Origin: Candidatus Dojkabacteria bacterium HGW-Dojkabacteria-1
GTDB lineage: Bacteria; Patescibacteriota; Dojkabacteria; SC72
Direction of reading: 5' to 3'
Length of the DNA: 64,000 bases
Assembly (NCBI GenBank): GCA_002840365.1
Contig: PHAO01000001.1
Coordinates: forward strand, 441,337 to 505,336
Both the position numbers and the translations under genes were made by a program. The first letter of the stretch is position 1. The number at the start of each line of letters is the position of its first letter. Below, piece after piece: positions 1 to 64,000 of this stretch. The notes below the pieces were generated by a model. That model made no database searches. It was not told the DNA's origin and saw only the letters and a list, made by a program, of their open reading frames with translations.

Positions 1-279
1 ATAAGGGAATCAATAATTCTTGCTACAATATATATATTTATTAAATTCGTTAAATTTCTGTATATGGTTGTTACAAATGTAGTAACAGTAATAAAGGGAG
101 ACATTCTCCAGTTAATCTTTAAAGACCAAATTGATATTTCAATATAGTCTTTAAATGAAAGGGGTTTTTTCTTTGACATATCAATTTCTAGGCAATTTAA
201 TAGGCTAATTTTAACAAACAAACACTTTTTGAGTCAATATTGTATACATTTGTTAATTCAGGTATAATGTAATATCAAA

Positions 280-990
280 TTACATACTTAGATACCTCTT
301 TTTTTCAGCTTCAGACATTTTCTCAATTGAATATCTTAGAGTAGTTCTGGGCATACTCTTAATATTTTCATTTAAAAATTCTCTTAGTACATTGATATCT
401 CTTTTTCCAAGCTCTCTTAACATCCATCCTACAGCTTTGTGAATTAAATCATGTTTGTGGTTAAGTAATATTCTTGAAATTTTTAAGGTGTCCTCATATT
501 CATTTCTTCTTAAGAAAGCATATGTAGAAACAATAGAGATTCTTTGTTTCCATAGGTCATTTGAATCAGCAAATTGATACAAAATTCCTTTCTCTGTATT
601 TGTAATATACAAATATTCTCCTAATATTTTGTAACAAGAAAGATCTACAATATCCCAATTGTTACATCCTTTTAAATTCTCTATATAGAAAATATATACC
701 TCTTTCTTACCTTCAATATCAGCTTTCTCAAATTTGTAAGTAAGAATAATGTATGAACATAGGCGTACTTCATGTACAGGATGTACCAACAGAGGTTCTA
801 ATTCATCAAAAGAGATCTTTTTGAAATATTTTTTCGCAACAAAACGAATATTTGGAACAGTAATTCCCCAAAATTCATCACCCTCCCCATATTCTCCTTT
901 ACCAGTTTTAAAAAATCTTGGGAAAAATACTGCCTTTTCTTTGTTTGAAAAAGACTTTAAATCACTAAGGATATCTTTAGAAAGGCTCAT
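280..990 (-). CDS. AlkD-like DNA alkylation repair protein (HEAT-like repeat DNA glycosylase family)
   Basis: 236-aa ORF; overall resemblance to the pfam 'DNA alkylation repair enzyme' family, with helical repeats and Trp/Arg-rich motifs; recognition by eye only. Confidence 0.5.
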   Translation of the reverse strand: MSLSKDILSDLKSFSNKEKAVFFPRFFKTGKGEYGEGDEFWGITVPNIRFVAKKYFKKISFDELEPLLVHPVHEVRLCSYIILTYKFEKADIEGKKEVYIFYIENLKGCNNWDIVDLSCYKILGEYLYITNTEKGILYQFADSNDLWKQRISIVSTYAFLRRNEYEDTLKISRILLNHKHDLIHKAVGWMLRELGKRDINVLREFLNENIKSMPRTTLRYSIEKMSEAEKKRYLSM

Positions 991-1031
991 ATGTAATAAT
1001 AGCAGGAAGAAATAATATTAAACATACCCAT

Positions 1032-2399
1032 ATGAAATTAATTTCCCAATTCTCCAATAAATACAACAATATTACATACAAGACCTATGAACTTGAGAAT
1101 GGTATTAAATTACTTCATTTGGATAATCCTGCTACTGTTGATTTTGATTTTGCTCTAATATTTAAAGCAGGTACATCCTTTGAAATGAAAGAGGGTGTTC
1201 CAAAAGGTACTGCACACTTTCTAGAGCATATGTTACTTAATCCGAATTCTACATTTAAGACAAAAGCTGATATCGACAGATTTGAACAAGGAAACAAAGA
1301 TAGACCCGCTATATATACAAATGCATACACCACAAGAAAGAATATATATCTTACATGTCATGCAAATGAACAGGGTGATATGAGAGTACTTGATAGGATG
1401 GAAAGCTTACTTCAATTTCCTAAACGTAAATTTTCAAATCAAATGGAGAAAGAAAGAGGCATTATACTTGCAGAAAAAAGTAGGAAACCAAAGAGAGAGA
1501 AAGATGGATATTTAATGAGTTTAGAGTTTCTTTTTAAAGATATACAAGATGAATTTGCATATGATGTATTAGGAGAAAGTGAAGATATTAAAAGGATAAC
1601 GATAGATGATTTAGAGAAGTTTTACAAAAATAGATATGTTTCGGGTAATACAGTAATTGCAATACAAAGTAATGGGGATTTAAGGAAATCTTTAACTAAC
1701 AGAATTGAAGAAATTGCAAAGAAGATTCCTCTTGGTGAAATGGATAATCATAGAGAAGTAGAATTAGAGAACAAATGGAGAGTAGGGACCTTTACAGAAG
1801 ACAGAGCAAATGGAGTGAGTATATCCTTTATATACTACGACAAAGTAGATAAAAGGATAGATTACAAAAAATATGCAATAGAATATATATATGGAAGATT
1901 GCTTGATTGGTTAACATTTGACATATTGAGAGAACAAATGAGTTTAATATATGATTTCTCAGTATTTAGAATTGGAAACATGTCATACGATTATAATATG
2001 AATGGTTTTAGATTTGTTACAGAGAAGGAAAAGGTAGAAAAGATGCTTCAAGAGCTGTACACACTTCTACATACTACTTCCTTTATCTTTCTTAAATCTA
2101 AAAGAGGAAAAGAGTGGTTTGATGATGTAATAAGTACATATGTATTTCCAAGAACAACAAAATTCAATGAAGAACTTGCCGAAAATGCTATTACAGCCCT
2201 ACTTGAAGATGGAGAAATATTTAACTCTAATACTGCAGTTAGAATTGCTAAAAAGATTACAATATCAGATATCAAAGAGTACTTAACTGAAAGATTAGAA
2301 ATGAAACCCCATATATGGGTAGAGAGTGATATGACTCAAACTCAGATGGATATTTTGATCAACAATTCTCCTTTTTCAAAAAAATTTAATAGGGTATAA
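1032..2399 (+). CDS. M16 family zinc peptidase (insulinase-like)
   Basis: 455 aa; inverted zinc-binding motif HxxEH present as 'HFLEHM' near the N-terminus; length and two-domain layout typical of M16. Confidence 0.7.
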   Translation: MKLISQFSNKYNNITYKTYELENGIKLLHLDNPATVDFDFALIFKAGTSFEMKEGVPKGTAHFLEHMLLNPNSTFKTKADIDRFEQGNKDRPAIYTNAYTTRKNIYLTCHANEQGDMRVLDRMESLLQFPKRKFSNQMEKERGIILAEKSRKPKREKDGYLMSLEFLFKDIQDEFAYDVLGESEDIKRITIDDLEKFYKNRYVSGNTVIAIQSNGDLRKSLTNRIEEIAKKIPLGEMDNHREVELENKWRVGTFTEDRANGVSISFIYYDKVDKRIDYKKYAIEYIYGRLLDWLTFDILREQMSLIYDFSVFRIGNMSYDYNMNGFRFVTEKEKVEKMLQELYTLLHTTSFIFLKSKRGKEWFDDVISTYVFPRTTKFNEELAENAITALLEDGEIFNSNTAVRIAKKITISDIKEYLTERLEMKPHIWVESDMTQTQMDILINNSPFSKKFNRV

Positions 2400-2400
2400 T

Positions 2401-2427
2401 CCATTTCTAATTTTTTTTTAGAAATGT
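2401..2427 (+). terminator. AT-rich palindromic hairpin just after the M16 peptidase stop (weak terminator or attenuator candidate)
   Basis: catttctaa-ttttttt-ttagaaatg: perfect 9-bp inverted repeat around a T7 loop, 1 nt after the stop at 2399. Confidence 0.25.
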
Positions 2428-2430
2428 ACT

Positions 2431-2817
2431 ATGCCTGAAATTAGAGAAACAGGACAATATCAAATAGCATACGAAAGACTTTTACAAGAGCTTCATAAGT
2501 ATAATATTTCTGAAACAGAGTTCGATGATTACATATATCTTCTTTTGGATGAGGTAAAGAACAAAGTTAATGACGCAGGTAAGATACCTGAATACTCATA
2601 TACATTGTATGTAAATCTTCCAATGATTTATGAGTATAGCGGAAGTAATTATATAGAACTTCTATGTGGTTTTAATCCAATACCAGAATATGTAGATGAT
2701 ATGACTATAGAAGGTTCAATAATGATTCCAAAAAATGCAAGTGCAAGAATGAATCTGACAAATGGTGAATATGATGTCGTTATTTCTTGGCATGAAATAT
2801 TTTTAGAAAACAATTGA
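2431..2817 (+). CDS. hypothetical protein
   Basis: 128-aa ORF in an operon-like position after the M16 peptidase gene; no recognisable motif. Confidence 0.4.
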   Translation: MPEIRETGQYQIAYERLLQELHKYNISETEFDDYIYLLLDEVKNKVNDAGKIPEYSYTLYVNLPMIYEYSGSNYIELLCGFNPIPEYVDDMTIEGSIMIPKNASARMNLTNGEYDVVISWHEIFLENN

Positions 2818-2842
2818 CCATTAAGATATGATACATGTAATA

Positions 2843-2865
2843 TTTAGATATACTAAATATCTAAA
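2843..2865 (+). promoter_or_regulatory. candidate palindromic operator upstream of the FNR-family oxidoreductase gene
   Basis: TTTAGATAT-actaa-ATATCTAAA: perfect 9-bp inverted repeat with a 5-nt spacer, 17 nt upstream of the ATG at 2882. Confidence 0.25.
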
Positions 2866-2881
2866 TTGATTATCAATTACA

Positions 2882-3583
2882 ATGGAACTAGTTTTTAAAG
2901 AAATGAAAAAAGAAGCACAAAACGCTTACTCCCTTATCTTCGAACCTAACTCTGAATTCAAATGGAATGCAGGAGAATATCTTGAGATAAAGATGCCACA
3001 TAGTAATGAAGATGATAGAGGAATAGAAAGATATTTCTCAATATCCGCAGCACCAAGTGAAGGAGTAGTCATGATTACTACTCGATTTTTTGAAAATGAA
3101 GCTAGTTCATTTAAAAAAGCCCTTTTTGAGCTAAAAACAGGTGATAAACTTGAAAATGTTAAAAAACCAGAAAACAATGATAGCTTTTTTAATGCAAATA
3201 ACCCAAATAGAGAATATATATTTTTAACAGCAGGTATTGGTATAACACCAGTAAGATCAGTAATAAAGGAATATCATCTTAATAAAAGAGATTTAAAAGG
3301 TATTCTCCTTTATGCAAATAGGGATGATGAATATATATTTGGTGAAGAATTAGAGAGAATGACAAACGATATGCCAGAATTTTCAATACAAAAATATCAT
3401 GGAAAAAGAATTAACAAAGAAGTCCTAGAAAAGCTATTAAAGGAATATGATAACCCAATATTTAATATCTCTGGTACATATGATTTTAATATGCAAATGA
3501 AAGATATTCTCCTTAATCAATTAAAGATAGATTCTTCAAATGTAAAGAGTAGTTCTTTTGGAAAAGGATATTCTCAATCCTAG
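2882..3583 (+). CDS. FNR-family FAD/NAD(P)-binding oxidoreductase
   Basis: RxYS-like FAD motif (ERYFSISAAP) and GxGxxP NAD(P) motif (AGIGITP); 233 aa. Confidence 0.55.
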   Translation: MELVFKEMKKEAQNAYSLIFEPNSEFKWNAGEYLEIKMPHSNEDDRGIERYFSISAAPSEGVVMITTRFFENEASSFKKALFELKTGDKLENVKKPENNDSFFNANNPNREYIFLTAGIGITPVRSVIKEYHLNKRDLKGILLYANRDDEYIFGEELERMTNDMPEFSIQKYHGKRINKEVLEKLLKEYDNPIFNISGTYDFNMQMKDILLNQLKIDSSNVKSSSFGKGYSQS

Positions 3584-4104
3584 TTTTTCATAAATTTCCT
3601 TATCTCTTTTTTAAGATATTCAATATCCTCATAACTATGATTATCATCCCTTTCATTGGGTCTTTTGTACTCTGTTGTTTTTACATTAAGACTCTTTGCC
3701 TTAAGTATTGTATCTAACTCTTTGTATCCAATTACCGGATCTTTAGGTTTTTGTATGAACAAAGCCTTTGTTTTTAAATTTTCCAATAGATAATCTACCT
3801 CATCACCCCTATTTAATGCCCAGTAGTAGGGGAAGCCAATAAATATATATGCGCCTACATCAAGGTATCCTAGCTTTTGTGCCTTCATACCTAATATACA
3901 ACCTGCACTCTTTCCTATTACATATGTTTTCCCTTGTATTTTTAAACCCATTATCTTATCTAATTCAGTATTCCAATCAATATTACCATCACCTATCCAA
4001 TGATTATAAAAGAGCATTAGTTTATCCTTTTCATCAAAGCTATCACGCAAAGATTCACACCATTGCTTATTATCTTTGTTGTTACCTGGGAGAAATAGAT
4101 ACAT
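3580..4104 (-). CDS. small alpha/beta serine hydrolase (YdeN/RBBP9-like esterase)
   Basis: 174 aa; GxSxG nucleophile elbow 'GKSAG'; Asp and His candidates in the C-terminal part (DDNHSYED). Confidence 0.5.
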   Translation of the reverse strand: MYLFLPGNNKDNKQWCESLRDSFDEKDKLMLFYNHWIGDGNIDWNTELDKIMGLKIQGKTYVIGKSAGCILGMKAQKLGYLDVGAYIFIGFPYYWALNRGDEVDYLLENLKTKALFIQKPKDPVIGYKELDTILKAKSLNVKTTEYKRPNERDDNHSYEDIEYLKKEIRKFMKN

Positions 4105-4195
4105 ATGCGTATATATTACAATTTATATATACATCTATATTGTAGTCTGTTTGTATTACTAATTCAAACTTAGTTTGGTATAATTCTCTAGTCAT

Positions 4196-4273
4196 GGTGG
4201 CTATAGCTCAATTGGTTAGAGCATCGGTTTGTGGAACCGAGGGTTGTGGGTTCAAGTCCCATTAGCCACCCCA
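4196..4273 (+). tRNA. tRNA-His(GUG): tRNA-His (anticodon GUG) with encoded G-1 and 3' CCA
   Basis: Cloverleaf folded by hand. Acceptor GTGGCTA pairs with TAGCCAC; D arm GCTC/GAGC; anticodon stem TCGGT/ACCGA with loop TTGTGGA; T arm GTGGG-TTCAAGT-CCCAT. An extra 5' G pairs with discriminator C. CCA is present in the genome. Confidence 0.85.
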
Positions 4274-5718
4274 TTTCCCAGTTTTTTGAAATCTACCAGC
4301 AAATCAAAGGGGTTTATGTAATCATATAGCAGATTCTTTCCATCCCATCTGATATTCGAAAGTACAGTGTTAATTAATATTGCTCTTTCTTCATCCAAAG
4401 CATTCTCAAATAGTTCTCCACTGTGCTTTGCAAGTTCTAATACATATTTAGCAGTGATATAGAAAGTATCCTCTGTTTGTTCTGATGAACGGATTTTATC
4501 AGTAACTTCTTTATACAACCTGTCATACTCTTTCGCTTTTTCTTCATAGAAACTACTAGTAATACTACCATCAACATATAGATCATAATTCTTTGATTTC
4601 ATTCTAGAATACCTTTCCTGTTCCCTGCGTAGATTTCTTACTCTGGAAATAGATACTTCTAAATTAGTTTCATTGATTGATTTCAAATCATTTAATATCT
4701 TCTCTGCATCATTTTCTGTTAATCTAATCCTATCAAATGCTTCTGCAAACTGCTTACTCAATTCTTCTTCACTTACATACTGGGCTCCATGTTTACCCTT
4801 ATATTCAGTACAACAATAGGAGTTCTTCCCATTATGCTCCTCTGGGCACATAGAATAACCGCAAATAGCACATCTTATTAATCTTCTATACTTAAATGGT
4901 TTCCCAGCATACTTACCTTTGTTTTTGTTTTGTAATCTACCTTCTCTAATTTCTTGTACTCTGTTAAATAAATCCTCTGATATTATTGTTTCATAACAAT
5001 GAGGGTATTCAATATTCTTCTTCTGATACAAGATGATACCTATATAAAACTTGTTTGTAAGTATTCTAGCAATTTGAGAACCAGCAAATTCAACATTAAA
5101 TAATTCTAGGATTTTCTTTCTCAATGTCCTATCAGAATAACTATTGGTTGAATATAACTCATACATCTTCTTTACAATCAGAGATTCCTCATAGTTAACT
5201 TCAACTGTTTTCTCCTTGTCATTAATTGTAATGTTGTTATATCCATAGGGTGCTTTCGTTAGTAATTCTCCATTCCTCATCTTTTGTTCAAATCTCCTTT
5301 TGACATTATCCCTTATTGAATCAGAATAATACTGTGCTAGTGCAACCCCCATTGAGAATTTAAATAGGTCCACAGCGGGGCTAGATGCCCGTAGAACGAG
5401 GTTATCTGATGGGAAGTGTAATTGTACCTTTTCTCTCTTTCGAAGGTCATCAAACAACGGTAAATAGCGATTGAAATCTCTTAATAACCTATCTATCTTA
5501 TCAGTAATAAGTGCAACTGTTTTATTCGTTTCTTCTATCGTTTTTAATACTTCTTCAAATTGCTTTCTATTCCCTTTATATGCACTTTCTGAAATATCAA
5601 ATATATCCTTATCACTGTATTCTAGATTATTACTCTTTGCATATTCTATTAATCTTGGTATCTGCTGTTCTGTTGATTGCTCATCTGTTGATACTCTCGC
5701 TAATAGAATTGCTCTCAT
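4252..5718 (-). CDS. large serine recombinase (resolvase/invertase catalytic domain + recombinase domain + zinc ribbon)
   Basis: N-terminal 'AILLARVSTDEQ' catalytic Ser motif; 488 aa; Cys-rich C-terminal zinc ribbon (CAICGYSMC...CCTEYKGKHG); 3' end overlaps the antisense of the tRNA-His 3' end by about 22 nt. Confidence 0.85.
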   Translation of the reverse strand: MRAILLARVSTDEQSTEQQIPRLIEYAKSNNLEYSDKDIFDISESAYKGNRKQFEEVLKTIEETNKTVALITDKIDRLLRDFNRYLPLFDDLRKREKVQLHFPSDNLVLRASSPAVDLFKFSMGVALAQYYSDSIRDNVKRRFEQKMRNGELLTKAPYGYNNITINDKEKTVEVNYEESLIVKKMYELYSTNSYSDRTLRKKILELFNVEFAGSQIARILTNKFYIGIILYQKKNIEYPHCYETIISEDLFNRVQEIREGRLQNKNKGKYAGKPFKYRRLIRCAICGYSMCPEEHNGKNSYCCTEYKGKHGAQYVSEEELSKQFAEAFDRIRLTENDAEKILNDLKSINETNLEVSISRVRNLRREQERYSRMKSKNYDLYVDGSITSSFYEEKAKEYDRLYKEVTDKIRSSEQTEDTFYITAKYVLELAKHSGELFENALDEERAILINTVLSNIRWDGKNLLYDYINPFDLLVDFKKLGNGVANGT

Positions 5719-8700
5719 ACTTTAAAAGATTCTACAATTTGGATTTCTTCTTCGCTTAAATCATATATTTTATAAAGGATTGTATCGATTTCAGATTCAA
5801 TATTTTTTATTTCGAGTACCATTTCTTTTAACTTTTTCTGCTTATCTTTAATCCAATTGTGTAATTTCTCCTTTTCTTCAATTGAAAGTCGTGTTTTCTT
5901 TTTATCAAGTATCTCTACAATTTGATTCCAACCATATTCGAGTATGTTTTTTAAATCTAAATGATATTCATTACCCAAAAATACACTGGTTTCTTCATTT
6001 AACATATAAAAATCTTTATACTTACTTTCAAGATCAAAAACATATTGCTCTATAACTAATATATCCTCTTTGTTAGTATCCTTGATTGGGAATAGGAGTA
6101 ATGGTCCCTTATCAACTTGTAATAATTCCCCAAGTAATTTACCTCTATTTCTGAACCAAAAATTACTAATAGTTGAATTAAGTAGTGCAGTTAAATACTT
6201 TAAATTAATCCTATCAGTAACAATAAAGTTGAGTGCTCTTGAACCATAATATTCAGAGATTGTATAGAAGAATGTAGGATATTTTACTCTAACACCACAC
6301 ACAATTTTATCTCCTGCTTTAAAGAACTGCTCATTTCTCTCCCTATGTAAATAATAGTAGGGTTTGTTAGGAGTTTTATACTTAATTTTCGCATCAATTA
6401 ATACATCTTTGTACTTATTAAAATGAGTATATAAATTGGGGAAATCCTCTAATTTTTTATCATCAAAATTTTTTGAGGACAGGTAAATAATAAAACTATT
6501 TGTACTTCCAACAGAATATCTTGAAACATTAGTATAAAAAGGTTTAATAAATTCTCTTTCAGAAATGTTAAATTTTGTTAAATCATCCACAATAAAACAC
6601 TCATCTGGTGCTCCCACAATTCCCTGTGCTACTTCATTATCATTCAGTGTAAATGTTCTACTCTTTGAAATCTTATCTATAACTTTTTCAAATTTCTCAT
6701 CTGAAAACACTATATTCCCATTACCTATTTTCTCCCTATCTATTGTTGCGTCAATACTTTTTATACTGTCAGAATAGTTTATACTCCTATCATTTAATAC
6801 AAGTTGAATCAAATCCAAACCAATCTGTTTATCTAATATCTTTGTATATTCAACTTTGTATCTATTCTTTACATTCTTTTCTTTTTTAAAAACAAATATC
6901 ATAGTTTGAATACCTGCATCTTTAAAAACTTGAAATCCTCCAAAATCAAAATAGGAGATGATTTCACCCTCATTAAGTATCTTTTCCCTAAAAATTGATG
7001 CACCAGCATTTGTAATCCAATTATTAGGAGCAATAAAACTTAAATATCCATTTTCCTTTAACAAATCAATAGATAAACAAGCAAAATAGGTCCAAATATC
7101 CATTTTCCCTTGATAATAAGGTCCATCATGTAATCCAGTAAATGCTGTTTTATTAGTATATTCTTTAATGTAAGGAGGATTCGCGACTATTACATCAAAA
7201 CCACCATTGTCAATGATATCTTTATACTCAACCCCCCAATTAAATGCTTTATCCCCAGCGATAGCGGGATCATCTATTAGTGAATTACCACACTTAATAT
7301 TTTTATCTAAATTCTGTAAAGGTTCAGTATTCTTCGCTGTTTTTAACCATAATGCAAGTTTTGTAATTTCCACACTTTCTTTGTTAAGATCTACCCCAAA
7401 GAGGTTATTAAGTAGGATTCCATTATTTACACTCGCAGGATCATAATCATCAATTTCAAGATTGAGTTTCCCGGACTCTCTTATATTCTGCAATTTCTCT
7501 TCAAATCTCCTAGCATATTCTTGTTTAAGATAAGTATGTGCTTGATTTAAAATTGCACCACTACCACAAGCAGGATCCAATATCTTAATTTCATTCAATT
7601 TATCGGGATTTTCTTCTAAAAACCTTCCTACTGTATTTTCTACTATGTATTTTGTAATATATTCTGGCGTGTAGAATATTCCATCTTTTTTCCTTCTTCC
7701 CTTTTTTTCAGTAACTGTTAAATCTTCAATCATCTCCAATCTATTATCACTATCCTTTACTTGCATTACATTCTCTTTAATCCTTTCTAAATCAGAAATA
7801 CTTTGCTCAAATATGTGTCCTAGGATATTAACATTAATATCTGTTTGATAATCATATTCCGCAAGTTCTAATATCCTTTTCCAAAAACTATCTAGAATGA
7901 TAAGGTTATCCAATATCTCATCTTTCTTAAACAATCCCCCATTATAAGCATTAATTGGTGGAGTAACTCTTGAATTTCCCTCATCAATAGATTTAAACAA
8001 ACCCTTAAACTCATTCCAAACTCTCTCATCACTACTAGCAAAAGAACTCAATGCTCTCTCATAGGTATTCTTCACTATTTCGTAGGGTAATAATTCTGTT
8101 GTATCTTCACAGAATAGTGTAAATACAATTCTATCTAGTAATTTCTGTGTTTTCTCTAATAATACCTCTGCTGATATACCTTTGTTATTTTCTAATAGAT
8201 GGTTAAGCAATCCCAATCTAACCTCTTTATACTTTGCATAATAATCATTTGTTATATCCTGCTCTTGTTGATTACTTTCCAAAGATAGTACATCTACAAC
8301 ACTGTTATCCTCTTTCTTAATTAGGTTATCTTTTGATAGTAAGAAATAGAATCTTTTAAATTCCTGCTCATCTAGTAAATCTAATACCATAAATCTTTCA
8401 AAATATTCTTGTGATCTAGATTTACTATATAAACGAATCTCTTTGAAATTTGATACTATAATCCATTTACATTTATCTTCTTTACTTGCATAGTTAAATG
8501 CTTGGTCAACAGGTGTTTGCTTTGTATCTCTGTGTTGCTTTTTATCTAAATCTGTTTTTGCATCCTTTAACTCAATTACAACACGAGTATCCTTATTATC
8601 TTTTGTAAAGAACCCTAAACTTCCATCTGGTTCACCAACATTGTTTTCTATTCTTGGATGTTGTATTAAGGTATATTCTTGCTCTGCGGAAGTTACATCA

Positions 8701-8900
8701 TCATAGTTAAGGATATTTTCAAAAAAGGTTTGTAGGAATTTACCTTGAATGCTTTTTTCTTTTGTATTTTCTAAATCACTATCCTTTAATGCTCTCTGCC
8801 ATTTATCTATTAATGTGTTAATCTCCTCTAATTTCTTTCCTGTTGGAAACTCAAAATTTGTGTATTTCTGCTGTAATAATTTCTTGTTAATTAGATTCAT
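5715..8900 (-). CDS. Type IIG/IIL restriction-modification enzyme (MmeI-like single-chain endonuclease plus N6-adenine methyltransferase)
   Basis: 1061 aa. N-terminal PD-(D/E)xK-type motif (EPDGSLGFF...VVIELKDAK). MTase motif I 'ILDPACGSGAILN' and motif IV 'VIVANPPYIKE' (gamma-class NPPY). Long C-terminal TRD-like region. 4-nt overlap with the recombinase gene. Confidence 0.7.
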   Translation of the reverse strand: MNLINKKLLQQKYTNFEFPTGKKLEEINTLIDKWQRALKDSDLENTKEKSIQGKFLQTFFENILNYDDVTSAEQEYTLIQHPRIENNVGEPDGSLGFFTKDNKDTRVVIELKDAKTDLDKKQHRDTKQTPVDQAFNYASKEDKCKWIIVSNFKEIRLYSKSRSQEYFERFMVLDLLDEQEFKRFYFLLSKDNLIKKEDNSVVDVLSLESNQQEQDITNDYYAKYKEVRLGLLNHLLENNKGISAEVLLEKTQKLLDRIVFTLFCEDTTELLPYEIVKNTYERALSSFASSDERVWNEFKGLFKSIDEGNSRVTPPINAYNGGLFKKDEILDNLIILDSFWKRILELAEYDYQTDINVNILGHIFEQSISDLERIKENVMQVKDSDNRLEMIEDLTVTEKKGRRKKDGIFYTPEYITKYIVENTVGRFLEENPDKLNEIKILDPACGSGAILNQAHTYLKQEYARRFEEKLQNIRESGKLNLEIDDYDPASVNNGILLNNLFGVDLNKESVEITKLALWLKTAKNTEPLQNLDKNIKCGNSLIDDPAIAGDKAFNWGVEYKDIIDNGGFDVIVANPPYIKEYTNKTAFTGLHDGPYYQGKMDIWTYFACLSIDLLKENGYLSFIAPNNWITNAGASIFREKILNEGEIISYFDFGGFQVFKDAGIQTMIFVFKKEKNVKNRYKVEYTKILDKQIGLDLIQLVLNDRSINYSDSIKSIDATIDREKIGNGNIVFSDEKFEKVIDKISKSRTFTLNDNEVAQGIVGAPDECFIVDDLTKFNISEREFIKPFYTNVSRYSVGSTNSFIIYLSSKNFDDKKLEDFPNLYTHFNKYKDVLIDAKIKYKTPNKPYYYLHRERNEQFFKAGDKIVCGVRVKYPTFFYTISEYYGSRALNFIVTDRINLKYLTALLNSTISNFWFRNRGKLLGELLQVDKGPLLLFPIKDTNKEDILVIEQYVFDLESKYKDFYMLNEETSVFLGNEYHLDLKNILEYGWNQIVEILDKKKTRLSIEEKEKLHNWIKDKQKKLKEMVLEIKNIESEIDTILYKIYDLSEEEIQIVESFKV

Positions 8901-8912
8901 AGTATATAGTAA

Positions 8913-10064
8913 TTATAAATTGTTTCCACCAACATTAATAGTATCAGTATAACTCTTCAAATCCAATGGTTTGTAGGTTTTTAAATAATTGCTTATAAAT
9001 TCAAAACATTCAAGGTTATCTTCAACAATATTTATACTATTCATTTTATACTTTATCCCATACCAACTTCTGCTGGAATATACACTTTCAATTATCTTCC
9101 GAAATTCTCTTACTCCGAATGTTTTACAGTATTCAATGAAACCATAGATAGATAAGAGGTTGTTTAACTTAATATCTGGATTATTACTAACTAACTCTCT
9201 GAAAAACAACTCTTTATTATCTATTGAGCAGTTTAATAGATTGTAGTTACTAACAATATCATTCCAAACACTTCTCAATACTGATAATGATATATCACTA
9301 TCACATACCTGCACTAAATTGAAATCCCTTTTGAAAACACTACGAATCTTCTGAATACTGTTATATCTTACTTCAATTCTTAATATCTCAAATTTCTTTT
9401 GGCTGTTTATACTATCAAAGATATTAAATTGTATAGCATTTCCTTTCTCAATAGATCTAGAATCGCTTATCCTTCCCTTTTGTAAATCTTTCTTCTTATC
9501 ATACAGAATTACCTCAAATGAATTAGTATGGAATCTAATACTATCTCCCTTATTTCTATAATCCTTTTCTGTTAAATCATACCTTAAACTTAAATCTGTT
9601 TTAGAAACTTCCTTTGTTATGAAATAAGGTATTACATATTCAGGTAAGGGTATATTCTTTGAAAAATGGACTTTACATACTAATGCTTTTTTCAGTACAT
9701 CCGATGATACCTCTACACTCATCTTTCTTAATGAATCTGATAACTTTTCAACTACATTCTCTATATCTTCATTCCTTAACTCATCAAAATTGTTTAAGAA
9801 CACTATCTTTGGGGCGGAGAATTGAATATACAGATAGATTAATGGTAGAGCATTTACCATTTTTTTTCTTAATGTAAGTTGCGGTTTATATATTCTATTC
9901 TTGTAATCTGCTTGTGTAGGGTTGTTATATGCTTCGATATACCCCCTTGCTCCAAAACGAGAGTAGGGCGGATAGTAGAAATTGTAGGTATTCGGAGTAA
10001 AAGCATTGTGATCTAATATCTTAAAATCCTTTTCGTTTAATCTTAATGTAATTGTATCGATCAT
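8913..10064 (-). CDS. Rep_trans-family (pT181 RepC/D-like) rolling-circle replication initiator
   Basis: 383 aa; motifs 'VILYDKKKD' and 'ILRIEVRY' resemble the 'RIYNKKQE' and 'RVEIELKR' signatures of the pT181 Rep family; N-terminal 'MIDTITLRL' similar to Rep_trans N-termini. Confidence 0.5.
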   Translation of the reverse strand: MIDTITLRLNEKDFKILDHNAFTPNTYNFYYPPYSRFGARGYIEAYNNPTQADYKNRIYKPQLTLRKKMVNALPLIYLYIQFSAPKIVFLNNFDELRNEDIENVVEKLSDSLRKMSVEVSSDVLKKALVCKVHFSKNIPLPEYVIPYFITKEVSKTDLSLRYDLTEKDYRNKGDSIRFHTNSFEVILYDKKKDLQKGRISDSRSIEKGNAIQFNIFDSINSQKKFEILRIEVRYNSIQKIRSVFKRDFNLVQVCDSDISLSVLRSVWNDIVSNYNLLNCSIDNKELFFRELVSNNPDIKLNNLLSIYGFIEYCKTFGVREFRKIIESVYSSRSWYGIKYKMNSINIVEDNLECFEFISNYLKTYKPLDLKSYTDTINVGGNNL

Positions 10065-10068
10065 ATTT

Positions 10069-10341
10069 TTATTTTTCTAATTTACTCACTCTACAACCAC
10101 TGTTTGTACCCTTTTTAACTATTTGTACTCTTTCATTGATTTGCATTAATGTGTATATGTACAATGAAAGAGGATTAGTAAGTTCCTCTTGGATAATTGG
10201 AGTAGGATATTCTTTTATTAGTACATTCCGAACCACTTTTCTCATTACAAAGCACAAAAGATACCAATTTAGGTATCTCTTTGATTTTCCCTGGGAGTGA
10301 AGATATAAAATATCATTCTGCCGCCAGTATCGGAACCTCAA
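10069..10341 (-). CDS. small hypothetical protein inside the island
   Basis: 90-aa ORF co-directional with island genes, 4 nt upstream of rep; no motif recognised; may not be real. Confidence 0.25.
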   Translation of the reverse strand: MRFRYWRQNDILYLHSQGKSKRYLNWYLLCFVMRKVVRNVLIKEYPTPIIQEELTNPLSLYIYTLMQINERVQIVKKGTNSGCRVSKLEK

Positions 10342-10544
10342 AGAGGTTGGGCAGTTTTAATATTTATATAACTAATTATAACACAATTTTTTGGACAACA
10401 AAAACTAGCAACTACATTAACAATTGCTCATGGTTAGGAAATAGGTTTTTGAAGTTATTTAGGAACAGGGTAGAATTTATAGATTTAATTGATTCAATAA
10501 ATTTCTGTTCAAAATACGCCCACTGCTTCACCCCATCTTACCTA

Positions 10545-11909
10545 CTAACTACTCGTAGTCCAAGTAACACCACCATACCTATCATTAATATTAGCTTTCT
10601 TGTTTGAATATATTTCATTCAATATTTTTGGTACTGCAGCTAAATCCTTTGGTATTTGAAATAGATGCTCAACAACCTTCCCTCCCTTTGAATCTCGTAC
10701 CCTTTGATCAATAACTAAATAAGCATTAGTAAAAAAATCATACGGAATATACTCACCACCAGGCAATATATCATCAACAGCTCTAGCATGCATTCTCCAA
10801 TTAGACATTTGTTTAATTGCAGCTACCCAATCACTAGGAGTTCTATTTAAATGCCTCGTGGTATTAAGAGACCTTACAACTGTATTGAAATCTATATTCT
10901 TTCTTTCTGCATCTGTTCTTAAAACCTTAGTATACATATAGTCCTCAACACCTACATTAGGTGTGTAATGAGTAATTGCTCTCATACCTGAGACATAGTT
11001 AGCAACCTTACTCATCAAAGCACCACCAGGAAGTGTAATAAACTTTTTCTTATTCTCTATTTGATATCCTAATTGAGTAGGCCCAACAGGAGTAGTAAGT
11101 AGTGGTTTACCACTTTCTTTTTCCATTATCGCAAACAAATCTTTTGTCCCAACAGCAGTTAATTTTCCTCTTACCAAATTGTCATACATAGTTCTAAAAG
11201 GAGTCTTAACTAAAAGACCCCTTTCATCATTAAAACTAAGAATTGTTTCAGCATCCATTTGATATACAAAATCAGGAGCATATCCCTTTACTATTTGTGC
11301 ATAAAGGAAATTAGAAACATCTCTTAATGCTCTAACCTTACCTTTATTCAAATCACTAGAATCTTTTTGTTGCCTAATTAAAAAAGCTCTGCTTTCTCCC
11401 TCTCTTTCATCAATCTCTGCTATCTCAACAGGAATATCCCAAGCAGTAGCAGCATCAATATCTTCAGTATTAGGTTTGCGAGTAATTATTCTTCTAATAC
11501 TTTCCTCTTTTAAATGCTTCTTAAGTAGAGAATCTATACGGTTATACATCTCTTCTCCAATTCTTGGTGATGCTCCTCCTCCATTGTTACATACTAATAG
11601 AAAATCCAGATCGATATTCGAATCTTTTGCTTGTACAAGTAAGTCTTGAAAAGATTTCTCAAACATTGAAGATGTTAAGTATGATTCATCCTCTTCCCAA
11701 AGGGAAATAACTACGCAACCACGAGGTCTTTTTCTTTCAACTTTGTTCTCATTTAAAGACTGTTCCAATTCTGTTACACCTTCTGAATACATTTCTAAAA
11801 TATTCTCTCTTAACACCTCGTTAGGATTTACTTCTGTAGCCTCTATACTGTTGTTAGGTTCCATATACATATACATATATAGGTTAATAATAGATGATAA
11901 CATATTCAA
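10545..11909 (-). CDS. island cargo protein of unknown family
   Basis: 454-aa ORF, first gene of the minus-strand island block; no Walker, NTase, nuclease or capsid signature recognised; three in-frame ATGs within (ATGTAT)3 at the 5' end. Confidence 0.5.
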   Translation of the reverse strand: MNMLSSIINLYMYMYMEPNNSIEATEVNPNEVLRENILEMYSEGVTELEQSLNENKVERKRPRGCVVISLWEEDESYLTSSMFEKSFQDLLVQAKDSNIDLDFLLVCNNGGGASPRIGEEMYNRIDSLLKKHLKEESIRRIITRKPNTEDIDAATAWDIPVEIAEIDEREGESRAFLIRQQKDSSDLNKGKVRALRDVSNFLYAQIVKGYAPDFVYQMDAETILSFNDERGLLVKTPFRTMYDNLVRGKLTAVGTKDLFAIMEKESGKPLLTTPVGPTQLGYQIENKKKFITLPGGALMSKVANYVSGMRAITHYTPNVGVEDYMYTKVLRTDAERKNIDFNTVVRSLNTTRHLNRTPSDWVAAIKQMSNWRMHARAVDDILPGGEYIPYDFFTNAYLVIDQRVRDSKGGKVVEHLFQIPKDLAAVPKILNEIYSNKKANINDRYGGVTWTTSS

Positions 11910-11983
11910 TATGTCTCGACATTTTGCTTTATAGAATAGTATAATTACCCTTATTCAATTCCTTTCAAAAGGAGGTGATTAAA

Positions 11984-12103
11984 GTGCTCAGTAAGCTTTG
12001 GACTAAACTTGTCCATGCTGTGCAGTGGTATTGTTGCTGCAAATGCGACGATTGTCGCAAAGATGACCACTGCGGAGGTCCCAGATGCCATCGCTACGAT
12101 TAG
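11984..12103 (+). CDS. cysteine-rich 39-aa peptide (VLSKLWTKLVHAVQWYCCCKCDDCRKDDHCGGPRCHRYD), GTG start
   Basis: Perfect SD 'AAGGAGGTGA' 5 nt upstream of GTG; 8 Cys and 3 His; region visibly GC-richer than its flanks; followed by a 12-bp hairpin; not in the ORF track because under 60 aa. Confidence 0.4.
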   Translation: MLSKLWTKLVHAVQWYCCCKCDDCRKDDHCGGPRCHRYD

Positions 12104-12120
12104 GATAGGCATCACAAGAG

Positions 12121-12168
12121 GGTAGTCCCAATCACAGATTTATATCTTTCGTATTGGGACTACCTTTT
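12121..12168 (+). terminator. 12-bp perfect stem-loop followed by TTTT (terminator-like)
   Basis: GGTAGTCCCAAT-(20 nt loop)-ATTGGGACTACC then TTTT; 17 nt after the Cys-peptide stop. Confidence 0.35.
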
Positions 12169-12236
12169 CATTCAATTCATTCCTTTCACAAACCTTTACA
12201 TGCTATACTTTATCTATTAAGTTCATTTATATTTGA

Positions 12237-12467
12237 ATGAATAAAAAAATAGCAGTTATCGAAGATGATGGAATATTACTTAAGGCATTAAACATAGAGC
12301 TACTAAGTAAAGGATTTGAAGTAATTTCTGCAACAGATGGAGAGACAGGATTAGGATTGTATATAGCAAAAGCAGTAGTAGAAGCTCATGGTGGTAAAAT
12401 ATGGTTTGAATCTAAAAGTAGAAAAGGAACTACCTTTTACTTTTCTCTTCCAAAAGGTAATAATTAA
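12237..12467 (+). pseudogene. chimeric remnant of a two-component system (receiver N-terminus fused to histidine-kinase HATPase C-terminus)
   Basis: 76-aa ORF: '[36 protein letters not shown]' is receiver-like; '[35 protein letters not shown]' matches the HK G2 box and C-terminal segment; an in-frame deletion scar. Confidence 0.5.
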
Positions 12468-12496
12468 ATATTAACTTAATATCTTTATTCATCTCC

Positions 12497-12925
12497 ATGG
12501 ATAAAAACACAAAATCCACTGCAAGCAGAATTACTGAAGCAGTTTTTGGAATACTCTTTAATCTTCTTTTCTACTATCTCTTAAACAGATTCTATACACT
12601 AGTTCCATTTTTAAATGAAGATTTTGAAAGAATATTACCAATATACAATCTCGCAATAATGGTATCCATCTTTATACATGCTTCTAGAATTCTCTTTGAA
12701 AGTAAAATATACAAAGATATTGGTGAAATCGTTAATACAGGATTTTTTGTATATATTGCATACTTACTTTGGACTATATTTCCATTTAATCTTGAATGGT
12801 TTAACAATACAGCTCTATGGAATATATTGATAAGATTTCTAATTGTAGTTCCTGCATTTATTGCTTTTATTAGTGCTTTTGTATCCCTATTTAAAACCTT
12901 AATAGATATAGGTAGGAAAGTATAA
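12497..12925 (+). CDS. small integral membrane protein (4 TM) of unknown function
   Basis: 142 aa, hydrophobic segments throughout. Confidence 0.5.
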   Translation: MDKNTKSTASRITEAVFGILFNLLFYYLLNRFYTLVPFLNEDFERILPIYNLAIMVSIFIHASRILFESKIYKDIGEIVNTGFFVYIAYLLWTIFPFNLEWFNNTALWNILIRFLIVVPAFIAFISAFVSLFKTLIDIGRKV

Positions 12926-13066
12926 TCCTCTTACCAACCCTATAGTATCATGATATAATATCTCCTGTTCAGTCTTGAGACTTTGCGAGTTGGTCGCTAA
13001 CAAGGTTTCTGTTTTAGACTAAACAAATTGCACTTTAATAATCAACGAACAAATAGGAGATAATCG

Positions 13067-13711
13067 ATGAAAAAGCTTCTTGCTTTAATAGTCCTACTGG
13101 TACTGTGCACTGGCATTGTTCTGGTAACAGAGAAAGTTACAGCGCAAGGTCAGGACACTTGCCCGCAAGGTAATGGCTGGGTTAAGGTTGATGACTTGAG
13201 TGGATATTCTTACACTTTTGATGCTCCCGAAGGGACATTGATTGTGGAGAGCTGCTACAAGGCATCTACCACTGTTGTGTTTGAAACTTACAATCCCCCC
13301 CAGGAATCAGTGACTATTACAAGCACTGTAATAAATCCTGGAGGTCAGATTGCTGAGTTATCACATGCAAGTTTCAAGCTTGTAGTAAAACCAACGGCAA
13401 CACCTCCGATTGAGGAAACGCCTACAGCAACTCCTCCGGTCGAGGAAACGCCTACAGCAACACCTCCGGTCGAGGAAACACCAACGGCAACGCCTCCAGT
13501 TGAGGAAACGCCTACAGCAACACCTCCGGTCGAGGAAACACCAACGGCAACACCTCCAGTTGAGGAAACGCCAAGAGCAACAGAGACACCAGGAGAAATT
13601 ATCACTACGGTTCAAACCGGTGGTGGTGGTATCGCTCCTCTCTTAATCCTGCTAGGCTTTGGAGGTGCATTCCTTCTTTGGGCATTTTTTCGCTCTCGCA
13701 TCGCGAGGTAA
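13067..13711 (+). CDS. secreted cell-surface protein with a conserved N-terminal domain, Thr/Pro/Glu-rich decapeptide repeats and a C-terminal TM anchor
   Basis: Signal peptide. An N-terminal domain of about 80 aa is paralogous to the protein at 37676-38785. TATPPVEETP repeated about 6 times. C-terminal 'GGGG-hydrophobic-RSRIAR' sorting-signal-like tail. GC-richer than the genome by eye. Confidence 0.7.
   Translation: MKKLLALIVLLVLCTGIVLVTEKVTAQGQDTCPQGNGWVKVDDLSGYSYTFDAPEGTLIVESCYKASTTVVFETYNPPQESVTITSTVINPGGQIAELSHASFKLVVKPTATPPIEETPTATPPVEETPTATPPVEETPTATPPVEETPTATPPVEETPTATPPVEETPRATETPGEIITTVQTGGGGIAPLLILLGFGGAFLLWAFFRSRIAR
13391..13590 (+). repeat. 30-nt tandem repeat (about 6.5 copies) encoding the TATPP(V/I)EETP linker
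   Basis: Near-identical 30-mers 'cc(a/t)ac(g/a)gcaac(a/g/t)cctcc(g/a)(a/g)t(t/c)gaggaaac(g/a)' seen directly. Confidence 0.85.
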
Positions 13712-14420
13712 AAAAATAGCCCTTGTGGGAGTTATCCTAGTGCTGATAACTGCTTTTGTTTCAGCACAAACAGTCAAAGAAAATGTGCCAGAAGTGGCGC
13801 AAAGTACTGAGACTGTCGTAGTAACATCTCCTACCCATACCCTTTCGCCTTCGGCAACTCATATCCCTACACAAGTAGTAGTGGAACAAATTGAGGAGCC
13901 AACCCCAATTCCAACCTTACAGCCAACGGAAGAACCGGAGAACATCAGTCTCCAAGGTATCTATACCGTGACTGTCCAGTCGGATGCAATAACCGATTGG
14001 TATAGGAGCTTCTTTAAGGAGCTTAAGGTGGAACTGTGCCAAGAGCCCTGCACTGCAGAGCAAATAATGGCGCAGTTGGGAAAACAAAGCGACAAAGAGT
14101 GGGTAGCAGTCCAACACGGAAGAGTCTTGTACGTCCATTCCGGTTGGAGTATAACTTCTGGTCCCGAGTTTGGAGAAATACTTCTCAGAGTTCATAACTC
14201 TGGAGACCTGAAGTCTGCTGTTATCTGCCTAGAGGAAAGGCGCTGCTTCCAAGTAGTGGACCTTGTACTCCTAGGTAGGGGATCTATAGGTGATAACATA
14301 TCCACTGGAGAGTTGTTCAGCGTAGAACATGGAGACTACTTCATCGTAACTTGCAGTGAACGCTTAATTCCGGGTTTGGAAACACCCAAACTGATCCTCC
14401 AGATTAGAAAAATCGAATAA
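13659..14420 (+). CDS. secreted protein, Thr/Pro-rich N-terminal region plus a Cys-containing C-terminal domain, unknown function
   Basis: ORF-track start at 13659 overlaps the upstream gene by 53 nt; the true start may be GTG 13725, giving a signal peptide MGVILVLITAFVSAQ; GC-richer region. Confidence 0.5.
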   Translation: MEVHSFFGHFFALASRGKKIALVGVILVLITAFVSAQTVKENVPEVAQSTETVVVTSPTHTLSPSATHIPTQVVVEQIEEPTPIPTLQPTEEPENISLQGIYTVTVQSDAITDWYRSFFKELKVELCQEPCTAEQIMAQLGKQSDKEWVAVQHGRVLYVHSGWSITSGPEFGEILLRVHNSGDLKSAVICLEERRCFQVVDLVLLGRGSIGDNISTGELFSVEHGDYFIVTCSERLIPGLETPKLILQIRKIE

Positions 14421-14427
14421 GTGCAAA

Positions 14428-14477
14428 AAGGAAGGGTCTTCGCGACCAAAGCAATAAAGATCCTTCCTTCGATTTTC
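14428..14477. terminator. imperfect 13-bp hairpin between convergent genes (candidate bidirectional terminator)
   Basis: AAGGAAGGGTCTT-(15 nt)-AAAGATCCTTCCTT followed by a T-rich tract. Confidence 0.35.
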
Positions 14478-14671
14478 TAAGACCTCTTTTGAAAAAATTT
14501 CAAATATACAATAGGTAATATACCTACAGTATTAAAAATCAATATACATATATACCATGCTAATTGGTTATTTTTTGCTGCTTTCCACAAGGCAATAGCC
14601 TTCCAAATACCTTCCCACAAAGAAAGTAAAAGAAGAATAGGTAACCATGCCATTAATATTTCTGTATCCAT
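14477..14671 (-). CDS. small 2-TM membrane protein, PLD-nuclease N-terminal (PLDc_N)-like family
   Basis: 64 aa; pattern W..A...WKA.K......W......N..G...Y resembles PLDc_N small membrane proteins. Confidence 0.4.
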   Translation of the reverse strand: MDTEILMAWLPILLLLSLWEGIWKAIALWKAAKNNQLAWYICILIFNTVGILPIVYLKFFQKRS

Positions 14672-14791
14672 ATATAAATATTTTTAACTTATATCAACAT
14701 CATACATTCAAATGAACAATTTTGTTAATATATTTTTCTTAAATATTTTCTGATATAAAAAAAGAGCAAATGGGAACAGAAAGGAGTTAAA

Positions 14792-14920
14792 ATGGTCATT
14801 GTAACTGTTGCATGTCCATGCTGTGGACAGAAGTTTACGGGTACAGGAGAAACGGAACAAGAAGCAAGTGAACTTGCACACGAATCCCTTAATGAACATT
14901 TAGATCTAGAAATTTGTTAA
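14792..14920 (+). CDS. 42-aa zinc-ribbon-like peptide (MVIVTVACPCCGQKFTGTGETEQEASELAHESLNEHLDLEIC)
   Basis: RBS AAAGGAG 7 nt upstream of ATG; CPCC...C motif; followed by a 14-bp perfect hairpin; not in the ORF track because under 60 aa. Confidence 0.35.
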   Translation: MVIVTVACPCCGQKFTGTGETEQEASELAHESLNEHLDLEIC

Positions 14921-14931
14921 ACCCTTTTGCC

Positions 14932-14975
14932 AGTAGAGGCTGTATCGATTTCATATCAAATATACAGCCTCTACT
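14932..14975 (+). terminator. 14-bp perfect hairpin downstream of the small peptide ORF
   Basis: AGTAGAGGCTGTAT-(16 nt)-ATACAGCCTCTACT; no immediate T-run, so function uncertain. Confidence 0.3.
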
Positions 14976-15080
14976 AACTACCTTGTATATTTTAAGAAAA
15001 TAAAAGAAAATATACACATTAGAAAACTCATCAAAACTACAATTTTTTCCTCTATTTTTTTAGTAACAATACTACTTACT

Positions 15081-16664
15081 TTGCTAATATATTCCTTCTT
15101 TTTGTATGAAAAATTTAAATCACCGATTGAAATTCCTAAATATTCATATCAATTAAAAATTCCTACATTAGTGTATAACTCAAAAGAGCTTGAAGTATTA
15201 CCAAGTAATTTTGAAAAAGTTGTAAAAGAAAACAGTATTAAACTTCAAAAAGACAATATTGTTTCACTACTTAACGATGGGTATACATCAATTGAGAAAG
15301 AAGAATTAATCAATATATCCTCTGATACCCCCCTTCTTTTAACAAGTGAAAGTGTCAAAGAATATGTATTACAAAATCTTTCTTTTGAAGATGAGACTCT
15401 AAGTAAAAAGAGTGATTTTGAAAGAGGAAAAATACTTCTAGACTTAAAATACAAGTCTCTCTTTTTACTACCATTCCTCTCCTCAACTGAAAGAAATACC
15501 GTATTAGAAATGTATAAAGGAGATATTACACTTGAGCAGATACAAAACGAAGATATTTTCAAAAAGCTACTTAACCTCTCTGAGAACAAAGAGAAGTACA
15601 TCTCCCTTACCCAATTAAAAGAAGTCTTGATAAAGAATGGAGAAAAACAAATTCTCAATGAAGATATTTCTAATCCAATATACCTAGAAGAAAATAATGA
15701 GTATTACACAAGTCTTTTGGAATATGTTAAAGAGAGAAGAGAAATATTAAAAGATTTTGGAATATATACAGACGAATATGAAGAACTAATATCAGATATT
15801 CAAAAGATAATAGAGAAAGATACAAGTATATATTCAAAGATACTTCATCAAAAAGGAGAGTATTTACTTCTAAAAGAGGTAGACGGAGTATTAACAATCG
15901 CATCAGTAAAGGACAAAAGAGAGAATACAAAGATAAACAATAGCAATTTCGATGAAGAGTATGAAGTTAATCGTACAATGCAATCAAATGGTACTGTTCG
16001 TTTACCTGTCATTATGTATCATCAAATTGAAAATGTTCCTGCAGGAGCATCCTCCTTTGTAGCTGGTCTATTTACTTCCCCCGAGGAGTTCGAGAGACAG
16101 ATTGCATATTTGACAAAAAAGAATTACAAAACAGTTTCTTCAAGGGAATTCTATGAAATATTACAAAGTGGTAAAAATCCAGAACAAAAAACAGTAATGC
16201 TTACCTTTGACGATAGTACTATCTCTCACTATACAAATGCATACAGAATACTTAAGAAATACAATCAAATTGGTACATTCTTTGTTACATCACATAGATC
16301 TCAAATATCTAATGCACAATTAAAAGAAATGTCAGACAATGGAATGGATATACAATCTCATACACAATCTCATCCTGATTTAGTAAAGGTATATGATGCA
16401 GGTAGAATGCAAAGTGAAATAGGGGGAAGTAAAATTGAACTTGAAGCAAGAACAGGAAGGAGTGTAATAGCTCTTGCATATCCAGGATGTGTTGCTGATG
16501 GAAAGGCGTATGGAGCTATGAGTAGTAATGGATATCTTTTGGGTTTCTCTTGTGGAAAAAGTATAGATCATAGAATATCCTCTAGGTATTCACTTGCTAG
16601 AGTACATAATCCATACAATGTAGAGGATTTAAAAAAGATTCTTTCTGGTATATATCCTTTTTAG
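15081..16664 (+). CDS. polysaccharide deacetylase (CE4/NodB homology domain) with a long N-terminal domain of unknown function
   Basis: C-terminal 'VIMYHQI', 'LTFDDSTISHY' and 'HTQSHPDL' motifs typical of the NodB domain (TFDDG, H-x-x-H). Confidence 0.7.
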   Translation: MLIYSFFLYEKFKSPIEIPKYSYQLKIPTLVYNSKELEVLPSNFEKVVKENSIKLQKDNIVSLLNDGYTSIEKEELINISSDTPLLLTSESVKEYVLQNLSFEDETLSKKSDFERGKILLDLKYKSLFLLPFLSSTERNTVLEMYKGDITLEQIQNEDIFKKLLNLSENKEKYISLTQLKEVLIKNGEKQILNEDISNPIYLEENNEYYTSLLEYVKERREILKDFGIYTDEYEELISDIQKIIEKDTSIYSKILHQKGEYLLLKEVDGVLTIASVKDKRENTKINNSNFDEEYEVNRTMQSNGTVRLPVIMYHQIENVPAGASSFVAGLFTSPEEFERQIAYLTKKNYKTVSSREFYEILQSGKNPEQKTVMLTFDDSTISHYTNAYRILKKYNQIGTFFVTSHRSQISNAQLKEMSDNGMDIQSHTQSHPDLVKVYDAGRMQSEIGGSKIELEARTGRSVIALAYPGCVADGKAYGAMSSNGYLLGFSCGKSIDHRISSRYSLARVHNPYNVEDLKKILSGIYPF

Positions 16665-17533
16665 GTAAGTGTTACAGGTGGATTATCACTTCTTGAGAGT
16701 ATTTTTCTTTCATTGGTCTCTTGTTGATATCTCGAGTATTGACCACCTGCAACAAGATTAACACCTTTTCTTTCATTTGCTTTTCTTTCATGAATCATAG
16801 GGGTATCTAAATATCCTTCTAAATGTTGTCTGTAGATTTCTTCATCGTATTTTTTTATCACTTCTTCTGCAGAAACAACTCGAATATTTAATTCACCATT
16901 CTTTATACTCTCTAACCCTTTTAAAAAGTTTTCTGTTCTCTCTTGAGGGAAAGATAACCATGAGAGATTCAAAAGAAGAGCCTGTACTCTTGCACAATGA
17001 TATTCATTTGTAATACAAACTCCATGATTCCATTCATTCTCTTCACATATTTCTACGAGCCTTACAAGCTCTGCAATAGTGTCTAGAGTATCTGGGTCAG
17101 ACAGAATTCTTTCCTCATCTAACCCAAGCATTTTTAACTCCTCCTTCATTACGATACTTGGGGCAGGTTGTTGATCATTCGCATATTTACTTCCTACAAT
17201 TGCTTTAGCCTCAGGCAATATCCTCATGGCTATAGCTCCTGCAGCTACCCTATACGCTCCACCTGAGCACAACCCATTGTTATCTGTTCCCTCAAATCCA
17301 GGAGATTGCCACGTTAATATACCTTCTACTTCCTGTTCTTTTGTACCAGCTGCTAAGATTCTTATTACTTGAGTATCACTACCCAAGAGCTTTTCTAATG
17401 ATTCTTTTTGTTCTAATGTTGTGGGTATTAAAAGTGTATATCCAATCTCCGTTAAGACAGGGCTTAAACTGACTGGTACTTCGGGTTCTTTAGTATCTAC
17501 TTGGACATCTTGATCCAACTCTATATCAGGCAT
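16661..17533 (-). CDS. DUF218/YdcF(SanA)-like protein
   Basis: Motif 'VCITNEYHCARVQALL' resembles the conserved 'TxxYHxxRA' of DUF218; 290 aa. Confidence 0.45.
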   Translation of the reverse strand: MPDIELDQDVQVDTKEPEVPVSLSPVLTEIGYTLLIPTTLEQKESLEKLLGSDTQVIRILAAGTKEQEVEGILTWQSPGFEGTDNNGLCSGGAYRVAAGAIAMRILPEAKAIVGSKYANDQQPAPSIVMKEELKMLGLDEERILSDPDTLDTIAELVRLVEICEENEWNHGVCITNEYHCARVQALLLNLSWLSFPQERTENFLKGLESIKNGELNIRVVSAEEVIKKYDEEIYRQHLEGYLDTPMIHERKANERKGVNLVAGGQYSRYQQETNERKILSRSDNPPVTLT

Positions 17534-17610
17534 ATATGTAATTTAACATATATCGATATAAAAAAAGAAGACCTCCTAAGAGGTCTTCCTTGATATATAT
17601 CTAAAGTATG

Positions 17611-19125
17611 TTACAAACTCTTAATATCTTCATCACAATGAGGTACACCCTTCATACCTTCATTGTATGATCCAAGAATACCTGCTAAATCAATGAATTG
17701 CTTCCTTAGAGTAGAGTTCCCTTTCAAAGCTTTTATCTGAGCAGGAGTGTAAGTATTAAACAATATTGTTGCAGAATTAAATGCTGTATGTACTGCTGGT
17801 GGCATATCAGCATCATTTAATTCATTCATTTGAGCGGCAATATATTGGTGTGCTAAGTTGTAATATGCATTACCTGCAGGAGGAGTCCACATTACCTTGT
17901 GATATGACATACCACTAAGGAAAAAGGTAGTTTCCGCACCACTAGGGTTTAATAGTGCCCATGTTGAATCATATGGTGCTGGACCAAATTCTGAGTGAGT
18001 CTTCCAATATCCTTGAGTTAATGTACAACCCATTACACAATCAACAAATATCGCTATTGTTACAGAAGAGTCTCCTGTAGATTCTGATGTATTAGTTATG
18101 AAAGATGCTGTATTAGTATATTCTGATTCCCCACACATATCACTAGGTACTTCCATACTGTATGGTATTTCTTCTTCAAACTCTCCTGTTCCAGTGGCAC
18201 AAACTTCTCCAAGAGAACCAAACTTATCATCATCTACATCTACACAATCATCCTCTTTGTATATCTTTGCAGAAGCAAAACTTACATATTCTTGGGCACT
18301 ATCACCCCCAACAGGACCAATTGTCGTAACTAAAAGATAATTAACTCTATCATCTCCGTCATCAAGAGGAGAATAATATTTACATGTAAGTGTTTCTCCA
18401 CTTGGTAATATATAGTTATTCATTGGAGTAATGATTGCCCCACAATCAATAGTTGGAAACACATTCTCTTTGCCATCAGCTTTAATCATATCTTGAACAG
18501 ATGTTATTGTTGCATTTTCTGGCCCAGGATTATTAATTGTAATTTTTCCCCATACTTTCCAATCACTATCGTCAGGATTTGCAGTTAACTTTACAAGATA
18601 TTGAACATAGAAGGATTGTCCCTTTGCAAGATTTAATTCACTATCAGATTCATTTTTTAACATTTTTTCAATTGTCCAATCCCATGTTCTTTTTAAAGAA
18701 GTCTTCACCGTTTTATCTACTTCTAACTCATAATCATAACAGAATGATATATGGCTTAATCCATATGGCTTATCATTATTTGGATTTATTGGAGCTGATA
18801 AAGTTGTATCACTTGTTGCTTCAGGATTGTATACATAGAGATTTGCATTTGGTCCTCCCTTTACAACAACTGCATCAATACCAATATCTGATTCCCAAGA
18901 TACATATGGGTCATTAACATCAATAGTAACATTTTTTGTTCCATACAAATTGTATGTTCCTGAAGTTACTGGTTTTATCTTTTTTTCTATACCATATCCC
19001 AAATCTCCACATGTTGGATTCCCATCTACAAAAGTTGGAGTAACACTCGCAGCTCTTGCTGGAGAAACTAACATTAATGGTATAGCTAGGATAATAAATG
19101 AGAAGAGGAGTTTATATATTCTCAT
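17611..19125 (-). CDS. large secreted protein of unknown function
   Basis: 504 aa; N-terminal signal peptide (MRIYKLLFSFIILAIPLMLVSPARA); many Cys; no family recognised. Confidence 0.55.
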   Translation of the reverse strand: MRIYKLLFSFIILAIPLMLVSPARAASVTPTFVDGNPTCGDLGYGIEKKIKPVTSGTYNLYGTKNVTIDVNDPYVSWESDIGIDAVVVKGGPNANLYVYNPEATSDTTLSAPINPNNDKPYGLSHISFCYDYELEVDKTVKTSLKRTWDWTIEKMLKNESDSELNLAKGQSFYVQYLVKLTANPDDSDWKVWGKITINNPGPENATITSVQDMIKADGKENVFPTIDCGAIITPMNNYILPSGETLTCKYYSPLDDGDDRVNYLLVTTIGPVGGDSAQEYVSFASAKIYKEDDCVDVDDDKFGSLGEVCATGTGEFEEEIPYSMEVPSDMCGESEYTNTASFITNTSESTGDSSVTIAIFVDCVMGCTLTQGYWKTHSEFGPAPYDSTWALLNPSGAETTFFLSGMSYHKVMWTPPAGNAYYNLAHQYIAAQMNELNDADMPPAVHTAFNSATILFNTYTPAQIKALKGNSTLRKQFIDLAGILGSYNEGMKGVPHCDEDIKSL

Positions 19126-19190
19126 AGCAAAAATGAATAAATTTAATTTGCCTATCTAAATGTTAGCACGTGAGAAATATTTGTCAATAA

Positions 19191-19583
19191 TTAATAATAT
19201 TGACCAGTCTGATAGTAAAAATCATCCTCTACTACAAAGTTATGCCATATATCATGTCTCTCTTCACAAGAAAGAGGAAGCATATCAAGTGGCCAATACA
19301 ACATACCCTCAAAATCTGTATATGAATAGTAAGTAAGAAGAATAGGGTGATCTGGTTCACTTCCATTCATAACTTTGACAGGACAAACTTCTACTGTAAA
19401 ATTTTCTCTGTTAGGATAATGATCTATTCTTAAAATTTCTCGAGATGCATCATATACCTTCCAATAAAGTTCAGGAAGTTCCTCTCTTACCCTAGCTGCT
19501 CTTTGGAAAAAAAGTTCTTGAAAGTTTTCATCTTCAAGTGGTGTATATGGTAATTCTCCTGTATATTCTCTGGTTCTTAACAT
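19191..19583 (-). CDS. hypothetical protein
   Basis: 130-aa ORF, no motif recognised. Confidence 0.4.
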   Translation of the reverse strand: MLRTREYTGELPYTPLEDENFQELFFQRAARVREELPELYWKVYDASREILRIDHYPNRENFTVEVCPVKVMNGSEPDHPILLTYYSYTDFEGMLYWPLDMLPLSCEERHDIWHNFVVEDDFYYQTGQYY

Positions 19584-19651
19584 ATCCTAAAATATACTAG
19601 CATATTTCTTACCAAATATTGTAGTATGTATATATTGATTAGCTGCCCAAT

Positions 19652-20176
19652 ATGTTTCTTTCAAACAAAACAATACAAGAATATATAGAGAGTGGGAAAA
19701 TATCTGTAATAGGGGATATAGAGTTAGAATCCACTGGACTTGCTGTACACTTAGGAAGTGAATTGTTAATCCCAAAAGATGGACAAACTTTTGATAGTAA
19801 AAATCCAATCGAAATCAAATATGATAGATACAATTTAAACAATTCCCCATACATTCTTAAACCTAATAACTTTGTTTTAGGTATTACAAAACAAAGCATA
19901 AACACAGACAAAGACATATTAACAATGATTGATGGTAGAAGTACATATGCAAGAGCAGGAATGACAATTCATCTTTGTGCAATGATATTAGATGGTGTTC
20001 CCTTTAATATTGAAAATTCTGTATTAGAGATAAAGAATTTGGGTAATTGTAATATATTACTCCACCCAGGAGAAAAGATAGGGACATATCTTTTTGCAAA
20101 ACTTTCATCATCAATTGAAGGGGAGAAAGATAGTAAATATACTAATCAAAATTCTGTAATACCGCCACAATTTTAG
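19652..20176 (+). CDS. dcd: dCTP deaminase
   Basis: 'GRSTYARAGMTIH' matches the Dcd 'GKSSLARLGL' motif; 174 aa; dUTPase-like fold family. Confidence 0.75.
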   Translation: MFLSNKTIQEYIESGKISVIGDIELESTGLAVHLGSELLIPKDGQTFDSKNPIEIKYDRYNLNNSPYILKPNNFVLGITKQSINTDKDILTMIDGRSTYARAGMTIHLCAMILDGVPFNIENSVLEIKNLGNCNILLHPGEKIGTYLFAKLSSSIEGEKDSKYTNQNSVIPPQF

Positions 20177-20559
20177 AGATGATGCTCTTCTTCTGCTAAC
20201 ATTGCTTCTTCTTTCGTTACATGCTCCGTATTTTCTGGATGATTAGAAGGTGCATATATTGTATACAGCTTTAAAGTCTCTGTTTCAGAAACATTAATTA
20301 CATTATGAAGTGAACCAGCAGGAACAATTATTACCATATCTTCATCAACAATATGCTCCTCACCACCAATAATTACTTTGGCCTCTCCTTCTTCTACTCT
20401 AAAAAATTGGTCTACATTGTCATGAACCTCTTCACCAATATCCTCACCTGGTTTAAGAGACATAACTACTAATTGCATATATGTACCTGTAAATAGAACC
20501 TTTCTAAAACTACTATTCTCCTTTGTCCTATCCTCAATATTGTCTACATATCCTTTCAT
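20173..20559 (-). CDS. cupin domain protein
   Basis: 128 aa; cupin motifs with His/Glu residues (EEVHDNVDQFF...IVPAGSLHNV). Confidence 0.6.
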   Translation of the reverse strand: MKGYVDNIEDRTKENSSFRKVLFTGTYMQLVVMSLKPGEDIGEEVHDNVDQFFRVEEGEAKVIIGGEEHIVDEDMVIIVPAGSLHNVINVSETETLKLYTIYAPSNHPENTEHVTKEEAMLAEEEHHL

Positions 20560-20605
20560 ATTTTTTAACTACTAAAATTATCTATATATTTTTAGTATAC
20601 CACTT

Positions 20606-21694
20606 TTATCTTAGTGAATATTTAAGGTCTAAAATCTTTAATACTTTTCTGTTTAAATCCTCCTCTTTGATAACTCCCTCTTTTACAGCCTCTAAGACTG
20701 CTCTGTATGCTTCTGCTTGTTCTTCAGGTTCACCCGTATATATCAAAATATCATTTCCAACTAATACTGCCTTAACTGCTGCTTCTCTTACAGAATACAT
20801 GTCATAAATTGATTTCATCTGCATATCATCTGTAATAATCAAACCTTCAAATCCAAGCTCTTTTCTTAAAAGGGTATCAACAAAATAGCTGGAAACAGTT
20901 GTAGGGTTATCTTTATCTATCTTCGGAAAAAGCATATGACCAGTCATAACAGTATCGGTATATTTGAGAACTTCTTTAAATTGAAAAATATATTCATCAA
21001 GCTCATCAGCTGAAATATCAACACTATCTAATTGTGAGTGAGAATCTAATGTCTCATTACTGTGTCCTGGAAAATGTTTTACAGAAGAAATAATGCCTGC
21101 ACTTTTGTATCCTTTAACCATTGCAACAGCTAAATCAGAAACCTCTTGAGGTGTACCTCTAAACGATCTTGTAAAAAGAAATGACTGCTCATTGGTTACA
21201 TGGTCTAATACAGGAGAAAAATTCATATTAATACCCAATTCCTTTAATTGCTTACCTCTATCCTTTGCAACTTTAAAAGCCTCTTTTTCATTCTCTATGT
21301 CATACTGAGAAATATCATATGTATCTTCAAACCAAATTCTAGCCACTTCTCCTCCCTCTTGATCTACACTAATGAAAAGTGGAATTTTAGAAAGAGCTTG
21401 AAGTGAAGATGTAAGTTTTGTGACCTGTTCTTCACTATCAATATTGTAACCAAGAAGTATTACTCCACCAATATATCTTTCTTTAATCATTTTAGTAATG
21501 TAATAGTCGGGTTCCTTTCCCCAAAATCCAAAGATAAAGAGCTGTCCTACTTTCTCTTCTAATGTCATTTCACTTAGCATTTGTTGTGTGTCTACTCTTT
21601 TACCTGAAAAATATGGTGTAAGAAAACCAATAGCGATAGTACAAAATATTAAAAATACAACCAAGAGCAGAATTTTTGAAATATTCTTTTTCAA
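20606..21694 (-). CDS. nagZ: beta-N-acetylhexosaminidase, GH3 family (NagZ-like), membrane-anchored
   Basis: GH3 N-terminal domain motifs 'VGQLF', 'SVDQEGG' and 'KHFPGHS..TLDSH'; N-terminal TM helix. Confidence 0.7.
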   Translation of the reverse strand: MKKNISKILLLVVFLIFCTIAIGFLTPYFSGKRVDTQQMLSEMTLEEKVGQLFIFGFWGKEPDYYITKMIKERYIGGVILLGYNIDSEEQVTKLTSSLQALSKIPLFISVDQEGGEVARIWFEDTYDISQYDIENEKEAFKVAKDRGKQLKELGINMNFSPVLDHVTNEQSFLFTRSFRGTPQEVSDLAVAMVKGYKSAGIISSVKHFPGHSNETLDSHSQLDSVDISADELDEYIFQFKEVLKYTDTVMTGHMLFPKIDKDNPTTVSSYFVDTLLRKELGFEGLIITDDMQMKSIYDMYSVREAAVKAVLVGNDILIYTGEPEEQAEAYRAVLEAVKEGVIKEEDLNRKVLKILDLKYSLR

Positions 21695-22473
21695 CTCTTT
21701 TTTACAAAAATTTTAGGTAAAAGAATCCCTGTATTATGTATGTACTCGAGATACTTTTCATTACTTCCATACCTTTCCATATCTCTTTTTTCTAACGTTG
21801 GTATTCCTGTTACAAAAAGGAGTAGGTAGGTAATATACATTGGAGAAATAACTGTAAATATTGCCCAATCATTAATGTATGGTAGTACGTATACAAAGAC
21901 TCCTAACCACATTAATATTTCTCCTAAATAGTTAGGGTGTCTGGAATATTTCCAAAGTCCACTCTGTATCCATTTGCCTCTATTCTCTTTCTTACTTTTG
22001 AATATATATTTTTGTATATCTGCACTAGATTCAAGTAATATCCCTAAGATTGCAATTAAGAATCCAATATATGAAAAAGTAGAAATATGTGTGCTCTGTT
22101 CTAAAAGTAGGGCATATGTAGTAGGTAGAAGTATAATAAAGACGGATATTGCTTGTAATATCCAAAATCCAGCAAACTTCAAAGGTTTCTCCCTTATTCC
22201 ATCAAATCTTTCATCCTTACCTGTTTTCAATATTCTTATAAAAAGATATATCGCTAATCTTAAACCCCAAACTACTATTAGAAGTGCTAATAACCACTTG
22301 TAAATGGATATGTATTCTGATGCAAGAGATATGGATGCGATAGAAGCAACAATAAATGTTAAACCATATGAAAGATCCGTTACCTTATCTGTTTTTTGTA
22401 TTACAGCATAAGTAAAGAATATTAACTGTAGAAAAAATATTACTCCAAATACAATTAAAATATTTGTAAGCAT
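21691..22473 (-). CDS. membrane methyltransferase of the ICMT/PEMT/DUF1295 family
   Basis: Multi-TM; conserved 'RHPNYLGE' motif near the C-terminus. Confidence 0.55.
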   Translation of the reverse strand: MLTNILIVFGVIFFLQLIFFTYAVIQKTDKVTDLSYGLTFIVASIASISLASEYISIYKWLLALLIVVWGLRLAIYLFIRILKTGKDERFDGIREKPLKFAGFWILQAISVFIILLPTTYALLLEQSTHISTFSYIGFLIAILGILLESSADIQKYIFKSKKENRGKWIQSGLWKYSRHPNYLGEILMWLGVFVYVLPYINDWAIFTVISPMYITYLLLFVTGIPTLEKRDMERYGSNEKYLEYIHNTGILLPKIFVKKS

Positions 22474-22687
22474 ATATATTTAAACTAAGGTTATATCAAT
22501 ATTATACTCAATCTTAAAAAATAGTAAATCAATCAAACCTTAGACCTCTAGTATTGCAAGCAAAGAATATAATTAATATTTAGAAAAGGTATTACTATCA
22601 AAATATCAGACTAACATTTTATATCCCTTAGTATTTTTCTGATAATATTTGTTTGACAACACTTTGTAAGTCATGTAACTTTGAAAT

Positions 22688-22929
22688 ACTAGGATATTCA
22701 AATCCTAATAGCTGGCCCTTGAGGCAGTTGTACTGGTATTGGTCCAAACACCTTTATCTTTACTGCTATGGATGAGAATAATATTGTATGGTGGCTTCGG
22801 TCTCCATCGCCTAAATAGTTGATTGGTGTCAAAGCTAATCGTTTATTCTATTTAGGTTAATTCTTGTGCTGAGATGCACATGTTCCTGGTATTGAGCAGT
22901 GCAGTTTGGTGTGCTGTTCTTTTTTTTTT
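22688..22929 (+). ncRNA. candidate small structured RNA ending at an intrinsic terminator
   Basis: 450-nt intergenic gap in a compact genome; several local hairpins (taggat/atccta, ctaaatag/ctatttag, gtgc/gcac); TTGACA-like -35 at 22653; a plus-strand terminator at 22894-22929 with no plus-strand CDS upstream. Confidence 0.2.
22894..22929 (+). terminator. rho-independent terminator (6-bp stem with one G-U, followed by T10)
   Basis: GAGCAG-(14 nt)-CTGTTC followed by TTTTTTTTTT; seen directly. Confidence 0.4.
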
Positions 22930-22931
22930 CT

Positions 22932-24530
22932 TTATATCTCGAACAGTTTCCTAATTTCTCTTACTTTGGCTGTTGCTAATTCTAAAATTGAAATAGCATC
23001 GACTAATACATTTCCATTGTACTCATCTTCCTCTTGTAGTTTGGTAACATGCTCATCAAAATGTTGCTGAATATGCTCTGTGAGTCTTAATTCCCTCTCC
23101 TTTATACTCTTTAACTTCTCATCAGAAGGCTCTAGTATTAATGGGATTAATTCTCTTACTAAATCTAAGAATTCACTTTGAATAGAACTCAACTGATCGA
23201 TACAGACATCTTTTTTCGCAACACCTAAAGTATGCATTCTTGTAAATACCTCTGACAGATCCTGTCCTAAATCGCCAATCTGTTCAATATTGTTAGAAAT
23301 CTTTACTAACAAGACACTACTTTTAGCATCCATAGCTGACAATTTCTTTTTTGCTAACCTTAGAATTGCTTTCGTAATTTCATCATCAAGATAGTCATTT
23401 AGAGCTTCTAATTTTTGAATCTTCATTAAACTCTGCTTACCAGAGTTGTAATATACAGCAATAGCTTCTTCATATATATGAATTGTATTTTCAATAGAGT
23501 AAATCATTTCCCTTTTAATATCTTGTATTTGTTTTTTAGGAGGATCTTCATCTCCATTAAGATACTTAGGTTTGAAAAGAACCTCTTCTTCATCTCCAGG
23601 AACTAACTTAAGTATTAATTTTTCAAACGGAGTTAACAAAAGAAGGAATATCGAGGAATTTATTACATTAAACATTACATGAGCAAGAGCTGCCTGTTGT
23701 GCTGCACCATTTACGAGAGAGGTAATGAATGTCGTGAAGTAGGGAAGCAGTAGCATGAAAAGAGAAGTACCAAAAAAATTGAAAAGTACGTTAGCAATAC
23801 CTGCTCTCTTTGAATGAAGAGAAAGCCTTGATGAAGCGATAAAGGCAGTAACACTTGAGCCTAGGTTCGCACCAAGTACCATAGGAATTGCAACTTCAAT
23901 CGGAATCAATCCTTCCATAGCTAATATGACTACAATACCAGAAGTCACAGAACTCGATTGTATAATTGCAGTAAAGAAAGCACTAACAAAATACGCTATT
24001 AAGGGATTTGAAAGGTTTGCGAAAATCTCAACAATCTCATTATTATCCCTTAATGGAGCAATAGTTGATGAAAGTAATCCTAAACAGAAAAGAATAAAAC
24101 CAAGAAAAAATATTGGTTTACTAATTAAACGGAACTTGCTTCCCAAAAGTTTCATCAATGTACCAACGATAATGAGAATAGGGGCTAAAGCCGTTGAACT
24201 AAGAAGGGCAAGTTGAGCAGTAACAGTAGTACCTATCTTCGAACCAAATATTATTGCTAAGCTATTTCGAAATGAGAGAACACCAGTATTAACAAGAACA
24301 ACAGTTATAACTGAAACAGCAGAACTAGATTGTATTACTGCAGTAGAGATTGCTCCTGCAAGTAATCCTGCTATCCTGTTTTTTGATATCTTGCCAATAA
24401 AATCTCTAAACTTATCTGAAGCTAGAGATTGTAATTCACTACTTAGATTATCAATTGCATACAAAAAAAGAATCAATGCAGAAACAATTCCAAGTGCAAT
24501 TTTTAAATATATTGGATCAATATCAAACAT
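22932..24530 (-). CDS. Na+/phosphate symporter (NptA-like) with C-terminal PhoU-like domains
   Basis: 532 aa; duplicated 'QSSSA/QSSSV' Na/Pi-cotransporter signature; cytoplasmic helical C-terminus. Confidence 0.7.
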   Translation of the reverse strand: MFDIDPIYLKIALGIVSALILFLYAIDNLSSELQSLASDKFRDFIGKISKNRIAGLLAGAISTAVIQSSSAVSVITVVLVNTGVLSFRNSLAIIFGSKIGTTVTAQLALLSSTALAPILIIVGTLMKLLGSKFRLISKPIFFLGFILFCLGLLSSTIAPLRDNNEIVEIFANLSNPLIAYFVSAFFTAIIQSSSVTSGIVVILAMEGLIPIEVAIPMVLGANLGSSVTAFIASSRLSLHSKRAGIANVLFNFFGTSLFMLLLPYFTTFITSLVNGAAQQAALAHVMFNVINSSIFLLLLTPFEKLILKLVPGDEEEVLFKPKYLNGDEDPPKKQIQDIKREMIYSIENTIHIYEEAIAVYYNSGKQSLMKIQKLEALNDYLDDEITKAILRLAKKKLSAMDAKSSVLLVKISNNIEQIGDLGQDLSEVFTRMHTLGVAKKDVCIDQLSSIQSEFLDLVRELIPLILEPSDEKLKSIKERELRLTEHIQQHFDEHVTKLQEEDEYNGNVLVDAISILELATAKVREIRKLFEI

Positions 24531-24634
24531 ACTCTATTTAATCTATCACATCTTTTAATATCCTCCAACTATATATACTTGTACAAATTTAAAAAGGAAT
24601 ATATATTTAGATATATAAACTAATTACCCTTGTC

Positions 24635-25396
24635 ATGGATAAATACAAAAATCTCAGGGTATATAACATTGTAATGGGTATCTTCCATTTTATCCAAAGT
24701 GTTTTAATGTTTTTCTTAAGTAATGATTTTTCACTACCAGTAAACACAAGCTATTTAAAATTCGATGTTCAATCATTAACTCTGCAACCACTTTTAGAGA
24801 ATGTCGGAGATTTAAGAGTAGGATACTTAGTAGCTCTTTTCTTACTACTTTCTTCAATTTCTCACTTTGTAATTTCTCTTCCAAAGGTATATGAGTGGTA
24901 TATTGCGAATTTAAAGAAAGGTATTAACTATGCGAGATGGTATGAATATGCAATAAGTTCCTCAGTTATGATTGTCGTAATAGCAATGCTTGTTGGAGTA
25001 TACGATCTTAGTTCCCTTCTTCTCATCTTCTTTATGAATATGATGATGATTCTCTTTGGCCTAATGATGGAACTACATAATCAAGCAACAAAGAGAACAG
25101 ATTGGACTTCATACATATTTGGTTGTATTGCTGGAATTCTTCCATGGGTAGTAATAGCATTGTATCTTTTCGAATCTGGAGATGGAGAAAACAAAGCTCC
25201 TGATTTCGTATATTGGATATTCTTTAGTATATTCCTATTCTTTAATACCTTTGCCGTTAATATGGTACTACAATACAAGAAAGTCGGTAAATGGAGTGAC
25301 TATACATACGGAGAAAAAGTATATATTTTACTTAGTTTAGTTGCAAAATCTCTACTTGCATGGCAAGTATTTGCAGGAACATTAAGACCAGTATAA
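24635..25396 (+). CDS. heliorhodopsin (7-TM retinal protein)
   Basis: 253 aa. Strong resemblance to heliorhodopsin 48C12: 'FHFIQ...NDF(S/A)LP', 'RW(Y/V)EY(A/S)(I/L)SSSVMIV', 'FGCIAGI(L/V)PW' and TM7 'LSLVAKSLLAWQ(V/I)F(A/S)GTL' with Lys238. Glu104 is at the counter-ion position. Confidence 0.8.
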   Translation: MDKYKNLRVYNIVMGIFHFIQSVLMFFLSNDFSLPVNTSYLKFDVQSLTLQPLLENVGDLRVGYLVALFLLLSSISHFVISLPKVYEWYIANLKKGINYARWYEYAISSSVMIVVIAMLVGVYDLSSLLLIFFMNMMMILFGLMMELHNQATKRTDWTSYIFGCIAGILPWVVIALYLFESGDGENKAPDFVYWIFFSIFLFFNTFAVNMVLQYKKVGKWSDYTYGEKVYILLSLVAKSLLAWQVFAGTLRPV

Positions 25397-25399
25397 GGA

Positions 25400-25615
25400 T
25401 TACTCTGCTGGGATAGGTCCACCATGATCACCACTGATGACAATACCATCAGGTCCAAAAGCGCCCATTCTTACCATCTCCATTAATTCTCCGATGGTAA
25501 GTGCGTCAGGGTCAAAATCATCAGGATTATATCCAAGCGATAAAAGAATATCTCTCAAACTTGAAGATGGTTCTTCTCTTGGACTTTCTTCTGTGTAGTT
25601 TATTTCATTTTCCAT
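25400..25615 (-). CDS. small acidic hypothetical protein
   Basis: 71-aa ORF. Confidence 0.3.
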   Translation of the reverse strand: MENEINYTEESPREEPSSSLRDILLSLGYNPDDFDPDALTIGELMEMVRMGAFGPDGIVISGDHGGPIPAE

Positions 25616-25636
25616 AGTTAGATTATACCATTTTTT

Positions 25637-26050
25637 CTAAAAAAGGTCTTCACAACAACTTTCTCTGATTCTTTCTAGATGTTCACGGTAAAGGAAAATA
25701 GCAGGTATTCCACTTTCTTCAATTCTTTGTCTTTGTCTCTGTTTTCTTAATCTTGTCTTCCTATCTGAGTTCCCATTACCACCATTCTCATAAAGAAGAG
25801 TTATCTCAACAATCTTACCTGTTCTTGTTTTCGGATTAAAAACAAAGAAATCTGGGACACAATCTAAATCCTCAATGTAGGGCTCTCTGTATACAATCAT
25901 ACCCCTGTCAATTAATAGTTCTAGAAATCTACCCTCGTAGTCATTCATTCCATATTCAGGAAATTCTACAGGAGAATCTACATAAAGATTGGGATACAAA
26001 TCTGATATATATCTGGAGAGTTCTTCGTATGAATATTCTTGTTCTAGCAT
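25637..26050 (-). CDS. hypothetical protein
   Basis: 137 aa; Arg/Gln-rich segment; possible PD-(D/E)xK-like core (DLDCVPDFFVF...EIT), unverified. Confidence 0.4.
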   Translation of the reverse strand: MLEQEYSYEELSRYISDLYPNLYVDSPVEFPEYGMNDYEGRFLELLIDRGMIVYREPYIEDLDCVPDFFVFNPKTRTGKIVEITLLYENGGNGNSDRKTRLRKQRQRQRIEESGIPAIFLYREHLERIRESCCEDLF

Positions 26051-26313
26051 GTAGGTAAAATATGTAGCAGGTATATCACCATAGTAAATGCAAAAGGGAT
26101 ATCTTACAAGACCGATAGTGTTGATTAATAGGGCGGAAAGAAATATAATTGCACATTAATACCAATGTACCACAAATACTTGATATTAACCTAGTACAAC
26201 TATATAGGTTGTATTGTTCTTTAAAAAGTGAATAGAATCGAATTGATGGACGATTAATGTTTTTTCGTGAATATCAATCGTCCATCAAAATTCAAACCAG
26301 AAAGGAGTTCGCC

Positions 26314-27693
26314 ATGTTGTTCATACTAGCGGGGCTAGCAACGATAGGCGGAATCCTTTTCGTTGCGTTGCCAGAAGTTGTAAAACAAGATATCCTCTTC
26401 AAGATTGTTGAGGCTCTATCTAAAGGAGCGCACACTGCTTCCGATATTGTTGCAAAAGCCGGAGAAGGAATTGTGAAATTCCTACTTCGAGGAACCATAG
26501 TTGGTACAGTAGCCGTAGTAGGCTTCTCTGTGCTAGACATGGTTGCTGATCATAGATTGCAAATGCCAACGTCACAGGTCCAGATATTGAAAGATTACTG
26601 GCACTTGATTGACAAGGCAGCACAAGAGAGCGACACCGACCCATATATGATTGCAGCCGTTTGGCGAGTGGAGAACTCTCTGCTACCATCTGGCCCAAAC
26701 AATCAGCAGGGAATCGGTGGATTCTACTCTGCGGTACAAGCTGGGGAGAGATTTCCTGTTGGCCAACTCTCAGATGGAGAAATCCTCAGTCAGTTGACAC
26801 GCATTGGAAATATACTCCATGGTAAGTGCCCAGGTGTAGATATTAGCTATGCATCCCAAAACAACCATTCTGAAGATCACATGTGGAGCAGAGCTCTTTG
26901 CTTTGCAACCTACAATGGATCTCAAGGAACACTTGTAAGGGGTGTGTATCAATCAAATGGCCAAGTCTTTAACAACCTCCCTGGACATCCTCAAACAAAC
27001 GGCCTAAACATTTGTTTGACAGATGGTTGTACCAGGAGAGGACCTATGCAACATGATGGCTATGAAACAAGCTACAGAAAGATCAAAGCCCATGTTGTAA
27101 GTCATCCTCAGATGACAGGAGGTAAAGTAACAGCACCAATAGAAGCAGTAATACGTATAACCGACAAGGTCTCTGGAGAATTAGAGCGAATGGCAATGGC
27201 TTTAGACGCCATAACCATAGCTTGGAAAGCTCAGAACATTGTCGAAGAGGCATATGCTTCAGTTGTTAAACCCCCACCAGAGGGTAAACTAGCATGGCCT
27301 GGTCCAAGCAATACCTGGATTCAGTTCGCCTTTGGAAGTCCACCGGGATACTCCTGGTCGAGTTTTCATAACGGCGTAGACATAGATGCTCCAGGGTTTA
27401 CACCCTTCACAGTGACTTCCGCTTCAACAGGGAAAGTCATATATGCCCAACGCATGGATTCATGCAATGTTGGCGTAGTGAAGGTTCAATGGACCCCAGA
27501 GTTAGTAATAAACTATGTTCATTTGGATCCAGATTCTTTAATGGTAGGGAAAGGTGACAAGGTAGAAGTAGGGCAAATTATCGGAACCGTTTTTAACGGC
27601 AAAACCACCTGCTCGGATGGACCACACTTGCACTTCATGGTCGTTCGAAATGGTGTACCAATCAATCCACAACAATTTCTAGTAAAGGAGTAA
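26314..27693 (+). CDS. membrane-anchored bifunctional cell-wall hydrolase: lytic-transglycosylase-like domain plus C-terminal M23 (LytM) peptidase
   Basis: M23 motifs 'FHNGVDI' (HxxxD) and 'HLHFMV' (HxH). Middle 'IAAVWRVENS' resembles the SLT catalytic Glu-Ser region. RBS AAAGGAG before ATG 26314; the ORF track starts at 26257. GC-richer than the genome by eye. Confidence 0.6.
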   Translation: MLFILAGLATIGGILFVALPEVVKQDILFKIVEALSKGAHTASDIVAKAGEGIVKFLLRGTIVGTVAVVGFSVLDMVADHRLQMPTSQVQILKDYWHLIDKAAQESDTDPYMIAAVWRVENSLLPSGPNNQQGIGGFYSAVQAGERFPVGQLSDGEILSQLTRIGNILHGKCPGVDISYASQNNHSEDHMWSRALCFATYNGSQGTLVRGVYQSNGQVFNNLPGHPQTNGLNICLTDGCTRRGPMQHDGYETSYRKIKAHVVSHPQMTGGKVTAPIEAVIRITDKVSGELERMAMALDAITIAWKAQNIVEEAYASVVKPPPEGKLAWPGPSNTWIQFAFGSPPGYSWSSFHNGVDIDAPGFTPFTVTSASTGKVIYAQRMDSCNVGVVKVQWTPELVINYVHLDPDSLMVGKGDKVEVGQIIGTVFNGKTTCSDGPHLHFMVVRNGVPINPQQFLVKE

Positions 27694-27696
27694 TTG

Positions 27697-28212
27697 ATGG
27701 AAGCAATACCTGTACCACGCGAGCTTATCGTCCCCCTTACCGCCGTTTTGCTTGCCACGGTGACATACCTCCTCAAGGATGTCAATAAGGGGAAGGGACT
27801 TGGCACACAAATCTGGAACATTGCTCAAGGCATGTTCGGGGTTCTGGCGGCATTCTGGCTGGTTCTCAATGTCATGTTGAGATTAACCGGAATTGCCTGG
27901 TCCCGCTTCTTAACAAACCAGTATGTTTCGGCTTTTTTAGCGGAACTCACAATCGAGACAGAAACTTTTCCCGATTGGGTTGTAATACTGGTCGCAGTAG
28001 GTCTGTTCTACCTCAGCATCAAGGTTGCAGCTGGAAGTGGAACAAGCGTCTGGGGAAAGATAGGGAACATCTTGAAATACTATGCCTTGTTTTTGATCTT
28101 ACTCGGCATCGTAAGCAGCATTCTGTTCGCACTCGTGAACACTGTTGCCAAGAGTTTCCTCAGCAATCCATACGTCATCTCTCTGTTGAAAGAATTTGGC
28201 TTCGTGCCATAG
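27697..28212 (+). CDS. integral membrane protein (4 TM), translationally coupled to the M23 hydrolase gene
   Basis: TAA-ttg-ATG junction with the upstream gene; hydrophobic; GC-richer. Confidence 0.5.
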   Translation: MEAIPVPRELIVPLTAVLLATVTYLLKDVNKGKGLGTQIWNIAQGMFGVLAAFWLVLNVMLRLTGIAWSRFLTNQYVSAFLAELTIETETFPDWVVILVAVGLFYLSIKVAAGSGTSVWGKIGNILKYYALFLILLGIVSSILFALVNTVAKSFLSNPYVISLLKEFGFVP

Positions 28213-28340
28213 ACGGAGAGAAAGAGGAGAGGGCCGTAGGCTTTCACAGATACGGCCCTTTGCCTCTCCCATTCGATTCTATTCACAGATTTAAAGAGAT
28301 TTCATAAATATGAAATTTCTTTCAGATTTAACAGTTAAAA

Positions 28341-30701
28341 ATGGATCCTAAAGAAGAAATACAAAAAATTAAAGAATACGTAGGAGGATTACTTACACCA
28401 CAAGAAATTGTGGTAAGTGAGTACAAAGAAGCTGAGGATTTTCTAGAAGAAAATCTTCCTTCCAAAGAACCTACAGCAGAAGAATATCTTGCTGCATATC
28501 AAAAGATTGAAGCACTAAGAAACTCAAAACATCCTCATAGACAGCAGGAGCATGCTGATTTAGCAATGCTCATTGAAAGGGGTTTACCTTTTTCCTCTAA
28601 AGGTTTCAATCTAATTGCTTTTCAACTCTATTCCGAAGTAATGAATAGAGTACCTAGAGAAGAATCACTAATTGATGGATCTATCTTTATCGATTTTGAT
28701 CAATGGCTCTATGGGTATCCATCATTCAGATTGTGGAGAATGGTAAAACAAGAGAATCAATCACCCCAAGAAAGAGAAGCGGTAGAAAGAATGATATGGA
28801 GATTGCTAACATATTCCACAGAACTTCATGCCCAACTTGATGAAGAGTATCAGGAGAAGAAAACAATTGAGAAAGAGCTCCAAGACAAAAAAGCAAAAGA
28901 GAAAAAACCAATTAATATAGTACCAAAGGTTATTACTAAAAATATTAAGAAAGTGGCTGAAAAGATCTCAGAAGGAAACCCAGACGCCCTTGAGGATTTA
29001 GGGAATACTGTAGAGAGATTCAACAGAACAAGAACATATTTCGAAACAATGATAAAAATATTTAGGAATCCAGAGAATCTCTTTGTTAATTTTGATCAAA
29101 AGATAGGGTTTTGGATGAGTGAAGAAGGAGAAGTAGTCCTTTCTCACCTAATTACTTCAAACAGAGAAGATTTCAGAAACATTTACTACTCAATACTAGA
29201 AAGACTTATCTCTGAAGCAGAATTAAAAAGAGATACTGAAATGCGTGGTAGAGTAGGTACAAGACACGCACTACGCCTTAAAAGGATTTATCCCTTTTCA
29301 AAAGATTTTACAGAAGTTGAATATTGGAGAGGGATTAATTTGCCAAGCAAAAGGAAAGCTAAAGCAGAATCAGAAGTAGTATTACCAAGAAAAAATGATG
29401 GAGATGATAGGAATGGATTTCAAATCCTAGGTTCCTTGTTAAGGTCAAATGATATTAGAGATGCAAGAATTTACAAAAAAACTATGCTTGCCTTTATGGA
29501 ATACATAGAGAAAAACAGAACTGCAATTGCAGATTATGAAATTACAAAAAATTTCTTTAAAACTCAGTATGCATTTGATTTAATCTTTAACCTTCCTGAA
29601 GAGGAAAAAGAAATTGAAGAAGAGGATAGCTCTTTCAATTTTGTTCTTCGAAGATACCTTTGGTTAAAATACGGACCTGAATATACAGAGGAAGAGCCTT
29701 CAGCATTTGAAATAAAACTTTGGAAACTTCAAAAGAATATATTGCTCAAGGGAGTAAGAATTTTTGAAGATTTGTTTAGAGCACAAGATCAATTAGGACA
29801 AGATGGCTATGAAATACATCGTGACTTCTATCAAGAAGCTAGAAATGATTTAGAAGAACAGTATACAGAAAGTGGTTGGCATTTAATAATGTATACAACA
29901 AGAAGATTTAGTGACGTTAGAGATATTTTTTCGAAATCATTTGAAAAATTTAGAATACATTTTTCTCCCCAAGATGAAAAACTCTTCTATCTTTCGGTAC
30001 TACTTGGAACTTTGGATTTTGCACTAACAATGAAACACAGAGAGAATCTAAAGAAAGTTGGAGCAAGCACATTAAGATACTTACATGGAACAAAGGTACC
30101 AACAGCATTTGAAGAGGTATCAGAGAAAGCAGAACAAGAATTAGGCATATGGAGATTTAAGAAAGATACCAAAGATCCAAGCAATCCAAGACTTCAATTT
30201 GATAATAATTTAATAAATTCTCTTCGTAATCTTTCAGTATTCTGGGGTAGGGGGTATGGTGTAACTGTCTTTATCGAACAATCAGGCATAAGGGTAAAAA
30301 ATCCATTACATACAATGGGAGAGGAAAAAGAAGTGAAAAAGGGAGACCAGATTATTAAGGAGAGACCAAATAAAGGAGGAAGGGATGAAGTATTAATACC
30401 ATGGGAAATCATTTCAAAAGCAACTCCTCAATTTGATTACATTAACTGGACCGACTCTGTACTCAGACTTGTTGGAAAATATAGGGCAACAATGGGAAGG
30501 AAAGATTTAGATTGGATATCTGATTTAGCAGCCAAAGGTCCTGCAGTTATTCGTTTTGAAGCTGCAGGTAGCGAGAGAAACTATGAATTGCCTCCTTTAC
30601 CAAATGCCAGAGAAGTTGCGAAGATATTAAAGGAAATCGCAAAACAGATGGTTGTATTAGAGACTCCTCATCCAAAGGATATTCTAAAGAAGTTAGAATA
30701 A
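28341..30701 (+). CDS. large (786 aa) cytoplasmic protein of unknown function
   Basis: Long uninterrupted ORF, charged/helical composition; no TM, nucleotide-binding or catalytic motif recognised. Confidence 0.6.
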   Translation: MDPKEEIQKIKEYVGGLLTPQEIVVSEYKEAEDFLEENLPSKEPTAEEYLAAYQKIEALRNSKHPHRQQEHADLAMLIERGLPFSSKGFNLIAFQLYSEVMNRVPREESLIDGSIFIDFDQWLYGYPSFRLWRMVKQENQSPQEREAVERMIWRLLTYSTELHAQLDEEYQEKKTIEKELQDKKAKEKKPINIVPKVITKNIKKVAEKISEGNPDALEDLGNTVERFNRTRTYFETMIKIFRNPENLFVNFDQKIGFWMSEEGEVVLSHLITSNREDFRNIYYSILERLISEAELKRDTEMRGRVGTRHALRLKRIYPFSKDFTEVEYWRGINLPSKRKAKAESEVVLPRKNDGDDRNGFQILGSLLRSNDIRDARIYKKTMLAFMEYIEKNRTAIADYEITKNFFKTQYAFDLIFNLPEEEKEIEEEDSSFNFVLRRYLWLKYGPEYTEEEPSAFEIKLWKLQKNILLKGVRIFEDLFRAQDQLGQDGYEIHRDFYQEARNDLEEQYTESGWHLIMYTTRRFSDVRDIFSKSFEKFRIHFSPQDEKLFYLSVLLGTLDFALTMKHRENLKKVGASTLRYLHGTKVPTAFEEVSEKAEQELGIWRFKKDTKDPSNPRLQFDNNLINSLRNLSVFWGRGYGVTVFIEQSGIRVKNPLHTMGEEKEVKKGDQIIKERPNKGGRDEVLIPWEIISKATPQFDYINWTDSVLRLVGKYRATMGRKDLDWISDLAAKGPAVIRFEAAGSERNYELPPLPNAREVAKILKEIAKQMVVLETPHPKDILKKLE

Positions 30702-30717
30702 GGTATAATTTCTCAAC

Positions 30718-31224
30718 ATGAAGGAGAAAGTCATTGTCTATGACAAGATGCAATCAGGTTACACATATTTTAAAACAGAACCTGTAGGAAAAAATTTCCA
30801 TGAAGAATTTAAACCCGAATTAACTCCCAAGCAAATGCTTGAATTAGGAGTATTTGGTGGTAAATACATGACAGATTGTCAAAATGAATTTCCTAAAGAG
30901 TGGTTTGTAAAAGCAAAACTTTCCCCTCTTAAAAAGGATATCTCTCTTAATTACTTTAAAATAGATGCAAGCTTACCTCTTTCATACTGGCAAGAGAAAG
31001 GTTGGATATATGAAGATGACCCCAGAGGGTGGTTTCAGTGGTACTGTAGATATTACATGGGAAGAAGAATTCCTGTTGAAGATAAAAGACAGATAAAAAG
31101 GTGGAAAGCTATCAAGAGACATGTACAAGCTGTAAGAAAAAATTGCAAAGAGAGAGATTTAGATTGTAGAAAAAAACAGAGACAAGCTCTCTTACACTGG
31201 GCATATGATAGTAGAAAAATTTAA
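30718..31224 (+). CDS. conserved hypothetical protein (Trp-rich 'GWFQWYCRYYMGRR' motif)
   Basis: 168 aa; basic C-terminus; family not identified. Confidence 0.45.
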   Translation: MKEKVIVYDKMQSGYTYFKTEPVGKNFHEEFKPELTPKQMLELGVFGGKYMTDCQNEFPKEWFVKAKLSPLKKDISLNYFKIDASLPLSYWQEKGWIYEDDPRGWFQWYCRYYMGRRIPVEDKRQIKRWKAIKRHVQAVRKNCKERDLDCRKKQRQALLHWAYDSRKI

Positions 31225-31263
31225 AACTAGAAACCATACCACCCCCCGTGGTAAAATCTACCT

Positions 31264-32430
31264 ATGTCAAAAACAATATACTTAGACAATGCAGCTACAA
31301 CAAAATTAAACCCAAAAGTACTAGAGGAAATGATTCCATACCTTTCTGATATGTATGGAAATGCCTCTAGCATATATCACATTGGAAGAGAAAGTCGAAA
31401 GGCCCTAGATTTAGCCAGAGACAAAGTTGCAAAAGCACTCAATGCAATTAGTAATGAGATATTTTTTACCAGTGGAGGAACAGAGGCCGATAACTGGGCA
31501 ATAAAGGGAGTTGCATTTGCGAATGAAAAAAAAGGTAAGCATATAATTACAACAAACATAGAGCATCATGCTGTTCTTCATACATGCCAATATCTTGAGA
31601 AATACGGATTCGAAGTAACATATCTCCCAGTAAAAGAAAATGGAATAATTGATATTAAGGATCTTAATAATGCTCTACGTAATGACACAATTCTTGTATC
31701 TGTAATGTTTGCAAACAATGAGATAGGTACAATACAACCAATTAAAGAAATTGGTAAGATTACAAGAGAAAGAGGAATATATTTCCATACAGATGCAGTA
31801 CAAGCGGTAGGAAATATTCCAATAGATGTTGAAGATTTAAAGATAGATTTACTCTCTCTTTCTGGGCATAAATTTAATGGTCCAAAGGGAGTAGGAGTGC
31901 TTTACATTAAAAGAGGTATAAATATCCTCCCTATGATTCATGGTGGTGGACAAGAAAGAAATAAAAGGGCTGGTACAGAAAATGTTGCTGGTATTGTGGG
32001 AATAGGAAAAGCAATAGAGCTCGCGACAAAAGATATTGAAAAGAAAAACAAAAAATTAACAGATTTAAGAGATATGACCATTAAAGGATTAATTGAAAGA
32101 ATACCAGATACAATCCTTAATGGAGACCCAGAAAAAAGATTGCCAGGGAATGTAAATGTATGTTTTAAATACATAGAGGGTGAATCTATACTGCTCATGC
32201 TTGATATGAAAGGTGTCTGTGCATCAAGTGGCTCAGCATGTACATCTGGTTCTCTTGATCCTTCACATGTACTCCTAGCAATAGGTCTACCTCATGAGAT
32301 AGCACATGGTTCTCTTAGACTTACATTCTCAATTGAAAATACAAAAAAAGATGTTGAATATCTCTTAGAAACAATACCTCCAATAGTTGAGAGACTTCGA
32401 CAAATGTCACCATTAATTTCAAAACAGTAA
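31264..32430 (+). CDS. iscS: cysteine desulfurase (NifS/IscS, class V aminotransferase)
   Basis: N-terminal 'IYLDNAATT', PLP-Lys region '[12 protein letters not shown]', active-site Cys region 'SSGSACTSG'. Confidence 0.85.
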
Positions 32431-32434
32431 TACC

Positions 32435-32821
32435 ATGGAAGGATATAGTGAAAAAGTTATGGATCACTTTTTTAACCCACGAAATGTAGGAACCATTGAA
32501 GATGCAGATGCCATCGGTGAAGTAGGAAATGCAAAATGTGGAGACATTATGAAAATGTATATGAAAATCAAAGATGATATTATTGTAGATGTAAAATTTC
32601 AAACATTTGGATGTGGTGCTGCAGTAGCAACAAGTAGTATGGTTACAGAATTAATAAAAGGGAAAACAGTTGATGAAGCCCTAGAAGTAACAAATACAGA
32701 GGTAGCAGAAGCACTAGACGGTTTACCACCAATTAAGATGCACTGCTCAAACCTTGCAGAATCCGCAGTGAAATCAGCAATAGAGGATTACAGAAAGAAA
32801 CAGAATGGAGAAAAAAAATAA
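32435..32821 (+). CDS. nifU: Fe-S cluster scaffold protein NifU/IscU
   Basis: Conserved Cys residues (GNAKCGD, FGCGAAVA, MHCSNLAE) of the IscU N-terminal domain. Confidence 0.8.
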   Translation: MEGYSEKVMDHFFNPRNVGTIEDADAIGEVGNAKCGDIMKMYMKIKDDIIVDVKFQTFGCGAAVATSSMVTELIKGKTVDEALEVTNTEVAEALDGLPPIKMHCSNLAESAVKSAIEDYRKKQNGEKK

Positions 32822-33875
32822 GCAAAAAGTAATGCTAGGAATGAGTGGAGGAGTAGATAGCTCTGTAGCAGCTTACCTACTTCAACAAGAAGGATATGAG
32901 GTAATAGGGGTTACAATGCAAATATGGACAGATACTTCTAATGATGATGGTTGTTGTTCACTAAGCGCTGTAGAAGATGCAAGAAGAGTTGCTAACAAAC
33001 TCGGTATTGCATACTACGTTTTCAATATGAAAGAAGATTTTCAAAAATACGTAATCGAATACTTTGTTAAAGAGTATGAATCAGGTAGAACCCCAAATCC
33101 TTGTATAGCGTGTAATAGGTATGTGAAGTTTGGCTCACTACTTGATAAAGCCAAAAGTATGAATATTGACTATGTTGCAACAGGCCACTATGCAATCATT
33201 GAAAAAGTAGAAGGAAGATATCTACTTAAGAAAGCTATAGATGATACAAAAGACCAAAGCTATGTACTGTACAACCTAAACCAAGAACAACTATCCAAAA
33301 CACTTTTTCCACTTGGTAAGTACAAAAAAAGTGAAATAAGGGAGATAGCGAAAGAGTTAGGATTTGGAGTAGCTTCAAAACCAGATAGTCAAGAAATATG
33401 TTTTGTAGATGATAATGATTACAACAACTTTATCAAAACTCATTCAAACAATACTTCTTCAATAGGTGAAATAGTAGATATCCAAGGTAATGTACTTGGA
33501 CATCATAACGGAATAACAAAATTTACAATTGGACAGAGAAGAGGGCTTGGAATAGCTTTAGGCAAACCCATGTTTGTTGTTGATATTGATATAGAAAATA
33601 ACAGGGTAATACTAGGAGAAAATGATGATCTTTTTGTAAAAGAAATATATGCATATGATTTAAACTGGATATCGATAGACAAACTTGATAAACCTCTAAG
33701 AATAAAAGCTAAAATAAGGTATAAAGCACAAGAACAAGATGCTACTGTAGAACCATTGGAAGAGGGTAGGGTAAAAATCATATTTGATGAAAAACAAAGA
33801 GCAGCTACACCAGGGCAATCTGTAGTTTTTTACAAAGATAATACTGTTGTAGGAGGAGGAATAATAGAGAAATAG
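32805..33875 (+). CDS. mnmA: tRNA-specific 2-thiouridylase MnmA
   Basis: PP-loop 'LGMSGGVDSSV', 'CNRYVKF' and 'ATGHYA' motifs. Confidence 0.85.
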   Translation: MEKKNKQKVMLGMSGGVDSSVAAYLLQQEGYEVIGVTMQIWTDTSNDDGCCSLSAVEDARRVANKLGIAYYVFNMKEDFQKYVIEYFVKEYESGRTPNPCIACNRYVKFGSLLDKAKSMNIDYVATGHYAIIEKVEGRYLLKKAIDDTKDQSYVLYNLNQEQLSKTLFPLGKYKKSEIREIAKELGFGVASKPDSQEICFVDDNDYNNFIKTHSNNTSSIGEIVDIQGNVLGHHNGITKFTIGQRRGLGIALGKPMFVVDIDIENNRVILGENDDLFVKEIYAYDLNWISIDKLDKPLRIKAKIRYKAQEQDATVEPLEEGRVKIIFDEKQRAATPGQSVVFYKDNTVVGGGIIEK

Positions 33876-33939
33876 GTTTGACTTTCTCAAAAGATATTGT
33901 GAATATATAGATACACTATAAGTTAACAACCACTTCTGT

Positions 33940-34419
33940 ATGGCAAACGAACTAGAAAAGTACAATGAGAATATATTACATGAATACTCAGATGCAATAT
34001 ACATAGATCCAAGAACTGAATTGCCCGAAGGTTTTCCCGATATTAGTGAACATCTTAAACATCTTGGAGACGAACCTTTAGATGTATTTACAGCACTTGA
34101 ATACATGAGAGTAGCATTTCCCGGAGGAGAGATAGAATATTTTGAAAACAACCAAGAAGGATATCCAAAAGGATTACCATTGATAAATAGAATTGTTATA
34201 TATGGTATTACATCTGAGCCAGGAGTAAGAGCTCGAAATACAAAAGGTTTTGATACACATATACTCTTTGATTTAATACAAGGAGACGAAGTTTCTAATC
34301 TCTCTGATGACGATTGGAAAAACTATTACAGACTTGAAAGTGGTGCATTAATAAAAGTTACAGTAATGGAACCTGAGCAAAAAAATGTTAAAAGTTGGTG
34401 GAATAGCGGAAATATTTAA
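33940..34419 (+). CDS. hypothetical protein
   Basis: 159-aa ORF, acidic; no motif recognised. Confidence 0.4.
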   Translation: MANELEKYNENILHEYSDAIYIDPRTELPEGFPDISEHLKHLGDEPLDVFTALEYMRVAFPGGEIEYFENNQEGYPKGLPLINRIVIYGITSEPGVRARNTKGFDTHILFDLIQGDEVSNLSDDDWKNYYRLESGALIKVTVMEPEQKNVKSWWNSGNI

Positions 34420-34481
34420 GTAGTTTGAAATTCTTTTAATCTTGATATAGATTAGAGATAATAAGTTTCTTTTTTTGTTTA

Positions 34482-35495
34482 ATGGTCAGTCAAAGAGCAC
34501 CTTTGTCTATACTTACATGTCAATCTGGGAGATTTTTTGCAAAAAAGATTGAAAAAGAACTAATCAAAAAGTATACAGCTGATGTACATTTAATACCCTC
34601 TTCACAAGTTATCTTTGCCAATACTGAAATAAAAACAGTAATTGATGAAAGTATTAGAGGAAGAGATGTATACATTATCCAAGATGTAGAGAATCACACT
34701 GAGGACATGTCTGTAGATGAAAACCTTAGATCCATATACACAACCATTGATGCATGTCGAAGATGTGGAGCAGAGAGATTGACAGCAATACTTCCATCAT
34801 ACCCATATGCAAGACAGGATAAACAGGATGGAAGAGATGGCATTACTGCAGCAAGAGTAGCGTGGGAATTAGAGGGAGAAATGGGAGTAGATCATGTAAT
34901 CACTATCGATTTGCACAATAGTGCAATACAAGGTTTCTTTAGGAAAGCAAACATAGATAATCTTAGAGGTGGTACAGTACTTGTCCCATATCTTAAGAAA
35001 TTAATAAAAAATAGAGAAGAAACATTAATCATGCCAACTGATTTAGGAGGAGCTAAAAGAGCTAACTACTATGCCCAATCCCTTGGAACAGGAATAGCAT
35101 TCACATATAAAAAAAGAGATTACAGTAAACCTAATTGTGTAGAAGAAATAGCAATAATGGGAGATTTAAAAGATAAAGATGTATATATTGTAGATGATAT
35201 GATTTGTACAGGAGGAACTCTTTCTAAAGCAATAATTGAAGCAAAAAAATTAGGTGCAAAAAGTGTAACAGCCGTATGTACACTTGCACTTTTTAATGGC
35301 CCAGCAATTGAAAGATTTTCAGATCTTTACAAAAAAGGAGTACTAAAAAGTGTAATAGGCACAGATGCAACTTACCATTCAAAAGAATTTCTTAAAGAAA
35401 ATATTTGGTTTAAAGAAATATCAGTAGCAGGATATTTTTCTGAAGTTATTTACAGAATTAATACAAGACAATCGATAGGGGATTTACTTAAATAA
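34482..35495 (+). CDS. prs: ribose-phosphate pyrophosphokinase (PRPP synthetase)
   Basis: PRPP-binding loop 'VDDMICTGGTLSKA'; 337 aa. Confidence 0.8.
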   Translation: MVSQRAPLSILTCQSGRFFAKKIEKELIKKYTADVHLIPSSQVIFANTEIKTVIDESIRGRDVYIIQDVENHTEDMSVDENLRSIYTTIDACRRCGAERLTAILPSYPYARQDKQDGRDGITAARVAWELEGEMGVDHVITIDLHNSAIQGFFRKANIDNLRGGTVLVPYLKKLIKNREETLIMPTDLGGAKRANYYAQSLGTGIAFTYKKRDYSKPNCVEEIAIMGDLKDKDVYIVDDMICTGGTLSKAIIEAKKLGAKSVTAVCTLALFNGPAIERFSDLYKKGVLKSVIGTDATYHSKEFLKENIWFKEISVAGYFSEVIYRINTRQSIGDLLK

Positions 35496-35934
35496 AGAGA
35501 ATACCCTTATCCAACCTATACTTATCAGTATATCCAATAATCTTCAATTGCAATTCTTCACCATTTGGATATTTAACAGCAGTAAAAACAGTATCAGACG
35601 ATGGTACTAGACAAGCTACCTTACCTTTTAATATCACAGAGCATATCTCTTTCTCTCTATTTCCATAAACTATTTGAAACTCTCCTTGGTAGTTCTCAGC
35701 TTCAAAGATTACTAACTTTTTCCATTTAAAATTCAACTGTACAATTAGATGCCAAACATTGGTTAAGGGGTGATTACTCTTTTCAGCTTTAACAAAAACT
35801 CCTTTTTCAATCTTCTTAGTATATTTACTCCAATTCCACCAATGTGATCTTTTCTTAGAGAAAGGCTCCCACAACAGCATGATTAAGGGTAGAAACAATA
35901 TTGCTTCAATATGGAATTTTGATGTTTTTAACAT
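35488..35934 (-). CDS. hypothetical membrane-anchored protein
   Basis: 148 aa, N-terminal TM helix. Confidence 0.4.
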   Translation of the reverse strand: MLKTSKFHIEAILFLPLIMLLWEPFSKKRSHWWNWSKYTKKIEKGVFVKAEKSNHPLTNVWHLIVQLNFKWKKLVIFEAENYQGEFQIVYGNREKEICSVILKGKVACLVPSSDTVFTAVKYPNGEELQLKIIGYTDKYRLDKGILFI

Positions 35935-35987
35935 ACCAAATTATACTTTATTTACACGCCCAATTAAAACATATACACTGATTAGAG

Positions 35988-36596
35988 ATGAAATTGCCAA
36001 AGCTAAATAAAGTAGTAATATACCTTAGTCTTTCAGATGTATTCACATGGGGACCATACACCATAATCTCAATGCTTACAGGTTTGTATCTTGCATCTAA
36101 ACTAGGTGAGAATGTAGTACAGTTCGTTGGAATAGGTACTTCTATATATTTCTTTACTAGAGCACTTTTCCAAATGCCAGTCGGTATTCTTACAGATAAA
36201 TACAAACATGATAAAGATGAAATATTAATTCTCTTTGTCGGTATATTACTAATGGGTTTTCCTTTCCTTTTGTATCCATACATACAGAATCAATATCAGT
36301 ATTTCTTTTTACAATTCCTTTTTGGTTTGGGAGTATCACTAAATTTAACTAATTGGAGAAAACTTTTTGCTCTTAATGTAGATACCGGTAGGGAAGGAAG
36401 ACAGTACAGTATGTATGAAGTAATAATGAGTGTATCAACTGCATTAATATGTATCTTAGGTGGATATATCGCGAATATGGGAGATATTTACTTTGATACT
36501 GTAATGTCAGTTGCAGGTGTAATCATAATGTTGGGAGGAATTTGGTCCATTATGATATATAGATACGAAGGTAGAAAGAGTAGGAAGAAGAAATAG
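35988..36596 (+). CDS. 6-TM MFS-like half-transporter (possible truncated MFS gene)
   Basis: 202 aa; six hydrophobic helices; motif-A-like loop 'GILTDKYKHDKDE' after TM2; half the usual MFS length, with no room upstream for the other half. Confidence 0.4.
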   Translation: MKLPKLNKVVIYLSLSDVFTWGPYTIISMLTGLYLASKLGENVVQFVGIGTSIYFFTRALFQMPVGILTDKYKHDKDEILILFVGILLMGFPFLLYPYIQNQYQYFFLQFLFGLGVSLNLTNWRKLFALNVDTGREGRQYSMYEVIMSVSTALICILGGYIANMGDIYFDTVMSVAGVIIMLGGIWSIMIYRYEGRKSRKKK

Positions 36597-36622
36597 AAAT
36601 ATTTAAATTGGTATAACATGGT

Positions 36623-37015
36623 ATGGAGAAGAAAATTTTAATATTAATAACAATAGTTTTACCCTTAGGAATTCTTACAGTATTTTCATTTAAAGACTTT
36701 TTAATTAAAGATTCTCCCATTGAAAACAAAACACCAGAGAGTAAAATTGTAACGAAAGGTAATTTTATACTTGAATATACCTACAAAGGAGAAAATATAT
36801 GGGAATATAGTGTAACAGGACAATTACCTAATCCATGCTATCAAGCATCTACAGATGTAATAGTTGCAGAAAGCTATCCTGAACAAGTATTCGTGACAGT
36901 AACTGTAGCACCACCAGAAGATGATGTAATGTGTGCTCAAGTTATTTCTGAGTATGAATACTCTGGTGAATTTAGTGCAAGCAAGGAGGCTACTGTAGCT
37001 CTTCAGGTGAAATAA
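36623..37015 (+). CDS. small secreted protein
   Basis: 130 aa, signal peptide. Confidence 0.4.
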   Translation: MEKKILILITIVLPLGILTVFSFKDFLIKDSPIENKTPESKIVTKGNFILEYTYKGENIWEYSVTGQLPNPCYQASTDVIVAESYPEQVFVTVTVAPPEDDVMCAQVISEYEYSGEFSASKEATVALQVK

Positions 37016-37676
37016 CAATCCAACCAGATATTAATCTTCTGTCTCCATTTCTTTCTAAACATGTGGAGATAATTAAATCTGCTCCTCCTGGTGTTCTATT
37101 GTCTTCAAGTACTCTAGCATCTTTGTACCAAATAGCTTGAAGCACTGTATCTCCAATCTTTATCTGTGTACCATCTAACTGTCCATTAGAGTAAAGTAGG
37201 TGAAGTAAATCTCCAAAAAGATAGTGTTTGTTACCTAGAGACAGTCCATTATGAGTATGTAATTGATATGTATTATCCATTACAAATATAGGACCACCTA
37301 AGACAATATTTCTGTTTTGATCAAGTTGTCTTTGCCATTTATAATCACCTAAAAGTAGTTCATTTAACTCATTTACAGTATCTTCTGAATACTCTCCTAA
37401 ATATGTGTATTTAAGGGATATTTCTTTTCCTTCCCATCTACTTGGTATATCTCTGTTTAATACTGAGAAAGTATAAAGGTAAGTATTACCATCTACAAAT
37501 GCCAATGATTTACCCAAAGGATTCTCCTGTTCAACAAAAGAAGTAGAATCAGCAACAGCATATATTTCAGTGTTAATAACTTCTTCTTTTGTATTAGGAA
37601 TAAAAACAAAAATTGTGTAGATAGCGGTACTAATTACAAGTACCGCTACCAATATATTCAATATCTTAAACTTCAT
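36990..37676 (-). CDS. sortase-family transpeptidase
   Basis: N-terminal TM anchor; His (NKHYLFGD), Cys in 'LIISTCLE' (compare sortase TLxTC) and Arg (RRLISGW); 228 aa; overlaps the stop of the upstream surface-protein gene. Confidence 0.55.
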   Translation of the reverse strand: MKFKILNILVAVLVISTAIYTIFVFIPNTKEEVINTEIYAVADSTSFVEQENPLGKSLAFVDGNTYLYTFSVLNRDIPSRWEGKEISLKYTYLGEYSEDTVNELNELLLGDYKWQRQLDQNRNIVLGGPIFVMDNTYQLHTHNGLSLGNKHYLFGDLLHLLYSNGQLDGTQIKIGDTVLQAIWYKDARVLEDNRTPGGADLIISTCLERNGDRRLISGWIVISPEELQ

Positions 37677-38785
37677 TAAACTCTATTTATGTATTCTTTA
37701 CCTACATATATTAATGATATACCTGTTACAAGCATTAGTAATGATTGTATTAGGTAAACAGTAGATCTATCCCCTGCAGCTGTAGCAGCAAGTACTACTG
37801 TTGTAGTGCCTTTTACTTCTGTAGTTACACCTTGTACATCTCCATCATCATCTTCATCTTCACCATCCCCTGTTGGTAAACAGAGTGGGTCATCAGCATA
37901 TGTAGCTGTTTCCCAAGGACAAAAATCTCTTTCCTCGTAATCCTTCTCTATTTCAGTACTACATACGATTTCCGAATTTTTAGAATCAAGATTTGATACA
38001 ACTCTCTCTCTTACAAACCTGCTCTCATCCGATGGGTCCACAGTCCAATCGGACCATTCACCAATATATTCTGTTGTTTTTACGCAATAACATGGGGTAT
38101 TGTTTGCAGCCTTAGTATCATCCATAACCCATTGCTGTGTTGTATTGTTCCACCAGTATAGTATAACTGTTTGTGGTTTTTCATCGTATAAAGTTTCAAA
38201 AAGATACGGATCTGTAAATCTTGTTGCTTCGGTATGATTAAATCCAAACAACTTATCCAAACTATTTATTCCCCCTGGAACTACTTTATATCCTAATTGG
38301 ATAGGGAAATATGTATCAGACTTGTCTTTATGAAATACCCTCCAAACCCTTACCATATTGATATGGTCGTAACACATTGAGGTTAAAACAAGATCATGCT
38401 TCTCTTCTTCAACAATAGGCTTATCAATTAATAAAAATGAGGCATGAGAAAGATCTGCTATTTGCCCACCTGGATTAACAGCAGTACTTTCAACCAAGAC
38501 CTTATCCTTAGGAGGATTCACATCATAATATGTAACGACGGTAGATGCTTTATAACATACTTTTGAAACCAATTTCCCTGTAGGTGCAGTATATTCATAA
38601 GTTTTTGATGTTAAATCATCTATTTTAATCCAACCACCGCCTGTATTTGGACATGTTTCTTGACCCTGTCCTTGACCATTATTAGCCTCCACACCCTTAG
38701 GAGAAAGAGTTAAAAACAAACCTAATGTTAATGAAAAAACTAAAAGAAAACTCGCAAAGATTCTTAATTTACTTTGCATAACCAA
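37676..38785 (-). CDS. secreted cell-surface protein, paralog of 13067-13711, with C-terminal TM anchor
   Basis: Signal peptide; N-terminal 'TCPNTGGGWIKIDDL...CYKAST...VNPGGQIADLSHASF' domain aligns with the 13067 protein; acidic tract, then TM and 'KEYINRV' tail. Confidence 0.65.
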   Translation of the reverse strand: MVMQSKLRIFASFLLVFSLTLGLFLTLSPKGVEANNGQGQGQETCPNTGGGWIKIDDLTSKTYEYTAPTGKLVSKVCYKASTVVTYYDVNPPKDKVLVESTAVNPGGQIADLSHASFLLIDKPIVEEEKHDLVLTSMCYDHINMVRVWRVFHKDKSDTYFPIQLGYKVVPGGINSLDKLFGFNHTEATRFTDPYLFETLYDEKPQTVILYWWNNTTQQWVMDDTKAANNTPCYCVKTTEYIGEWSDWTVDPSDESRFVRERVVSNLDSKNSEIVCSTEIEKDYEERDFCPWETATYADDPLCLPTGDGEDEDDDGDVQGVTTEVKGTTTVVLAATAAGDRSTVYLIQSLLMLVTGISLIYVGKEYINRV

Positions 38786-38921
38786 TTAATGATAATTTAT
38801 ATATCATCAATCGGTTTCGCCACTCGCTATCCACTCTTTAGGCGACCATATTACCAAGAGAGGGTCACTGCATTTGATACATATATTTTACTACTCTAAC
38901 TATTGAAAATCAATATAGTAA

Positions 38922-40328
38922 ATGATAAGGGGATACATGTATAATGAGAACATGTTAACCAAATCAGATTTCCTAATATTCACAGAATCTCCCCTTCATC
39001 TTTGGGCAAAAGTAAATAGTCAGTACAAACGAATCTTTACAGAATATGATAACCATCTTACAAAACAGGGATATGAAGTAGAGAATCTAGCAAGAGAATA
39101 CGCAAAAAAATATTTAGGGAAAAATCCTCAATTTCAAAAAGAATACAAAACTGAGAAATTACTAAGTAAGGCAGATATAGTAGTTGGAAATAACATATAT
39201 GAAGTAAAGAGTTCTACAAATATAGAGAAGGAGCATGAATATGACTTACTGTTTCAATACTATGTATCTTCAAAAATCTCTGATATTAAGAAAATCTTCA
39301 TTGTTTACTTAAACAAGGAATATACAAAAGTAGGGAATATTAATCTAGAAGAGCTATTCATAGTAGAAGATATGACGGATTTCGTTAAAGAAAATCTTCA
39401 CTTAGTAGAGGGTTTGATAGAGGAAGCCCTCTTGGTACAAGAATTGAAAAATCCAAAAGGATTAAAAGAATGCTTTAAACCAAAAGATTGTCCATGTATT
39501 AATCTTTGTCATCCAATCTTACCAGAGTATTCGATATATGATATAGCAATGGCAAATGACAATACAAAGAAAAAACTTAAAGAAGATGGAATTTTGGATA
39601 TTAAAGATGTACCAGAAAATTTCAAACTAAGTGCAAAACAGAAAAAACAGGTCGAAGTTGCAAAGCAAGAAAAAATATATGCAGACAAAGAAATGATTAA
39701 AAAGGATTTAAATGAACTTTGCTACCCAATTCATTTCTTAGATTACGAAACTTATTCCTGGGCAGTACCAAGATATGAAAATCACAAGGTGTACCAATTC
39801 GTTGTATTTCAATATTCGCTGCATATATTAAATGATGATGGAAGCATGATACACAAAGAGTTTCTTTCAACTACAAAGGAAGATCCTATGAAAGAAATCC
39901 TTGAAAACTTGAAGAAAGATATTGAAGAAAGAGGAAGTATTCTTGTTTGGAATAAATCATTTGAAATGGGTTGTAACAAAGAAATTGCAAGAATATATCC
40001 ACAACAAGAGGAATATATACAGGAAATCAATAGTAGAATCTATGATTTAGGTGATGTCTTTAGTAAACAAATGTATATAGATCCAAAATTCAAGGGTAGT
40101 TGGAGTATAAAAAATGTTTTACCAGTACTTGTTCCCAATCTTTCTTACAAAGATTTAGATGTACAAAATGGTACTCAAGCTATGATAGGTTGGGAAAGGA
40201 TTGTATATGGTAATTTGTCAGAAAAAGACAAGAAGGAGCTATATAACTCACTACTTGAGTATTGCAAGCTAGACACACTAGCTATGTATGAAATATACAA
40301 GTTTTTAGTTACTTTTTTGAGGTCTTAA
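38922..40328 (+). CDS. Cas4/DUF83-like nuclease N-terminal domain plus DUF2779-like C-terminal domain protein
   Basis: 468 aa; Cys cluster 'CFKPKDCPCINLC'; 'FLDYETYSWAVP' resembles the D-x-E exonuclease-like motif of DUF2779 proteins; assignment from memory. Confidence 0.4.
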   Translation: MIRGYMYNENMLTKSDFLIFTESPLHLWAKVNSQYKRIFTEYDNHLTKQGYEVENLAREYAKKYLGKNPQFQKEYKTEKLLSKADIVVGNNIYEVKSSTNIEKEHEYDLLFQYYVSSKISDIKKIFIVYLNKEYTKVGNINLEELFIVEDMTDFVKENLHLVEGLIEEALLVQELKNPKGLKECFKPKDCPCINLCHPILPEYSIYDIAMANDNTKKKLKEDGILDIKDVPENFKLSAKQKKQVEVAKQEKIYADKEMIKKDLNELCYPIHFLDYETYSWAVPRYENHKVYQFVVFQYSLHILNDDGSMIHKEFLSTTKEDPMKEILENLKKDIEERGSILVWNKSFEMGCNKEIARIYPQQEEYIQEINSRIYDLGDVFSKQMYIDPKFKGSWSIKNVLPVLVPNLSYKDLDVQNGTQAMIGWERIVYGNLSEKDKKELYNSLLEYCKLDTLAMYEIYKFLVTFLRS

Positions 40329-41061
40329 GAATATTCCCTATTTCAAAAAAATCATTAGGAATAGTCATTATTATCTTCTGTGCAGGATCTGCTGATATCT
40401 CTTTTAATGTTTGTAATGTTCTAAGAGAAAGAGCTCCTTGATTTTTAGCTAGTATTCCAGCTGCCTCAGATAATTTAACAGATGCTTCTTTTTCACCTTC
40501 TGCCTTAATGATTCTTGCCTTCCTATCTCTTTCCGCTTCAGCTTGCTGTGCCATTGCTCTTTTCATATCTCCAGGAATTTCAATATTTTGCATTTCAACA
40601 GCTGAGATATCTACTCCCCAATTTTCTGCAGCGATATCTACGATAGCTTTAATTTGTTCAGCGACTGTAGTTCTTTGAGAAAGTAATTCATCCAAGGAAA
40701 CGCTACCGATAATGTCTCTGAGAGCTGTTTGTGATTTAGCTGAGATTTGATTAAGATAATTTTGAACCTTAAATATTGCTACTTGAGGATTAACAACCTT
40801 AAATCTAACGACACCATCTATCATACAAGATACATTATCCAATGTAATAGCTTCCTGCTTTGGTATATCCATTACTTGTTCTCGAATGTCTACTCTTTGA
40901 ACTGTCTCTATGTATGGAATAATCAGATTAAGACCAGGAGATATCGTCCTTGAGTACTTACCTAATCTCAAAACCAATCCTTTAAAACCTTCAGGTATTA
41001 TCCTAATACCAGCTAAGATAGTAACAAAAAAGAGAGTCAAAAGTATATAAAAAAATGCCAT
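40309..41061 (-). CDS. SPFH/band-7 (stomatin/prohibitin-like) membrane protein
   Basis: N-terminal TM; band-7 core 'LVLRLGKYSRTISPGLNLIIPYIE...'; Ala/Glu-rich coiled C-terminus. Confidence 0.75.
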   Translation of the reverse strand: MAFFYILLTLFFVTILAGIRIIPEGFKGLVLRLGKYSRTISPGLNLIIPYIETVQRVDIREQVMDIPKQEAITLDNVSCMIDGVVRFKVVNPQVAIFKVQNYLNQISAKSQTALRDIIGSVSLDELLSQRTTVAEQIKAIVDIAAENWGVDISAVEMQNIEIPGDMKRAMAQQAEAERDRKARIIKAEGEKEASVKLSEAAGILAKNQGALSLRTLQTLKEISADPAQKIIMTIPNDFFEIGNILKTSKK

Positions 41062-41160
41062 ATCTTTTTCCTACTTACTTTATATATCTAAATATACCTT
41101 AAATATCCCTCTAATTCAATATTTTGCACAAGAGTAGGTATTAGGATAGAATACAAAGAT

Positions 41161-41898
41161 ATGGATATGAAAGACAGTATTTTTGAAAAAGGTGAAATAC
41201 AATCAGTAATATTTGATTTAGATGATACCCTTTTTCAAACTGGAGAGTATTACAGAACAAACATGCTTAGTATGGCATCTTTTGCTGCCCAAATGGTAGG
41301 TGATTCTACACCACAAATTGCAGAAAAAATATTTCAAGAGGGAGTAAACATACACAGACAGAATGGTAGACCCGTGCTACTAAATGAACTTATGAAAGAT
41401 GCATTAAGAAGTATATATGGAGAGAATATGCCTCACCAGGGTCATTTACATAACTACATTGATCATATGGTTGAAGAATTTTACAAAGGAGTTCCTAAAC
41501 TTTTTCCAGGGACCCTTCCTGTACTGGAAATGCTAGATAGTAGGGGAATTGCTGTGGCTGCACATTCACATGCACAAACTGATTGGACAGAAAGGAAGAT
41601 TGAATATATAAAAAACAGTTTTTCAGATGAATATCAAAGAGAATTAACCTTACCTTTTCATTCAACTCCATTAGAAAGTAAAAAGGATTCATTGGGATGG
41701 GCAGAAGCAGTAAAAATTTTTGGATTTAATCCTTCAACCACATTAGTAGTTGGAGATAACCTTAGAGATGATATATTAGCTGCTCAAGAAGTAGGAATAG
41801 GGTATGTAATCCTTATAAATGGAAGATATTCCGAGAATACAGAAACTGAGAAAGAGATACTTAGAATAAATGATATTGGAGGACTGCTTGAACTTTAG
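41161..41898 (+). CDS. HAD-superfamily hydrolase
   Basis: Motif I 'VIFDLDDTLF'; motif III/IV candidates 'VVGDNLRDD'. Confidence 0.65.
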   Translation: MDMKDSIFEKGEIQSVIFDLDDTLFQTGEYYRTNMLSMASFAAQMVGDSTPQIAEKIFQEGVNIHRQNGRPVLLNELMKDALRSIYGENMPHQGHLHNYIDHMVEEFYKGVPKLFPGTLPVLEMLDSRGIAVAAHSHAQTDWTERKIEYIKNSFSDEYQRELTLPFHSTPLESKKDSLGWAEAVKIFGFNPSTTLVVGDNLRDDILAAQEVGIGYVILINGRYSENTETEKEILRINDIGGLLEL

Positions 41899-43229
41899 GC
41901 CATTCCTCTTCCTGCCATTACACCAGTTACTGCTGCTCCTGTAATAGAGCCAGAGAGACCTGCTGCATCTCCTGCTACAAAGAGACCCTTAATTGATGTT
42001 TCCATATTCTTCTTTGTTGATATTTTTGAAGATCTAAACTTCACTTCAGGGGCATAAAGAAGTGTTGATCCAGCATTAATACCAGGCATTACCTTATCCA
42101 ACAACTCCAACCCTTCTAAAATATTCAACACTATCCTATGAGGTAATCCCATTGATATATCTCCTGGAACAACATCTTTGAGAGATGGTTCAACAAAAGA
42201 TTTTTCTAATCTAGACCATGTAGATCTTCTACCATCTCTTAAATCATATACACTTTGCAATATTGGTTTACCACCACCCAATAGGGATGTTAATTCTGCA
42301 ATTGATTTAGCATATGCTATAGAATTTTCAAGAGGTTCTTTTAGATTGACTTCACAAAGGAAAGCAAAATTTGAATTTTTACTATCATGGTCCGAATTAG
42401 AGTGACCATTTACACAAACATAGTTTTCATATTCCTCTATTGCAACAAGACCATTAGGACAACTACAAAAAGTCCTCACAATATCTTGATATGTTTTAGT
42501 TCTTACCCTATACACTGTTTCATACAAAGTATCTGCCTGTCTTTTCATAACAGATGAAGGGAATTCTACTCTAACACCAACTTCAACCTTATCATATATG
42601 TACTGTATTCCATATTTATCTGCCAATGTTTGTAACCATCTCGCATTAACACGCCCTGGAGCAAGTAGTACCTTTTTTCCCTTTATCTTTTTCTCTCCAC
42701 ACTCAACACCTGTTATGGATCCTTCTTTAACTGTAATATCTGTTACTTTTGTACTATCTAATATCTCTACACCTTTTTGTACAAGATATTCTTCAAATCT
42801 TTGTACAAATGCCTTCAATTTATCAGTACCAACATGTCTTGCTTTTCTTGTAACCAACTCAATATCATTTATTTGTGCTTCTTCAATTAACTTCTTTAAT
42901 TCTTCTGTTTCTTTTGGAAAATATTCAGAATCAATCCCAAACTCGTTAAATGTATCATCTACATAGTCTAATATTTTTTGATATTCATATTTTGATATTA
43001 GATGGAATGCTTTCTCATGAGAAAGGTTGGCTGTTAAAGTTAATTTTCCATCTGAGAAAGTTCCTGCTCCACCGATACCAATCATAACCTCTGTTGGCTT
43101 CCTATCCTTAATTTTCTTCCCCATATCTATTAATAATATCTTTGCCTTTGGTTTCTTTTTTAATATTTCATAGGTTGCAAACATACCTGCAGGACCAGCA
43201 CCAACAACTATATAGTCATATATTTTCAT
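41895..43229 (-). CDS. FAD-dependent oxidoreductase (COG2509-like NAD(FAD)-utilising dehydrogenase)
   Basis: N-terminal Rossmann 'DYIVVGAGPAGMFA' and second 'GGAGTFSDGKL' dinucleotide-binding motif. Confidence 0.65.
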   Translation of the reverse strand: MKIYDYIVVGAGPAGMFATYEILKKKPKAKILLIDMGKKIKDRKPTEVMIGIGGAGTFSDGKLTLTANLSHEKAFHLISKYEYQKILDYVDDTFNEFGIDSEYFPKETEELKKLIEEAQINDIELVTRKARHVGTDKLKAFVQRFEEYLVQKGVEILDSTKVTDITVKEGSITGVECGEKKIKGKKVLLAPGRVNARWLQTLADKYGIQYIYDKVEVGVRVEFPSSVMKRQADTLYETVYRVRTKTYQDIVRTFCSCPNGLVAIEEYENYVCVNGHSNSDHDSKNSNFAFLCEVNLKEPLENSIAYAKSIAELTSLLGGGKPILQSVYDLRDGRRSTWSRLEKSFVEPSLKDVVPGDISMGLPHRIVLNILEGLELLDKVMPGINAGSTLLYAPEVKFRSSKISTKKNMETSIKGLFVAGDAAGLSGSITGAAVTGVMAGRGMA

Positions 43230-43315
43230 TTATATTTTCTTCTATATTAGACCGTAGAATATACTCTTTATGATATCTCTTTTCAATATACAAAAGTTAA
43301 AAAGATTGATGTATA

Positions 43316-43921
43316 ATGATTAAATTAGTTAGTTGGGAAAATACTATGGATCCAAAAGATACGAATTTTGAACAAAAGAGAGAATCTTACTTTGATGAAG
43401 AAATTCAAGTAGTAGATTATGAAGCTTTCTACGCAGATCTTTTCCAGAGACACACGCCTGAGCAGTTACAAATAGCAACAGATAGAATAAAAGAGGAGAC
43501 TTCTAATATTGAGATGGGGAGTACAACAAAATCCAACTTAGAAAGATGCGAAACTTTTCTTTCTGGCTTAGAGATAGATACAAAGGATAATAGCCAAGCA
43601 AGAGATATTTCTATATTAAGAGTATTAAAAATGGTTCCTGGTCTTTGTTCTCTTCAAGAAAATGAATCTGAAGAGTTTATTATTGGATTAATGATGAACA
43701 CAATTCATTCGTATGTCTTGGGTAAAGAGAAAGAATTTTATAGAGACTTAGTAACAGTGAATGCAGAGGGAACTAAACGAATATATACATATGATCAACA
43801 CATGAGAGAGAATGGTTGTGCTATAAATATTCAAAGAAACATTACTGATGTCGAAATGGGAAGAGTATTAGCACATGTAAGAGATATTGTTGAACAATAT
43901 ATTAATAGTTCTCCTGAATAA
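43316..43921 (+). CDS. hypothetical protein
   Basis: 201-aa ORF, no motif recognised. Confidence 0.4.
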   Translation: MIKLVSWENTMDPKDTNFEQKRESYFDEEIQVVDYEAFYADLFQRHTPEQLQIATDRIKEETSNIEMGSTTKSNLERCETFLSGLEIDTKDNSQARDISILRVLKMVPGLCSLQENESEEFIIGLMMNTIHSYVLGKEKEFYRDLVTVNAEGTKRIYTYDQHMRENGCAINIQRNITDVEMGRVLAHVRDIVEQYINSSPE

Positions 43922-43951
43922 CATTAATACCGTCTTTGTTTTCTCAAAAAC

Positions 43952-45472
43952 TTAAACTATACCAACAAGATTAATATATTCTTCCTTAAAATACGAATAT
44001 CTCTCTTCAGGCATTAACAAGACCTTGTCAATTCCCAATTGTCTCACAAATTCAGGTTCATGACTAACAAGAAGTATTGTACCTTTGTACTCTTTAAGTG
44101 CTTCTAGAAGAATCCTTTGAGAATCTGGATCCAAATATGTAGTAGGCTCATCTAAAAGTAATACATTGTATCTTCCTGCGAATATCTTAGCTAAGGCCAA
44201 TCTAGTTTTCTCACCACCAGAAAGAGTTTTTACTTTTTGATTAACCATCTCTCCTGTAATTAGAAATCTTCCTAAGAATGATCTTCTATCAATATCTCCC
44301 CAATCAAGACCATATACATTTTCTAAAACGGTCTTGTTGTAATTTAAATCCTCATACTCTTGAGAATAGTATCCAACATTTGTACCCAGTCCCCATGAAT
44401 ATTTTCCTTTTGTTTGTTTTAACTTCCCTGCAAGTATTTTAAGGAGAGTTGTTTTTCCTACACCATTCTTTCCGATAATGGCAAATTTTTCTTTCCTCTC
44501 TATTTCAAATGACACATCCTTTAAAACCTTAGTACCCTTAAGGTACTCCTTAGATATCTTTTCAACCTTTAGAACTAACCTTGCACTATTAGGAGGAGTA
44601 GGTATGCCGATTTTCATTTTCTTACTTTTTACAAGTTTTTCCTCTGTTCTCTTTGCTTCTTCTCTTACTTTTTCAGCTTGTTCAAATTTTCTAGCAGCTT
44701 TTTTCTTCTCTTTAGAGGAACCTCTTCCAGCTAATACTTTTGCACTTTCATATATTCTCTTTGCCTTTCTTTCTTGTGCCTTAAGAGTCTTTACTAGACC
44801 CTCTTCCTTAAGCTCCATTAGTTTTAAAAATTGATCATAGTTACCTTTGTATACTTCTACATTCTGCTCTCTTTCATTAAGGTACCAAATCTTAGAAATT
44901 CCTTTATTCATTACTCTTAGATCATGTGAGACAACAAGTACAGCATTTGGATAGGAAACGAGATATTGCATTAACCACTGAGCAGAGGGAATATCCAAAA
45001 AATTTGTTGGTTCATCAAGTATGAGTAAGTCTGATTTCTCTAAAAGTATCCTTATCAATTCTACTTTAATTTTTTGCCCTCCAGAGAGTTCACTTAATAC
45101 AGAATTACTGTTTTTATCACTCATATTCATATGACCAAGTAATTTGTTTATTTCCCATTCATCTACCTCCAATCCTTTCTCTATAATCAGATATTCACCT
45201 ATTGTAATCTTGATTTTTGGATTAACCTTAGATATTTCATTGTTAACTATCTCCTTATGAATTTCCTGAGAAAGGTATGACATTGAACCTTTGAAAGAAA
45301 TACTTCCTAAATCAGGTTCTTCGATACCTGCAACTATCTTAAGCAGAGTGGATTTTCCTGCACCATTAACACCAACCAACCCTATCTTTTCTCCTTGGCC
45401 TAAAAACAAATTAATCTTTTTTAATATATCTCTTTCTCCTCTTGAAAAGGATACTGCATTTATGCTTAACAT
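43952..45472 (-). CDS. ABC-F family ATPase (tandem ABC domains, EttA/Uup-like)
   Basis: Two Walker A sites (GVNGAGKST, GKNGVGKTT) and two signature motifs (LSGGQKIKV, LSGGEKTRL) in one 506-aa polypeptide without TM segments. Confidence 0.8.
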   Translation of the reverse strand: MLSINAVSFSRGERDILKKINLFLGQGEKIGLVGVNGAGKSTLLKIVAGIEEPDLGSISFKGSMSYLSQEIHKEIVNNEISKVNPKIKITIGEYLIIEKGLEVDEWEINKLLGHMNMSDKNSNSVLSELSGGQKIKVELIRILLEKSDLLILDEPTNFLDIPSAQWLMQYLVSYPNAVLVVSHDLRVMNKGISKIWYLNEREQNVEVYKGNYDQFLKLMELKEEGLVKTLKAQERKAKRIYESAKVLAGRGSSKEKKKAARKFEQAEKVREEAKRTEEKLVKSKKMKIGIPTPPNSARLVLKVEKISKEYLKGTKVLKDVSFEIERKEKFAIIGKNGVGKTTLLKILAGKLKQTKGKYSWGLGTNVGYYSQEYEDLNYNKTVLENVYGLDWGDIDRRSFLGRFLITGEMVNQKVKTLSGGEKTRLALAKIFAGRYNVLLLDEPTTYLDPDSQRILLEALKEYKGTILLVSHEPEFVRQLGIDKVLLMPEERYSYFKEEYINLVGIV

Positions 45473-45561
45473 AGCGAGAAATTATACATCACTACGAGAG
45501 ATATTTGAAATACAAAATAGTTTGTGGTTGAATATACATAGTAATTTTAAAAGAAAACATT

Positions 45562-46176
45562 ATGAAGAAAATATTTCTTCTTTTAACCCTCTCAATCCTT
45601 CTTGTCTCTCCTAATTTTGTATTAGCTCAAGAAGATCTTGAGGTTGAGAACCCTAAAGTAGATACAATATCCATGTTTTTTAATGATCTTTACGAAAGAG
45701 TACAACTTCTTTTTACATTCAATGAGGATGCCAAATTTGAAAAAAGGATGGAATTTGCTGAAAGGAAACTTGCACAAATAGAAGAATTAAGAGATGTCGT
45801 AGATGAAGAAACATTAAAGAAATTAGAAGAAAGATATGAATACCAAATGCAAAAAGCAGAAGAAATGGCACTTAAAAGGGAAGAGAGACAACAGGAAAGA
45901 CTTCAAAGGATTCTTGAGGCAAGAGAAAGACATATCCTAAGGCTATTACAGGTCTCAGAACAGGTCCCTGAAGAAGCAAAGGATTCTTTAGATATGGTAA
46001 TTGAAAAAAGTTTAGAAAGATATGAGAGTATTCCAGAGAAAATTCAAGAGAATTTACAAAAGAAAGAAGGGGTCAATATTGACAAGCCATTACCTGAAAA
46101 AGTAAGAAAAACTCCTGAAGAGATTGAAGAATACAAAAGACTCTTGAGAGAAAGTAAACTACAAGAGAACAATTAA
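45562..46176 (+). CDS. secreted coiled-coil protein
   Basis: Signal peptide followed by highly charged Glu/Lys/Arg-rich helical sequence. Confidence 0.45.
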   Translation: MKKIFLLLTLSILLVSPNFVLAQEDLEVENPKVDTISMFFNDLYERVQLLFTFNEDAKFEKRMEFAERKLAQIEELRDVVDEETLKKLEERYEYQMQKAEEMALKREERQQERLQRILEARERHILRLLQVSEQVPEEAKDSLDMVIEKSLERYESIPEKIQENLQKKEGVNIDKPLPEKVRKTPEEIEEYKRLLRESKLQENN

Positions 46177-46195
46177 CCTTATTATTTCTTAATCA

Positions 46196-47974
46196 ATGGA
46201 TAACTGCCAACCTTCAAGTAAACTTTCCAAAATTGTTGGAATAGGGGTATTAAGTTTGGGAATTTTACTGTTTTCAGTTATTACGATACTATTTGTTGCA
46301 AATGTATATCCAGGTAGTCGTCTTTTCATTGACTATGATGAGCCATTTTTAAACTCAAGATATATTTCTGATGATATTGCATCTGATACTTTTAGTGCAA
46401 ATGGCACGGAAATGTATCAAGAAAATATCATAAATGAGAAGCAGGGTGTACTAAAGGTTGATGAAAACAGAAAAGTTGTTACTTTCCAAAAAGACTTAAC
46501 TCAACAAGAGAAACAGAGTATTGAAAGTAAGTATGGTGTGAAGTTTGTTTCTGGAACTATCAGCGGGAAAATATATGTTCTAAATATATCCGAAGAAAGC
46601 TCTTTAGATGAGTTAAAATCAGAATATTCAACAGTCATTGAAACTGATATTCCCGTTAAAATTGCATCTGACATGATTGATTGGGGGGTAGCAAGAATAG
46701 GAGCGGACAAGGTATGGAATCAGAGTACAGGTAGTGGAGTAAAGATTGCGGTAATTGATACAGGAGTACAAAGAGATCATCCTGATTTAAGAAACAACAT
46801 AATTCAAGGATATGATTTTGTAAATGATGATAACGATGCAACAGATGATAACGGGCATGGAACACATGTTGCAGGCATAGCAAGTGCAACACTTAATCAG
46901 AGTGGAACAGTTGGTGCAAGTTACAATGCTCAGATAATGCCTATAAAGGTTCTAAATAATCAAGGTTACGGATATCTTTCAGACGTAGCAAAGGGAATAT
47001 ACTTTGCAGCAGATAATGGGGTCAGAATTATTAATATGAGCTTAGGTTCAAGTAGTGATTCTACTACACTTAGAAATGCAGTTACATATGCTGCAAACAA
47101 AGGTGTTCTTTTAGTTGCTGCAGCTGGTAACAATAGTGGTGGACCATGCCTTTATCCTGCAGCATATAGCTCTGTCATCTGCGTTGTAGCAACAGATAGC
47201 AAAAATCAATTAGCAAGCTTTAGTAATATGGGAGGAGAACTCTCTGCTCCAGGAGTCTCAAATTACTCAACATTCCTAGGCAGTTCATATAGATATCTTA
47301 GTGGAACAAGTATGGCATCTCCACATGTAGCAGGAGCAGGGGCAATCATTATGAGTAAGTGTCCAACTTGTACAACGTCCGAAGTAAGAAATATACTAAG
47401 AGATACAGCAATAGATTTAGGAGATACAGGAAAAGATATATTGTTTGGATATGGATTAGTAGATTTAGTTTCCGCTATGAATTACCTTTCTCCAAATGAC
47501 AATCCTCCCGTTGTAGAAGAACCTACTGAACCTACAAAACCTGCCCCTTCAAAACAGCAGCAACCGAAATCTCCTGAATCACCGAGAATGATAAAACAAA
47601 GTATAAAGATAGAGGAACCAATTCCTAATAGAGGTACAAAATATATTCCAAATTCCGTAGGAGATATCAATGTGAAATTTAGCTTAAATCCTATTGTTGA
47701 TAATACAAATCTTCAGAGTATATCTGTTTTAATTAATAACCTTGAAGTTTACTCAACTACAAAACAATCAGATACATATGTAATACCAAAAGAGATGCTT
47801 GATCACTCTCAACATTGGTTAACAGTAACCGCAACCTTTACTGATGGCTCTAGAAGTAGCGAAAAGATGATTCTTGATTTAACTTACTTTAAGACGTTTG
47901 AGAAAGTAAACTTTAGAGATAGGTCAGTACTTGGTGTATCTTTCTCTATTTTAGATTGGTTTAGATTTTTTTAA
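46196..47974 (+). CDS. subtilisin-like serine protease (S8), membrane-anchored, with C-terminal extension
   Basis: Catalytic triad motifs 'VIDTGV' (Asp), 'HGTHVAG' (His) and 'GTSMASPHVAG' (Ser); N-terminal TM. Confidence 0.8.
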   Translation: MDNCQPSSKLSKIVGIGVLSLGILLFSVITILFVANVYPGSRLFIDYDEPFLNSRYISDDIASDTFSANGTEMYQENIINEKQGVLKVDENRKVVTFQKDLTQQEKQSIESKYGVKFVSGTISGKIYVLNISEESSLDELKSEYSTVIETDIPVKIASDMIDWGVARIGADKVWNQSTGSGVKIAVIDTGVQRDHPDLRNNIIQGYDFVNDDNDATDDNGHGTHVAGIASATLNQSGTVGASYNAQIMPIKVLNNQGYGYLSDVAKGIYFAADNGVRIINMSLGSSSDSTTLRNAVTYAANKGVLLVAAAGNNSGGPCLYPAAYSSVICVVATDSKNQLASFSNMGGELSAPGVSNYSTFLGSSYRYLSGTSMASPHVAGAGAIIMSKCPTCTTSEVRNILRDTAIDLGDTGKDILFGYGLVDLVSAMNYLSPNDNPPVVEEPTEPTKPAPSKQQQPKSPESPRMIKQSIKIEEPIPNRGTKYIPNSVGDINVKFSLNPIVDNTNLQSISVLINNLEVYSTTKQSDTYVIPKEMLDHSQHWLTVTATFTDGSRSSEKMILDLTYFKTFEKVNFRDRSVLGVSFSILDWFRFF

Positions 47975-47984
47975 TTTATAAAAA

Positions 47985-48716
47985 ATGAGAAAAACCCTTT
48001 TAGCAATAGCTACAATTATAATGGTAGGATTCAATTTCTTTGTTGAATATTTTACCCTCAATGGATATACCCGTTTTGAAATCATTGAGGCAATCCCTAT
48101 ATATTTCCTTCCTTCAACATTTGTATACAATATTTGGTACGTAATCTATGTGGGTTTAATTGTTTTTGCAATATACCTTCTTCTTTCAAAGAAAGATATT
48201 GAAGCTGATCTTACAAAGTGGATATATGTAACATATATTTCAAATTTTGTATGGATTTTTACATGGCACTATGGACTTACAGGACTTGCAGTTCTTGCGG
48301 TATTAATTCAACTTATTAGTTTAGTTCAAGTGTATATTAGGTTATGGAGATACAATAAACCTATCTTTGCATATGGAATTTTTCGTGTTTACTTTGCTTG
48401 GATAGTTGTAGCTACAATATCAAATATTGCAGCGGTTAACTACCTAGCAAGAGGAGGGGAGTATATCTTCTCTGCTGAATGGACTGCTGTCGCTCTAATG
48501 GCCATCATTACTTTTCTTGCCCTAGGAGCATTAAAAAAACATATGGATTGTTTGTTTGCAACAGTAATTACATGGGCAATTTTTGGTATATTAGTTAAAC
48601 ATTTCTATACCTCTGAGATAATTGTTAATTCCGCTATTCTTTTAATACTTCTTTTAATTGTTGGGCTAGCAGTTAATGCTCTAAACTCAAATCTTTCTAA
48701 ACCATCCAAGTCTTAG
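47985..48716 (+). CDS. integral membrane protein (about 7 TM), unknown function
   Basis: 243 aa, hydrophobic, Trp/Tyr-rich. Confidence 0.5.
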   Translation: MRKTLLAIATIIMVGFNFFVEYFTLNGYTRFEIIEAIPIYFLPSTFVYNIWYVIYVGLIVFAIYLLLSKKDIEADLTKWIYVTYISNFVWIFTWHYGLTGLAVLAVLIQLISLVQVYIRLWRYNKPIFAYGIFRVYFAWIVVATISNIAAVNYLARGGEYIFSAEWTAVALMAIITFLALGALKKHMDCLFATVITWAIFGILVKHFYTSEIIVNSAILLILLLIVGLAVNALNSNLSKPSKS

Positions 48717-48754
48717 GTAATTATCACTTTTTGTGATAGAATCTAGGCTTGTGT

Positions 48755-50644
48755 ATGGAAAAGATTTCTTTTAAACAAGAAAATATAAGAAATGTCGCTA
48801 TAATAGCACATGTAGACCACGGCAAAACCACTTTGGTAGATGCCTTTATGAAGCAAACTCATCTTTTCAGAGAGAATCAAGAGGAAATGTCTCAAACAAG
48901 AATATTAGATAGTGGAGAATTAGAAAAAGAAAAGGGTATCACTATAAAAGCTAAAAATATTGCAATTAAATATGGTGATTTCAAAATTAACATAATTGAT
49001 ACTCCTGGACATGCTGATTTCGGAGGAGAAGTAGAAAGAACATTAAACATGGCAGATAGCTGTCTTCTTTTAGTAGATGCACAGGAAGGACCCATGCCTC
49101 AAACAAAGTTTGTACTTAAGAAGGCTTTGGAATTAGGCTTGAAACCGATTTTAGTAATAAACAAAATAGATAAAAAGCTCGCTAATTGTACAAAAACTAT
49201 CGGTAAGGTTCAGGATTTGTTCCTTGAATTAGCAACAGATCCAGAGCAATTAGACTTTCCCGTATACTACGCAATTGCAAGAGAAGGACTAATCTTCAAA
49301 GATTTACCAGAAGGGGATTTAACAAATACTGATAATTTAAATGGAGATGTAACACCAATACTAGATGAAATAGTTAATAATACCCCTGCACCAAAAGGAG
49401 ATATTAATGGCACATTTCAAATGCAGGTAACCTCCTTAGAGTATGATAATCATTTAGGTAGATACCTTGTTGGTAGAATAAATAGAGGACAAGTTAAAGT
49501 AGATAGTCCCATTATCCTTCTTTCAAAGGAAGAAAAAATTCAAGGGAGAGTAAAAGAGCTTTTCACAAAAGAAGGTCTTTTCTGGGAACCAACAGAGAGT
49601 GCAATAGCTGGAGATATTGTAGCATTAACAGGTATTGAATCTACTGCAATAGGTGCAACCATATGTGATATTAGTAATCAAGAAGTATTACCAGATATCA
49701 ATATTACCCCACCATCAGTAAAGGTCAAATTTGAATCAAATAGCTCTCCCTTTGCTGGAAAAGAAGGGAAGTTTGTAACTGCAAAACAATTAGAACAAAG
49801 ACTTGAACAAGAAAAAGATACTAATATCAGTCTAAATATCTCTAAGGTCGGGGGTTCATCATACTATGTAGCTGGAAGAGGAGAGCTTCAACTCTCAATT
49901 CTTGTTGAACAATTAAGAAGAGAAGGATATGAATTCCAATTGAGTAAACCAGAGGTCGTTTTAATCGAAAGAGAAGGTAAGAAGTTTGAACCAATTGAGG
50001 AATTAATAATTGATTGTCCAAGTGAATACTTGAGTATAATTACTCAAGAGGTAAGTAACAGAAAGGGAGAATTAATTGATATTGAAAATAGTGATAATCA
50101 AACAAGATTTACATACAGAATTCTAACAAGAAATTTAATAGGTCTTCATAGAATCCTTATGAATGCAACAAAAGGGACAGCACTAATCAATAGCTTTGTA
50201 TATGATTATGTACCCCACTCAGAAGGAGAAAATCTCTTCAGAAAAGGGGTAATCATATCTGCAGAAACAGGTACTTCTCTTGGATATGCACTAACTACAA
50301 TACAGGAGAGAGGACAGCTCTTCACAGGTCCTTCTGAAGAAGTATATGAAGGAATGATTATTGGTATTAACAATCATGAACAAGATTTAGAGGTCAACCC
50401 ATGTAAAGCAAGGCATAAAACAAATGTAAGAATGCTAAGGAGTGAAATGACAGATATATGTCTAAAATCAACAATTCAATTAACAATTGAATATGCGCTT
50501 TCCTTTATTAATGACGATGAGCTAATTGAGGTTACACCTAAAAATATTAGACTAAGAAAGAAACTATTAACAAATACACAAAGAACTTGGGCTAAAAGGG
50601 GTAATCTAACTGCATATGCTAAACAGCAAATGCAATCAATATAA
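48755..50644 (+). CDS. typA: translational GTPase TypA/BipA
   Basis: G1 'AHVDHGKTT', G3 'DTPGHADF' and G4 'NKID'; EF-G-like domain layout; the ORF track starts 2 codons earlier at 48749. Confidence 0.85.
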
Positions 50645-50647
50645 TAA

Positions 50648-51937
50648 CTATTCGTATCTTAATGCCTTAACAGGATCCAATTTTGCTGCTTTCATTGAAG
50701 GATATATTCCAGCAACTACCCCAACCAAGATACTAAACATTGTAATTATAAATGCATTCCAGAATTGAAAATGGAAGAACTGATCAATATCAACAAAACC
50801 TTGAGTAGAGAGTGTTTGAACTATAAAAGGATCTATTGCTTTCATAAGCAAAAAGGTTACTGATAGTCCTAATATACCTCCAAACAAACCTATTAATGAT
50901 GATTGAATTAAAAATATCAACAAAACTTGAGTATTTGAAGCCCCAATTGCCTTAATTATCCCTATCTCTCTAGTTTGTTCATATATACTCATAATCATTG
51001 TATTAACAATACCTATTGATGCAACAATTGCAGAGATTGAACCAAAAAGAATTAACGCTATTGTTAGTCCCGCTGTAAATGTATCTATAAAACCAAGAAT
51101 CGTATCTGAAGAGATTACAAACAATTTCAAATCCTCATCAATATATCTTTCGATATCTTTTGTTTTACCCTCATTAGTTGTTACATATAACTGGAAATAT
51201 CCAACATTCGAAATATAATCTGCACCATCATCATATCCTCCTAAATCTACTAATATATCTAATGCTGTATCATTGTTTACCCAAAAAGCATCATTTCCAG
51301 TATCAACAACTCCTACAATTGTAAATTCATATTCCTTATCTATCATGCTTTTTGAAGCTGCAGAAAAGAATGATCCTGAAGATGAACTCTTTGCATGTAT
51401 CTTCTTTCCTATAATGTCTTCTTGGGTTGTTTCAAAGAAGGATACAACATACTTACTAACAAACATTTCATAACTATCAAGAGTATCTTTATCACCATAA
51501 AAACTTTTAAATATATGATGATTACCAGGTAAGTCAGAGGCTGCAATCAATTTCATAGGGTAGGGAGTATCGTCATCTTCTAAGTACATATCTAAACCAT
51601 TTATAAAAAGAAGAGGTTCAACAGATTCTACTCCACTAATTTGTTGAATCTTCTCTTTAATCTCTTCTGTTAATACAGTTTCCTCTTTCTTTATTCCATC
51701 CTTTGTTGGTGCAACAGCCATCCCACCAAAAGACATATTATCTTGCCCTGATACATACAAATCTAAGGGATTAAACCTAGTTTCAATCTCAGAAAGCATT
51801 ACATTCTTTAAATCCGTCATTCCAAAAAGGATAAAAGACATTAGCATTACAGCAAGCATAATACCAAGACTTGTTAGAGCCGTTCTAAATTTTCTTCTTA
51901 ATACTAAATTGATAGCATATTTAAACATTTTTTCCAT
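50648..51937 (-). CDS. ABC transporter permease, FtsX/MacB-like
   Basis: N-terminal TM, large extracytoplasmic domain, three C-terminal TMs; coupled to the downstream ATPase by a 17-nt overlap. Confidence 0.75.
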   Translation of the reverse strand: MEKMFKYAINLVLRRKFRTALTSLGIMLAVMLMSFILFGMTDLKNVMLSEIETRFNPLDLYVSGQDNMSFGGMAVAPTKDGIKKEETVLTEEIKEKIQQISGVESVEPLLFINGLDMYLEDDDTPYPMKLIAASDLPGNHHIFKSFYGDKDTLDSYEMFVSKYVVSFFETTQEDIIGKKIHAKSSSSGSFFSAASKSMIDKEYEFTIVGVVDTGNDAFWVNNDTALDILVDLGGYDDGADYISNVGYFQLYVTTNEGKTKDIERYIDEDLKLFVISSDTILGFIDTFTAGLTIALILFGSISAIVASIGIVNTMIMSIYEQTREIGIIKAIGASNTQVLLIFLIQSSLIGLFGGILGLSVTFLLMKAIDPFIVQTLSTQGFVDIDQFFHFQFWNAFIITMFSILVGVVAGIYPSMKAAKLDPVKALRYE

Positions 51938-52580
51938 CTACCAAACTTATTCTTTTCTTAGTATGCTTCGCAATATCTTTATCATGAGTAACTAGTAGTA
52001 TGGTAACCCCTTCTGATATATTTAGTTCTTGAAGAAGTTGAAGAATAGATTCTCCAGTTTTACTATCAAGGTTACCAGTAGGCTCATCTGCAAGGACAAT
52101 CTTTGGAGAATCTATCAATGCTCTTGCAATTGCAACTCGTTGTGCTTGACCCCCAGAGAGCTCTTTAGGAAGATGCTTTCTTCTATCACTTAACCCAACC
52201 ATATCAATAATATAATCTAATCTTTCTTTAATTTCCTTAGAATCTCTTTTCTGAAATTTAATTGGTAACAATATATTTTCTTCAACACTAAGGGAAGGAA
52301 TTAAGTAAAACTGTTGAAATATTGTTCCTACAATATATCTTCTGTAGTAGTTTTTATCATATTCTTTTATATTCTTTCCATCGATTGTAATTTCTCCTGT
52401 ATATTCCCAATCTAATCCTCCAAGAATATTCAACAGTGTAGATTTACCAGAACCAGAGGAACCTACAACTGAAACAAAGTCTCCCTTTTCAAGGGTAAAA
52501 TTAACCCCCTGCAAAGCTCCAACACTAATCTCTTTTCCCATTTTGTATTCTCTTTTTAGATTCTTTACTTCGATAAACAT
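51921..52580 (-). CDS. ABC transporter ATP-binding protein (MacB/LolD-type)
   Basis: Walker A 'GSSGSGKST', signature 'LSGGQAQRV', Walker B 'VLADEPTGNLD'. Confidence 0.85.
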   Translation of the reverse strand: MFIEVKNLKREYKMGKEISVGALQGVNFTLEKGDFVSVVGSSGSGKSTLLNILGGLDWEYTGEITIDGKNIKEYDKNYYRRYIVGTIFQQFYLIPSLSVEENILLPIKFQKRDSKEIKERLDYIIDMVGLSDRRKHLPKELSGGQAQRVAIARALIDSPKIVLADEPTGNLDSKTGESILQLLQELNISEGVTILLVTHDKDIAKHTKKRISLVDGKNV

Positions 52581-52641
52581 AGCTCTTTACTTTATACAAA
52601 TCCTCATTAGAATTCAATATATTGTGATATAATCATTAATT

Positions 52642-53130
52642 ATGGCTAAAAAATTACGAATATTACAAATAAATAATGAGAAGGATTTAAGCATACTTAG
52701 GAATGTTTCTAAAGAAGTAAAAATAGAGGAGATAAAAGACCCTTCTTTTCAAGAGTTTTTAGATGATTTGATATTCACTGCAAAAAATACTGAAACAGAA
52801 GAAGGATACAGAGTTGCTGGACTAGCGGCAGTACAAGTAGGAAAAGAAATTAGGGCATTCTGCTACCTTAAAGATAATGATGAATTTGAAGTAATGATTA
52901 ATCCTGAAATAAAAGTAATTAAGGAAGATTTAGTAATAGGGACTGAAGCATGCTTAAGTATTCCAAATAGGACTGGGGATGTACCAAGATACAAAAAGAT
53001 TAAAGTTACATTTACTGATAGAGAGGGCAAAAAGAGAAAAGAAAGATTTAGCAACTGGGAAGCAAGAGAAATACTCCATGAATATGACCATTTGGAGGGT
53101 GTTTTGTTTACAGATAAAACCATTGACTAG
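52642..53130 (+). CDS. def: peptide deformylase
   Basis: Motifs 'GLAAVQVG', 'EACLSIP' and 'HEYDHLEG'. Confidence 0.8.
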   Translation: MAKKLRILQINNEKDLSILRNVSKEVKIEEIKDPSFQEFLDDLIFTAKNTETEEGYRVAGLAAVQVGKEIRAFCYLKDNDEFEVMINPEIKVIKEDLVIGTEACLSIPNRTGDVPRYKKIKVTFTDREGKKRKERFSNWEAREILHEYDHLEGVLFTDKTID

Positions 53131-53189
53131 AAACTTTTTCAAAATACATATACAATTATCCTAGTTTAAATAACTGTAACTGCCTTCAT

Positions 53190-54335
53190 ATGAAAAAAAT
53201 ACTTTTAACAGCATTAATACTTCTTCTATCCCCAATTACACTATTAGCAATTGGAGATATTTCCCTTTCACAACTTTATGCTCAAGCAGAACTTTCAGAA
53301 TTAGAACAAATTGAACAACAAAGAATTAAAGGTTTAGAAGAACAACTAGGTTTTAGCTTACCAAAATATACTGACAATCCAAGCTATGTTATTACATTCC
53401 AAGATCCTTCTCCAGGTAAGAATGGTATTCAAATTGAGATAGATGGTAAAGAATTTGTAGAAATAACTAGTCCGTATACATTTCCCGCATTAAGTATTGG
53501 TGAGCATTCTGTAAAATTTAGATTCAATGATAAGGACGGAAATACACAAACCTTAGAATATTCACTAATTGTTGTACCAAGAACTCCAATCATTAATCCT
53601 CCTGTGGTAGAGGATAAAGTTATAACAATTAATGGAACAGGTCTATCAAATTCTGAAATATTTCTTTTTTTAACATCAAATACTTACAATCTTAAGGATA
53701 CAGTCACAACTAATTCTAGTGGAGAGTGGAGTTTTACCGTTACCCAAGAAGAAGGATTTGCAGAAGGGATATATACCTTAACTGCATATACAAGAAAATA
53801 TGGCTATGCAAGTGAGCTATCCGATGCAACCGTTTTTGAGGTAGGAGCAAGTGGCATATTTCAAAACAATGGTAACAAATCTATTGTATCTTTTGCTTTT
53901 AAAGATTTAAAAGGGGTAAACATAATAGATGTTTTAGGTAAAAATCCGGATCTGATAATATTAATTCTTACTCCTTTCATTTTAGGTTGCATATTAGCCC
54001 TAGTAGGAAGAAACATTATTAAATCAAACAAAGAGGAATATATATCAAAAAAAGTTGAAAACAGTATTAAAGGAGAGAAAAATGGAGAAGAGAAAACCTT
54101 AAGGGAACTTTTTGAATCAAATGGCAAAGAAAAAGCTCCAGAAGAACAAATTAAAATAAATACGGATGTAAGCAAAAAGATAACAAAGATGAAAAAAGAA
54201 CCAAAAGTAATAAGTAAAGAAGATTTCCTTAAAGATTTTAAATCTGTAGATCCTGACGACAGTGCAGGAAAAGAAAAACCTGCAGAGAAAGTAAAAAAAG
54301 AAATTAAGGTATCTCTCACCTCAAGAGAAGAATAA
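53190..54335 (+). CDS. secreted/membrane-anchored protein with beta-rich ectodomain and Lys/Glu-rich cytoplasmic tail
   Basis: Signal peptide; TM near residue 270; charged C-terminus. Confidence 0.5.
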   Translation: MKKILLTALILLLSPITLLAIGDISLSQLYAQAELSELEQIEQQRIKGLEEQLGFSLPKYTDNPSYVITFQDPSPGKNGIQIEIDGKEFVEITSPYTFPALSIGEHSVKFRFNDKDGNTQTLEYSLIVVPRTPIINPPVVEDKVITINGTGLSNSEIFLFLTSNTYNLKDTVTTNSSGEWSFTVTQEEGFAEGIYTLTAYTRKYGYASELSDATVFEVGASGIFQNNGNKSIVSFAFKDLKGVNIIDVLGKNPDLIILILTPFILGCILALVGRNIIKSNKEEYISKKVENSIKGEKNGEEKTLRELFESNGKEKAPEEQIKINTDVSKKITKMKKEPKVISKEDFLKDFKSVDPDDSAGKEKPAEKVKKEIKVSLTSREE

Positions 54336-54369
54336 GCTTAATAAATGTGATAAAATCTCCTATCTATAA

Positions 54370-54451
54370 GCCAAGGTGGTGGAATTGGCAGACACGCTAC
54401 GTTCAGAGCGTAGTCCAGTAATGGGTGGGGGTTCAAATCCCCCTCTTGGCA
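54370..54451 (+). tRNA. tRNA-Leu(CAG): tRNA-Leu (anticodon CAG), class II with long variable arm
   Basis: Acceptor GCCAAGG/TCTTGGC; anticodon stem CTACG/CGTAG with loop TTCAGAG; T arm GGGGG-TTCAAAT-CCCCC; discriminator A; CCA not encoded. Confidence 0.8.
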
Positions 54452-54453
54452 AA

Positions 54454-56238
54454 CTACTTAGTCCAGTATGCAATATCTTCAAATCTTTCGTGGGGGAATA
54501 TAATATTTTGAATTTCTCCAACTTTTATATCTTTTTTTACAACGTATTTGTAATTAGGGTGATAAAGAAATACTACTGGAGCATCCTGTGTAAGATATCT
54601 CTGGAATAGTGTATATTTCTCTTTTCTTACTTTTTGATCAACACTCCTTCTTCCATCTTCTAAAAGAATATCTACTCTTTCATAGCTATAACCTGAAAGA
54701 TTTAAGTCTGGATAGTTACTCTTTATTGAATGCCATAGATTGTATTGATCTGGATCTACTGTTGTTACAACCTCATACATAAGGAGTTCGAAATCTCTTG
54801 TAGCCACAATTTCTTGAGTCAGTTGAGTATATGTTAATGGTTCAAGATTAATAACAATACCTTCGTCTTTAAGCATATCTTTAAAGACATTCGCTAATCG
54901 ATTGTTAAAGTCACTATTATAATAACTAAGATTGAAACTTAATATCTTTTTATCCTCACTTTCAAAATATCCACTAGTTTCGTTCTTTGTATATCCCAAG
55001 CCAGATAGGAGTTCCGCAGCCTTTGCAGGATCATACCCATACACAGTTTGTTCAGGATTATACGCCCATGAAGTAGAAGGTATTGGTCCATTTGTCACTA
55101 CACCTGATACTTGGGATTCTTCTAAGAACAACTCTTTGTTAATCAAATGATTGAGAGCAATTCGAATTTCTTTCCTTTCTAATTTTTCCTTTCTGGTATT
55201 AAAAAATATCATCCTAATTCTTGAGAAGAGTGTAGTCTCATATTCAACATAATCTGGATATTCCGTAGAAAATTTCATGCTACTACTGTCGACACCTCCC
55301 ATTGCATCCAATACACCATTCCTAAATGCTGCCTCTAATGATTTATAATCAGAGTAAAGACGATATACAATTGTATCTATCTTTGGAGTAACCCAGTAAT
55401 GCTCAGAGGCCTTTAAATATACAACATTAGGCTCAGACCTATACACCCTATATGCTCCAGAACCGAGAGGATATCTTGAAAAGGCATTAAATGGAATATC
55501 GCTAGTAGAGACATCTTCCAAAATATGCTTTGGTACAATATACACAGAGACTATCTCAAAAAAAGTAGCATTACTTTCTGGTAAAGTAAATCTTAACTTA
55601 TCCTCAGATATCTTATCTATCTTTACATCTACAAGAGTTGAACCTACTGTATCATATCCATGATCTTTTGAGAGTTTTTTTGCTAATTCAAAAGTAAAGA
55701 TAACATCATCTACTGTAAGTTTCTCCCCATCTTGCCATTTATGAGTTAACGAAATAGAGAAATCATATGTTTTTGCATCACTTGAAACTACCCATTCTTT
55801 AGCAATATTAGGCAAAGGTGTTCCATCTGGTGCAAGATCAAGGAATTTTTCAAAAACTAATGCATGAATATCACTATCTACAACATTCTGAGATACAAAA
55901 AGAGGATTAAAGGTGGATATAGCTCCGATGTTTCCTTCTACAAAAACCTGTGTTCTCTTTGCAGTAAATACCTCTGCAAAGGTATCACTCCTTAAGAAAC
56001 CAAACATACCAATTCCCAAGAGAATGAAAATCATAATGAAACTTAATGGTGATGTTCTCTTAAAGAAACTCTCTAAATTTTGGGGATATTCCCAAATATA
56101 GTCTCTAAGAGTTTTTTTCCTTTTGTTAACAACACCGACTTTGATAACATCTTGGGAAGGTTTTAGAAGTTCAAAAGCCTCTTTCATGGAGAGTTTCTTT
56201 GAGCCTGTTTTTTTGGCATCTTCCATATGCTTTTCCAT
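54454..56238 (-). CDS. ABC transporter substrate-binding protein, family 5 (peptide/nickel-type), membrane-anchored
   Basis: 594 aa; N-terminal TM; overall SBP_bac_5-like architecture. Assignment by resemblance. Confidence 0.6.
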   Translation of the reverse strand: MEKHMEDAKKTGSKKLSMKEAFELLKPSQDVIKVGVVNKRKKTLRDYIWEYPQNLESFFKRTSPLSFIMIFILLGIGMFGFLRSDTFAEVFTAKRTQVFVEGNIGAISTFNPLFVSQNVVDSDIHALVFEKFLDLAPDGTPLPNIAKEWVVSSDAKTYDFSISLTHKWQDGEKLTVDDVIFTFELAKKLSKDHGYDTVGSTLVDVKIDKISEDKLRFTLPESNATFFEIVSVYIVPKHILEDVSTSDIPFNAFSRYPLGSGAYRVYRSEPNVVYLKASEHYWVTPKIDTIVYRLYSDYKSLEAAFRNGVLDAMGGVDSSSMKFSTEYPDYVEYETTLFSRIRMIFFNTRKEKLERKEIRIALNHLINKELFLEESQVSGVVTNGPIPSTSWAYNPEQTVYGYDPAKAAELLSGLGYTKNETSGYFESEDKKILSFNLSYYNSDFNNRLANVFKDMLKDEGIVINLEPLTYTQLTQEIVATRDFELLMYEVVTTVDPDQYNLWHSIKSNYPDLNLSGYSYERVDILLEDGRRSVDQKVRKEKYTLFQRYLTQDAPVVFLYHPNYKYVVKKDIKVGEIQNIIFPHERFEDIAYWTK

Positions 56239-56252
56239 TTGTTACTCTTAAC

Positions 56253-56483
56253 CTAAGAATACTTAACTAATACTAATGAGATAGCAACTAATACAAGAGC
56301 AAGAAACATTGTAAAGTAGTAAAGAAATTTTTCAAATCCTCTTTTAGTTCTAAATACCTCACCACCACCTCCAAACATCTTTCCCAAACCTTCAGCCCTG
56401 TTTTGTAAAAGTACAGAGACTACTATCAATGCACAGACTGCTATCTGAACATAAAGTAATATATTTTGTAATGTTGCATCCAT
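56253..56483 (-). CDS. secG: preprotein translocase subunit SecG
   Basis: 76 aa; two TMs flanking the Gly-rich 'LGKMFGGGGEVFRTKRG' loop; pattern matches SecG. Confidence 0.65.
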   Translation of the reverse strand: MDATLQNILLYVQIAVCALIVVSVLLQNRAEGLGKMFGGGGEVFRTKRGFEKFLYYFTMFLALVLVAISLVLVKYS

Positions 56484-56501
56484 GGAATCGATTATACTAT
56501 A

Positions 56502-56909
56502 TTATGAGCTTTTCTCAAGAACAAAAAGTAGAGAACCAAGAAATGAAGCAGATACCGAAGCAAATACCATTGTAATGATTGGTGTCATTTCAAAACTATT
56601 AATTATTAAACTTCCTAAATCCCAACCTTCAAAGGTATATGCCTCTATATAGAAGCCAGTCATAAAAAAATCTAATAGGAAAAACATACCAATACAAATC
56701 AATGAAGACATTAAAATTGTTGTTATAAAATTCTCTTTAATAGTAAGAAATTTAAGAATAGGGGAAACCATTAACATGCCAATTGAAAGTACTAAAAGAG
56801 AAGCAATTAAATACAAAGTATTAATTGGAAGTACAATACCTTTAAAAAGAGTGAAGATGAAATACGAAACAAGCATAAACTGAATTAAATGCTTAAAAAA
56901 GTTCTTCAT
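56502..56909 (-). CDS. small integral membrane protein
   Basis: 135 aa, 4 predicted TM. Confidence 0.4.
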   Translation of the reverse strand: MKNFFKHLIQFMLVSYFIFTLFKGIVLPINTLYLIASLLVLSIGMLMVSPILKFLTIKENFITTILMSSLICIGMFFLLDFFMTGFYIEAYTFEGWDLGSLIINSFEMTPIITMVFASVSASFLGSLLFVLEKSS

Positions 56910-57064
56910 AATTATCCTACCAATCTTATTCCTTGCATTTTACATGCATAAAAGTTTCCTTTGCAATACTTTTTCTCTTTTTCTAAGGATAAATATAATA
57001 TAGGATAGTACTTAGCTTGTTACATATACAAAGATTCATGTATATTTAGGTATAACTGTCCAAT

Positions 57065-58486
57065 ATGAAAGAATTAGCCAAAACAAAAATAGTAGCTACA
57101 ATAGGTCCATCATCTTGGGATGAAAAGATTCTCAAAGATATGATTTACAATGGAATGTCCATTGCAAGAATTAATGCTTCATTTGCAGATTTTGATGAAC
57201 TTAAAAGAGTATCAAGAAGCATTAGAAAGCTCTCACCAAGAGTTGCTGTTATGCTTGATACCAAAGGACATAAGATAAGAGTAACAGGATTTGAGAAGGA
57301 AAAAGAACTTAAAACAGGTGATACTGTTGTCATTCTTTCAGAGGATACTACATACAAGGAACCTCTTTCAGACAAACATATAGCAATAACATATCCCAAC
57401 CTACATAATGAGATCTCTAGACATGCAAAAATATTGCTAGATGATGGTAATATTCTGCTTTCAGTAGAAGATATTAGAGGAGAACAAATATTATGTAAAA
57501 TTGAACAGGGAGGAATACTTAAGCCAAAAAAGACAGTAAATATTCCTGGTACCCATCTAAACTTCCCAAGTCTTAGTGAAAAAGATGAAGGAGATATTAA
57601 ATATGCTGTAAAAAACGACTTTGATTTTATCTCTGCCTCATTCATTCGAAATGTACAAGATGTTGCAATGATTAGAGAAGCGATGGGTAATACAGATTGC
57701 AAACTAATAGCGAAGATAGAGGATCGGGAAGGATTAGACAACTTTGATGAAATATTGCCTTTAGTAGATGGCATTATGATTGCTCGAGGTGATATGGGAG
57801 TAGAATTACCTCTTGAGGATGTACCTATTTATCAAAAACAAATGATATATAAATGCAGGAATGTTGGTAAGCCTGTTATTGTTGCAACTCAAATGTTAGA
57901 GAGTATGAGAGAAAATATACGACCTACAAGAGCTGAGGTTAGTGATGTAGCAAATGCCATTATGGATGGTACAGATGCAGTAATGCTTTCTGCAGAGACC
58001 TCTACTGGAAAATATCCCGTAGAAGCTGTTAAAACTATGAACAAGATTGCATTGAGAGTTGAGAATATTCTTAAACCTCAAAAGGTTATGGGAGATACAA
58101 GTGCATGTATTGAAACAGACGAGCTTTGTAGGAGTCTTTTTGATATGACAGAGAGAGTAATGATAAAGGGAATAGTAGTAATATCAGTCACAGGGAAAAC
58201 AGTTAGAAGCCTATCAAGACATAGACTTAATATTCCAATATGGGAAATTGCTGAAAATATTAAACAGGTAAGACAAAGTGGTATATTACGAGGAGTTAAG
58301 ACATACTACCTAAATGAATTTCCTAAAGACAGAGACAAGGCTGTAAAGCAAGCCGTAGAAACCGTATATTCATACGGAGAGTTGGATTTAAACGATAAAA
58401 TTGCTATTATTAGTGGCAGTTCTATTAAAAACAAATCCACTAATACCATCCTAGAGATAGTAGAAGTGAAAGACATAATTGCCTAA
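57065..58486 (+). CDS. pyk: pyruvate kinase
   Basis: N-terminal 'KIVATIGP', 'MLDTKGHKIRV' and 'MIARGDMGVE' motifs. Confidence 0.85.
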   Translation: MKELAKTKIVATIGPSSWDEKILKDMIYNGMSIARINASFADFDELKRVSRSIRKLSPRVAVMLDTKGHKIRVTGFEKEKELKTGDTVVILSEDTTYKEPLSDKHIAITYPNLHNEISRHAKILLDDGNILLSVEDIRGEQILCKIEQGGILKPKKTVNIPGTHLNFPSLSEKDEGDIKYAVKNDFDFISASFIRNVQDVAMIREAMGNTDCKLIAKIEDREGLDNFDEILPLVDGIMIARGDMGVELPLEDVPIYQKQMIYKCRNVGKPVIVATQMLESMRENIRPTRAEVSDVANAIMDGTDAVMLSAETSTGKYPVEAVKTMNKIALRVENILKPQKVMGDTSACIETDELCRSLFDMTERVMIKGIVVISVTGKTVRSLSRHRLNIPIWEIAENIKQVRQSGILRGVKTYYLNEFPKDRDKAVKQAVETVYSYGELDLNDKIAIISGSSIKNKSTNTILEIVEVKDIIA

Positions 58487-58489
58487 CAA

Positions 58490-58562
58490 GGTGACGTAGC
58501 CAAGCTGGTTAAGGCCGCGGTCTGCAAAACCGCTATCACGGGTTCGAGTCCCGTCGTCACCT
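58490..58562 (+). tRNA. tRNA-Cys(GCA): tRNA-Cys (anticodon GCA)
   Basis: Acceptor GGTGACG/CGTCACC; anticodon stem GCGGT/ACCGC with loop CTGCAAA; T arm ACGGG-TTCGAGT-CCCGT; discriminator U. Confidence 0.8.
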
Positions 58563-58610
58563 TATGTATTGAAAAACAGGTATTTTAGAGATAGAATACG
58601 AACAGATTTA

Positions 58611-58694
58611 GCCGAGATGGCGGAACAGGCAGACGCGCGGGACTTAAAATCCCGTTCTAGAAATAGAGTGGGGGTTCGATTCCCCCTCTCGGCA
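58611..58694 (+). tRNA. tRNA-Leu(UAA): tRNA-Leu (anticodon UAA), class II
   Basis: Acceptor GCCGAGA/TCTCGGC; anticodon stem CGGGA/TCCCG with loop CTTAAAA; long variable arm; T arm GGGGG-TTCGATT-CCCCC; discriminator A. Confidence 0.8.
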
Positions 58695-58696
58695 TA

Positions 58697-59059
58697 TTAC
58701 TCATACAAGCGATTCTTCCCATTTTTCCTATATTCCTCATGTTGTTTCTTAGGATCACAACCTACGGGAAATTTCTTTGCTAGTTTTGGAAATTTTTCAT
58801 CAAAAGCTTTTTCAATATCAATACCTGATTTATCAGCTAATCTGAACAAATACCATAAAACATCAACAAACTCATATGATATCTCTTTCTTCTCTTCCTC
58901 GGTAAATTCTTTAAATTCTTTTTGCCATTGATAGTGCTCAGCAAGCTCTCCAAGCTCAGAAAAGGTTGCTGTTAAAAGACCAGTAGGGCTGGAATGACTC
59001 CATCCTCTCTCATCACAAAATTTCCGTATATTCTCTGTAATCTCTTGTACACTCTTCAT
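58697..59059 (-). CDS. MazG-like nucleotide pyrophosphohydrolase
   Basis: 120 aa; 'FSELGELAEH...EEKKEISYEFVDVLWYLFRLAD' matches the MazG EExxE/EVxD metal-binding helix pattern. Confidence 0.6.
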   Translation of the reverse strand: MKSVQEITENIRKFCDERGWSHSSPTGLLTATFSELGELAEHYQWQKEFKEFTEEEKKEISYEFVDVLWYLFRLADKSGIDIEKAFDEKFPKLAKKFPVGCDPKKQHEEYRKNGKNRLYE

Positions 59060-59062
59060 ATA

Positions 59063-59308
59063 TTAGTCAGCATCTTCAAACATATCAGGATTTTCATTAC
59101 CACACCTTGGACATTTCTTTAATTCTTTCATTCCTTCATAAAGATAACCACAGTTAAGACATTTCCATCTTAACCATCTACTTTCCAAATCTTCTGGATT
59201 AGTATCGTGTGTAGCTAAACCATTTGTAGGTGGAACATGCTCTGTTGGATCCAAGTTAGTATCTTGATTAGGAACTTGTGTATTACCATTATTTAATGTA
59301 TCGTCCAT
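59063..59308 (-). CDS. small zinc-ribbon protein
   Basis: 81 aa; CxxC...CxxC (CLNCGY...CPRCGN) at the C-terminus; 20-nt overlap with the upstream kinase gene. Confidence 0.5.
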   Translation of the reverse strand: MDDTLNNGNTQVPNQDTNLDPTEHVPPTNGLATHDTNPEDLESRWLRWKCLNCGYLYEGMKELKKCPRCGNENPDMFEDAD

Positions 59309-59882
59309 CTTCTAATTCCTTTAAAATTAAATTAAAAGTCTCCACCTCATCTAAATTAGAGGTGTCTAAAACAATATCGTAATACTCTGAAGGCTTATCA
59401 TATTTAATCTTATACAATCTTTGATACTTCTCCTTATCTATCCTGTATCTCTTTTTTAACCTTCTGTGTATCTCAAATCTTTTCCAAATTTTTGCAATAC
59501 CAGTAATACCCTCTTTAGAAATCTGTCTTTCTATTCTTTTTTCCATTTCGCAATCTAACCATATTGTTGCAGTACAAGGAATGTTTCTTACTTTTGCTAA
59601 AGCTCCAAATATTTTACTTTCAATTAATATATTTCCTACTTTTGAATACTCTAGTAAAAGGTTATCAATCTCTAAATCCAAACTGTTTCCACCTTCAGAA
59701 ATCTCTTGTAAGAACTCTTCAAAAGATTCAAAATCTTCTTCCTTTGCTTTCTCTCTAAACAAATCTCCAGCATAAATACGAGGTATAGAGAAATGCTTGG
59801 CAAGCATCTCAGAAATAGTAGAACTACCTGAACCACCTGGACCTCCAACAACAAGTAATATCTTTTCTCTCTTTTGTTTCAT
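59289..59882 (-). CDS. P-loop nucleoside-monophosphate kinase (cytidylate/adenylate-kinase-like)
   Basis: Walker A 'GGPGGSGSST'; 197 aa. Confidence 0.55.
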   Translation of the reverse strand: MKQKREKILLVVGGPGGSGSSTISEMLAKHFSIPRIYAGDLFREKAKEEDFESFEEFLQEISEGGNSLDLEIDNLLLEYSKVGNILIESKIFGALAKVRNIPCTATIWLDCEMEKRIERQISKEGITGIAKIWKRFEIHRRLKKRYRIDKEKYQRLYKIKYDKPSEYYDIVLDTSNLDEVETFNLILKELEDGRYIK

Positions 59883-59914
59883 ATTACAATATATAGTATA
59901 TTAGTAGACGTACA

Positions 59915-61099
59915 ATGTCGAGAAAAGAAGTAAAAAAAAGACAAAGCACAACAAACAGACAGGGTCCTGATAAAGGGATTCTTTTTTTCTTAATCATTAT
60001 GGCTATCTTTGGAGCCATTATGATTTATGATGCAAGTGTATATCAAGCTAATCAACTCTTTAAAGATCAATTCTATTTCCTAAAGCAACAAGTACTTTGG
60101 CTCTTCATCGGTACCATACCAGCATTCTTCTTCTATTTCATTGACTATCGGAAACTTCTTAAATTAGCACTTCCAGGTTTAATAACCATTATTATCCTTT
60201 TAATATTAGTTCTAGTATTTGGCGAAGAAGTTAATGGTTCAAAAAGATGGTTTCAAATTGGCCCCATCCCTCCCATTCAACCTGCAGAATTCGCAAAAAT
60301 CATAGTTGTAATGTATTTCTCCAGCTGGTTAGCTAAAAGAGAACATAGCTATACAAAGTTTGAAGATGCTCTTAAAAAGGGCTTTGGTAACAGTTTACTT
60401 GGTTTCATTGCGATATTAGGAGTAGTAGCCGTATTAATACTTCTGGAACCTGACTTAGGAACTACAATGATAATATGTGTAACTGCTTTTGCAATGTTCT
60501 TTGTCTCAGGAAAAGACAAGGCTCACAGCCTTGGCTCTTTCCTCATGATATTTCTTTTACTACCAATAGCTGCCATTGCAGCAATACTTGAACCATACAG
60601 ATTAAGTAGAGTTCAAACTTTCCTAAACCTAATACTCACAGGAGAAGTATCAGATCCAAGAGGAAGTGGGTATCAAATGCAACAGATATTGATAGGGATA
60701 GGATCAGGAGGATTCTGGGGTAAAGGGTTTGGACAATCAAGGCAAAGATTTGGATATTTAGTTGAGAATACAGCTTTCACAGATTCAATCTTTGCAGTAG
60801 TCCTTGAAGAATTAGGCCTTTGGGGAGGAGCGATAATAGTGTTTTCTTGGATATTCTTCCTTTGGAGGGGATTTAAAATTGCTATGAATGCAATTGATAG
60901 GGAAGGTCAACTATTAGCTGCAGGTATAACCATATGGTTAACATGCCAGGCGTTTTTCAATATGGCAGCCAATGTAGGATTAATTCCCTTAACAGGAATA
61001 CCTCTACCATTCCTTACTTATGGAGGATCTAGTACAATAGTGACATTAATGGCATTTGGATTACTTTTAAATGTAAGTAGATATGCAAAACAAAAATAA
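59915..61099 (+). CDS. ftsW: SEDS-family peptidoglycan glycosyltransferase FtsW/RodA
   Basis: 10-TM SEDS topology; conserved 'QPAEFAK' and 'LTYGGSS' motifs. Confidence 0.8.
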   Translation: MSRKEVKKRQSTTNRQGPDKGILFFLIIMAIFGAIMIYDASVYQANQLFKDQFYFLKQQVLWLFIGTIPAFFFYFIDYRKLLKLALPGLITIIILLILVLVFGEEVNGSKRWFQIGPIPPIQPAEFAKIIVVMYFSSWLAKREHSYTKFEDALKKGFGNSLLGFIAILGVVAVLILLEPDLGTTMIICVTAFAMFFVSGKDKAHSLGSFLMIFLLLPIAAIAAILEPYRLSRVQTFLNLILTGEVSDPRGSGYQMQQILIGIGSGGFWGKGFGQSRQRFGYLVENTAFTDSIFAVVLEELGLWGGAIIVFSWIFFLWRGFKIAMNAIDREGQLLAAGITIWLTCQAFFNMAANVGLIPLTGIPLPFLTYGGSSTIVTLMAFGLLLNVSRYAKQK

Positions 61100-62258
61100 C
61101 AAGAAAATTCTTGTAGTAGGGGGAGGAAGCGGAGGACATCTTTCAAGTGCAAATGCTCTACTTGAATCTATGTTAGATGAATATATGATTCCTGCTGAAA
61201 ATATCGTATATGTTGGAGGAGATTTAGGTATGGAAGGAGAAAGGGTTGGGAATTCGTTAGAACAGAAACAAATGGTTAACAAACCATACAGTGTATATTT
61301 TTTAAGAGCAGGTAAACTTCAAAGACAAATTTCCTTTAATACCGTTAAATTACTATTCAGAACAATATTAGGCTTTTTTGATGCAGTAAAGATATTAAAA
61401 ATAGAAAAACCAAATCTAGTTATTTCTACTGGAGGATTTGTATCAGTTCCCATATGTATTATAAGTTGGATATCAAAAATCCCAATATATTTACATGAAC
61501 AAACTGCTTCTGTTGGACTTTCAAACAAGATAGTTGGAAAGCTTGCAAAAAGAGTATATGTATCATTTAAAGAATCTACTAAATATTTTTCTAAAGGTAA
61601 GGCTTTACACGTTGGAAACAATGTAAGAAAGGCTATCTTTACAAAAGAAAAAAATGACAATACAAGTAAAGAAATAGTAGAGATATTCAAAAATTCAAAA
61701 GAGTTTCCCGTTATATATGTTTCAGGAGGCAGTCTTGGATCTCATATATTAAATAGGAAAGTAATTTCCTCTTTGAACCAACTATTAGAGAAATACTCCG
61801 TAATACTTCAAACTGGTGATAATCAACAATTTAAGGATTTTGAATATGCTCTAGGTAAGAAACTTGAATTGGATGAAAATATTTCTAGAAGATTTCTTCC
61901 TGTAAAATATATAGAGAAGGAAAATATTGGATATGTACTTAACAATATGCATCTTTTTGTTGGTAGGTCTGGTGCAAACACTGTATATGAAATAGGAGTA
62001 TTAAAAAAGAATGCTCTCTTCATTCCAATTCCTTGGGTAACACACAATGAACAGTATCTTAATGCAAAAGTATTAGAGAATATCGGTACAGCTAAAATAT
62101 TGGAGGAAAAATATCTTACTGAGAGCAATCTATTAGATGAGATACAAAGACTCGAAGAGCAATTAAAACTAAGAGAAATTCAGTATGAGAAACTTGATGA
62201 ACTATTCCCAATAAATGCAACCTCAAGAATTTTAGACGATATATTGAAAGAAAAATAA
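61083..62258 (+). CDS. murG: undecaprenyldiphospho-muramoylpentapeptide beta-N-acetylglucosaminyltransferase MurG
   Basis: N-terminal 'ILVVGGGSGGH' (G-loop 1); GT28 architecture; overlaps ftsW by 17 nt. Confidence 0.8.
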   Translation: MQNKNNKKILVVGGGSGGHLSSANALLESMLDEYMIPAENIVYVGGDLGMEGERVGNSLEQKQMVNKPYSVYFLRAGKLQRQISFNTVKLLFRTILGFFDAVKILKIEKPNLVISTGGFVSVPICIISWISKIPIYLHEQTASVGLSNKIVGKLAKRVYVSFKESTKYFSKGKALHVGNNVRKAIFTKEKNDNTSKEIVEIFKNSKEFPVIYVSGGSLGSHILNRKVISSLNQLLEKYSVILQTGDNQQFKDFEYALGKKLELDENISRRFLPVKYIEKENIGYVLNNMHLFVGRSGANTVYEIGVLKKNALFIPIPWVTHNEQYLNAKVLENIGTAKILEEKYLTESNLLDEIQRLEEQLKLREIQYEKLDELFPINATSRILDDILKEK

Positions 62259-63335
62259 ATGAAAATAGAGAGAAACAAAAACTTAAAAGATTACAACCAG
62301 TATGGTGTTGAAGCTAAGGCTAAATATTTTGTTGAAATCTCTACCAAGAAAGAGATTGTCGATGTTCTTAAATCAGAATATTCAAAAGATAATCTATTAA
62401 TACTTGGAGATGGTAACAATATTCTTTTCACTAAGGATTTTGATGGATTAATAATAAAACCAAATCTTAAAGGAAGAAAAATTGTTGAAGAGAATGATGA
62501 CTTCGTTTTAGTTGAAATGGCAAGTGGAGAAAATTGGGATGAGTTTGTGAAATGGGCAGTAAAAAACAGTTATCAGGGTATAGAAAATATGATTTTAATC
62601 CCAAGCAGTATAGGAGGTGCTGTTTCTCAAAATATCGCTGCCTACGGACAAAATATTATGGATGTAGTTACAAAAGTATATGCAATTGAAATTGAAACGG
62701 GAGAAGAAAAAGAGTTTGAGCATAAAGATTGTGAATTTAAATATAGAGAAAGTATTTTTAAGAAAAAATTTAAGAACAAATATATTATTACCTCTGCAGT
62801 ATTTAAACTTAATAAGGTAGTAAAGGAATTAGAAACTAGTTACCACGAAAGAAAGTCAAGATATGGCTCTTTAGAAGATGAGCTAAAATCTTTTGCCAAA
62901 GAACCATATACAATTCACAACGTCATGACTGCAGTAATAAATCAGAGAAATAAAAAGCTGCCCTCTGTTAGTGAATACGGTACATGTGGTTCAGTCTTTG
63001 CAAATCCAACGATATCAAAAGAAAAATATTTAGAACTTTCAAAAATAATCTCAGAGTTACAATCGTATCCGGTAGATAAACTACAATATACTATAAAAGA
63101 GTGGGATAAAATTAATGATAATTATGTAAAAATCCCTGCAGGTAGAATTATTGATGAACTAGGATGGAGGGGAAAGTGGGAAAGAAATGTAGGAGTATAT
63201 GATAAGCATGCTCTCTGTATAGTTACAAATCGTAAAGCTAATGGAAAAGATATATATGAATTCTTAGAGAATATTCGTAATGATGTAAAAAAGCATTACG
63301 ATATAGATCTTGAATATGAAATTAATATTATTTAA
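62259..63335 (+). CDS. murB: UDP-N-acetylenolpyruvoylglucosamine reductase MurB
   Basis: FAD-binding domain motif 'LILGDGNNILF' and C-terminal MurB domain; directly adjacent to murG. Confidence 0.7.
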   Translation: MKIERNKNLKDYNQYGVEAKAKYFVEISTKKEIVDVLKSEYSKDNLLILGDGNNILFTKDFDGLIIKPNLKGRKIVEENDDFVLVEMASGENWDEFVKWAVKNSYQGIENMILIPSSIGGAVSQNIAAYGQNIMDVVTKVYAIEIETGEEKEFEHKDCEFKYRESIFKKKFKNKYIITSAVFKLNKVVKELETSYHERKSRYGSLEDELKSFAKEPYTIHNVMTAVINQRNKKLPSVSEYGTCGSVFANPTISKEKYLELSKIISELQSYPVDKLQYTIKEWDKINDNYVKIPAGRIIDELGWRGKWERNVGVYDKHALCIVTNRKANGKDIYEFLENIRNDVKKHYDIDLEYEINII

Positions 63336-63344
63336 CAATCACAT

Positions 63345-64000
63345 ATGTCCAATTTAAAAGTCCGTGGAGGTAAAAGATTAAGCGGTGAAATAACTCCTGC
63401 AGGAAATAAAAACTCTGCATTACCAATCCTTTGTGCAACTCTGCTTACAGATGAATCAATAACAATACATAATTTCCCAGATTTAACAGACATTAATAAA
63501 TTAATTGACCTTATGGTTGAACTTGGTTCAAAGGTTGATTGGAACAAGGAAGAACAAACGATAACAATAGATAATTCTAAATTTTGCGATTCCTTTGGAG
63601 AAGAAGGTTTTCCACTAGGTATGAGGGGAGCACTATTAATTCTTGCACCACTTTTGTATAGACATAAATATCTTGAAATAGAGGAGGAAATAGGAGGGTG
63701 TTCTCTGGGTATTAGAGAAATAGATCCACATTTAGATGTTTTTAAAAGGTTAGGAGCAAAAGTAGATACAAATGGTTCGATCAAGATAGATGCAAAAAGT
63801 GGATTGACAGGAGGGGAGTTATGGCAAGACTATATGTCCGTTACTACAACAGAAAACTTTGTTATGGCAGCTGCTTTAGCAAAGGGAAAATCTGTAATGG
63901 TTAATAGTGCATCAGAACCACATGTACAAGATTTGTGTAATTTTCTTGTTAGTATGGGTGCAAAAATAGATGGAATCGGTTCTTCGACATTAATTGTTCA
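63345..64000 (+). CDS. murA: UDP-N-acetylglucosamine 1-carboxyvinyltransferase MurA (5' partial; runs off the window end)
   Basis: ATG at 63345; translation 'MSNLKVRGGKRLSGEITPAGNKNSALPILCATLL' is the canonical MurA N-terminus; absent from the ORF track because there is no stop within the window. Confidence 0.8.
   Translation, partial: MSNLKVRGGKRLSGEITPAGNKNSALPILCATLLTDESITIHNFPDLTDINKLIDLMVELGSKVDWNKEEQTITIDNSKFCDSFGEEGFPLGMRGALLILAPLLYRHKYLEIEEEIGGCSLGIREIDPHLDVFKRLGAKVDTNGSIKIDAKSGLTGGELWQDYMSVTTTENFVMAAALAKGKSVMVNSASEPHVQDLCNFLVSMGAKIDGIGSSTLIV

Follow-up and report, generated by a model that had tools for sequence, protein, structure and literature searches.

The window, by which we mean the whole stretch of 64,000 nucleotides that was analysed, comes from Candidatus Dojkabacteria bacterium HGW-Dojkabacteria-1 and carries, among the features collected in Table 1, an open reading frame (ORF) of 253 codons with an ATG start, a TAA stop and zero internal stops. 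An identical protein is found in NCBI as 'hypothetical protein CVU76_02455' of the same bacterium, and identical copies occur in other assemblies, where the neighbouring genes are the same as well. The strand opposite the ORF is rich in stops, and the antisense ORFs inside the gene are unsupported, TTG-started fragments of 52-65 aa. The GC content of the gene is 0.322 vs. 0.332 in the window, and its composition is native to the genome. The gene is monocistronic, being flanked by a divergent gene on its upstream side and a convergent one on the other; the stop codon of the latter, a 71-aa ORF, lies 3 bp past the stop of the gene under study. One sigma-70-like match was noted in the upstream intergenic region, at 24580-24607 (+), and the count of promoter-like sites around the gene did not rise above the shuffled expectation. 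A terminator scan around the gene found none, and a search of positions 22300-26400 against Rfam at a permissive threshold returned sub-threshold noise only.

Table 1. Features of the heliorhodopsin (HeR) locus, with positions counted from the first nucleotide of the window
Feature	Position	Strand	Remarks
Na+/Pi cotransporter-PhoU fusion, 532 aa	22932..24530	-	PF02690 (E 2.9e-48) and PF01895; context only
Divergent intergenic region, 104 bp, presumed HeR promoter region	24531..24634	.	Between the HeR and Na/Pi genes
Heliorhodopsin (HeR) CDS	24635..25396	+	253 aa + stop, monocistronic
H18 codon, His-His proton-acceptor cluster	24686..24688	+	48C12 H23; invariant; role per PMC9726877
Beta-hairpin, residues 33-61, between helices A and B, predicted outer face	24731..24817	+	DSSP on the AlphaFold2 model
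H77 codon	24863..24865	+	48C12 H80; invariant; role per PMC9726877
E104 codon, Schiff-base counter-ion	24944..24946	+	Alignments: 48C12 E107, TaHeR E108; invariant
Lateral-fenestration / putative carotenoid-site stretch: Y160, C164, G167 (helix E), F203, N204, A207 (helix F)	25112..25255	+	
K238 codon AAA, retinal Schiff-base Lys	25346..25348	+	Alignments: 48C12 K241, TaHeR K238; motif S234-L-V-A-K238
Lineage-specific block, about 5.3 kb	25400..30701	.	Synteny vs. locus L004; context, outside the HeR gene

An earlier note on this DNA had read the gene as that of a heliorhodopsin, and family models, residue alignment and fold were all found to favour this interpretation. The Pfam Heliorhodopsin model, which the note had proposed as a check, gave a full-length match (PF18761; residues 7-250 against profile positions 1-242 of 242, E 1.3e-102, 342.8 bits at a cut-off of 26.7), in agreement with the NCBIfam equivalog 'heliorhodopsin HeR' (NF038020; 352.6 bits vs. 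a cut-off of 100, profile positions 1-244 of 244). When PDB sequences were searched, the TaHeR entry 6is6 was retrieved with E 5.5e-80 over the full length and the 48C12 entry 6su3 with E 1.2e-63, and no match besides heliorhodopsins was obtained at E ≤ 0.01. PF01036 (Bac_rhodopsin), in turn, gave no match in the Pfam search at E ≤ 0.1. Apart from lacking this domain, the protein departs from type-1 microbial rhodopsins in bearing SxxxK instead of DxxxK and in its predicted N-in orientation.

The AlphaFold2 model, built from 50 homologues (pLDDT 84, pTM 0.83), contains seven helices (residues 2-28, 62-94, 99-120, 125-151, 157-180, 190-214 and 224-250), so that both the length of 253 aa and the seven transmembrane helices claimed earlier are borne out by the ORF and the model. 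DSSP assigned to the same model two strands, 33-44 and 49-61, which form a two-stranded hairpin between helices A and B. A long A-B beta-hairpin is characteristic of heliorhodopsins. In Foldseek comparisons the model matched TaHeR (6is6) with a TM-score of 0.89, an rmsd of 2.3 Å and 52% identity in the structural alignment, and the 48C12 entries with TM-scores of 0.84-0.88, whereas the best type-1 rhodopsins reached 0.53-0.63 at 9-17% identity. The protein therefore sides with the solved heliorhodopsins (0.84-0.89) and not with the type-1 family, the grouping on which the earlier note had made its reading depend. The loops on the side of the N-terminus (N-terminus, B-C, D-E and F-G) contain 13 lysine and arginine residues vs. 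4 on the opposite side, and under the positive-inside rule this imbalance predicts the N-in, inverted topology which defines the HeR family. As judged from its sequence, HeR is thus predicted to be a seven-helix membrane protein with a cytoplasmic N-terminus.

Residues relevant to photochemistry were followed through a position map to 48C12, built from the HMMER alignment, and through a conservation alignment of 50 relatives of 68-92% identity. The motifs which the earlier note had quoted are found in the ORF (RWYEY at 101, FGCIAGILPW at 162 and LSLVAKSLLAWQVFAGTL at 233), and E104, K238, H18, H77 and Q213 each occupy the position given for them. The alignment with 48C12, likewise proposed there, pairs E104 with E107 and K238 with K241, so that the TM7 lysine falls at the Schiff-base position; S234 corresponds to S237, and the asserted equivalence of the two histidines with residues of 48C12 is upheld (H18 with H23, H77 with H80). 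The equivalence asserted for Gln213 is three residues off: Q213 aligns with 48C12 Q216, and the counterpart of 48C12 Q213 is M210, at which position TaHeR, too, has a methionine. Both hydrogen-bond chains of 48C12 (PMC9726877) are complete in the ORF product, in the form of N11, Q21, S73, Y89, R101, S108, E146, E227 and W243, and these nine residues, along with K238, S234, E104, H18 and H77, are invariant across the 50 relatives. The lysine of helix 7 sits in S234-L-V-A-K238, that is in the SxxxK arrangement by which HeRs were recognized in PMC9166423 and which distinguishes them from the DxxxK of type-1 rhodopsins. The one glutamate counter-ion in helix 3 and the His-His pair that mark a HeR are represented by E104 and by H18 and H77. 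The ORF encodes a canonical, TaHeR-like heliorhodopsin, native to Candidatus Dojkabacteria HGW-Dojkabacteria-1, and its product is almost certainly a functional HeR; the 'hypothetical protein' CVU76_02455 can be re-annotated accordingly.

When the gene was compared with its 92%-identical orthologue (locus L003), dN/dS amounted to 0.057 at a dS of 0.67, and for the remaining computable pairs it ranged from 0.04 to 0.14. A ratio of about 0.06 indicates that the gene is maintained under strong purifying selection. One could suppose that it is a decaying relic devoid of current function, as the dark habitat of the host and the lack of a retinal pathway in the window (both discussed below) might suggest. 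Such a supposition can hardly be entertained in view of the intact frame, the invariant functional residues and the presence of proteins at least 92% identical in several separate assemblies, and it is effectively refuted by the dN/dS of 0.057.

Relatives of the protein are numerous, with at least 7,984 matches at E ≤ 1e-20. The named ones at 68-98% identity belong to WS6 or Dojkabacteria, and several of them are already called 'heliorhodopsin HeR'. Among GTDB contigs, with one genome per species, 550 stretches encode relatives, the best 80 of which belong to Patescibacteria, Actinomycetota, Chloroflexota and Thermoplasmatota; HeRs have been reported as confined to monoderms, with Patescibacteria among the HeR-bearing phyla. 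Chiriac et al. (2022; PMC9166423) screened 1,326 CPR genomes; the HeRs that they reported were from Saccharimonadia (80), Dojkabacteria (7) and further classes, and SLVAK, a motif which they found to be common in helix 7, is also that of the ORF product. The family, its presence in Dojkabacteria and the SLVAK motif are therefore already published.

The earlier note had also asked where the chromophore would come from, having seen no retinal-biosynthesis genes in the window. Pfam assignments, which combined our scans with precomputed annotations and covered every ORF of the window that reaches 100 aa, unless a longer one overlaps and shadows it, confirmed this observation: within these 64 kb, or about 9% of the genome of some 734 kb (734,052 bp), there was no Blh, CrtB, CrtI or polyprenyl synthase domain, which leaves the tally of beta-carotene dioxygenases, phytoene synthases, phytoene desaturases and prenyl synthases at zero. 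A hit to Lycopene_cycl in a generic FAD protein was sub-threshold and limited to the Rossmann part (19 bits vs. a cut-off of 23.4). While the absence of such genes from the window thus stands, the question itself has already been answered in print for TaHeR, whose host, according to work cited in PMC9296517, lacks a retinal pathway and whose retinal enters from outside through a lateral opening. Rhodopsin carriers among CPR were described as lacking blh (PMC9296517), and HGW-Dojkabacteria-1 is very probably unable to make retinal.

The lateral opening deserves attention also for another reason. In 48C12 the residues of the fenestration, which is at the same time a putative carotenoid site, are F162, C166, G169, F206, N207 and A210 (preprint 10.1101/2025.11.27.691015). 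The corresponding set in the ORF product, according to the position map, is Y160, C164, G167, F203, N204 and A207, identical to that of TaHeR; the first aromatic residue, Y160, stands for F162 of 48C12 and Y164 of TaHeR. Among the 50 relatives G167, F203, N204 and A207 never vary and C164 hardly does, while Y160 belongs to neither of these groups. The same preprint proposed for HeRs in general that an external xanthophyll bound at the fenestration serves as an antenna, which would make the protein a harvester of light with two chromophores. For the HeR studied here we regard this as doubtful, even though the aromatic-C-G / F-N-A motif, reported in 91% of HeRs (10.1101/2025.11.27.691015), is complete and a cell devoid of an outer membrane would leave the outward-facing site accessible. 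The proposal was built on docking and sequence statistics, without measured binding, and is silent on the use of the harvested energy (10.1101/2025.11.27.691015). An antenna of this kind would be compatible with, and not exclusive of, the explanation that we prefer.

The fenestration also bears on the possibility that the protein transports ions in the manner of the proton-transporting viral (V2HeR3-like) HeRs. Some HeRs do transport protons (PMC9448325), and they have their fold and Schiff-base region in common with the protein encoded here. We nevertheless consider ion transport very improbable, since the protein is closest to TaHeR and 48C12, not to viral HeRs, and since the mainly viral, transporter-containing subfamily reportedly lacks the fenestration motif altogether (10.1101/2025.11.27.691015), which is complete here; the assignment was judged by this motif and by the nearest relatives.

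The surroundings of the gene are as the earlier note had described them, with the Na/Pi symporter upstream and small ORFs (71 and 137 aa) downstream. The latter two, on the minus strand, belong to a block at 25400-30701 which contains, in addition, genes of an M23 peptidase (478 aa) and of 172-aa and 786-aa proteins on the plus strand. The GC content of the M23 and 172-aa genes is 0.45-0.48 vs. 0.33 in the window. In a related locus with an 85%-identical HeR (L004) the genes are arranged as DCD - cupin - DUF1295 - Na/Pi - HeR - 168-aa gene - IscS - NifU - MnmA, and the position of the 168-aa gene directly after HeR indicates that the block is a lineage-specific insertion. A PHROGs search of the inserted block and of nearby unknown ORFs matched the M23 domain only, and no direct repeat of the tRNA-His 3' end, a possible far end of an integrated element, was found at a length of at least 13 nt. 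In a further locus (L043) a DUF1295 gene lies immediately upstream of HeR on the same strand.

A comparison of 80 related loci revealed no conserved neighbour of HeR. Na/Pi-PhoU, DUF1295 and cupin genes were met near HeR in 3, 4 and 7 of these loci, respectively, mostly in close relatives, and were dismissed as recurrent neighbours because such counts do not amount to convincing enrichment. All-against-all clustering of the ORFs from 81 loci yielded just two recurrent classes, ABC ATPases/permeases, met in 15 loci and in 6 of these at most two genes away from HeR, and response regulators, met in 9. In the window HeR adjoins neither class, the ABC-transporter genes being 18-27 kb away, and a Pfam scan of the window found no histidine kinase, response regulator, glutamine synthetase or photolyase. 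The 168-aa protein (30718-31224), which is encoded immediately after HeR in L004 and at a distance of 0.7 kb from it in L035, was considered as a partner and rejected: although the protein is very common and well conserved, HeR accompanied its gene in none of 80 metagenome loci (33 of them of at least 8 kb). It was shown previously that about 61% of HeR genes lack a co-transcribed neighbour and that ten classes of partner are recurrent (PMC11109279); none of these ten classes adjoins the HeR gene here. As this gene is transcribed alone, its partner is not readable from the locus.

The Na/Pi cotransporter-PhoU is the only candidate partner suggested by position. HeR could regulate this divergently encoded protein, resulting in light-modulated phosphate uptake comparable to the control of an ABC transporter, and a HeR that modulates a membrane transporter is not without precedent (PMC11109279). 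The two genes share the 104-bp divergent intergenic region, they are paired likewise in L003 and L004, and in L046 the Na/Pi gene is 2 kb from HeR. However, a Na/Pi gene occurs within 10 kb of HeR in just 3 of 80 loci, two of which are close relatives with synteny by descent, and we estimate that this frequency is near the chance level for genomes of about 1 Mb. Regulation of phosphate uptake is thus, in our opinion, an improbable role.

The best overall explanation, which we hold to be probable, is that of a canonical HeR acting as a slow, non-pumping photosensor on scavenged retinal. A more specific version, in which the protein uses scavenged retinal and is a light-regulated modulator of an unlinked partner, has in our estimate a little better than an even chance, by analogy with the HeRs for which regulation through cytoplasmic loops was demonstrated, namely those acting on glutamine synthetase, photolyase and an ABC transporter (PMC11109279, among other papers). 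As the organism very probably cannot make retinal, the apoprotein would rely on an external supply, taken up through the fenestration formed by Y160, C164, G167, F203, N204 and A207. All-trans retinal would then form a protonated Schiff base with K238, for which E104 would be the only counter-ion, and the hydrogen-bond networks of H77/H18/Q21/W243 and N11/Y89/E227/R101/E146 would lie next to it. Retinal binding, the spectrum, the photocycle and the lack of transport are all predicted here by homology (52-60% identity to TaHeR). Green light would be expected to isomerise the retinal, given that 13 natural HeRs absorb at 530-556 nm (PMC7807009), and the proton of the Schiff base would pass to E104 and the His cluster, staying within the protein, so that no ions would be moved. 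A long-lived intermediate might subsequently alter the cytoplasmic face, the basic loops of which (K84, K94, K95 and R101; K215, K216, K219 and K228) could modulate a partner protein. In OcHeR it is the basic intracellular loops that determine partner binding (PMC11109279).

A separate problem is posed by the habitat. HGW-Dojkabacteria-1 is a complete, curated, closed genome of less than 800 kbp (Hernsdorf et al. 2017, PMC5520028), obtained from filtered groundwater of boreholes 140-250 m deep at the Horonobe underground laboratory (PMC5520028), and a multi-year study found Dojkabacteria to stay a characteristic CPR group at this site (PMC11657941); rhodopsins are mentioned neither by Hernsdorf et al. 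(PMC5520028) nor in PMC11657941. Judging from record titles alone, many of the related loci come from groundwater (GW2011, NC_groundwater, SO_..._GW, CG08), buried sediment (CSSed165cm), anaerobic reactors (ADurb, AnMBR) or the Zodletone spring. The prevailing ecological proposal regards HeRs as switches by which photo-oxidative stress is countered in sunlit waters (PMC8612252), and no account of HeRs from aphotic aquifers came up in our literature search. The sole unusual point about the protein is its host, an organism with a tiny genome from dark groundwater 140-250 m down.

In lightless groundwater from such depths, a purely photosensory role is hard to square with strong purifying selection. 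It may therefore be considered that the protein has a mainly light-independent role, either in sensing or sequestering retinoids or carotenoids of a host through the fenestration, or as a constitutive membrane partner or regulator. The depth from which the genome was recovered (PMC5520028), the persistence of Dojkabacteria there for years (PMC11657941), the aquifers, sediment cores and anaerobic reactors suggested by the titles of related loci, the strong purifying selection in a genome below 800 kb and the absence of light-response genes nearby (Pfam, window) would all agree with such a role. On the other hand, K238, E104, H18, H77, S234 and W243, the residues of photochemistry, are invariant, as a function in light predicts; no report of a light-independent HeR function was found in the literature searched, and the habitat of recovery is no proof of lifelong darkness. 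We are thus inclined to doubt that light is dispensable for this protein. Extended to the whole TaHeR-like clade, the idea that these proteins work without sunlight, by chemosensing, through the outward-facing fenestration, retinoids or xanthophylls that a host or neighbour releases or by constitutive regulation of a membrane protein, seems to us just as unlikely, but if true, it would mean that the picture of HeRs as photo-oxidative-stress switches has to be revised.

The gene is a modest lead and not a discovery, because the family, its occurrence in this taxon and the idea of scavenged retinal have all been published. As an annotation it does no more than correct a 'hypothetical protein' label. 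Cellular roles of HeRs have been established in just three operon-linked cases, and a conserved, monocistronic HeR gene in a closed genome below 800 kb leaves an unusually small space in which a partner has to be sought. Moreover, the combination of a lightless habitat with a conserved HeR offers a sharp test of whether HeR function needs light.

Among known systems, TaHeR of Thermoplasmatales archaeon SG8-52-1 (PDB 6IS6, 7U55, 7CLJ) is the best solved match. The two proteins have in common the counter-ion glutamate, the lysine of SxxxK (K238 in both numberings), the fenestration residues, including the first tyrosine, and the methionine at the position of 48C12 Q213, and the host of TaHeR is, as cited in PMC9296517, without a retinal pathway. 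TaHeR differs in being archaeal, in about 40-48% of its residues and in its E-F loop, which is 4 residues shorter; it was characterised experimentally, whereas the Dojkabacteria HeR is known from its sequence and model. The founding member of the family, 48C12 (PDB 6SU3, 6SU4, 6UH3, 9LJJ), is more distant, at about 45% identity. All residues of its network (N16, H23, Q26, S76, H80, Y92, R104, E107, S111, E149, E230, S237, K241 and W246) are kept in the protein from HGW-Dojkabacteria-1, the differences being F162, replaced by Y160, and Q213, replaced by M210. Among the HeRs of other Dojkabacteria (WS6) and other CPR, those named WS6 or Dojkabacteria are 68-98% identical, and the common SLVAK motif (PMC9166423) is shared; the gene described here belongs to a closed genome from deep groundwater, whereas the survey of 2022 dealt with freshwater lakes and GTDB representatives (PMC9166423). 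Finally, AbHeR with glutamine synthetase, TfHeR with photolyase and OcHeR with the OmrDE ABC transporter represent the same family, but are co-transcribed with their partners, unlike the monocistronic HeR of HGW-Dojkabacteria-1, in which the basic residues of intracellular loops 1 and 3, by which OcHeR binds its partner, nevertheless have counterparts.

The gene for heliorhodopsin (HeR) is followed in the window by a block of about 5.3 kb (25400-30701) which synteny comparison found to be missing from L004, a relative of 85% identity; there, HeR lies directly 5' of the gene for the 168-aa protein. Apart from the M23 peptidase, no domain was recognised by Pfam or PHROG in the ORFs of this block, which looks like an insertion acquired horizontally. 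The 168-aa protein itself found no family match in Pfam or PHROG, and its conservation is remarkable, with 65-89% identity across the best 80 metagenome loci of 383 relatives. In none of those 80 loci does it occur together with a HeR, and this protein is not linked to HeR.

A second region, at 4197-11909, has strongly negative GC skew and looks like an element integrated at tRNA-His. A direct repeat of the tRNA-His end, of at least 13 nt, was searched for as the far end of such an element and was not found.

Features in the window
Feature	Position	Strand	Remarks
tRNA-His	4197-4273	+	3' end overlaps the end of the recombinase gene
Large serine recombinase gene	4252-5718	-	End overlaps the tRNA-His 3' end
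MmeI/Eco57I-like type IIG restriction-modification enzyme, 1061 aa	within 4197-11909	as recombinase	Follows the recombinase
Two ORFs of unknown kind, 383 and 454 aa	within 4197-11909		Follow the type IIG enzyme, on the recombinase's strand
71-aa and 137-aa ORFs	within 25400-30701	-	Block content
M23 peptidase, 478 aa	within 25400-30701		Block content; GC 0.45
172-aa membrane-like ORF	within 25400-30701		Block content; GC 0.48
786-aa ORF	within 25400-30701		Block content
168-aa basic protein	30718-31224	+	Motifs GVFGGKYMTDC and DPRGWFQWYCRYYMGRR
Two successive short ORFs, 202 and 130 aa	35988-37015	+	
c-di-GMP-II-GAG riboswitch aptamer	38801-38884	-	Rfam, 50.7 bits against a gathering score of 40; full model length

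The riboswitch aptamer is located directly 5' of a 369-aa ORF (37676-38785, minus strand) and a 228-aa ORF without a Pfam family. The two successive short ORFs may belong to an MFS transporter gene that is split or frameshifted; the match of the 202-aa ORF to the MFS_1 model is confined to the N-terminal half of that model (profile positions 10-180 of 347). Between 12000 and 14420, GC rises locally to 0.39. This segment holds a Pro-rich putative ORF of 214 aa, with an Extensin-like match below threshold, and, overlapping it, a putative 253-aa ORF with a TTG start.

In the related locus L043 (9182-9949 and 9980-10750), a gene for a DUF1295 membrane protein, a relative of steroid 5-alpha-reductase and ICMT, is located directly 5' of HeR and in the same orientation. 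DUF1295 together with a small cupin is found at most 1.5 kb from HeR in another such locus, L059 (3111-5268), and 2-4.5 kb from it in the window (20173-22473) and in L004. These counts are too small to claim an association with HeR.

Seven related HeR loci (L009, L012, L016, L017, L022, L032 and L035) are titled 'uncultured Gammaproteobacteria bacterium', and their HeRs share 65-70% identity with that of HGW-Dojkabacteria-1. Since diderms have been reported to be devoid of HeRs, the seven records are probably Patescibacteria bins under a wrong taxonomic name.

Follow-up and report, generated by a model that had tools for sequence, protein, structure and literature searches.

In a small, AT-rich genome of the Dojkabacteria, ORF1 and ORF2 are a conserved pair of genes and not a recent foreign insert. 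ORF1 encodes a predicted membrane-anchored wall hydrolase and ORF2 a small membrane protein coupled to it, and the two genes stand out from their surroundings by a high GC content. On balance we think it probable that they form a vertically inherited, clade-conserved operon for a wall hydrolase and that a closed, highly structured mRNA sets its dosage. The window, i.e. the whole stretch of DNA that was analysed, comprises 64,000 nucleotides of Candidatus Dojkabacteria bacterium HGW-Dojkabacteria-1; all positions given below are those of the window and all features lie on its forward strand.

Results

The longest reading of ORF1 starts at 26257 and gives a protein of 478 aa. ATG 26314 (M20) was chosen instead because the Shine-Dalgarno sequence GAAAGGAG (26300-26307, read from the sequence) precedes it by 6 nt and the homologues begin there, and it is most likely the true start. 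An exact-protein look-up of the 478-aa ORF gave no match, which is consistent with the real start lying elsewhere. Read from ATG 26314, ORF1 (26314-27693) encodes 459 aa. Two N-terminal TM segments are followed by a GH23/SLT-like lysozyme domain, which a helical linker joins to an M23 metallopeptidase domain. The initial annotation had placed the gene pair at 26257-28260 and had given its main protein a single N-terminal TM segment. The pair and the membrane anchor are indeed there, but the anchor consists of two segments, the start is most likely the downstream one and the unit reaches past both borders, from a predicted promoter at about 26121 to a predicted terminator at about 28329.

The C-terminal M23 endopeptidase with HxxxD and HxH motifs, which had been recognised from the sequence, was confirmed by Pfam PF01551 on residues 370-471 (E 3.4e-18, 66.1 bits vs the cut-off of 28.7). 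The domain (27364-27669) has a complete zinc/catalytic site composed of H371, D375, H422, H457 and H459, and the ligands H371-x3-D375, H422 and H457-x-H459 were invariant in 10 sequences. Its profile matches in the PDB were LytM, lysostaphin, ShyA and SpoIIQ. The Pfam M23 domain and the complete HxxxD, H, HxH set are shared with the active M23 endopeptidases LytM, lysostaphin, ShyA and MepM, whereas in ORF1 the M23 domain is preceded by a lysozyme-like domain and then by a helical linker.

The suggested transglycosylase-like Glu-Ser region was upheld as to fold and glutamate, and not as to the Pfam family. The Pfam SLT profiles (PF01464, PF13406) did not match ORF1 even at an E of 1, NCBIfam and PHROG scans for SLT returned nothing, and a shallow 9-sequence profile run against the PDB, like hhalign against the TM-SLT-M23 family, gave no match for the lysozyme domain. 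The sole trace of an SLT profile was a sub-threshold SLT_2 hit in the distant relative P0134 (E 0.003; 17 bits vs 24.3). AF2 run on the 10-sequence full-length alignment left the middle domain at pLDDT <50, and the domain (26548-27126, residues ~98-290 in the 478-aa numbering) was resolved only with a deeper alignment from a representative search. It has the lysozyme-like alpha-helical fold of the GH23/SLT superfamily, with an invariant E139, conserved in 17 family members, the motif N149-G-Q-G-I-G-G-F-Y157 and Y219-N-G. In the profile alignment with g-type lysozymes the conserved Glu of the family coincides with that of 'SRES', taken here as the catalytic residue, and hence with the position of the GH23 catalytic glutamate; it also aligns, marginally, with 'ET' of the TM-SLT-M23 family (hhalign E 1e-4, 58 % probability).

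Compared with the GH23 enzymes MltF, MltE, Slt70 and goose-type lysozyme, the ORF1 domain shows a sequence identity of 10-15 %, the motif variants E-x-S, NGQGIGGFY and YNGSQ, and an extra Cys-rich C-terminal subdomain. Its relatives carry fused M23 or CHAP peptidases. Six cysteines are invariant in the ORF1 family and suggest an extracytoplasmic enzyme. ORF1 is thus predicted to be a membrane-anchored protein that joins a lysozyme-like activity (SLT/GH23 fold) to an M23 endopeptidase.

ORF2 (27697-28212, 171 aa) is, as annotated, a 4-TM protein translationally coupled to ORF1. The two genes meet in the junction TAA-ttg-ATG, and AAGGAG lies in the tail of ORF1, 7 nt upstream of the ORF2 ATG. 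The four TM segments derive from a duplicated 2-TM unit (internal repeat, E 3e-5). No family was found for ORF2 in Pfam, PHROG or NCBIfam, its 8 homologues all belong to the same clade, and BLAST detected no similarity to the partner genes of the distant loci L160 and L161. Downstream, ORF3 (28341-30701) encodes a 786-aa orphan without a TM segment, which always follows the pair and is syntenic in all loci; its GC content is normal. It had no match in Pfam, PHROG, NCBIfam or the PDB, and a VirB4-like ATPase was ruled out as its identity for lack of any family or PDB match. The third gene of locus L160 encodes a homologue of its C-terminal 160 aa (E 4e-17).

Nine full-length homologues of ORF1 were found, all in the same AT-rich clade, and none outside it in a search of 5.8 billion proteins, viral contigs, phages and plasmids; in the last three the relatives were limited to the M23 domain. 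The pair and the downstream gene of ~790 aa were present in every relative found, in a conserved order with GH3, polysaccharide deacetylase and DUF218 upstream and IscS, NifU and MnmA downstream. In L003, the most divergent Dojkabacteria-type locus, the unit lies inside a mur/mraZ cluster, next to murC/D/E/F-type ligases, FemAB, murB, murA and mraZ. No integrase, T4SS or phage gene occurs within about 10 kb; virB4, virD4 and other T4SS genes were absent from ~10 kb on either side in the window, L001-L005, L160 and L161. Direct repeats or mobility genes, as expected of an acquired island, were not found at the borders of the pair, and no GC-rich donor lineage was found for it. ORF2 and the neighbouring genes had no PHROG match, so the surroundings do not have the context of a phage holin-endolysin cassette.

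The compositional island that had been judged by eye was borne out by computation. In 200-nt windows from 26300 to 28300 the GC content was 0.40-0.515, compared to ~0.30-0.35 outside. ORF1 has a GC of 0.45 and a GC3 of 0.395 (robust z 5.4), ORF2 a GC of 0.476 and a GC3 of 0.572 (robust z 10.8), at a window median GC3 of ~0.22; the composition of the pair is off-trend at codon positions 1, 2 and 3. A similar deviation within the window was seen in just one further gene pair, at 13067-14420, which is likewise GC-rich and over-structured. The inverted-repeat bracket sought at this second island (12990-13014 / 14425-14449) had an 8-nt perfect core and 72 % complementarity overall, i.e. the chance level, and was rejected.

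The anomaly is common to all loci, the distant L160 and L161 among them: across these loci the pair has GC3 values of 0.36-0.49 and 0.41-0.72 against ~0.15-0.34 in the flanks. Between lineages the 4-fold sites are near saturation in ORF2 and in the flanking genes, and a GC4 of 0.42-0.73, vs 0.03-0.21, has been retained despite this; the anomaly is kept also where the identity of the lysozyme-like domain is only about 35-40 %. Because it is shared by all relatives, even where the flanking synonymous sites are saturated, the GC3 excess is best read as actively maintained and not as fading. Recent exchange of the whole cassette between lineages was ruled out, since the synonymous sites of ORF2 are as diverged as those of the flanks. 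In ORF1 synonymous divergence is lowered; the conservation is uniform along the gene, with no local peak of the kind that would mark an embedded RNA element. The third-position shift of the pair is mainly from T to C and could come in part from translational selection.

The coding region is over-structured. Synonymous-codon shuffles of ORF1 gave z-scores of -5.5 to -6.5 in three lineages, as compared to +0.8 to -2.4 for 15 control genes under whole-gene shuffles, and local shuffles gave -3.1 to -5.1 in four lineages, as compared to -0.6 to -2.0 for three control genes; preserving the local composition thus shrinks the z-scores of excess structure by about half. The consensus-structure z of ORF1 averaged -4.6 over the gene and reached -10.6 in codons 1-60 and -10.5 in codons 31-90. 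The corresponding controls were a mean of +0.6 for GH3, a mean of -1.2 for ORF3, and mostly +0.6 to -1.5, with one value of -3.1, for PDA windows. Only modest covariation was seen within the coding region, where RNAalifold gave a covariation term of about 0.

A consensus scan predicted a sigma-70-type promoter, TTGATT-17-TATAAT, at 26121-26149. Six orthologous loci share the motif ATAGTnTTG...TATAAT without change, in contrast to the ~75 nt after it, which vary. Inside the predicted transcript, ORF1 and ORF2 are bracketed by a perfect 16-nt inverted repeat, whose left arm GTGAATAGAATCGAAT (26228-26243, in the 5' UTR) is fully complementary to the right arm ATTCGATTCTATTCAC (28271-28286, in the 3' UTR); ORF3 lies outside this bracket. 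The helix that the arms form is called P1. Stacked on it is P2, a 5' UTR hairpin at 26243-26288 with the stem TTGATGGACGAT / ATCGTCCATCAA and a loop that varies in sequence and length among loci. P3 (28224-28266), delineated from RNAalifold and pair counts, is a GC-rich hairpin of the 3' UTR that is not followed by a T-run. P4 (28287-28329) is an AT-rich hairpin followed by a T-run and is the predicted intrinsic terminator. The Shine-Dalgarno sequence of ORF1 is unpaired in the consensus structure.

All ten loci for which the two arms could be compared have P1, and the helix shows compensatory as well as G·U changes. In the 8 Dojkabacteria-type loci none of 128 cells was broken, and two pairs were compensatory. 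Within the Dojkabacteria-type set 13 of the 16 P1 pairs and the lower stem of P2 are invariant and hence uninformative on pairing; this invariance suggests an additional sequence-specific reader. Independent compensatory events in the close set number only 2-3, plus G·U, and the strongest covariation comes from L160 and L161. There the core GTGAATAG is kept and the extension AATC/GATT is replaced by GGAT/ATCC and GGG/CCC, and in L161 the helix is extended outwards as AACAA/TTGTT. Both loci have hairpins of a different sequence at the places of P2 and P3. In P3, 6 pairs have changed on both sides; in the covarying stem of P4, 5 have, and L160 has an equivalent hairpin.

For the whole P1-P4 structure 97.7 % of cells were paired and 14 pairs were changed on both sides. 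This was reached by 0 out of 500 shuffles, and slid controls gave 34-48 %. G·U pairs were confined to the sense strand, and minimum-free-energy folds of the full transcript contained the complete P1 in four divergent loci. The complementary arms are therefore kept by compensatory change, as in a 5' UTR-3' UTR interaction, and their placement on one RNA is a prediction that follows from the predicted promoter and terminator.

Rfam gave no match in the region at the gathering threshold, and at E up to 10 the matches were sub-threshold and at chance level. Several further candidates were discarded. A group II intron, considered since P3 resembles domain V, was ruled out, as only 86 nt precede the ORF and Rfam did not match. 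A -10-like TAGAAT within the inverted repeat is not conserved in L160 and L161, and a GTG-initiated mini-ORF in P1 has no Shine-Dalgarno sequence and is not conserved in L003. The 15-nt inverted-repeat pattern was found in 120 metagenome stretches, 0 of them with an adjacent hairpin motif, and these were taken as chance matches.

Discussion

The reading from which the work started, that the pair was acquired from a GC-richer donor, phage, conjugative element or T4SS module and serves as a weapon or entry factor, is now quite unlikely. It drew on a compositional deviation that is real at all three codon positions, as in a recently acquired island, and on a TM, SLT and peptidase layout found in monoderm VirB1-like T4SS hydrolases and some phage lysins. 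TraG (pIP501), PrgK (pCF10) and the Patescibacterial VirB1 homologues, the latter often with M23, also have an N-terminal anchor, then an SLT/lysozyme domain, then CHAP or M23 (PMC12102498), and distant relatives of the ORF1 lysozyme-like domain are fused to CHAP as in VirB1-like hydrolases. Moreover, GC-rich TM-SLT-M23 proteins of about 310 aa are found elsewhere, and the M23 domain matches PHROG lysis and tail families. Unlike the VirB1-like proteins, however, ORF1 is encoded in loci with no virB4, virD4 or other T4SS genes and syntenic with envelope housekeeping genes, its lysozyme-like domain is not recognised by the Pfam SLT models, and its alignment to the GC-rich TM-SLT-M23 family is marginal (the above hhalign E 1e-4, 58 % probability). 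Two observations had been named as speaking against a foreign insert, syntenic orthologues in all relatives and a missing compositional deviation; the orthologues were found, while the deviation proved real and common to all of them. A relic of transfer should have faded where the flanking synonymous sites are saturated, and the anomaly persists even at about 35-40 % identity of the lysozyme-like domain. With mobility, phage and T4SS genes absent nearby, and no full-length relative beyond the clade in the 5.8 billion proteins, viral contigs, phages and plasmids, neither the foreign insert nor the remnant of a conjugative element or phage is supported.

The bracket itself can be read in terms of DNA, since the compensatory change in P1 would also be expected from the concerted evolution of two recombinase or transposase sites. 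If the 16-bp repeats were recombinase sites, flipping of the 2-kb segment would uncouple the genes from a fixed promoter and cause phase variation of a dangerous hydrolase. Perfect inverted repeats do bracket the genes exactly, the conserved promoter lies outside, both arms change in concert as recombination sites do, the invariant 8-bp core suggests a sequence-specific reader, and a large serine recombinase is encoded 20 kb away. Such a switch is nevertheless very improbable: all 11 assembled loci have the same orientation, no locus has a recombinase adjacent or within 10 kb, two loci have a G·T difference between the arms, and the model accounts neither for P2, P3 and P4, which show covariation or give way to other hairpins, nor for the sense-strand-only G·U pairs and the structured coding region. 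We give no more credit to the repeats as the ends of a non-autonomous mobile cassette, possibly domesticated, with the two genes as passengers. They lie at the exact edges of the compositional island with subterminal hairpins inside both ends, and the genomic context of L003, L160 and L161 is unlike the rest; yet each locus set has only one copy and the rest of the window has no other, neither a target-site duplication nor a transposase was found, and viral contigs lack the motif of inverted repeat plus hairpin. The pair is always accompanied by ORF3 from beyond the repeats, so relocation was not repeat-mediated. A further reading accepts the same operon and RNA and directs the enzyme at the wall of a host bacterium, as an attachment or feeding factor of an episymbiont. 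Patescibacteria are commonly epibionts, lysozyme and peptidase homologues of Ca. Southlakia epibionticum, a member of another lineage, are essential for epibiotic growth (PMC12102498), both catalytic sites of ORF1 are intact and its six invariant cysteines suggest an extracytoplasmic enzyme. We consider this unlikely, though less so than the other alternatives, given that ORF1 is anchored by two TM helices and not secreted, that its neighbours serve the cell's own envelope metabolism (in L003 the mur/mraZ cluster) and that neither virB4 nor pilus genes are linked to it.

In the explanation that we favour, a vertically inherited operon controlled through its mRNA, ORF1 would be held in the membrane by its two N-terminal helices with both catalytic domains exposed and directed at the cell's own wall. 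The GH23 lysozyme-like domain would cut the glycan strand and the M23 zinc endopeptidase the peptide cross-links, while ORF2, made in fixed proportion through translational coupling, would most likely control or position the enzyme in the membrane. The bicistronic mRNA of ~2.2 kb would be under selection as a compact, heavily base-paired RNA; its GC-richness would be kept because of this selection for a compact paired fold, and would be no scar of transfer. The UTRs would pair over 16 bp in P1, with P2 and P3 just inside and the terminator P4 just outside. Either P1 would hide both RNA ends, or RNase III would cut it and leave an mRNA capped by P2, which would block RNase J, and by P3, which would block PNPase. 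In both cases the RNA structure would determine how long the message of a potentially self-lytic enzyme lasts and how fast it is translated, and dosage is probably controlled through the access of RNase III, RNase J or PNPase. The genes rnc, rnj and pnp are retained in CPR bacteria (PMC12641178), and in icaR and hbs RNase action is controlled by pairing of the 5' and 3' UTRs (PMC3868564, PMC5737220).

Both of the latter systems resemble P1 in part. In Staphylococcus aureus the 3' UTR of icaR mRNA pairs with its own 5' UTR, and the duplex is an RNase III substrate that sets protein output (PMC3868564). The icaR motif binds the Shine-Dalgarno region and thereby prevents initiation (PMC3868564), whereas P1 lies ~57 nt upstream of a Shine-Dalgarno sequence that is free. 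The predicted P1 helix is also longer (12-16 bp, perfect), spans 2.0-2.8 kb with two genes and encloses an over-structured GC-rich coding region. The hbs mRNA of Bacillus subtilis has a long-range UTR-UTR helix of similar length (14 bp), which modulates ribonuclease access, and its 5' structure protects against RNase J (PMC5737220). It is, however, a short monocistronic mRNA and the nuclease is RNase Y (PMC5737220); covarying conservation across deep lineages and a compositional island are features of the P1 operon that the hbs case did not include.

Two other RNAs are closed in a similar way. In precursor rRNA the flanks of a long, GC-rich structured RNA pair into a closing helix that is cut by RNase III, and in hok the message for a toxic membrane protein is held inactive by pairing of its 5' and 3' parts. 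The P1 RNA differs from both as a predicted protein-coding bicistronic mRNA of 2.2-2.9 kb with no antisense RNA partner. A bolder version, which we put forward as a doubtful possibility, is that codons have been selected gene-wide for a compact body of 2-3 kb closed by a stalk that RNase III would cut as in rRNA, giving a long-lived, hairpin-capped mRNA whose slow, metered translation would dose a self-lytic wall hydrolase; the gene pair at 13067-14420 may hint that this is a general, undescribed form of envelope-gene control in AT-rich Patescibacteria.

Conclusions

When a small AT-rich genome contains a compositional island, this is usually put down to horizontal transfer. The island described here is ancient, syntenic and, as judged from its relatives, under active maintenance, and a conserved RNA architecture occupies the same stretch; it may serve as a specific case, open to testing, in which selection on the structure of a whole mRNA shapes GC content locally. 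Very few 5'-3' UTR interactions are known in bacteria, and the pairing of its transcript ends would add a third case that is unusually large and conserved in evolution. It would come from a phylum whose post-transcriptional control is almost unexplored and which retains a reduced RNase set (RNase III, RNase J, PNPase). The hydrolase newly defines a small GH23-like domain family, fused to M23 or CHAP, that is missed by current Pfam models. This family is linked to two orphan partner proteins, which could be regulators of wall cleavage in Patescibacteria.

A GC-rich gene pair for a wall hydrolase and its membrane partner

The window is AT-rich (GC about 0.32), and windowed GC rises to 0.40-0.515 from about 26300 to 28300, which bears out the compositional island that the initial annotation had judged by eye. 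GC3 is 0.395 in ORF1, the wall hydrolase gene, and 0.572 in ORF2, the 4-TM gene coupled to it, above the window median of about 0.22. Comparable deviation within the window was found for only one further gene pair, at 13067-14420 (+; GC3 0.36 and 0.44). The first of these genes encodes a protein with a signal peptide, seven PTATPPVEET repeats and, at its C-terminus, a TM segment that bears a basic tail; the second encodes a 253-aa orphan.

The longest reading of ORF1 (+) starts at 26257. Since the strong RBS GAAAGGAG at 26300-26307 precedes ATG 26314 and the homologues begin at the equivalent position, ORF1 was taken as 26314-27693 (459 aa; residue numbers below follow the 478-aa reading). ORF2 (+) begins at ATG 27697, directly after TAA-ttg, with AAGGAG within the ORF1 tail, so the translational coupling noted initially was upheld. 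ORF2 encodes a membrane partner produced together with the hydrolase. This 4-TM protein, built from a duplicated 2-TM unit (internal repeat E 3e-5), matches hypothetical protein CVU76_02475 of Candidatus Dojkabacteria bacterium HGW-Dojkabacteria-1 identically, and its homologues number only 8, every one from this clade.

The ORF1 protein has two hydrophobic helices at its N-terminus and a Peptidase_M23 domain (Pfam, E 3.4e-18) at its C-terminus. H371-x3-D375, H422 and H457-x-H459 are invariant among the homologues, hence the M23 active site is complete. The SLT-like region proposed between them had no SLT model match in Pfam, NCBIfam or PHROG, and a shallow profile matched neither PDB nor the TM-SLT-M23 family. 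When the middle domain was used for an exhaustive profile search, 17 cluster representatives emerged; two junk repeat proteins and one fragment were dropped from the search set, and the distant relatives left after filtering carry the same domain joined to M23 or CHAP peptidases. The 17-sequence alignment contains an invariant Glu (E139, the Glu of the "VENS" picked out by eye), an NGQGIGGFY-type motif and a Y-N-G motif. Its profile matches goose-type lysozymes (E 0.003-0.007), MltE and MltF, and the invariant Glu aligns on the Glu-Ser of g-type lysozyme, the Glu of which we take to be catalytic. Comparison with the TM-SLT-M23 family by hhalign gave E 1e-4 at 58% probability, and AlphaFold2 on the same alignment reached a pLDDT of 90.2. 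The profile matches, the aligned Glu, hhalign and AlphaFold2 together indicate that the structural guess was right as to fold, even though the SLT HMMs did not recognize it. The middle domain is a divergent GH23-like family missed by current HMM libraries; the protein as such is a new addition to kinds already known. As read from sequence, ORF1 encodes a bifunctional membrane-anchored wall hydrolase with predicted glycan-cutting GH23-like and cross-link-cutting M23 domains.

Conserved neighbourhood and composition

Only nine full-length ORF1 homologues (62-99% identity) were found among 5.8 billion proteins, all other matches being to the M23 domain only. Their contigs share three consecutive genes, for the hydrolase, a small membrane protein and a ~770-800-aa protein, with polysaccharide deacetylase, DUF218, dCTP deaminase, cupin and GH3 genes as common upstream neighbours and IscS, NifU and MnmA downstream. 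L003 diverges most among these loci, and there the trio has Mur ligases, FemAB, murB, murA and mraZ as neighbours. The third gene of the window, ORF3 (28341-30701), is an orphan with no family match in Pfam, NCBIfam, PHROG or PDB; judged by sequence similarity, it is nevertheless a true partner of the pair, because a distant locus has a third gene with homology to the ORF3 C-terminus (E 4e-17).

A heliorhodopsin gene (24635-25396, +; Pfam PF18761, E 1e-102) precedes the operon by about 0.9 kb; the closest relative, L001, shares it, and L002 and L004 lack it. Orphan genes of 71 and 137 aa without family match (25400-26050, -) lie directly upstream of the operon promoter and are kept in L001 and L126; L127 has possible 78- and 132-aa counterparts at the same position. 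The sole relative from the genome collection, L005 (CAZUZI010000018.1), is titled 'uncultured Candidatus Saccharibacteria bacterium', while the exact protein match of the window is labelled Dojkabacteria; one of the two labels is probably imprecise.

GC3 enrichment was seen in every relative in the pair, and only in the pair: 0.36/0.54 in L001 (flanks about 0.15-0.30), 0.37/0.54 in L002 (0.17-0.28), 0.49/0.72 in L003 (0.22-0.34), 0.40/0.50 in L004 (0.21-0.25) and, in the distant loci, 0.47/0.53 in L160 (0.24-0.29) and 0.37/0.41 in L161 (0.22-0.36). The third-position shift is chiefly T to C, with G also raised and CGN in place of AGA. When the window was compared with L002, L003 and L005, 4-fold sites of ORF2 and the flanking genes were at or near composition-expected identity (flanking genes 0.33-0.53, expected 0.35-0.44), and GC4 was 0.24-0.73 in the pair versus 0.03-0.21 in the flanks. 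Such near-saturated sites would erase the relic of a transfer, yet GC4 stays high, therefore something keeps the composition. In ORF1 4-fold-site identity was 0.48-0.52 against 0.29-0.30 expected, and this reduced synonymous divergence is even along the whole gene.

A probable helix closing the operon mRNA

The island borders coincide exactly with a perfect 16-nt inverted repeat, detected in a repeat search, whose arms GTGAATAGAATCGAAT (26228-26243, +) and ATTCGATTCTATTCAC (28271-28286, +) are 2027 nt apart. A predicted promoter at 26121-26149, kept in six loci, precedes both arms and an AT-rich hairpin with a T-run follows them, so both should share one transcript. The repeat was found in all ten loci with both arms available. 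Unguided RNAalifold on 8 Dojkabacteria-type loci returned four elements: the long-range helix P1, the 5' hairpin P2 (26243-26288) stacked on it, the GC hairpin P3 (28224-28266) just before the right arm, and the predicted terminator hairpin P4 (28287-28329). In the whole structure 97.7% of cells were paired and 14 pairs had changed on both sides; none of 500 shuffles reached these values (slid controls 34-48%). P1 itself had no broken cell among 128, with A-U changed to U-A once, U-A to G-C twice, and G·U three times.

The deciding evidence for P1 comes from L160 and L161, whose lysozyme-like domain is about 35-40% identical to that of the window and whose partner genes and genomic contexts differ. 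Their arms, GTGAATAGGGAT / ATCCCTATTCAC (2778 nt apart) and AACAAGTGAATAGGGG / CCCCTATTCACTTGTT (2381 nt apart), respectively, retain an 8-nt core with the inner extension swapped in a fully compensatory way, and the L161 helix extends outwards. In both loci a 5' hairpin precedes the RBS and a GC hairpin precedes the right arm, unrelated in sequence to those of the window, and L160 also has an AT hairpin 3' of the right arm. When predicted transcripts (2.2-2.9 kb) from four lineages were folded whole, P1 was complete in every MFE structure, with arm duplex energies of -17.6 to -25.6 kcal/mol. Frequent G·U pairs on the sense strand only and the variable length of the P2 loop are more in line with a folded RNA than with a double-stranded DNA site, and P1 is probably real in RNA. 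The core GTGAATAG and its left flank TTCTTTAA(A/C)AA do not vary, nor does the P2 stem among Dojkabacteria; pairing would not call for this much, so a sequence-specific reader probably exists.

Rfam gave no family match to the region; elsewhere in the window a c-di-GMP-II-GAG riboswitch (RF03169, 38801-38884, -, 50.7 bits versus 40) immediately precedes an orphan gene of 369 aa (37676-38785). The core GTGAATAG could also open a GTG-initiated mini-ORF (MNR...; 26228-26257, +) of 9 codons here, 12 in L160 and 8 in L161, which is probably not meaningful, having no SD and merging into the main ORF in L003.

Structure within the coding regions

Synonymous-codon shuffles holding protein and codon counts, in whole-gene and local block versions, gave z values for ORF1 of -6.5 and -3.1 in the window, -5.5 and -3.7 in L003, -6.5 and -3.4 in L160, and -5.1 (local block) in L161; ORF2 of the window gave -3.2 and -1.7. 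Control genes ranged from +0.8 to -2.4 (whole-gene, 15 genes) and from -0.6 to -2.0 (local block, 3 genes). Consensus folding energy on an 8-sequence codon alignment, compared with codon-column shuffles, gave a mean z of -4.6 for ORF1 (-10.6 in codons 1-60, -10.5 in codons 31-90) and -7.4 for the second half of ORF2, with controls at a mean of +0.6 for GH3, mostly +0.6 to -1.5 with one -3.1 for PDA windows, and a mean of -1.2 for ORF3, one 5'-end outlier included. Explicit covariation within the CDS is modest, and the over-structure is supporting evidence, not proof. High GC3, reduced dS, excess structure and the closing helix together speak for selection acting on how the entire mRNA folds.

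The first 60 codons of ORF3 (28341-28520, +) have a conserved consensus structure (alifold z -8.1 relative to codon-column shuffles), unlike the rest of this gene, which has no obvious Shine-Dalgarno sequence. Excess structure like that of ORF1 also marks both mRNAs of the 13067-14420 pair (z -3.9 and -6.8 in synonymous shuffles); their flanks hold only a weak inverted repeat, at chance level.

Alternative explanations

The initial annotation had taken the pair as an insert, possibly of foreign origin. Recent or relic horizontal transfer fails, because the orthologues in relatives are syntenic, the GC anomaly persists clade-wide and no GC-rich lineage that could be the donor came to light. Near the loci there is no integrase, transposase, T4SS or phage gene, and viral contigs, phage records and plasmids matched at the M23-domain level only. 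The enzyme architecture of that reading stood and its foreign origin did not. A mobile cassette bounded by the repeats as TIRs fails likewise, since the pair is always accompanied by ORF3, which lies outside the repeats, and neither extra copies nor target duplications were present.

If the arms were the recombination sites of an invertible DNA switch, concerted arm change and an invariant core would follow as well, but the segment has a single orientation in all 11 assemblies, no recombinase adjoins it, and the hairpins and structured CDS would be left unexplained, so a switch is highly improbable. Closest to the segment is a large serine recombinase (Resolvase, Recombinase and Zn ribbon; 4252-5718, -), which overlaps the end of tRNA-His (4197-4273). 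Large ORFs lie beyond it on the same strand, and the two scanned (8913-10064 and 10545-11909) had no Pfam match; 4197-11909 may be an integrated element.

As for the target of the hydrolase, the envelope-gene neighbourhood and membrane anchoring suggest that it acts during growth or division on the wall of its own cell, which we consider somewhat the likelier role. A host-directed role would be in keeping with the lysozyme and peptidase genes essential for epibiosis in Ca. Southlakia (PMC12102498), and is the less likely of the two here.

Proposed function of the mRNA fold

In the predicted operon mRNA a conserved helix joins the two ends, hairpins lie close to each end, and the body is structured. 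CPR bacteria keep RNase III, RNase J and PNPase (PMC12641178). The 12-16-bp P1 duplex stacked on P2 would be a plausible RNase III substrate. In the cut mRNA, P2 would then form the 5' end and keep out the 5' exonuclease RNase J, and P3 would form the 3' end and keep out PNPase. If left uncut, P1 might instead simply hide both mRNA ends. Cut or uncut, RNA structure would set the lifetime and translation rate of a potentially self-lytic enzyme. We put forward this control of stability through RNases tentatively, at slightly less than even chances. Control through 5'/3' UTR pairing has precedents in icaR (PMC3868564) and hbs (PMC5737220). The conserved, self-closing, GC-rich structured mRNA is a novel form of a 5'-3' UTR interaction that is rare in bacteria, and is worth pursuing.
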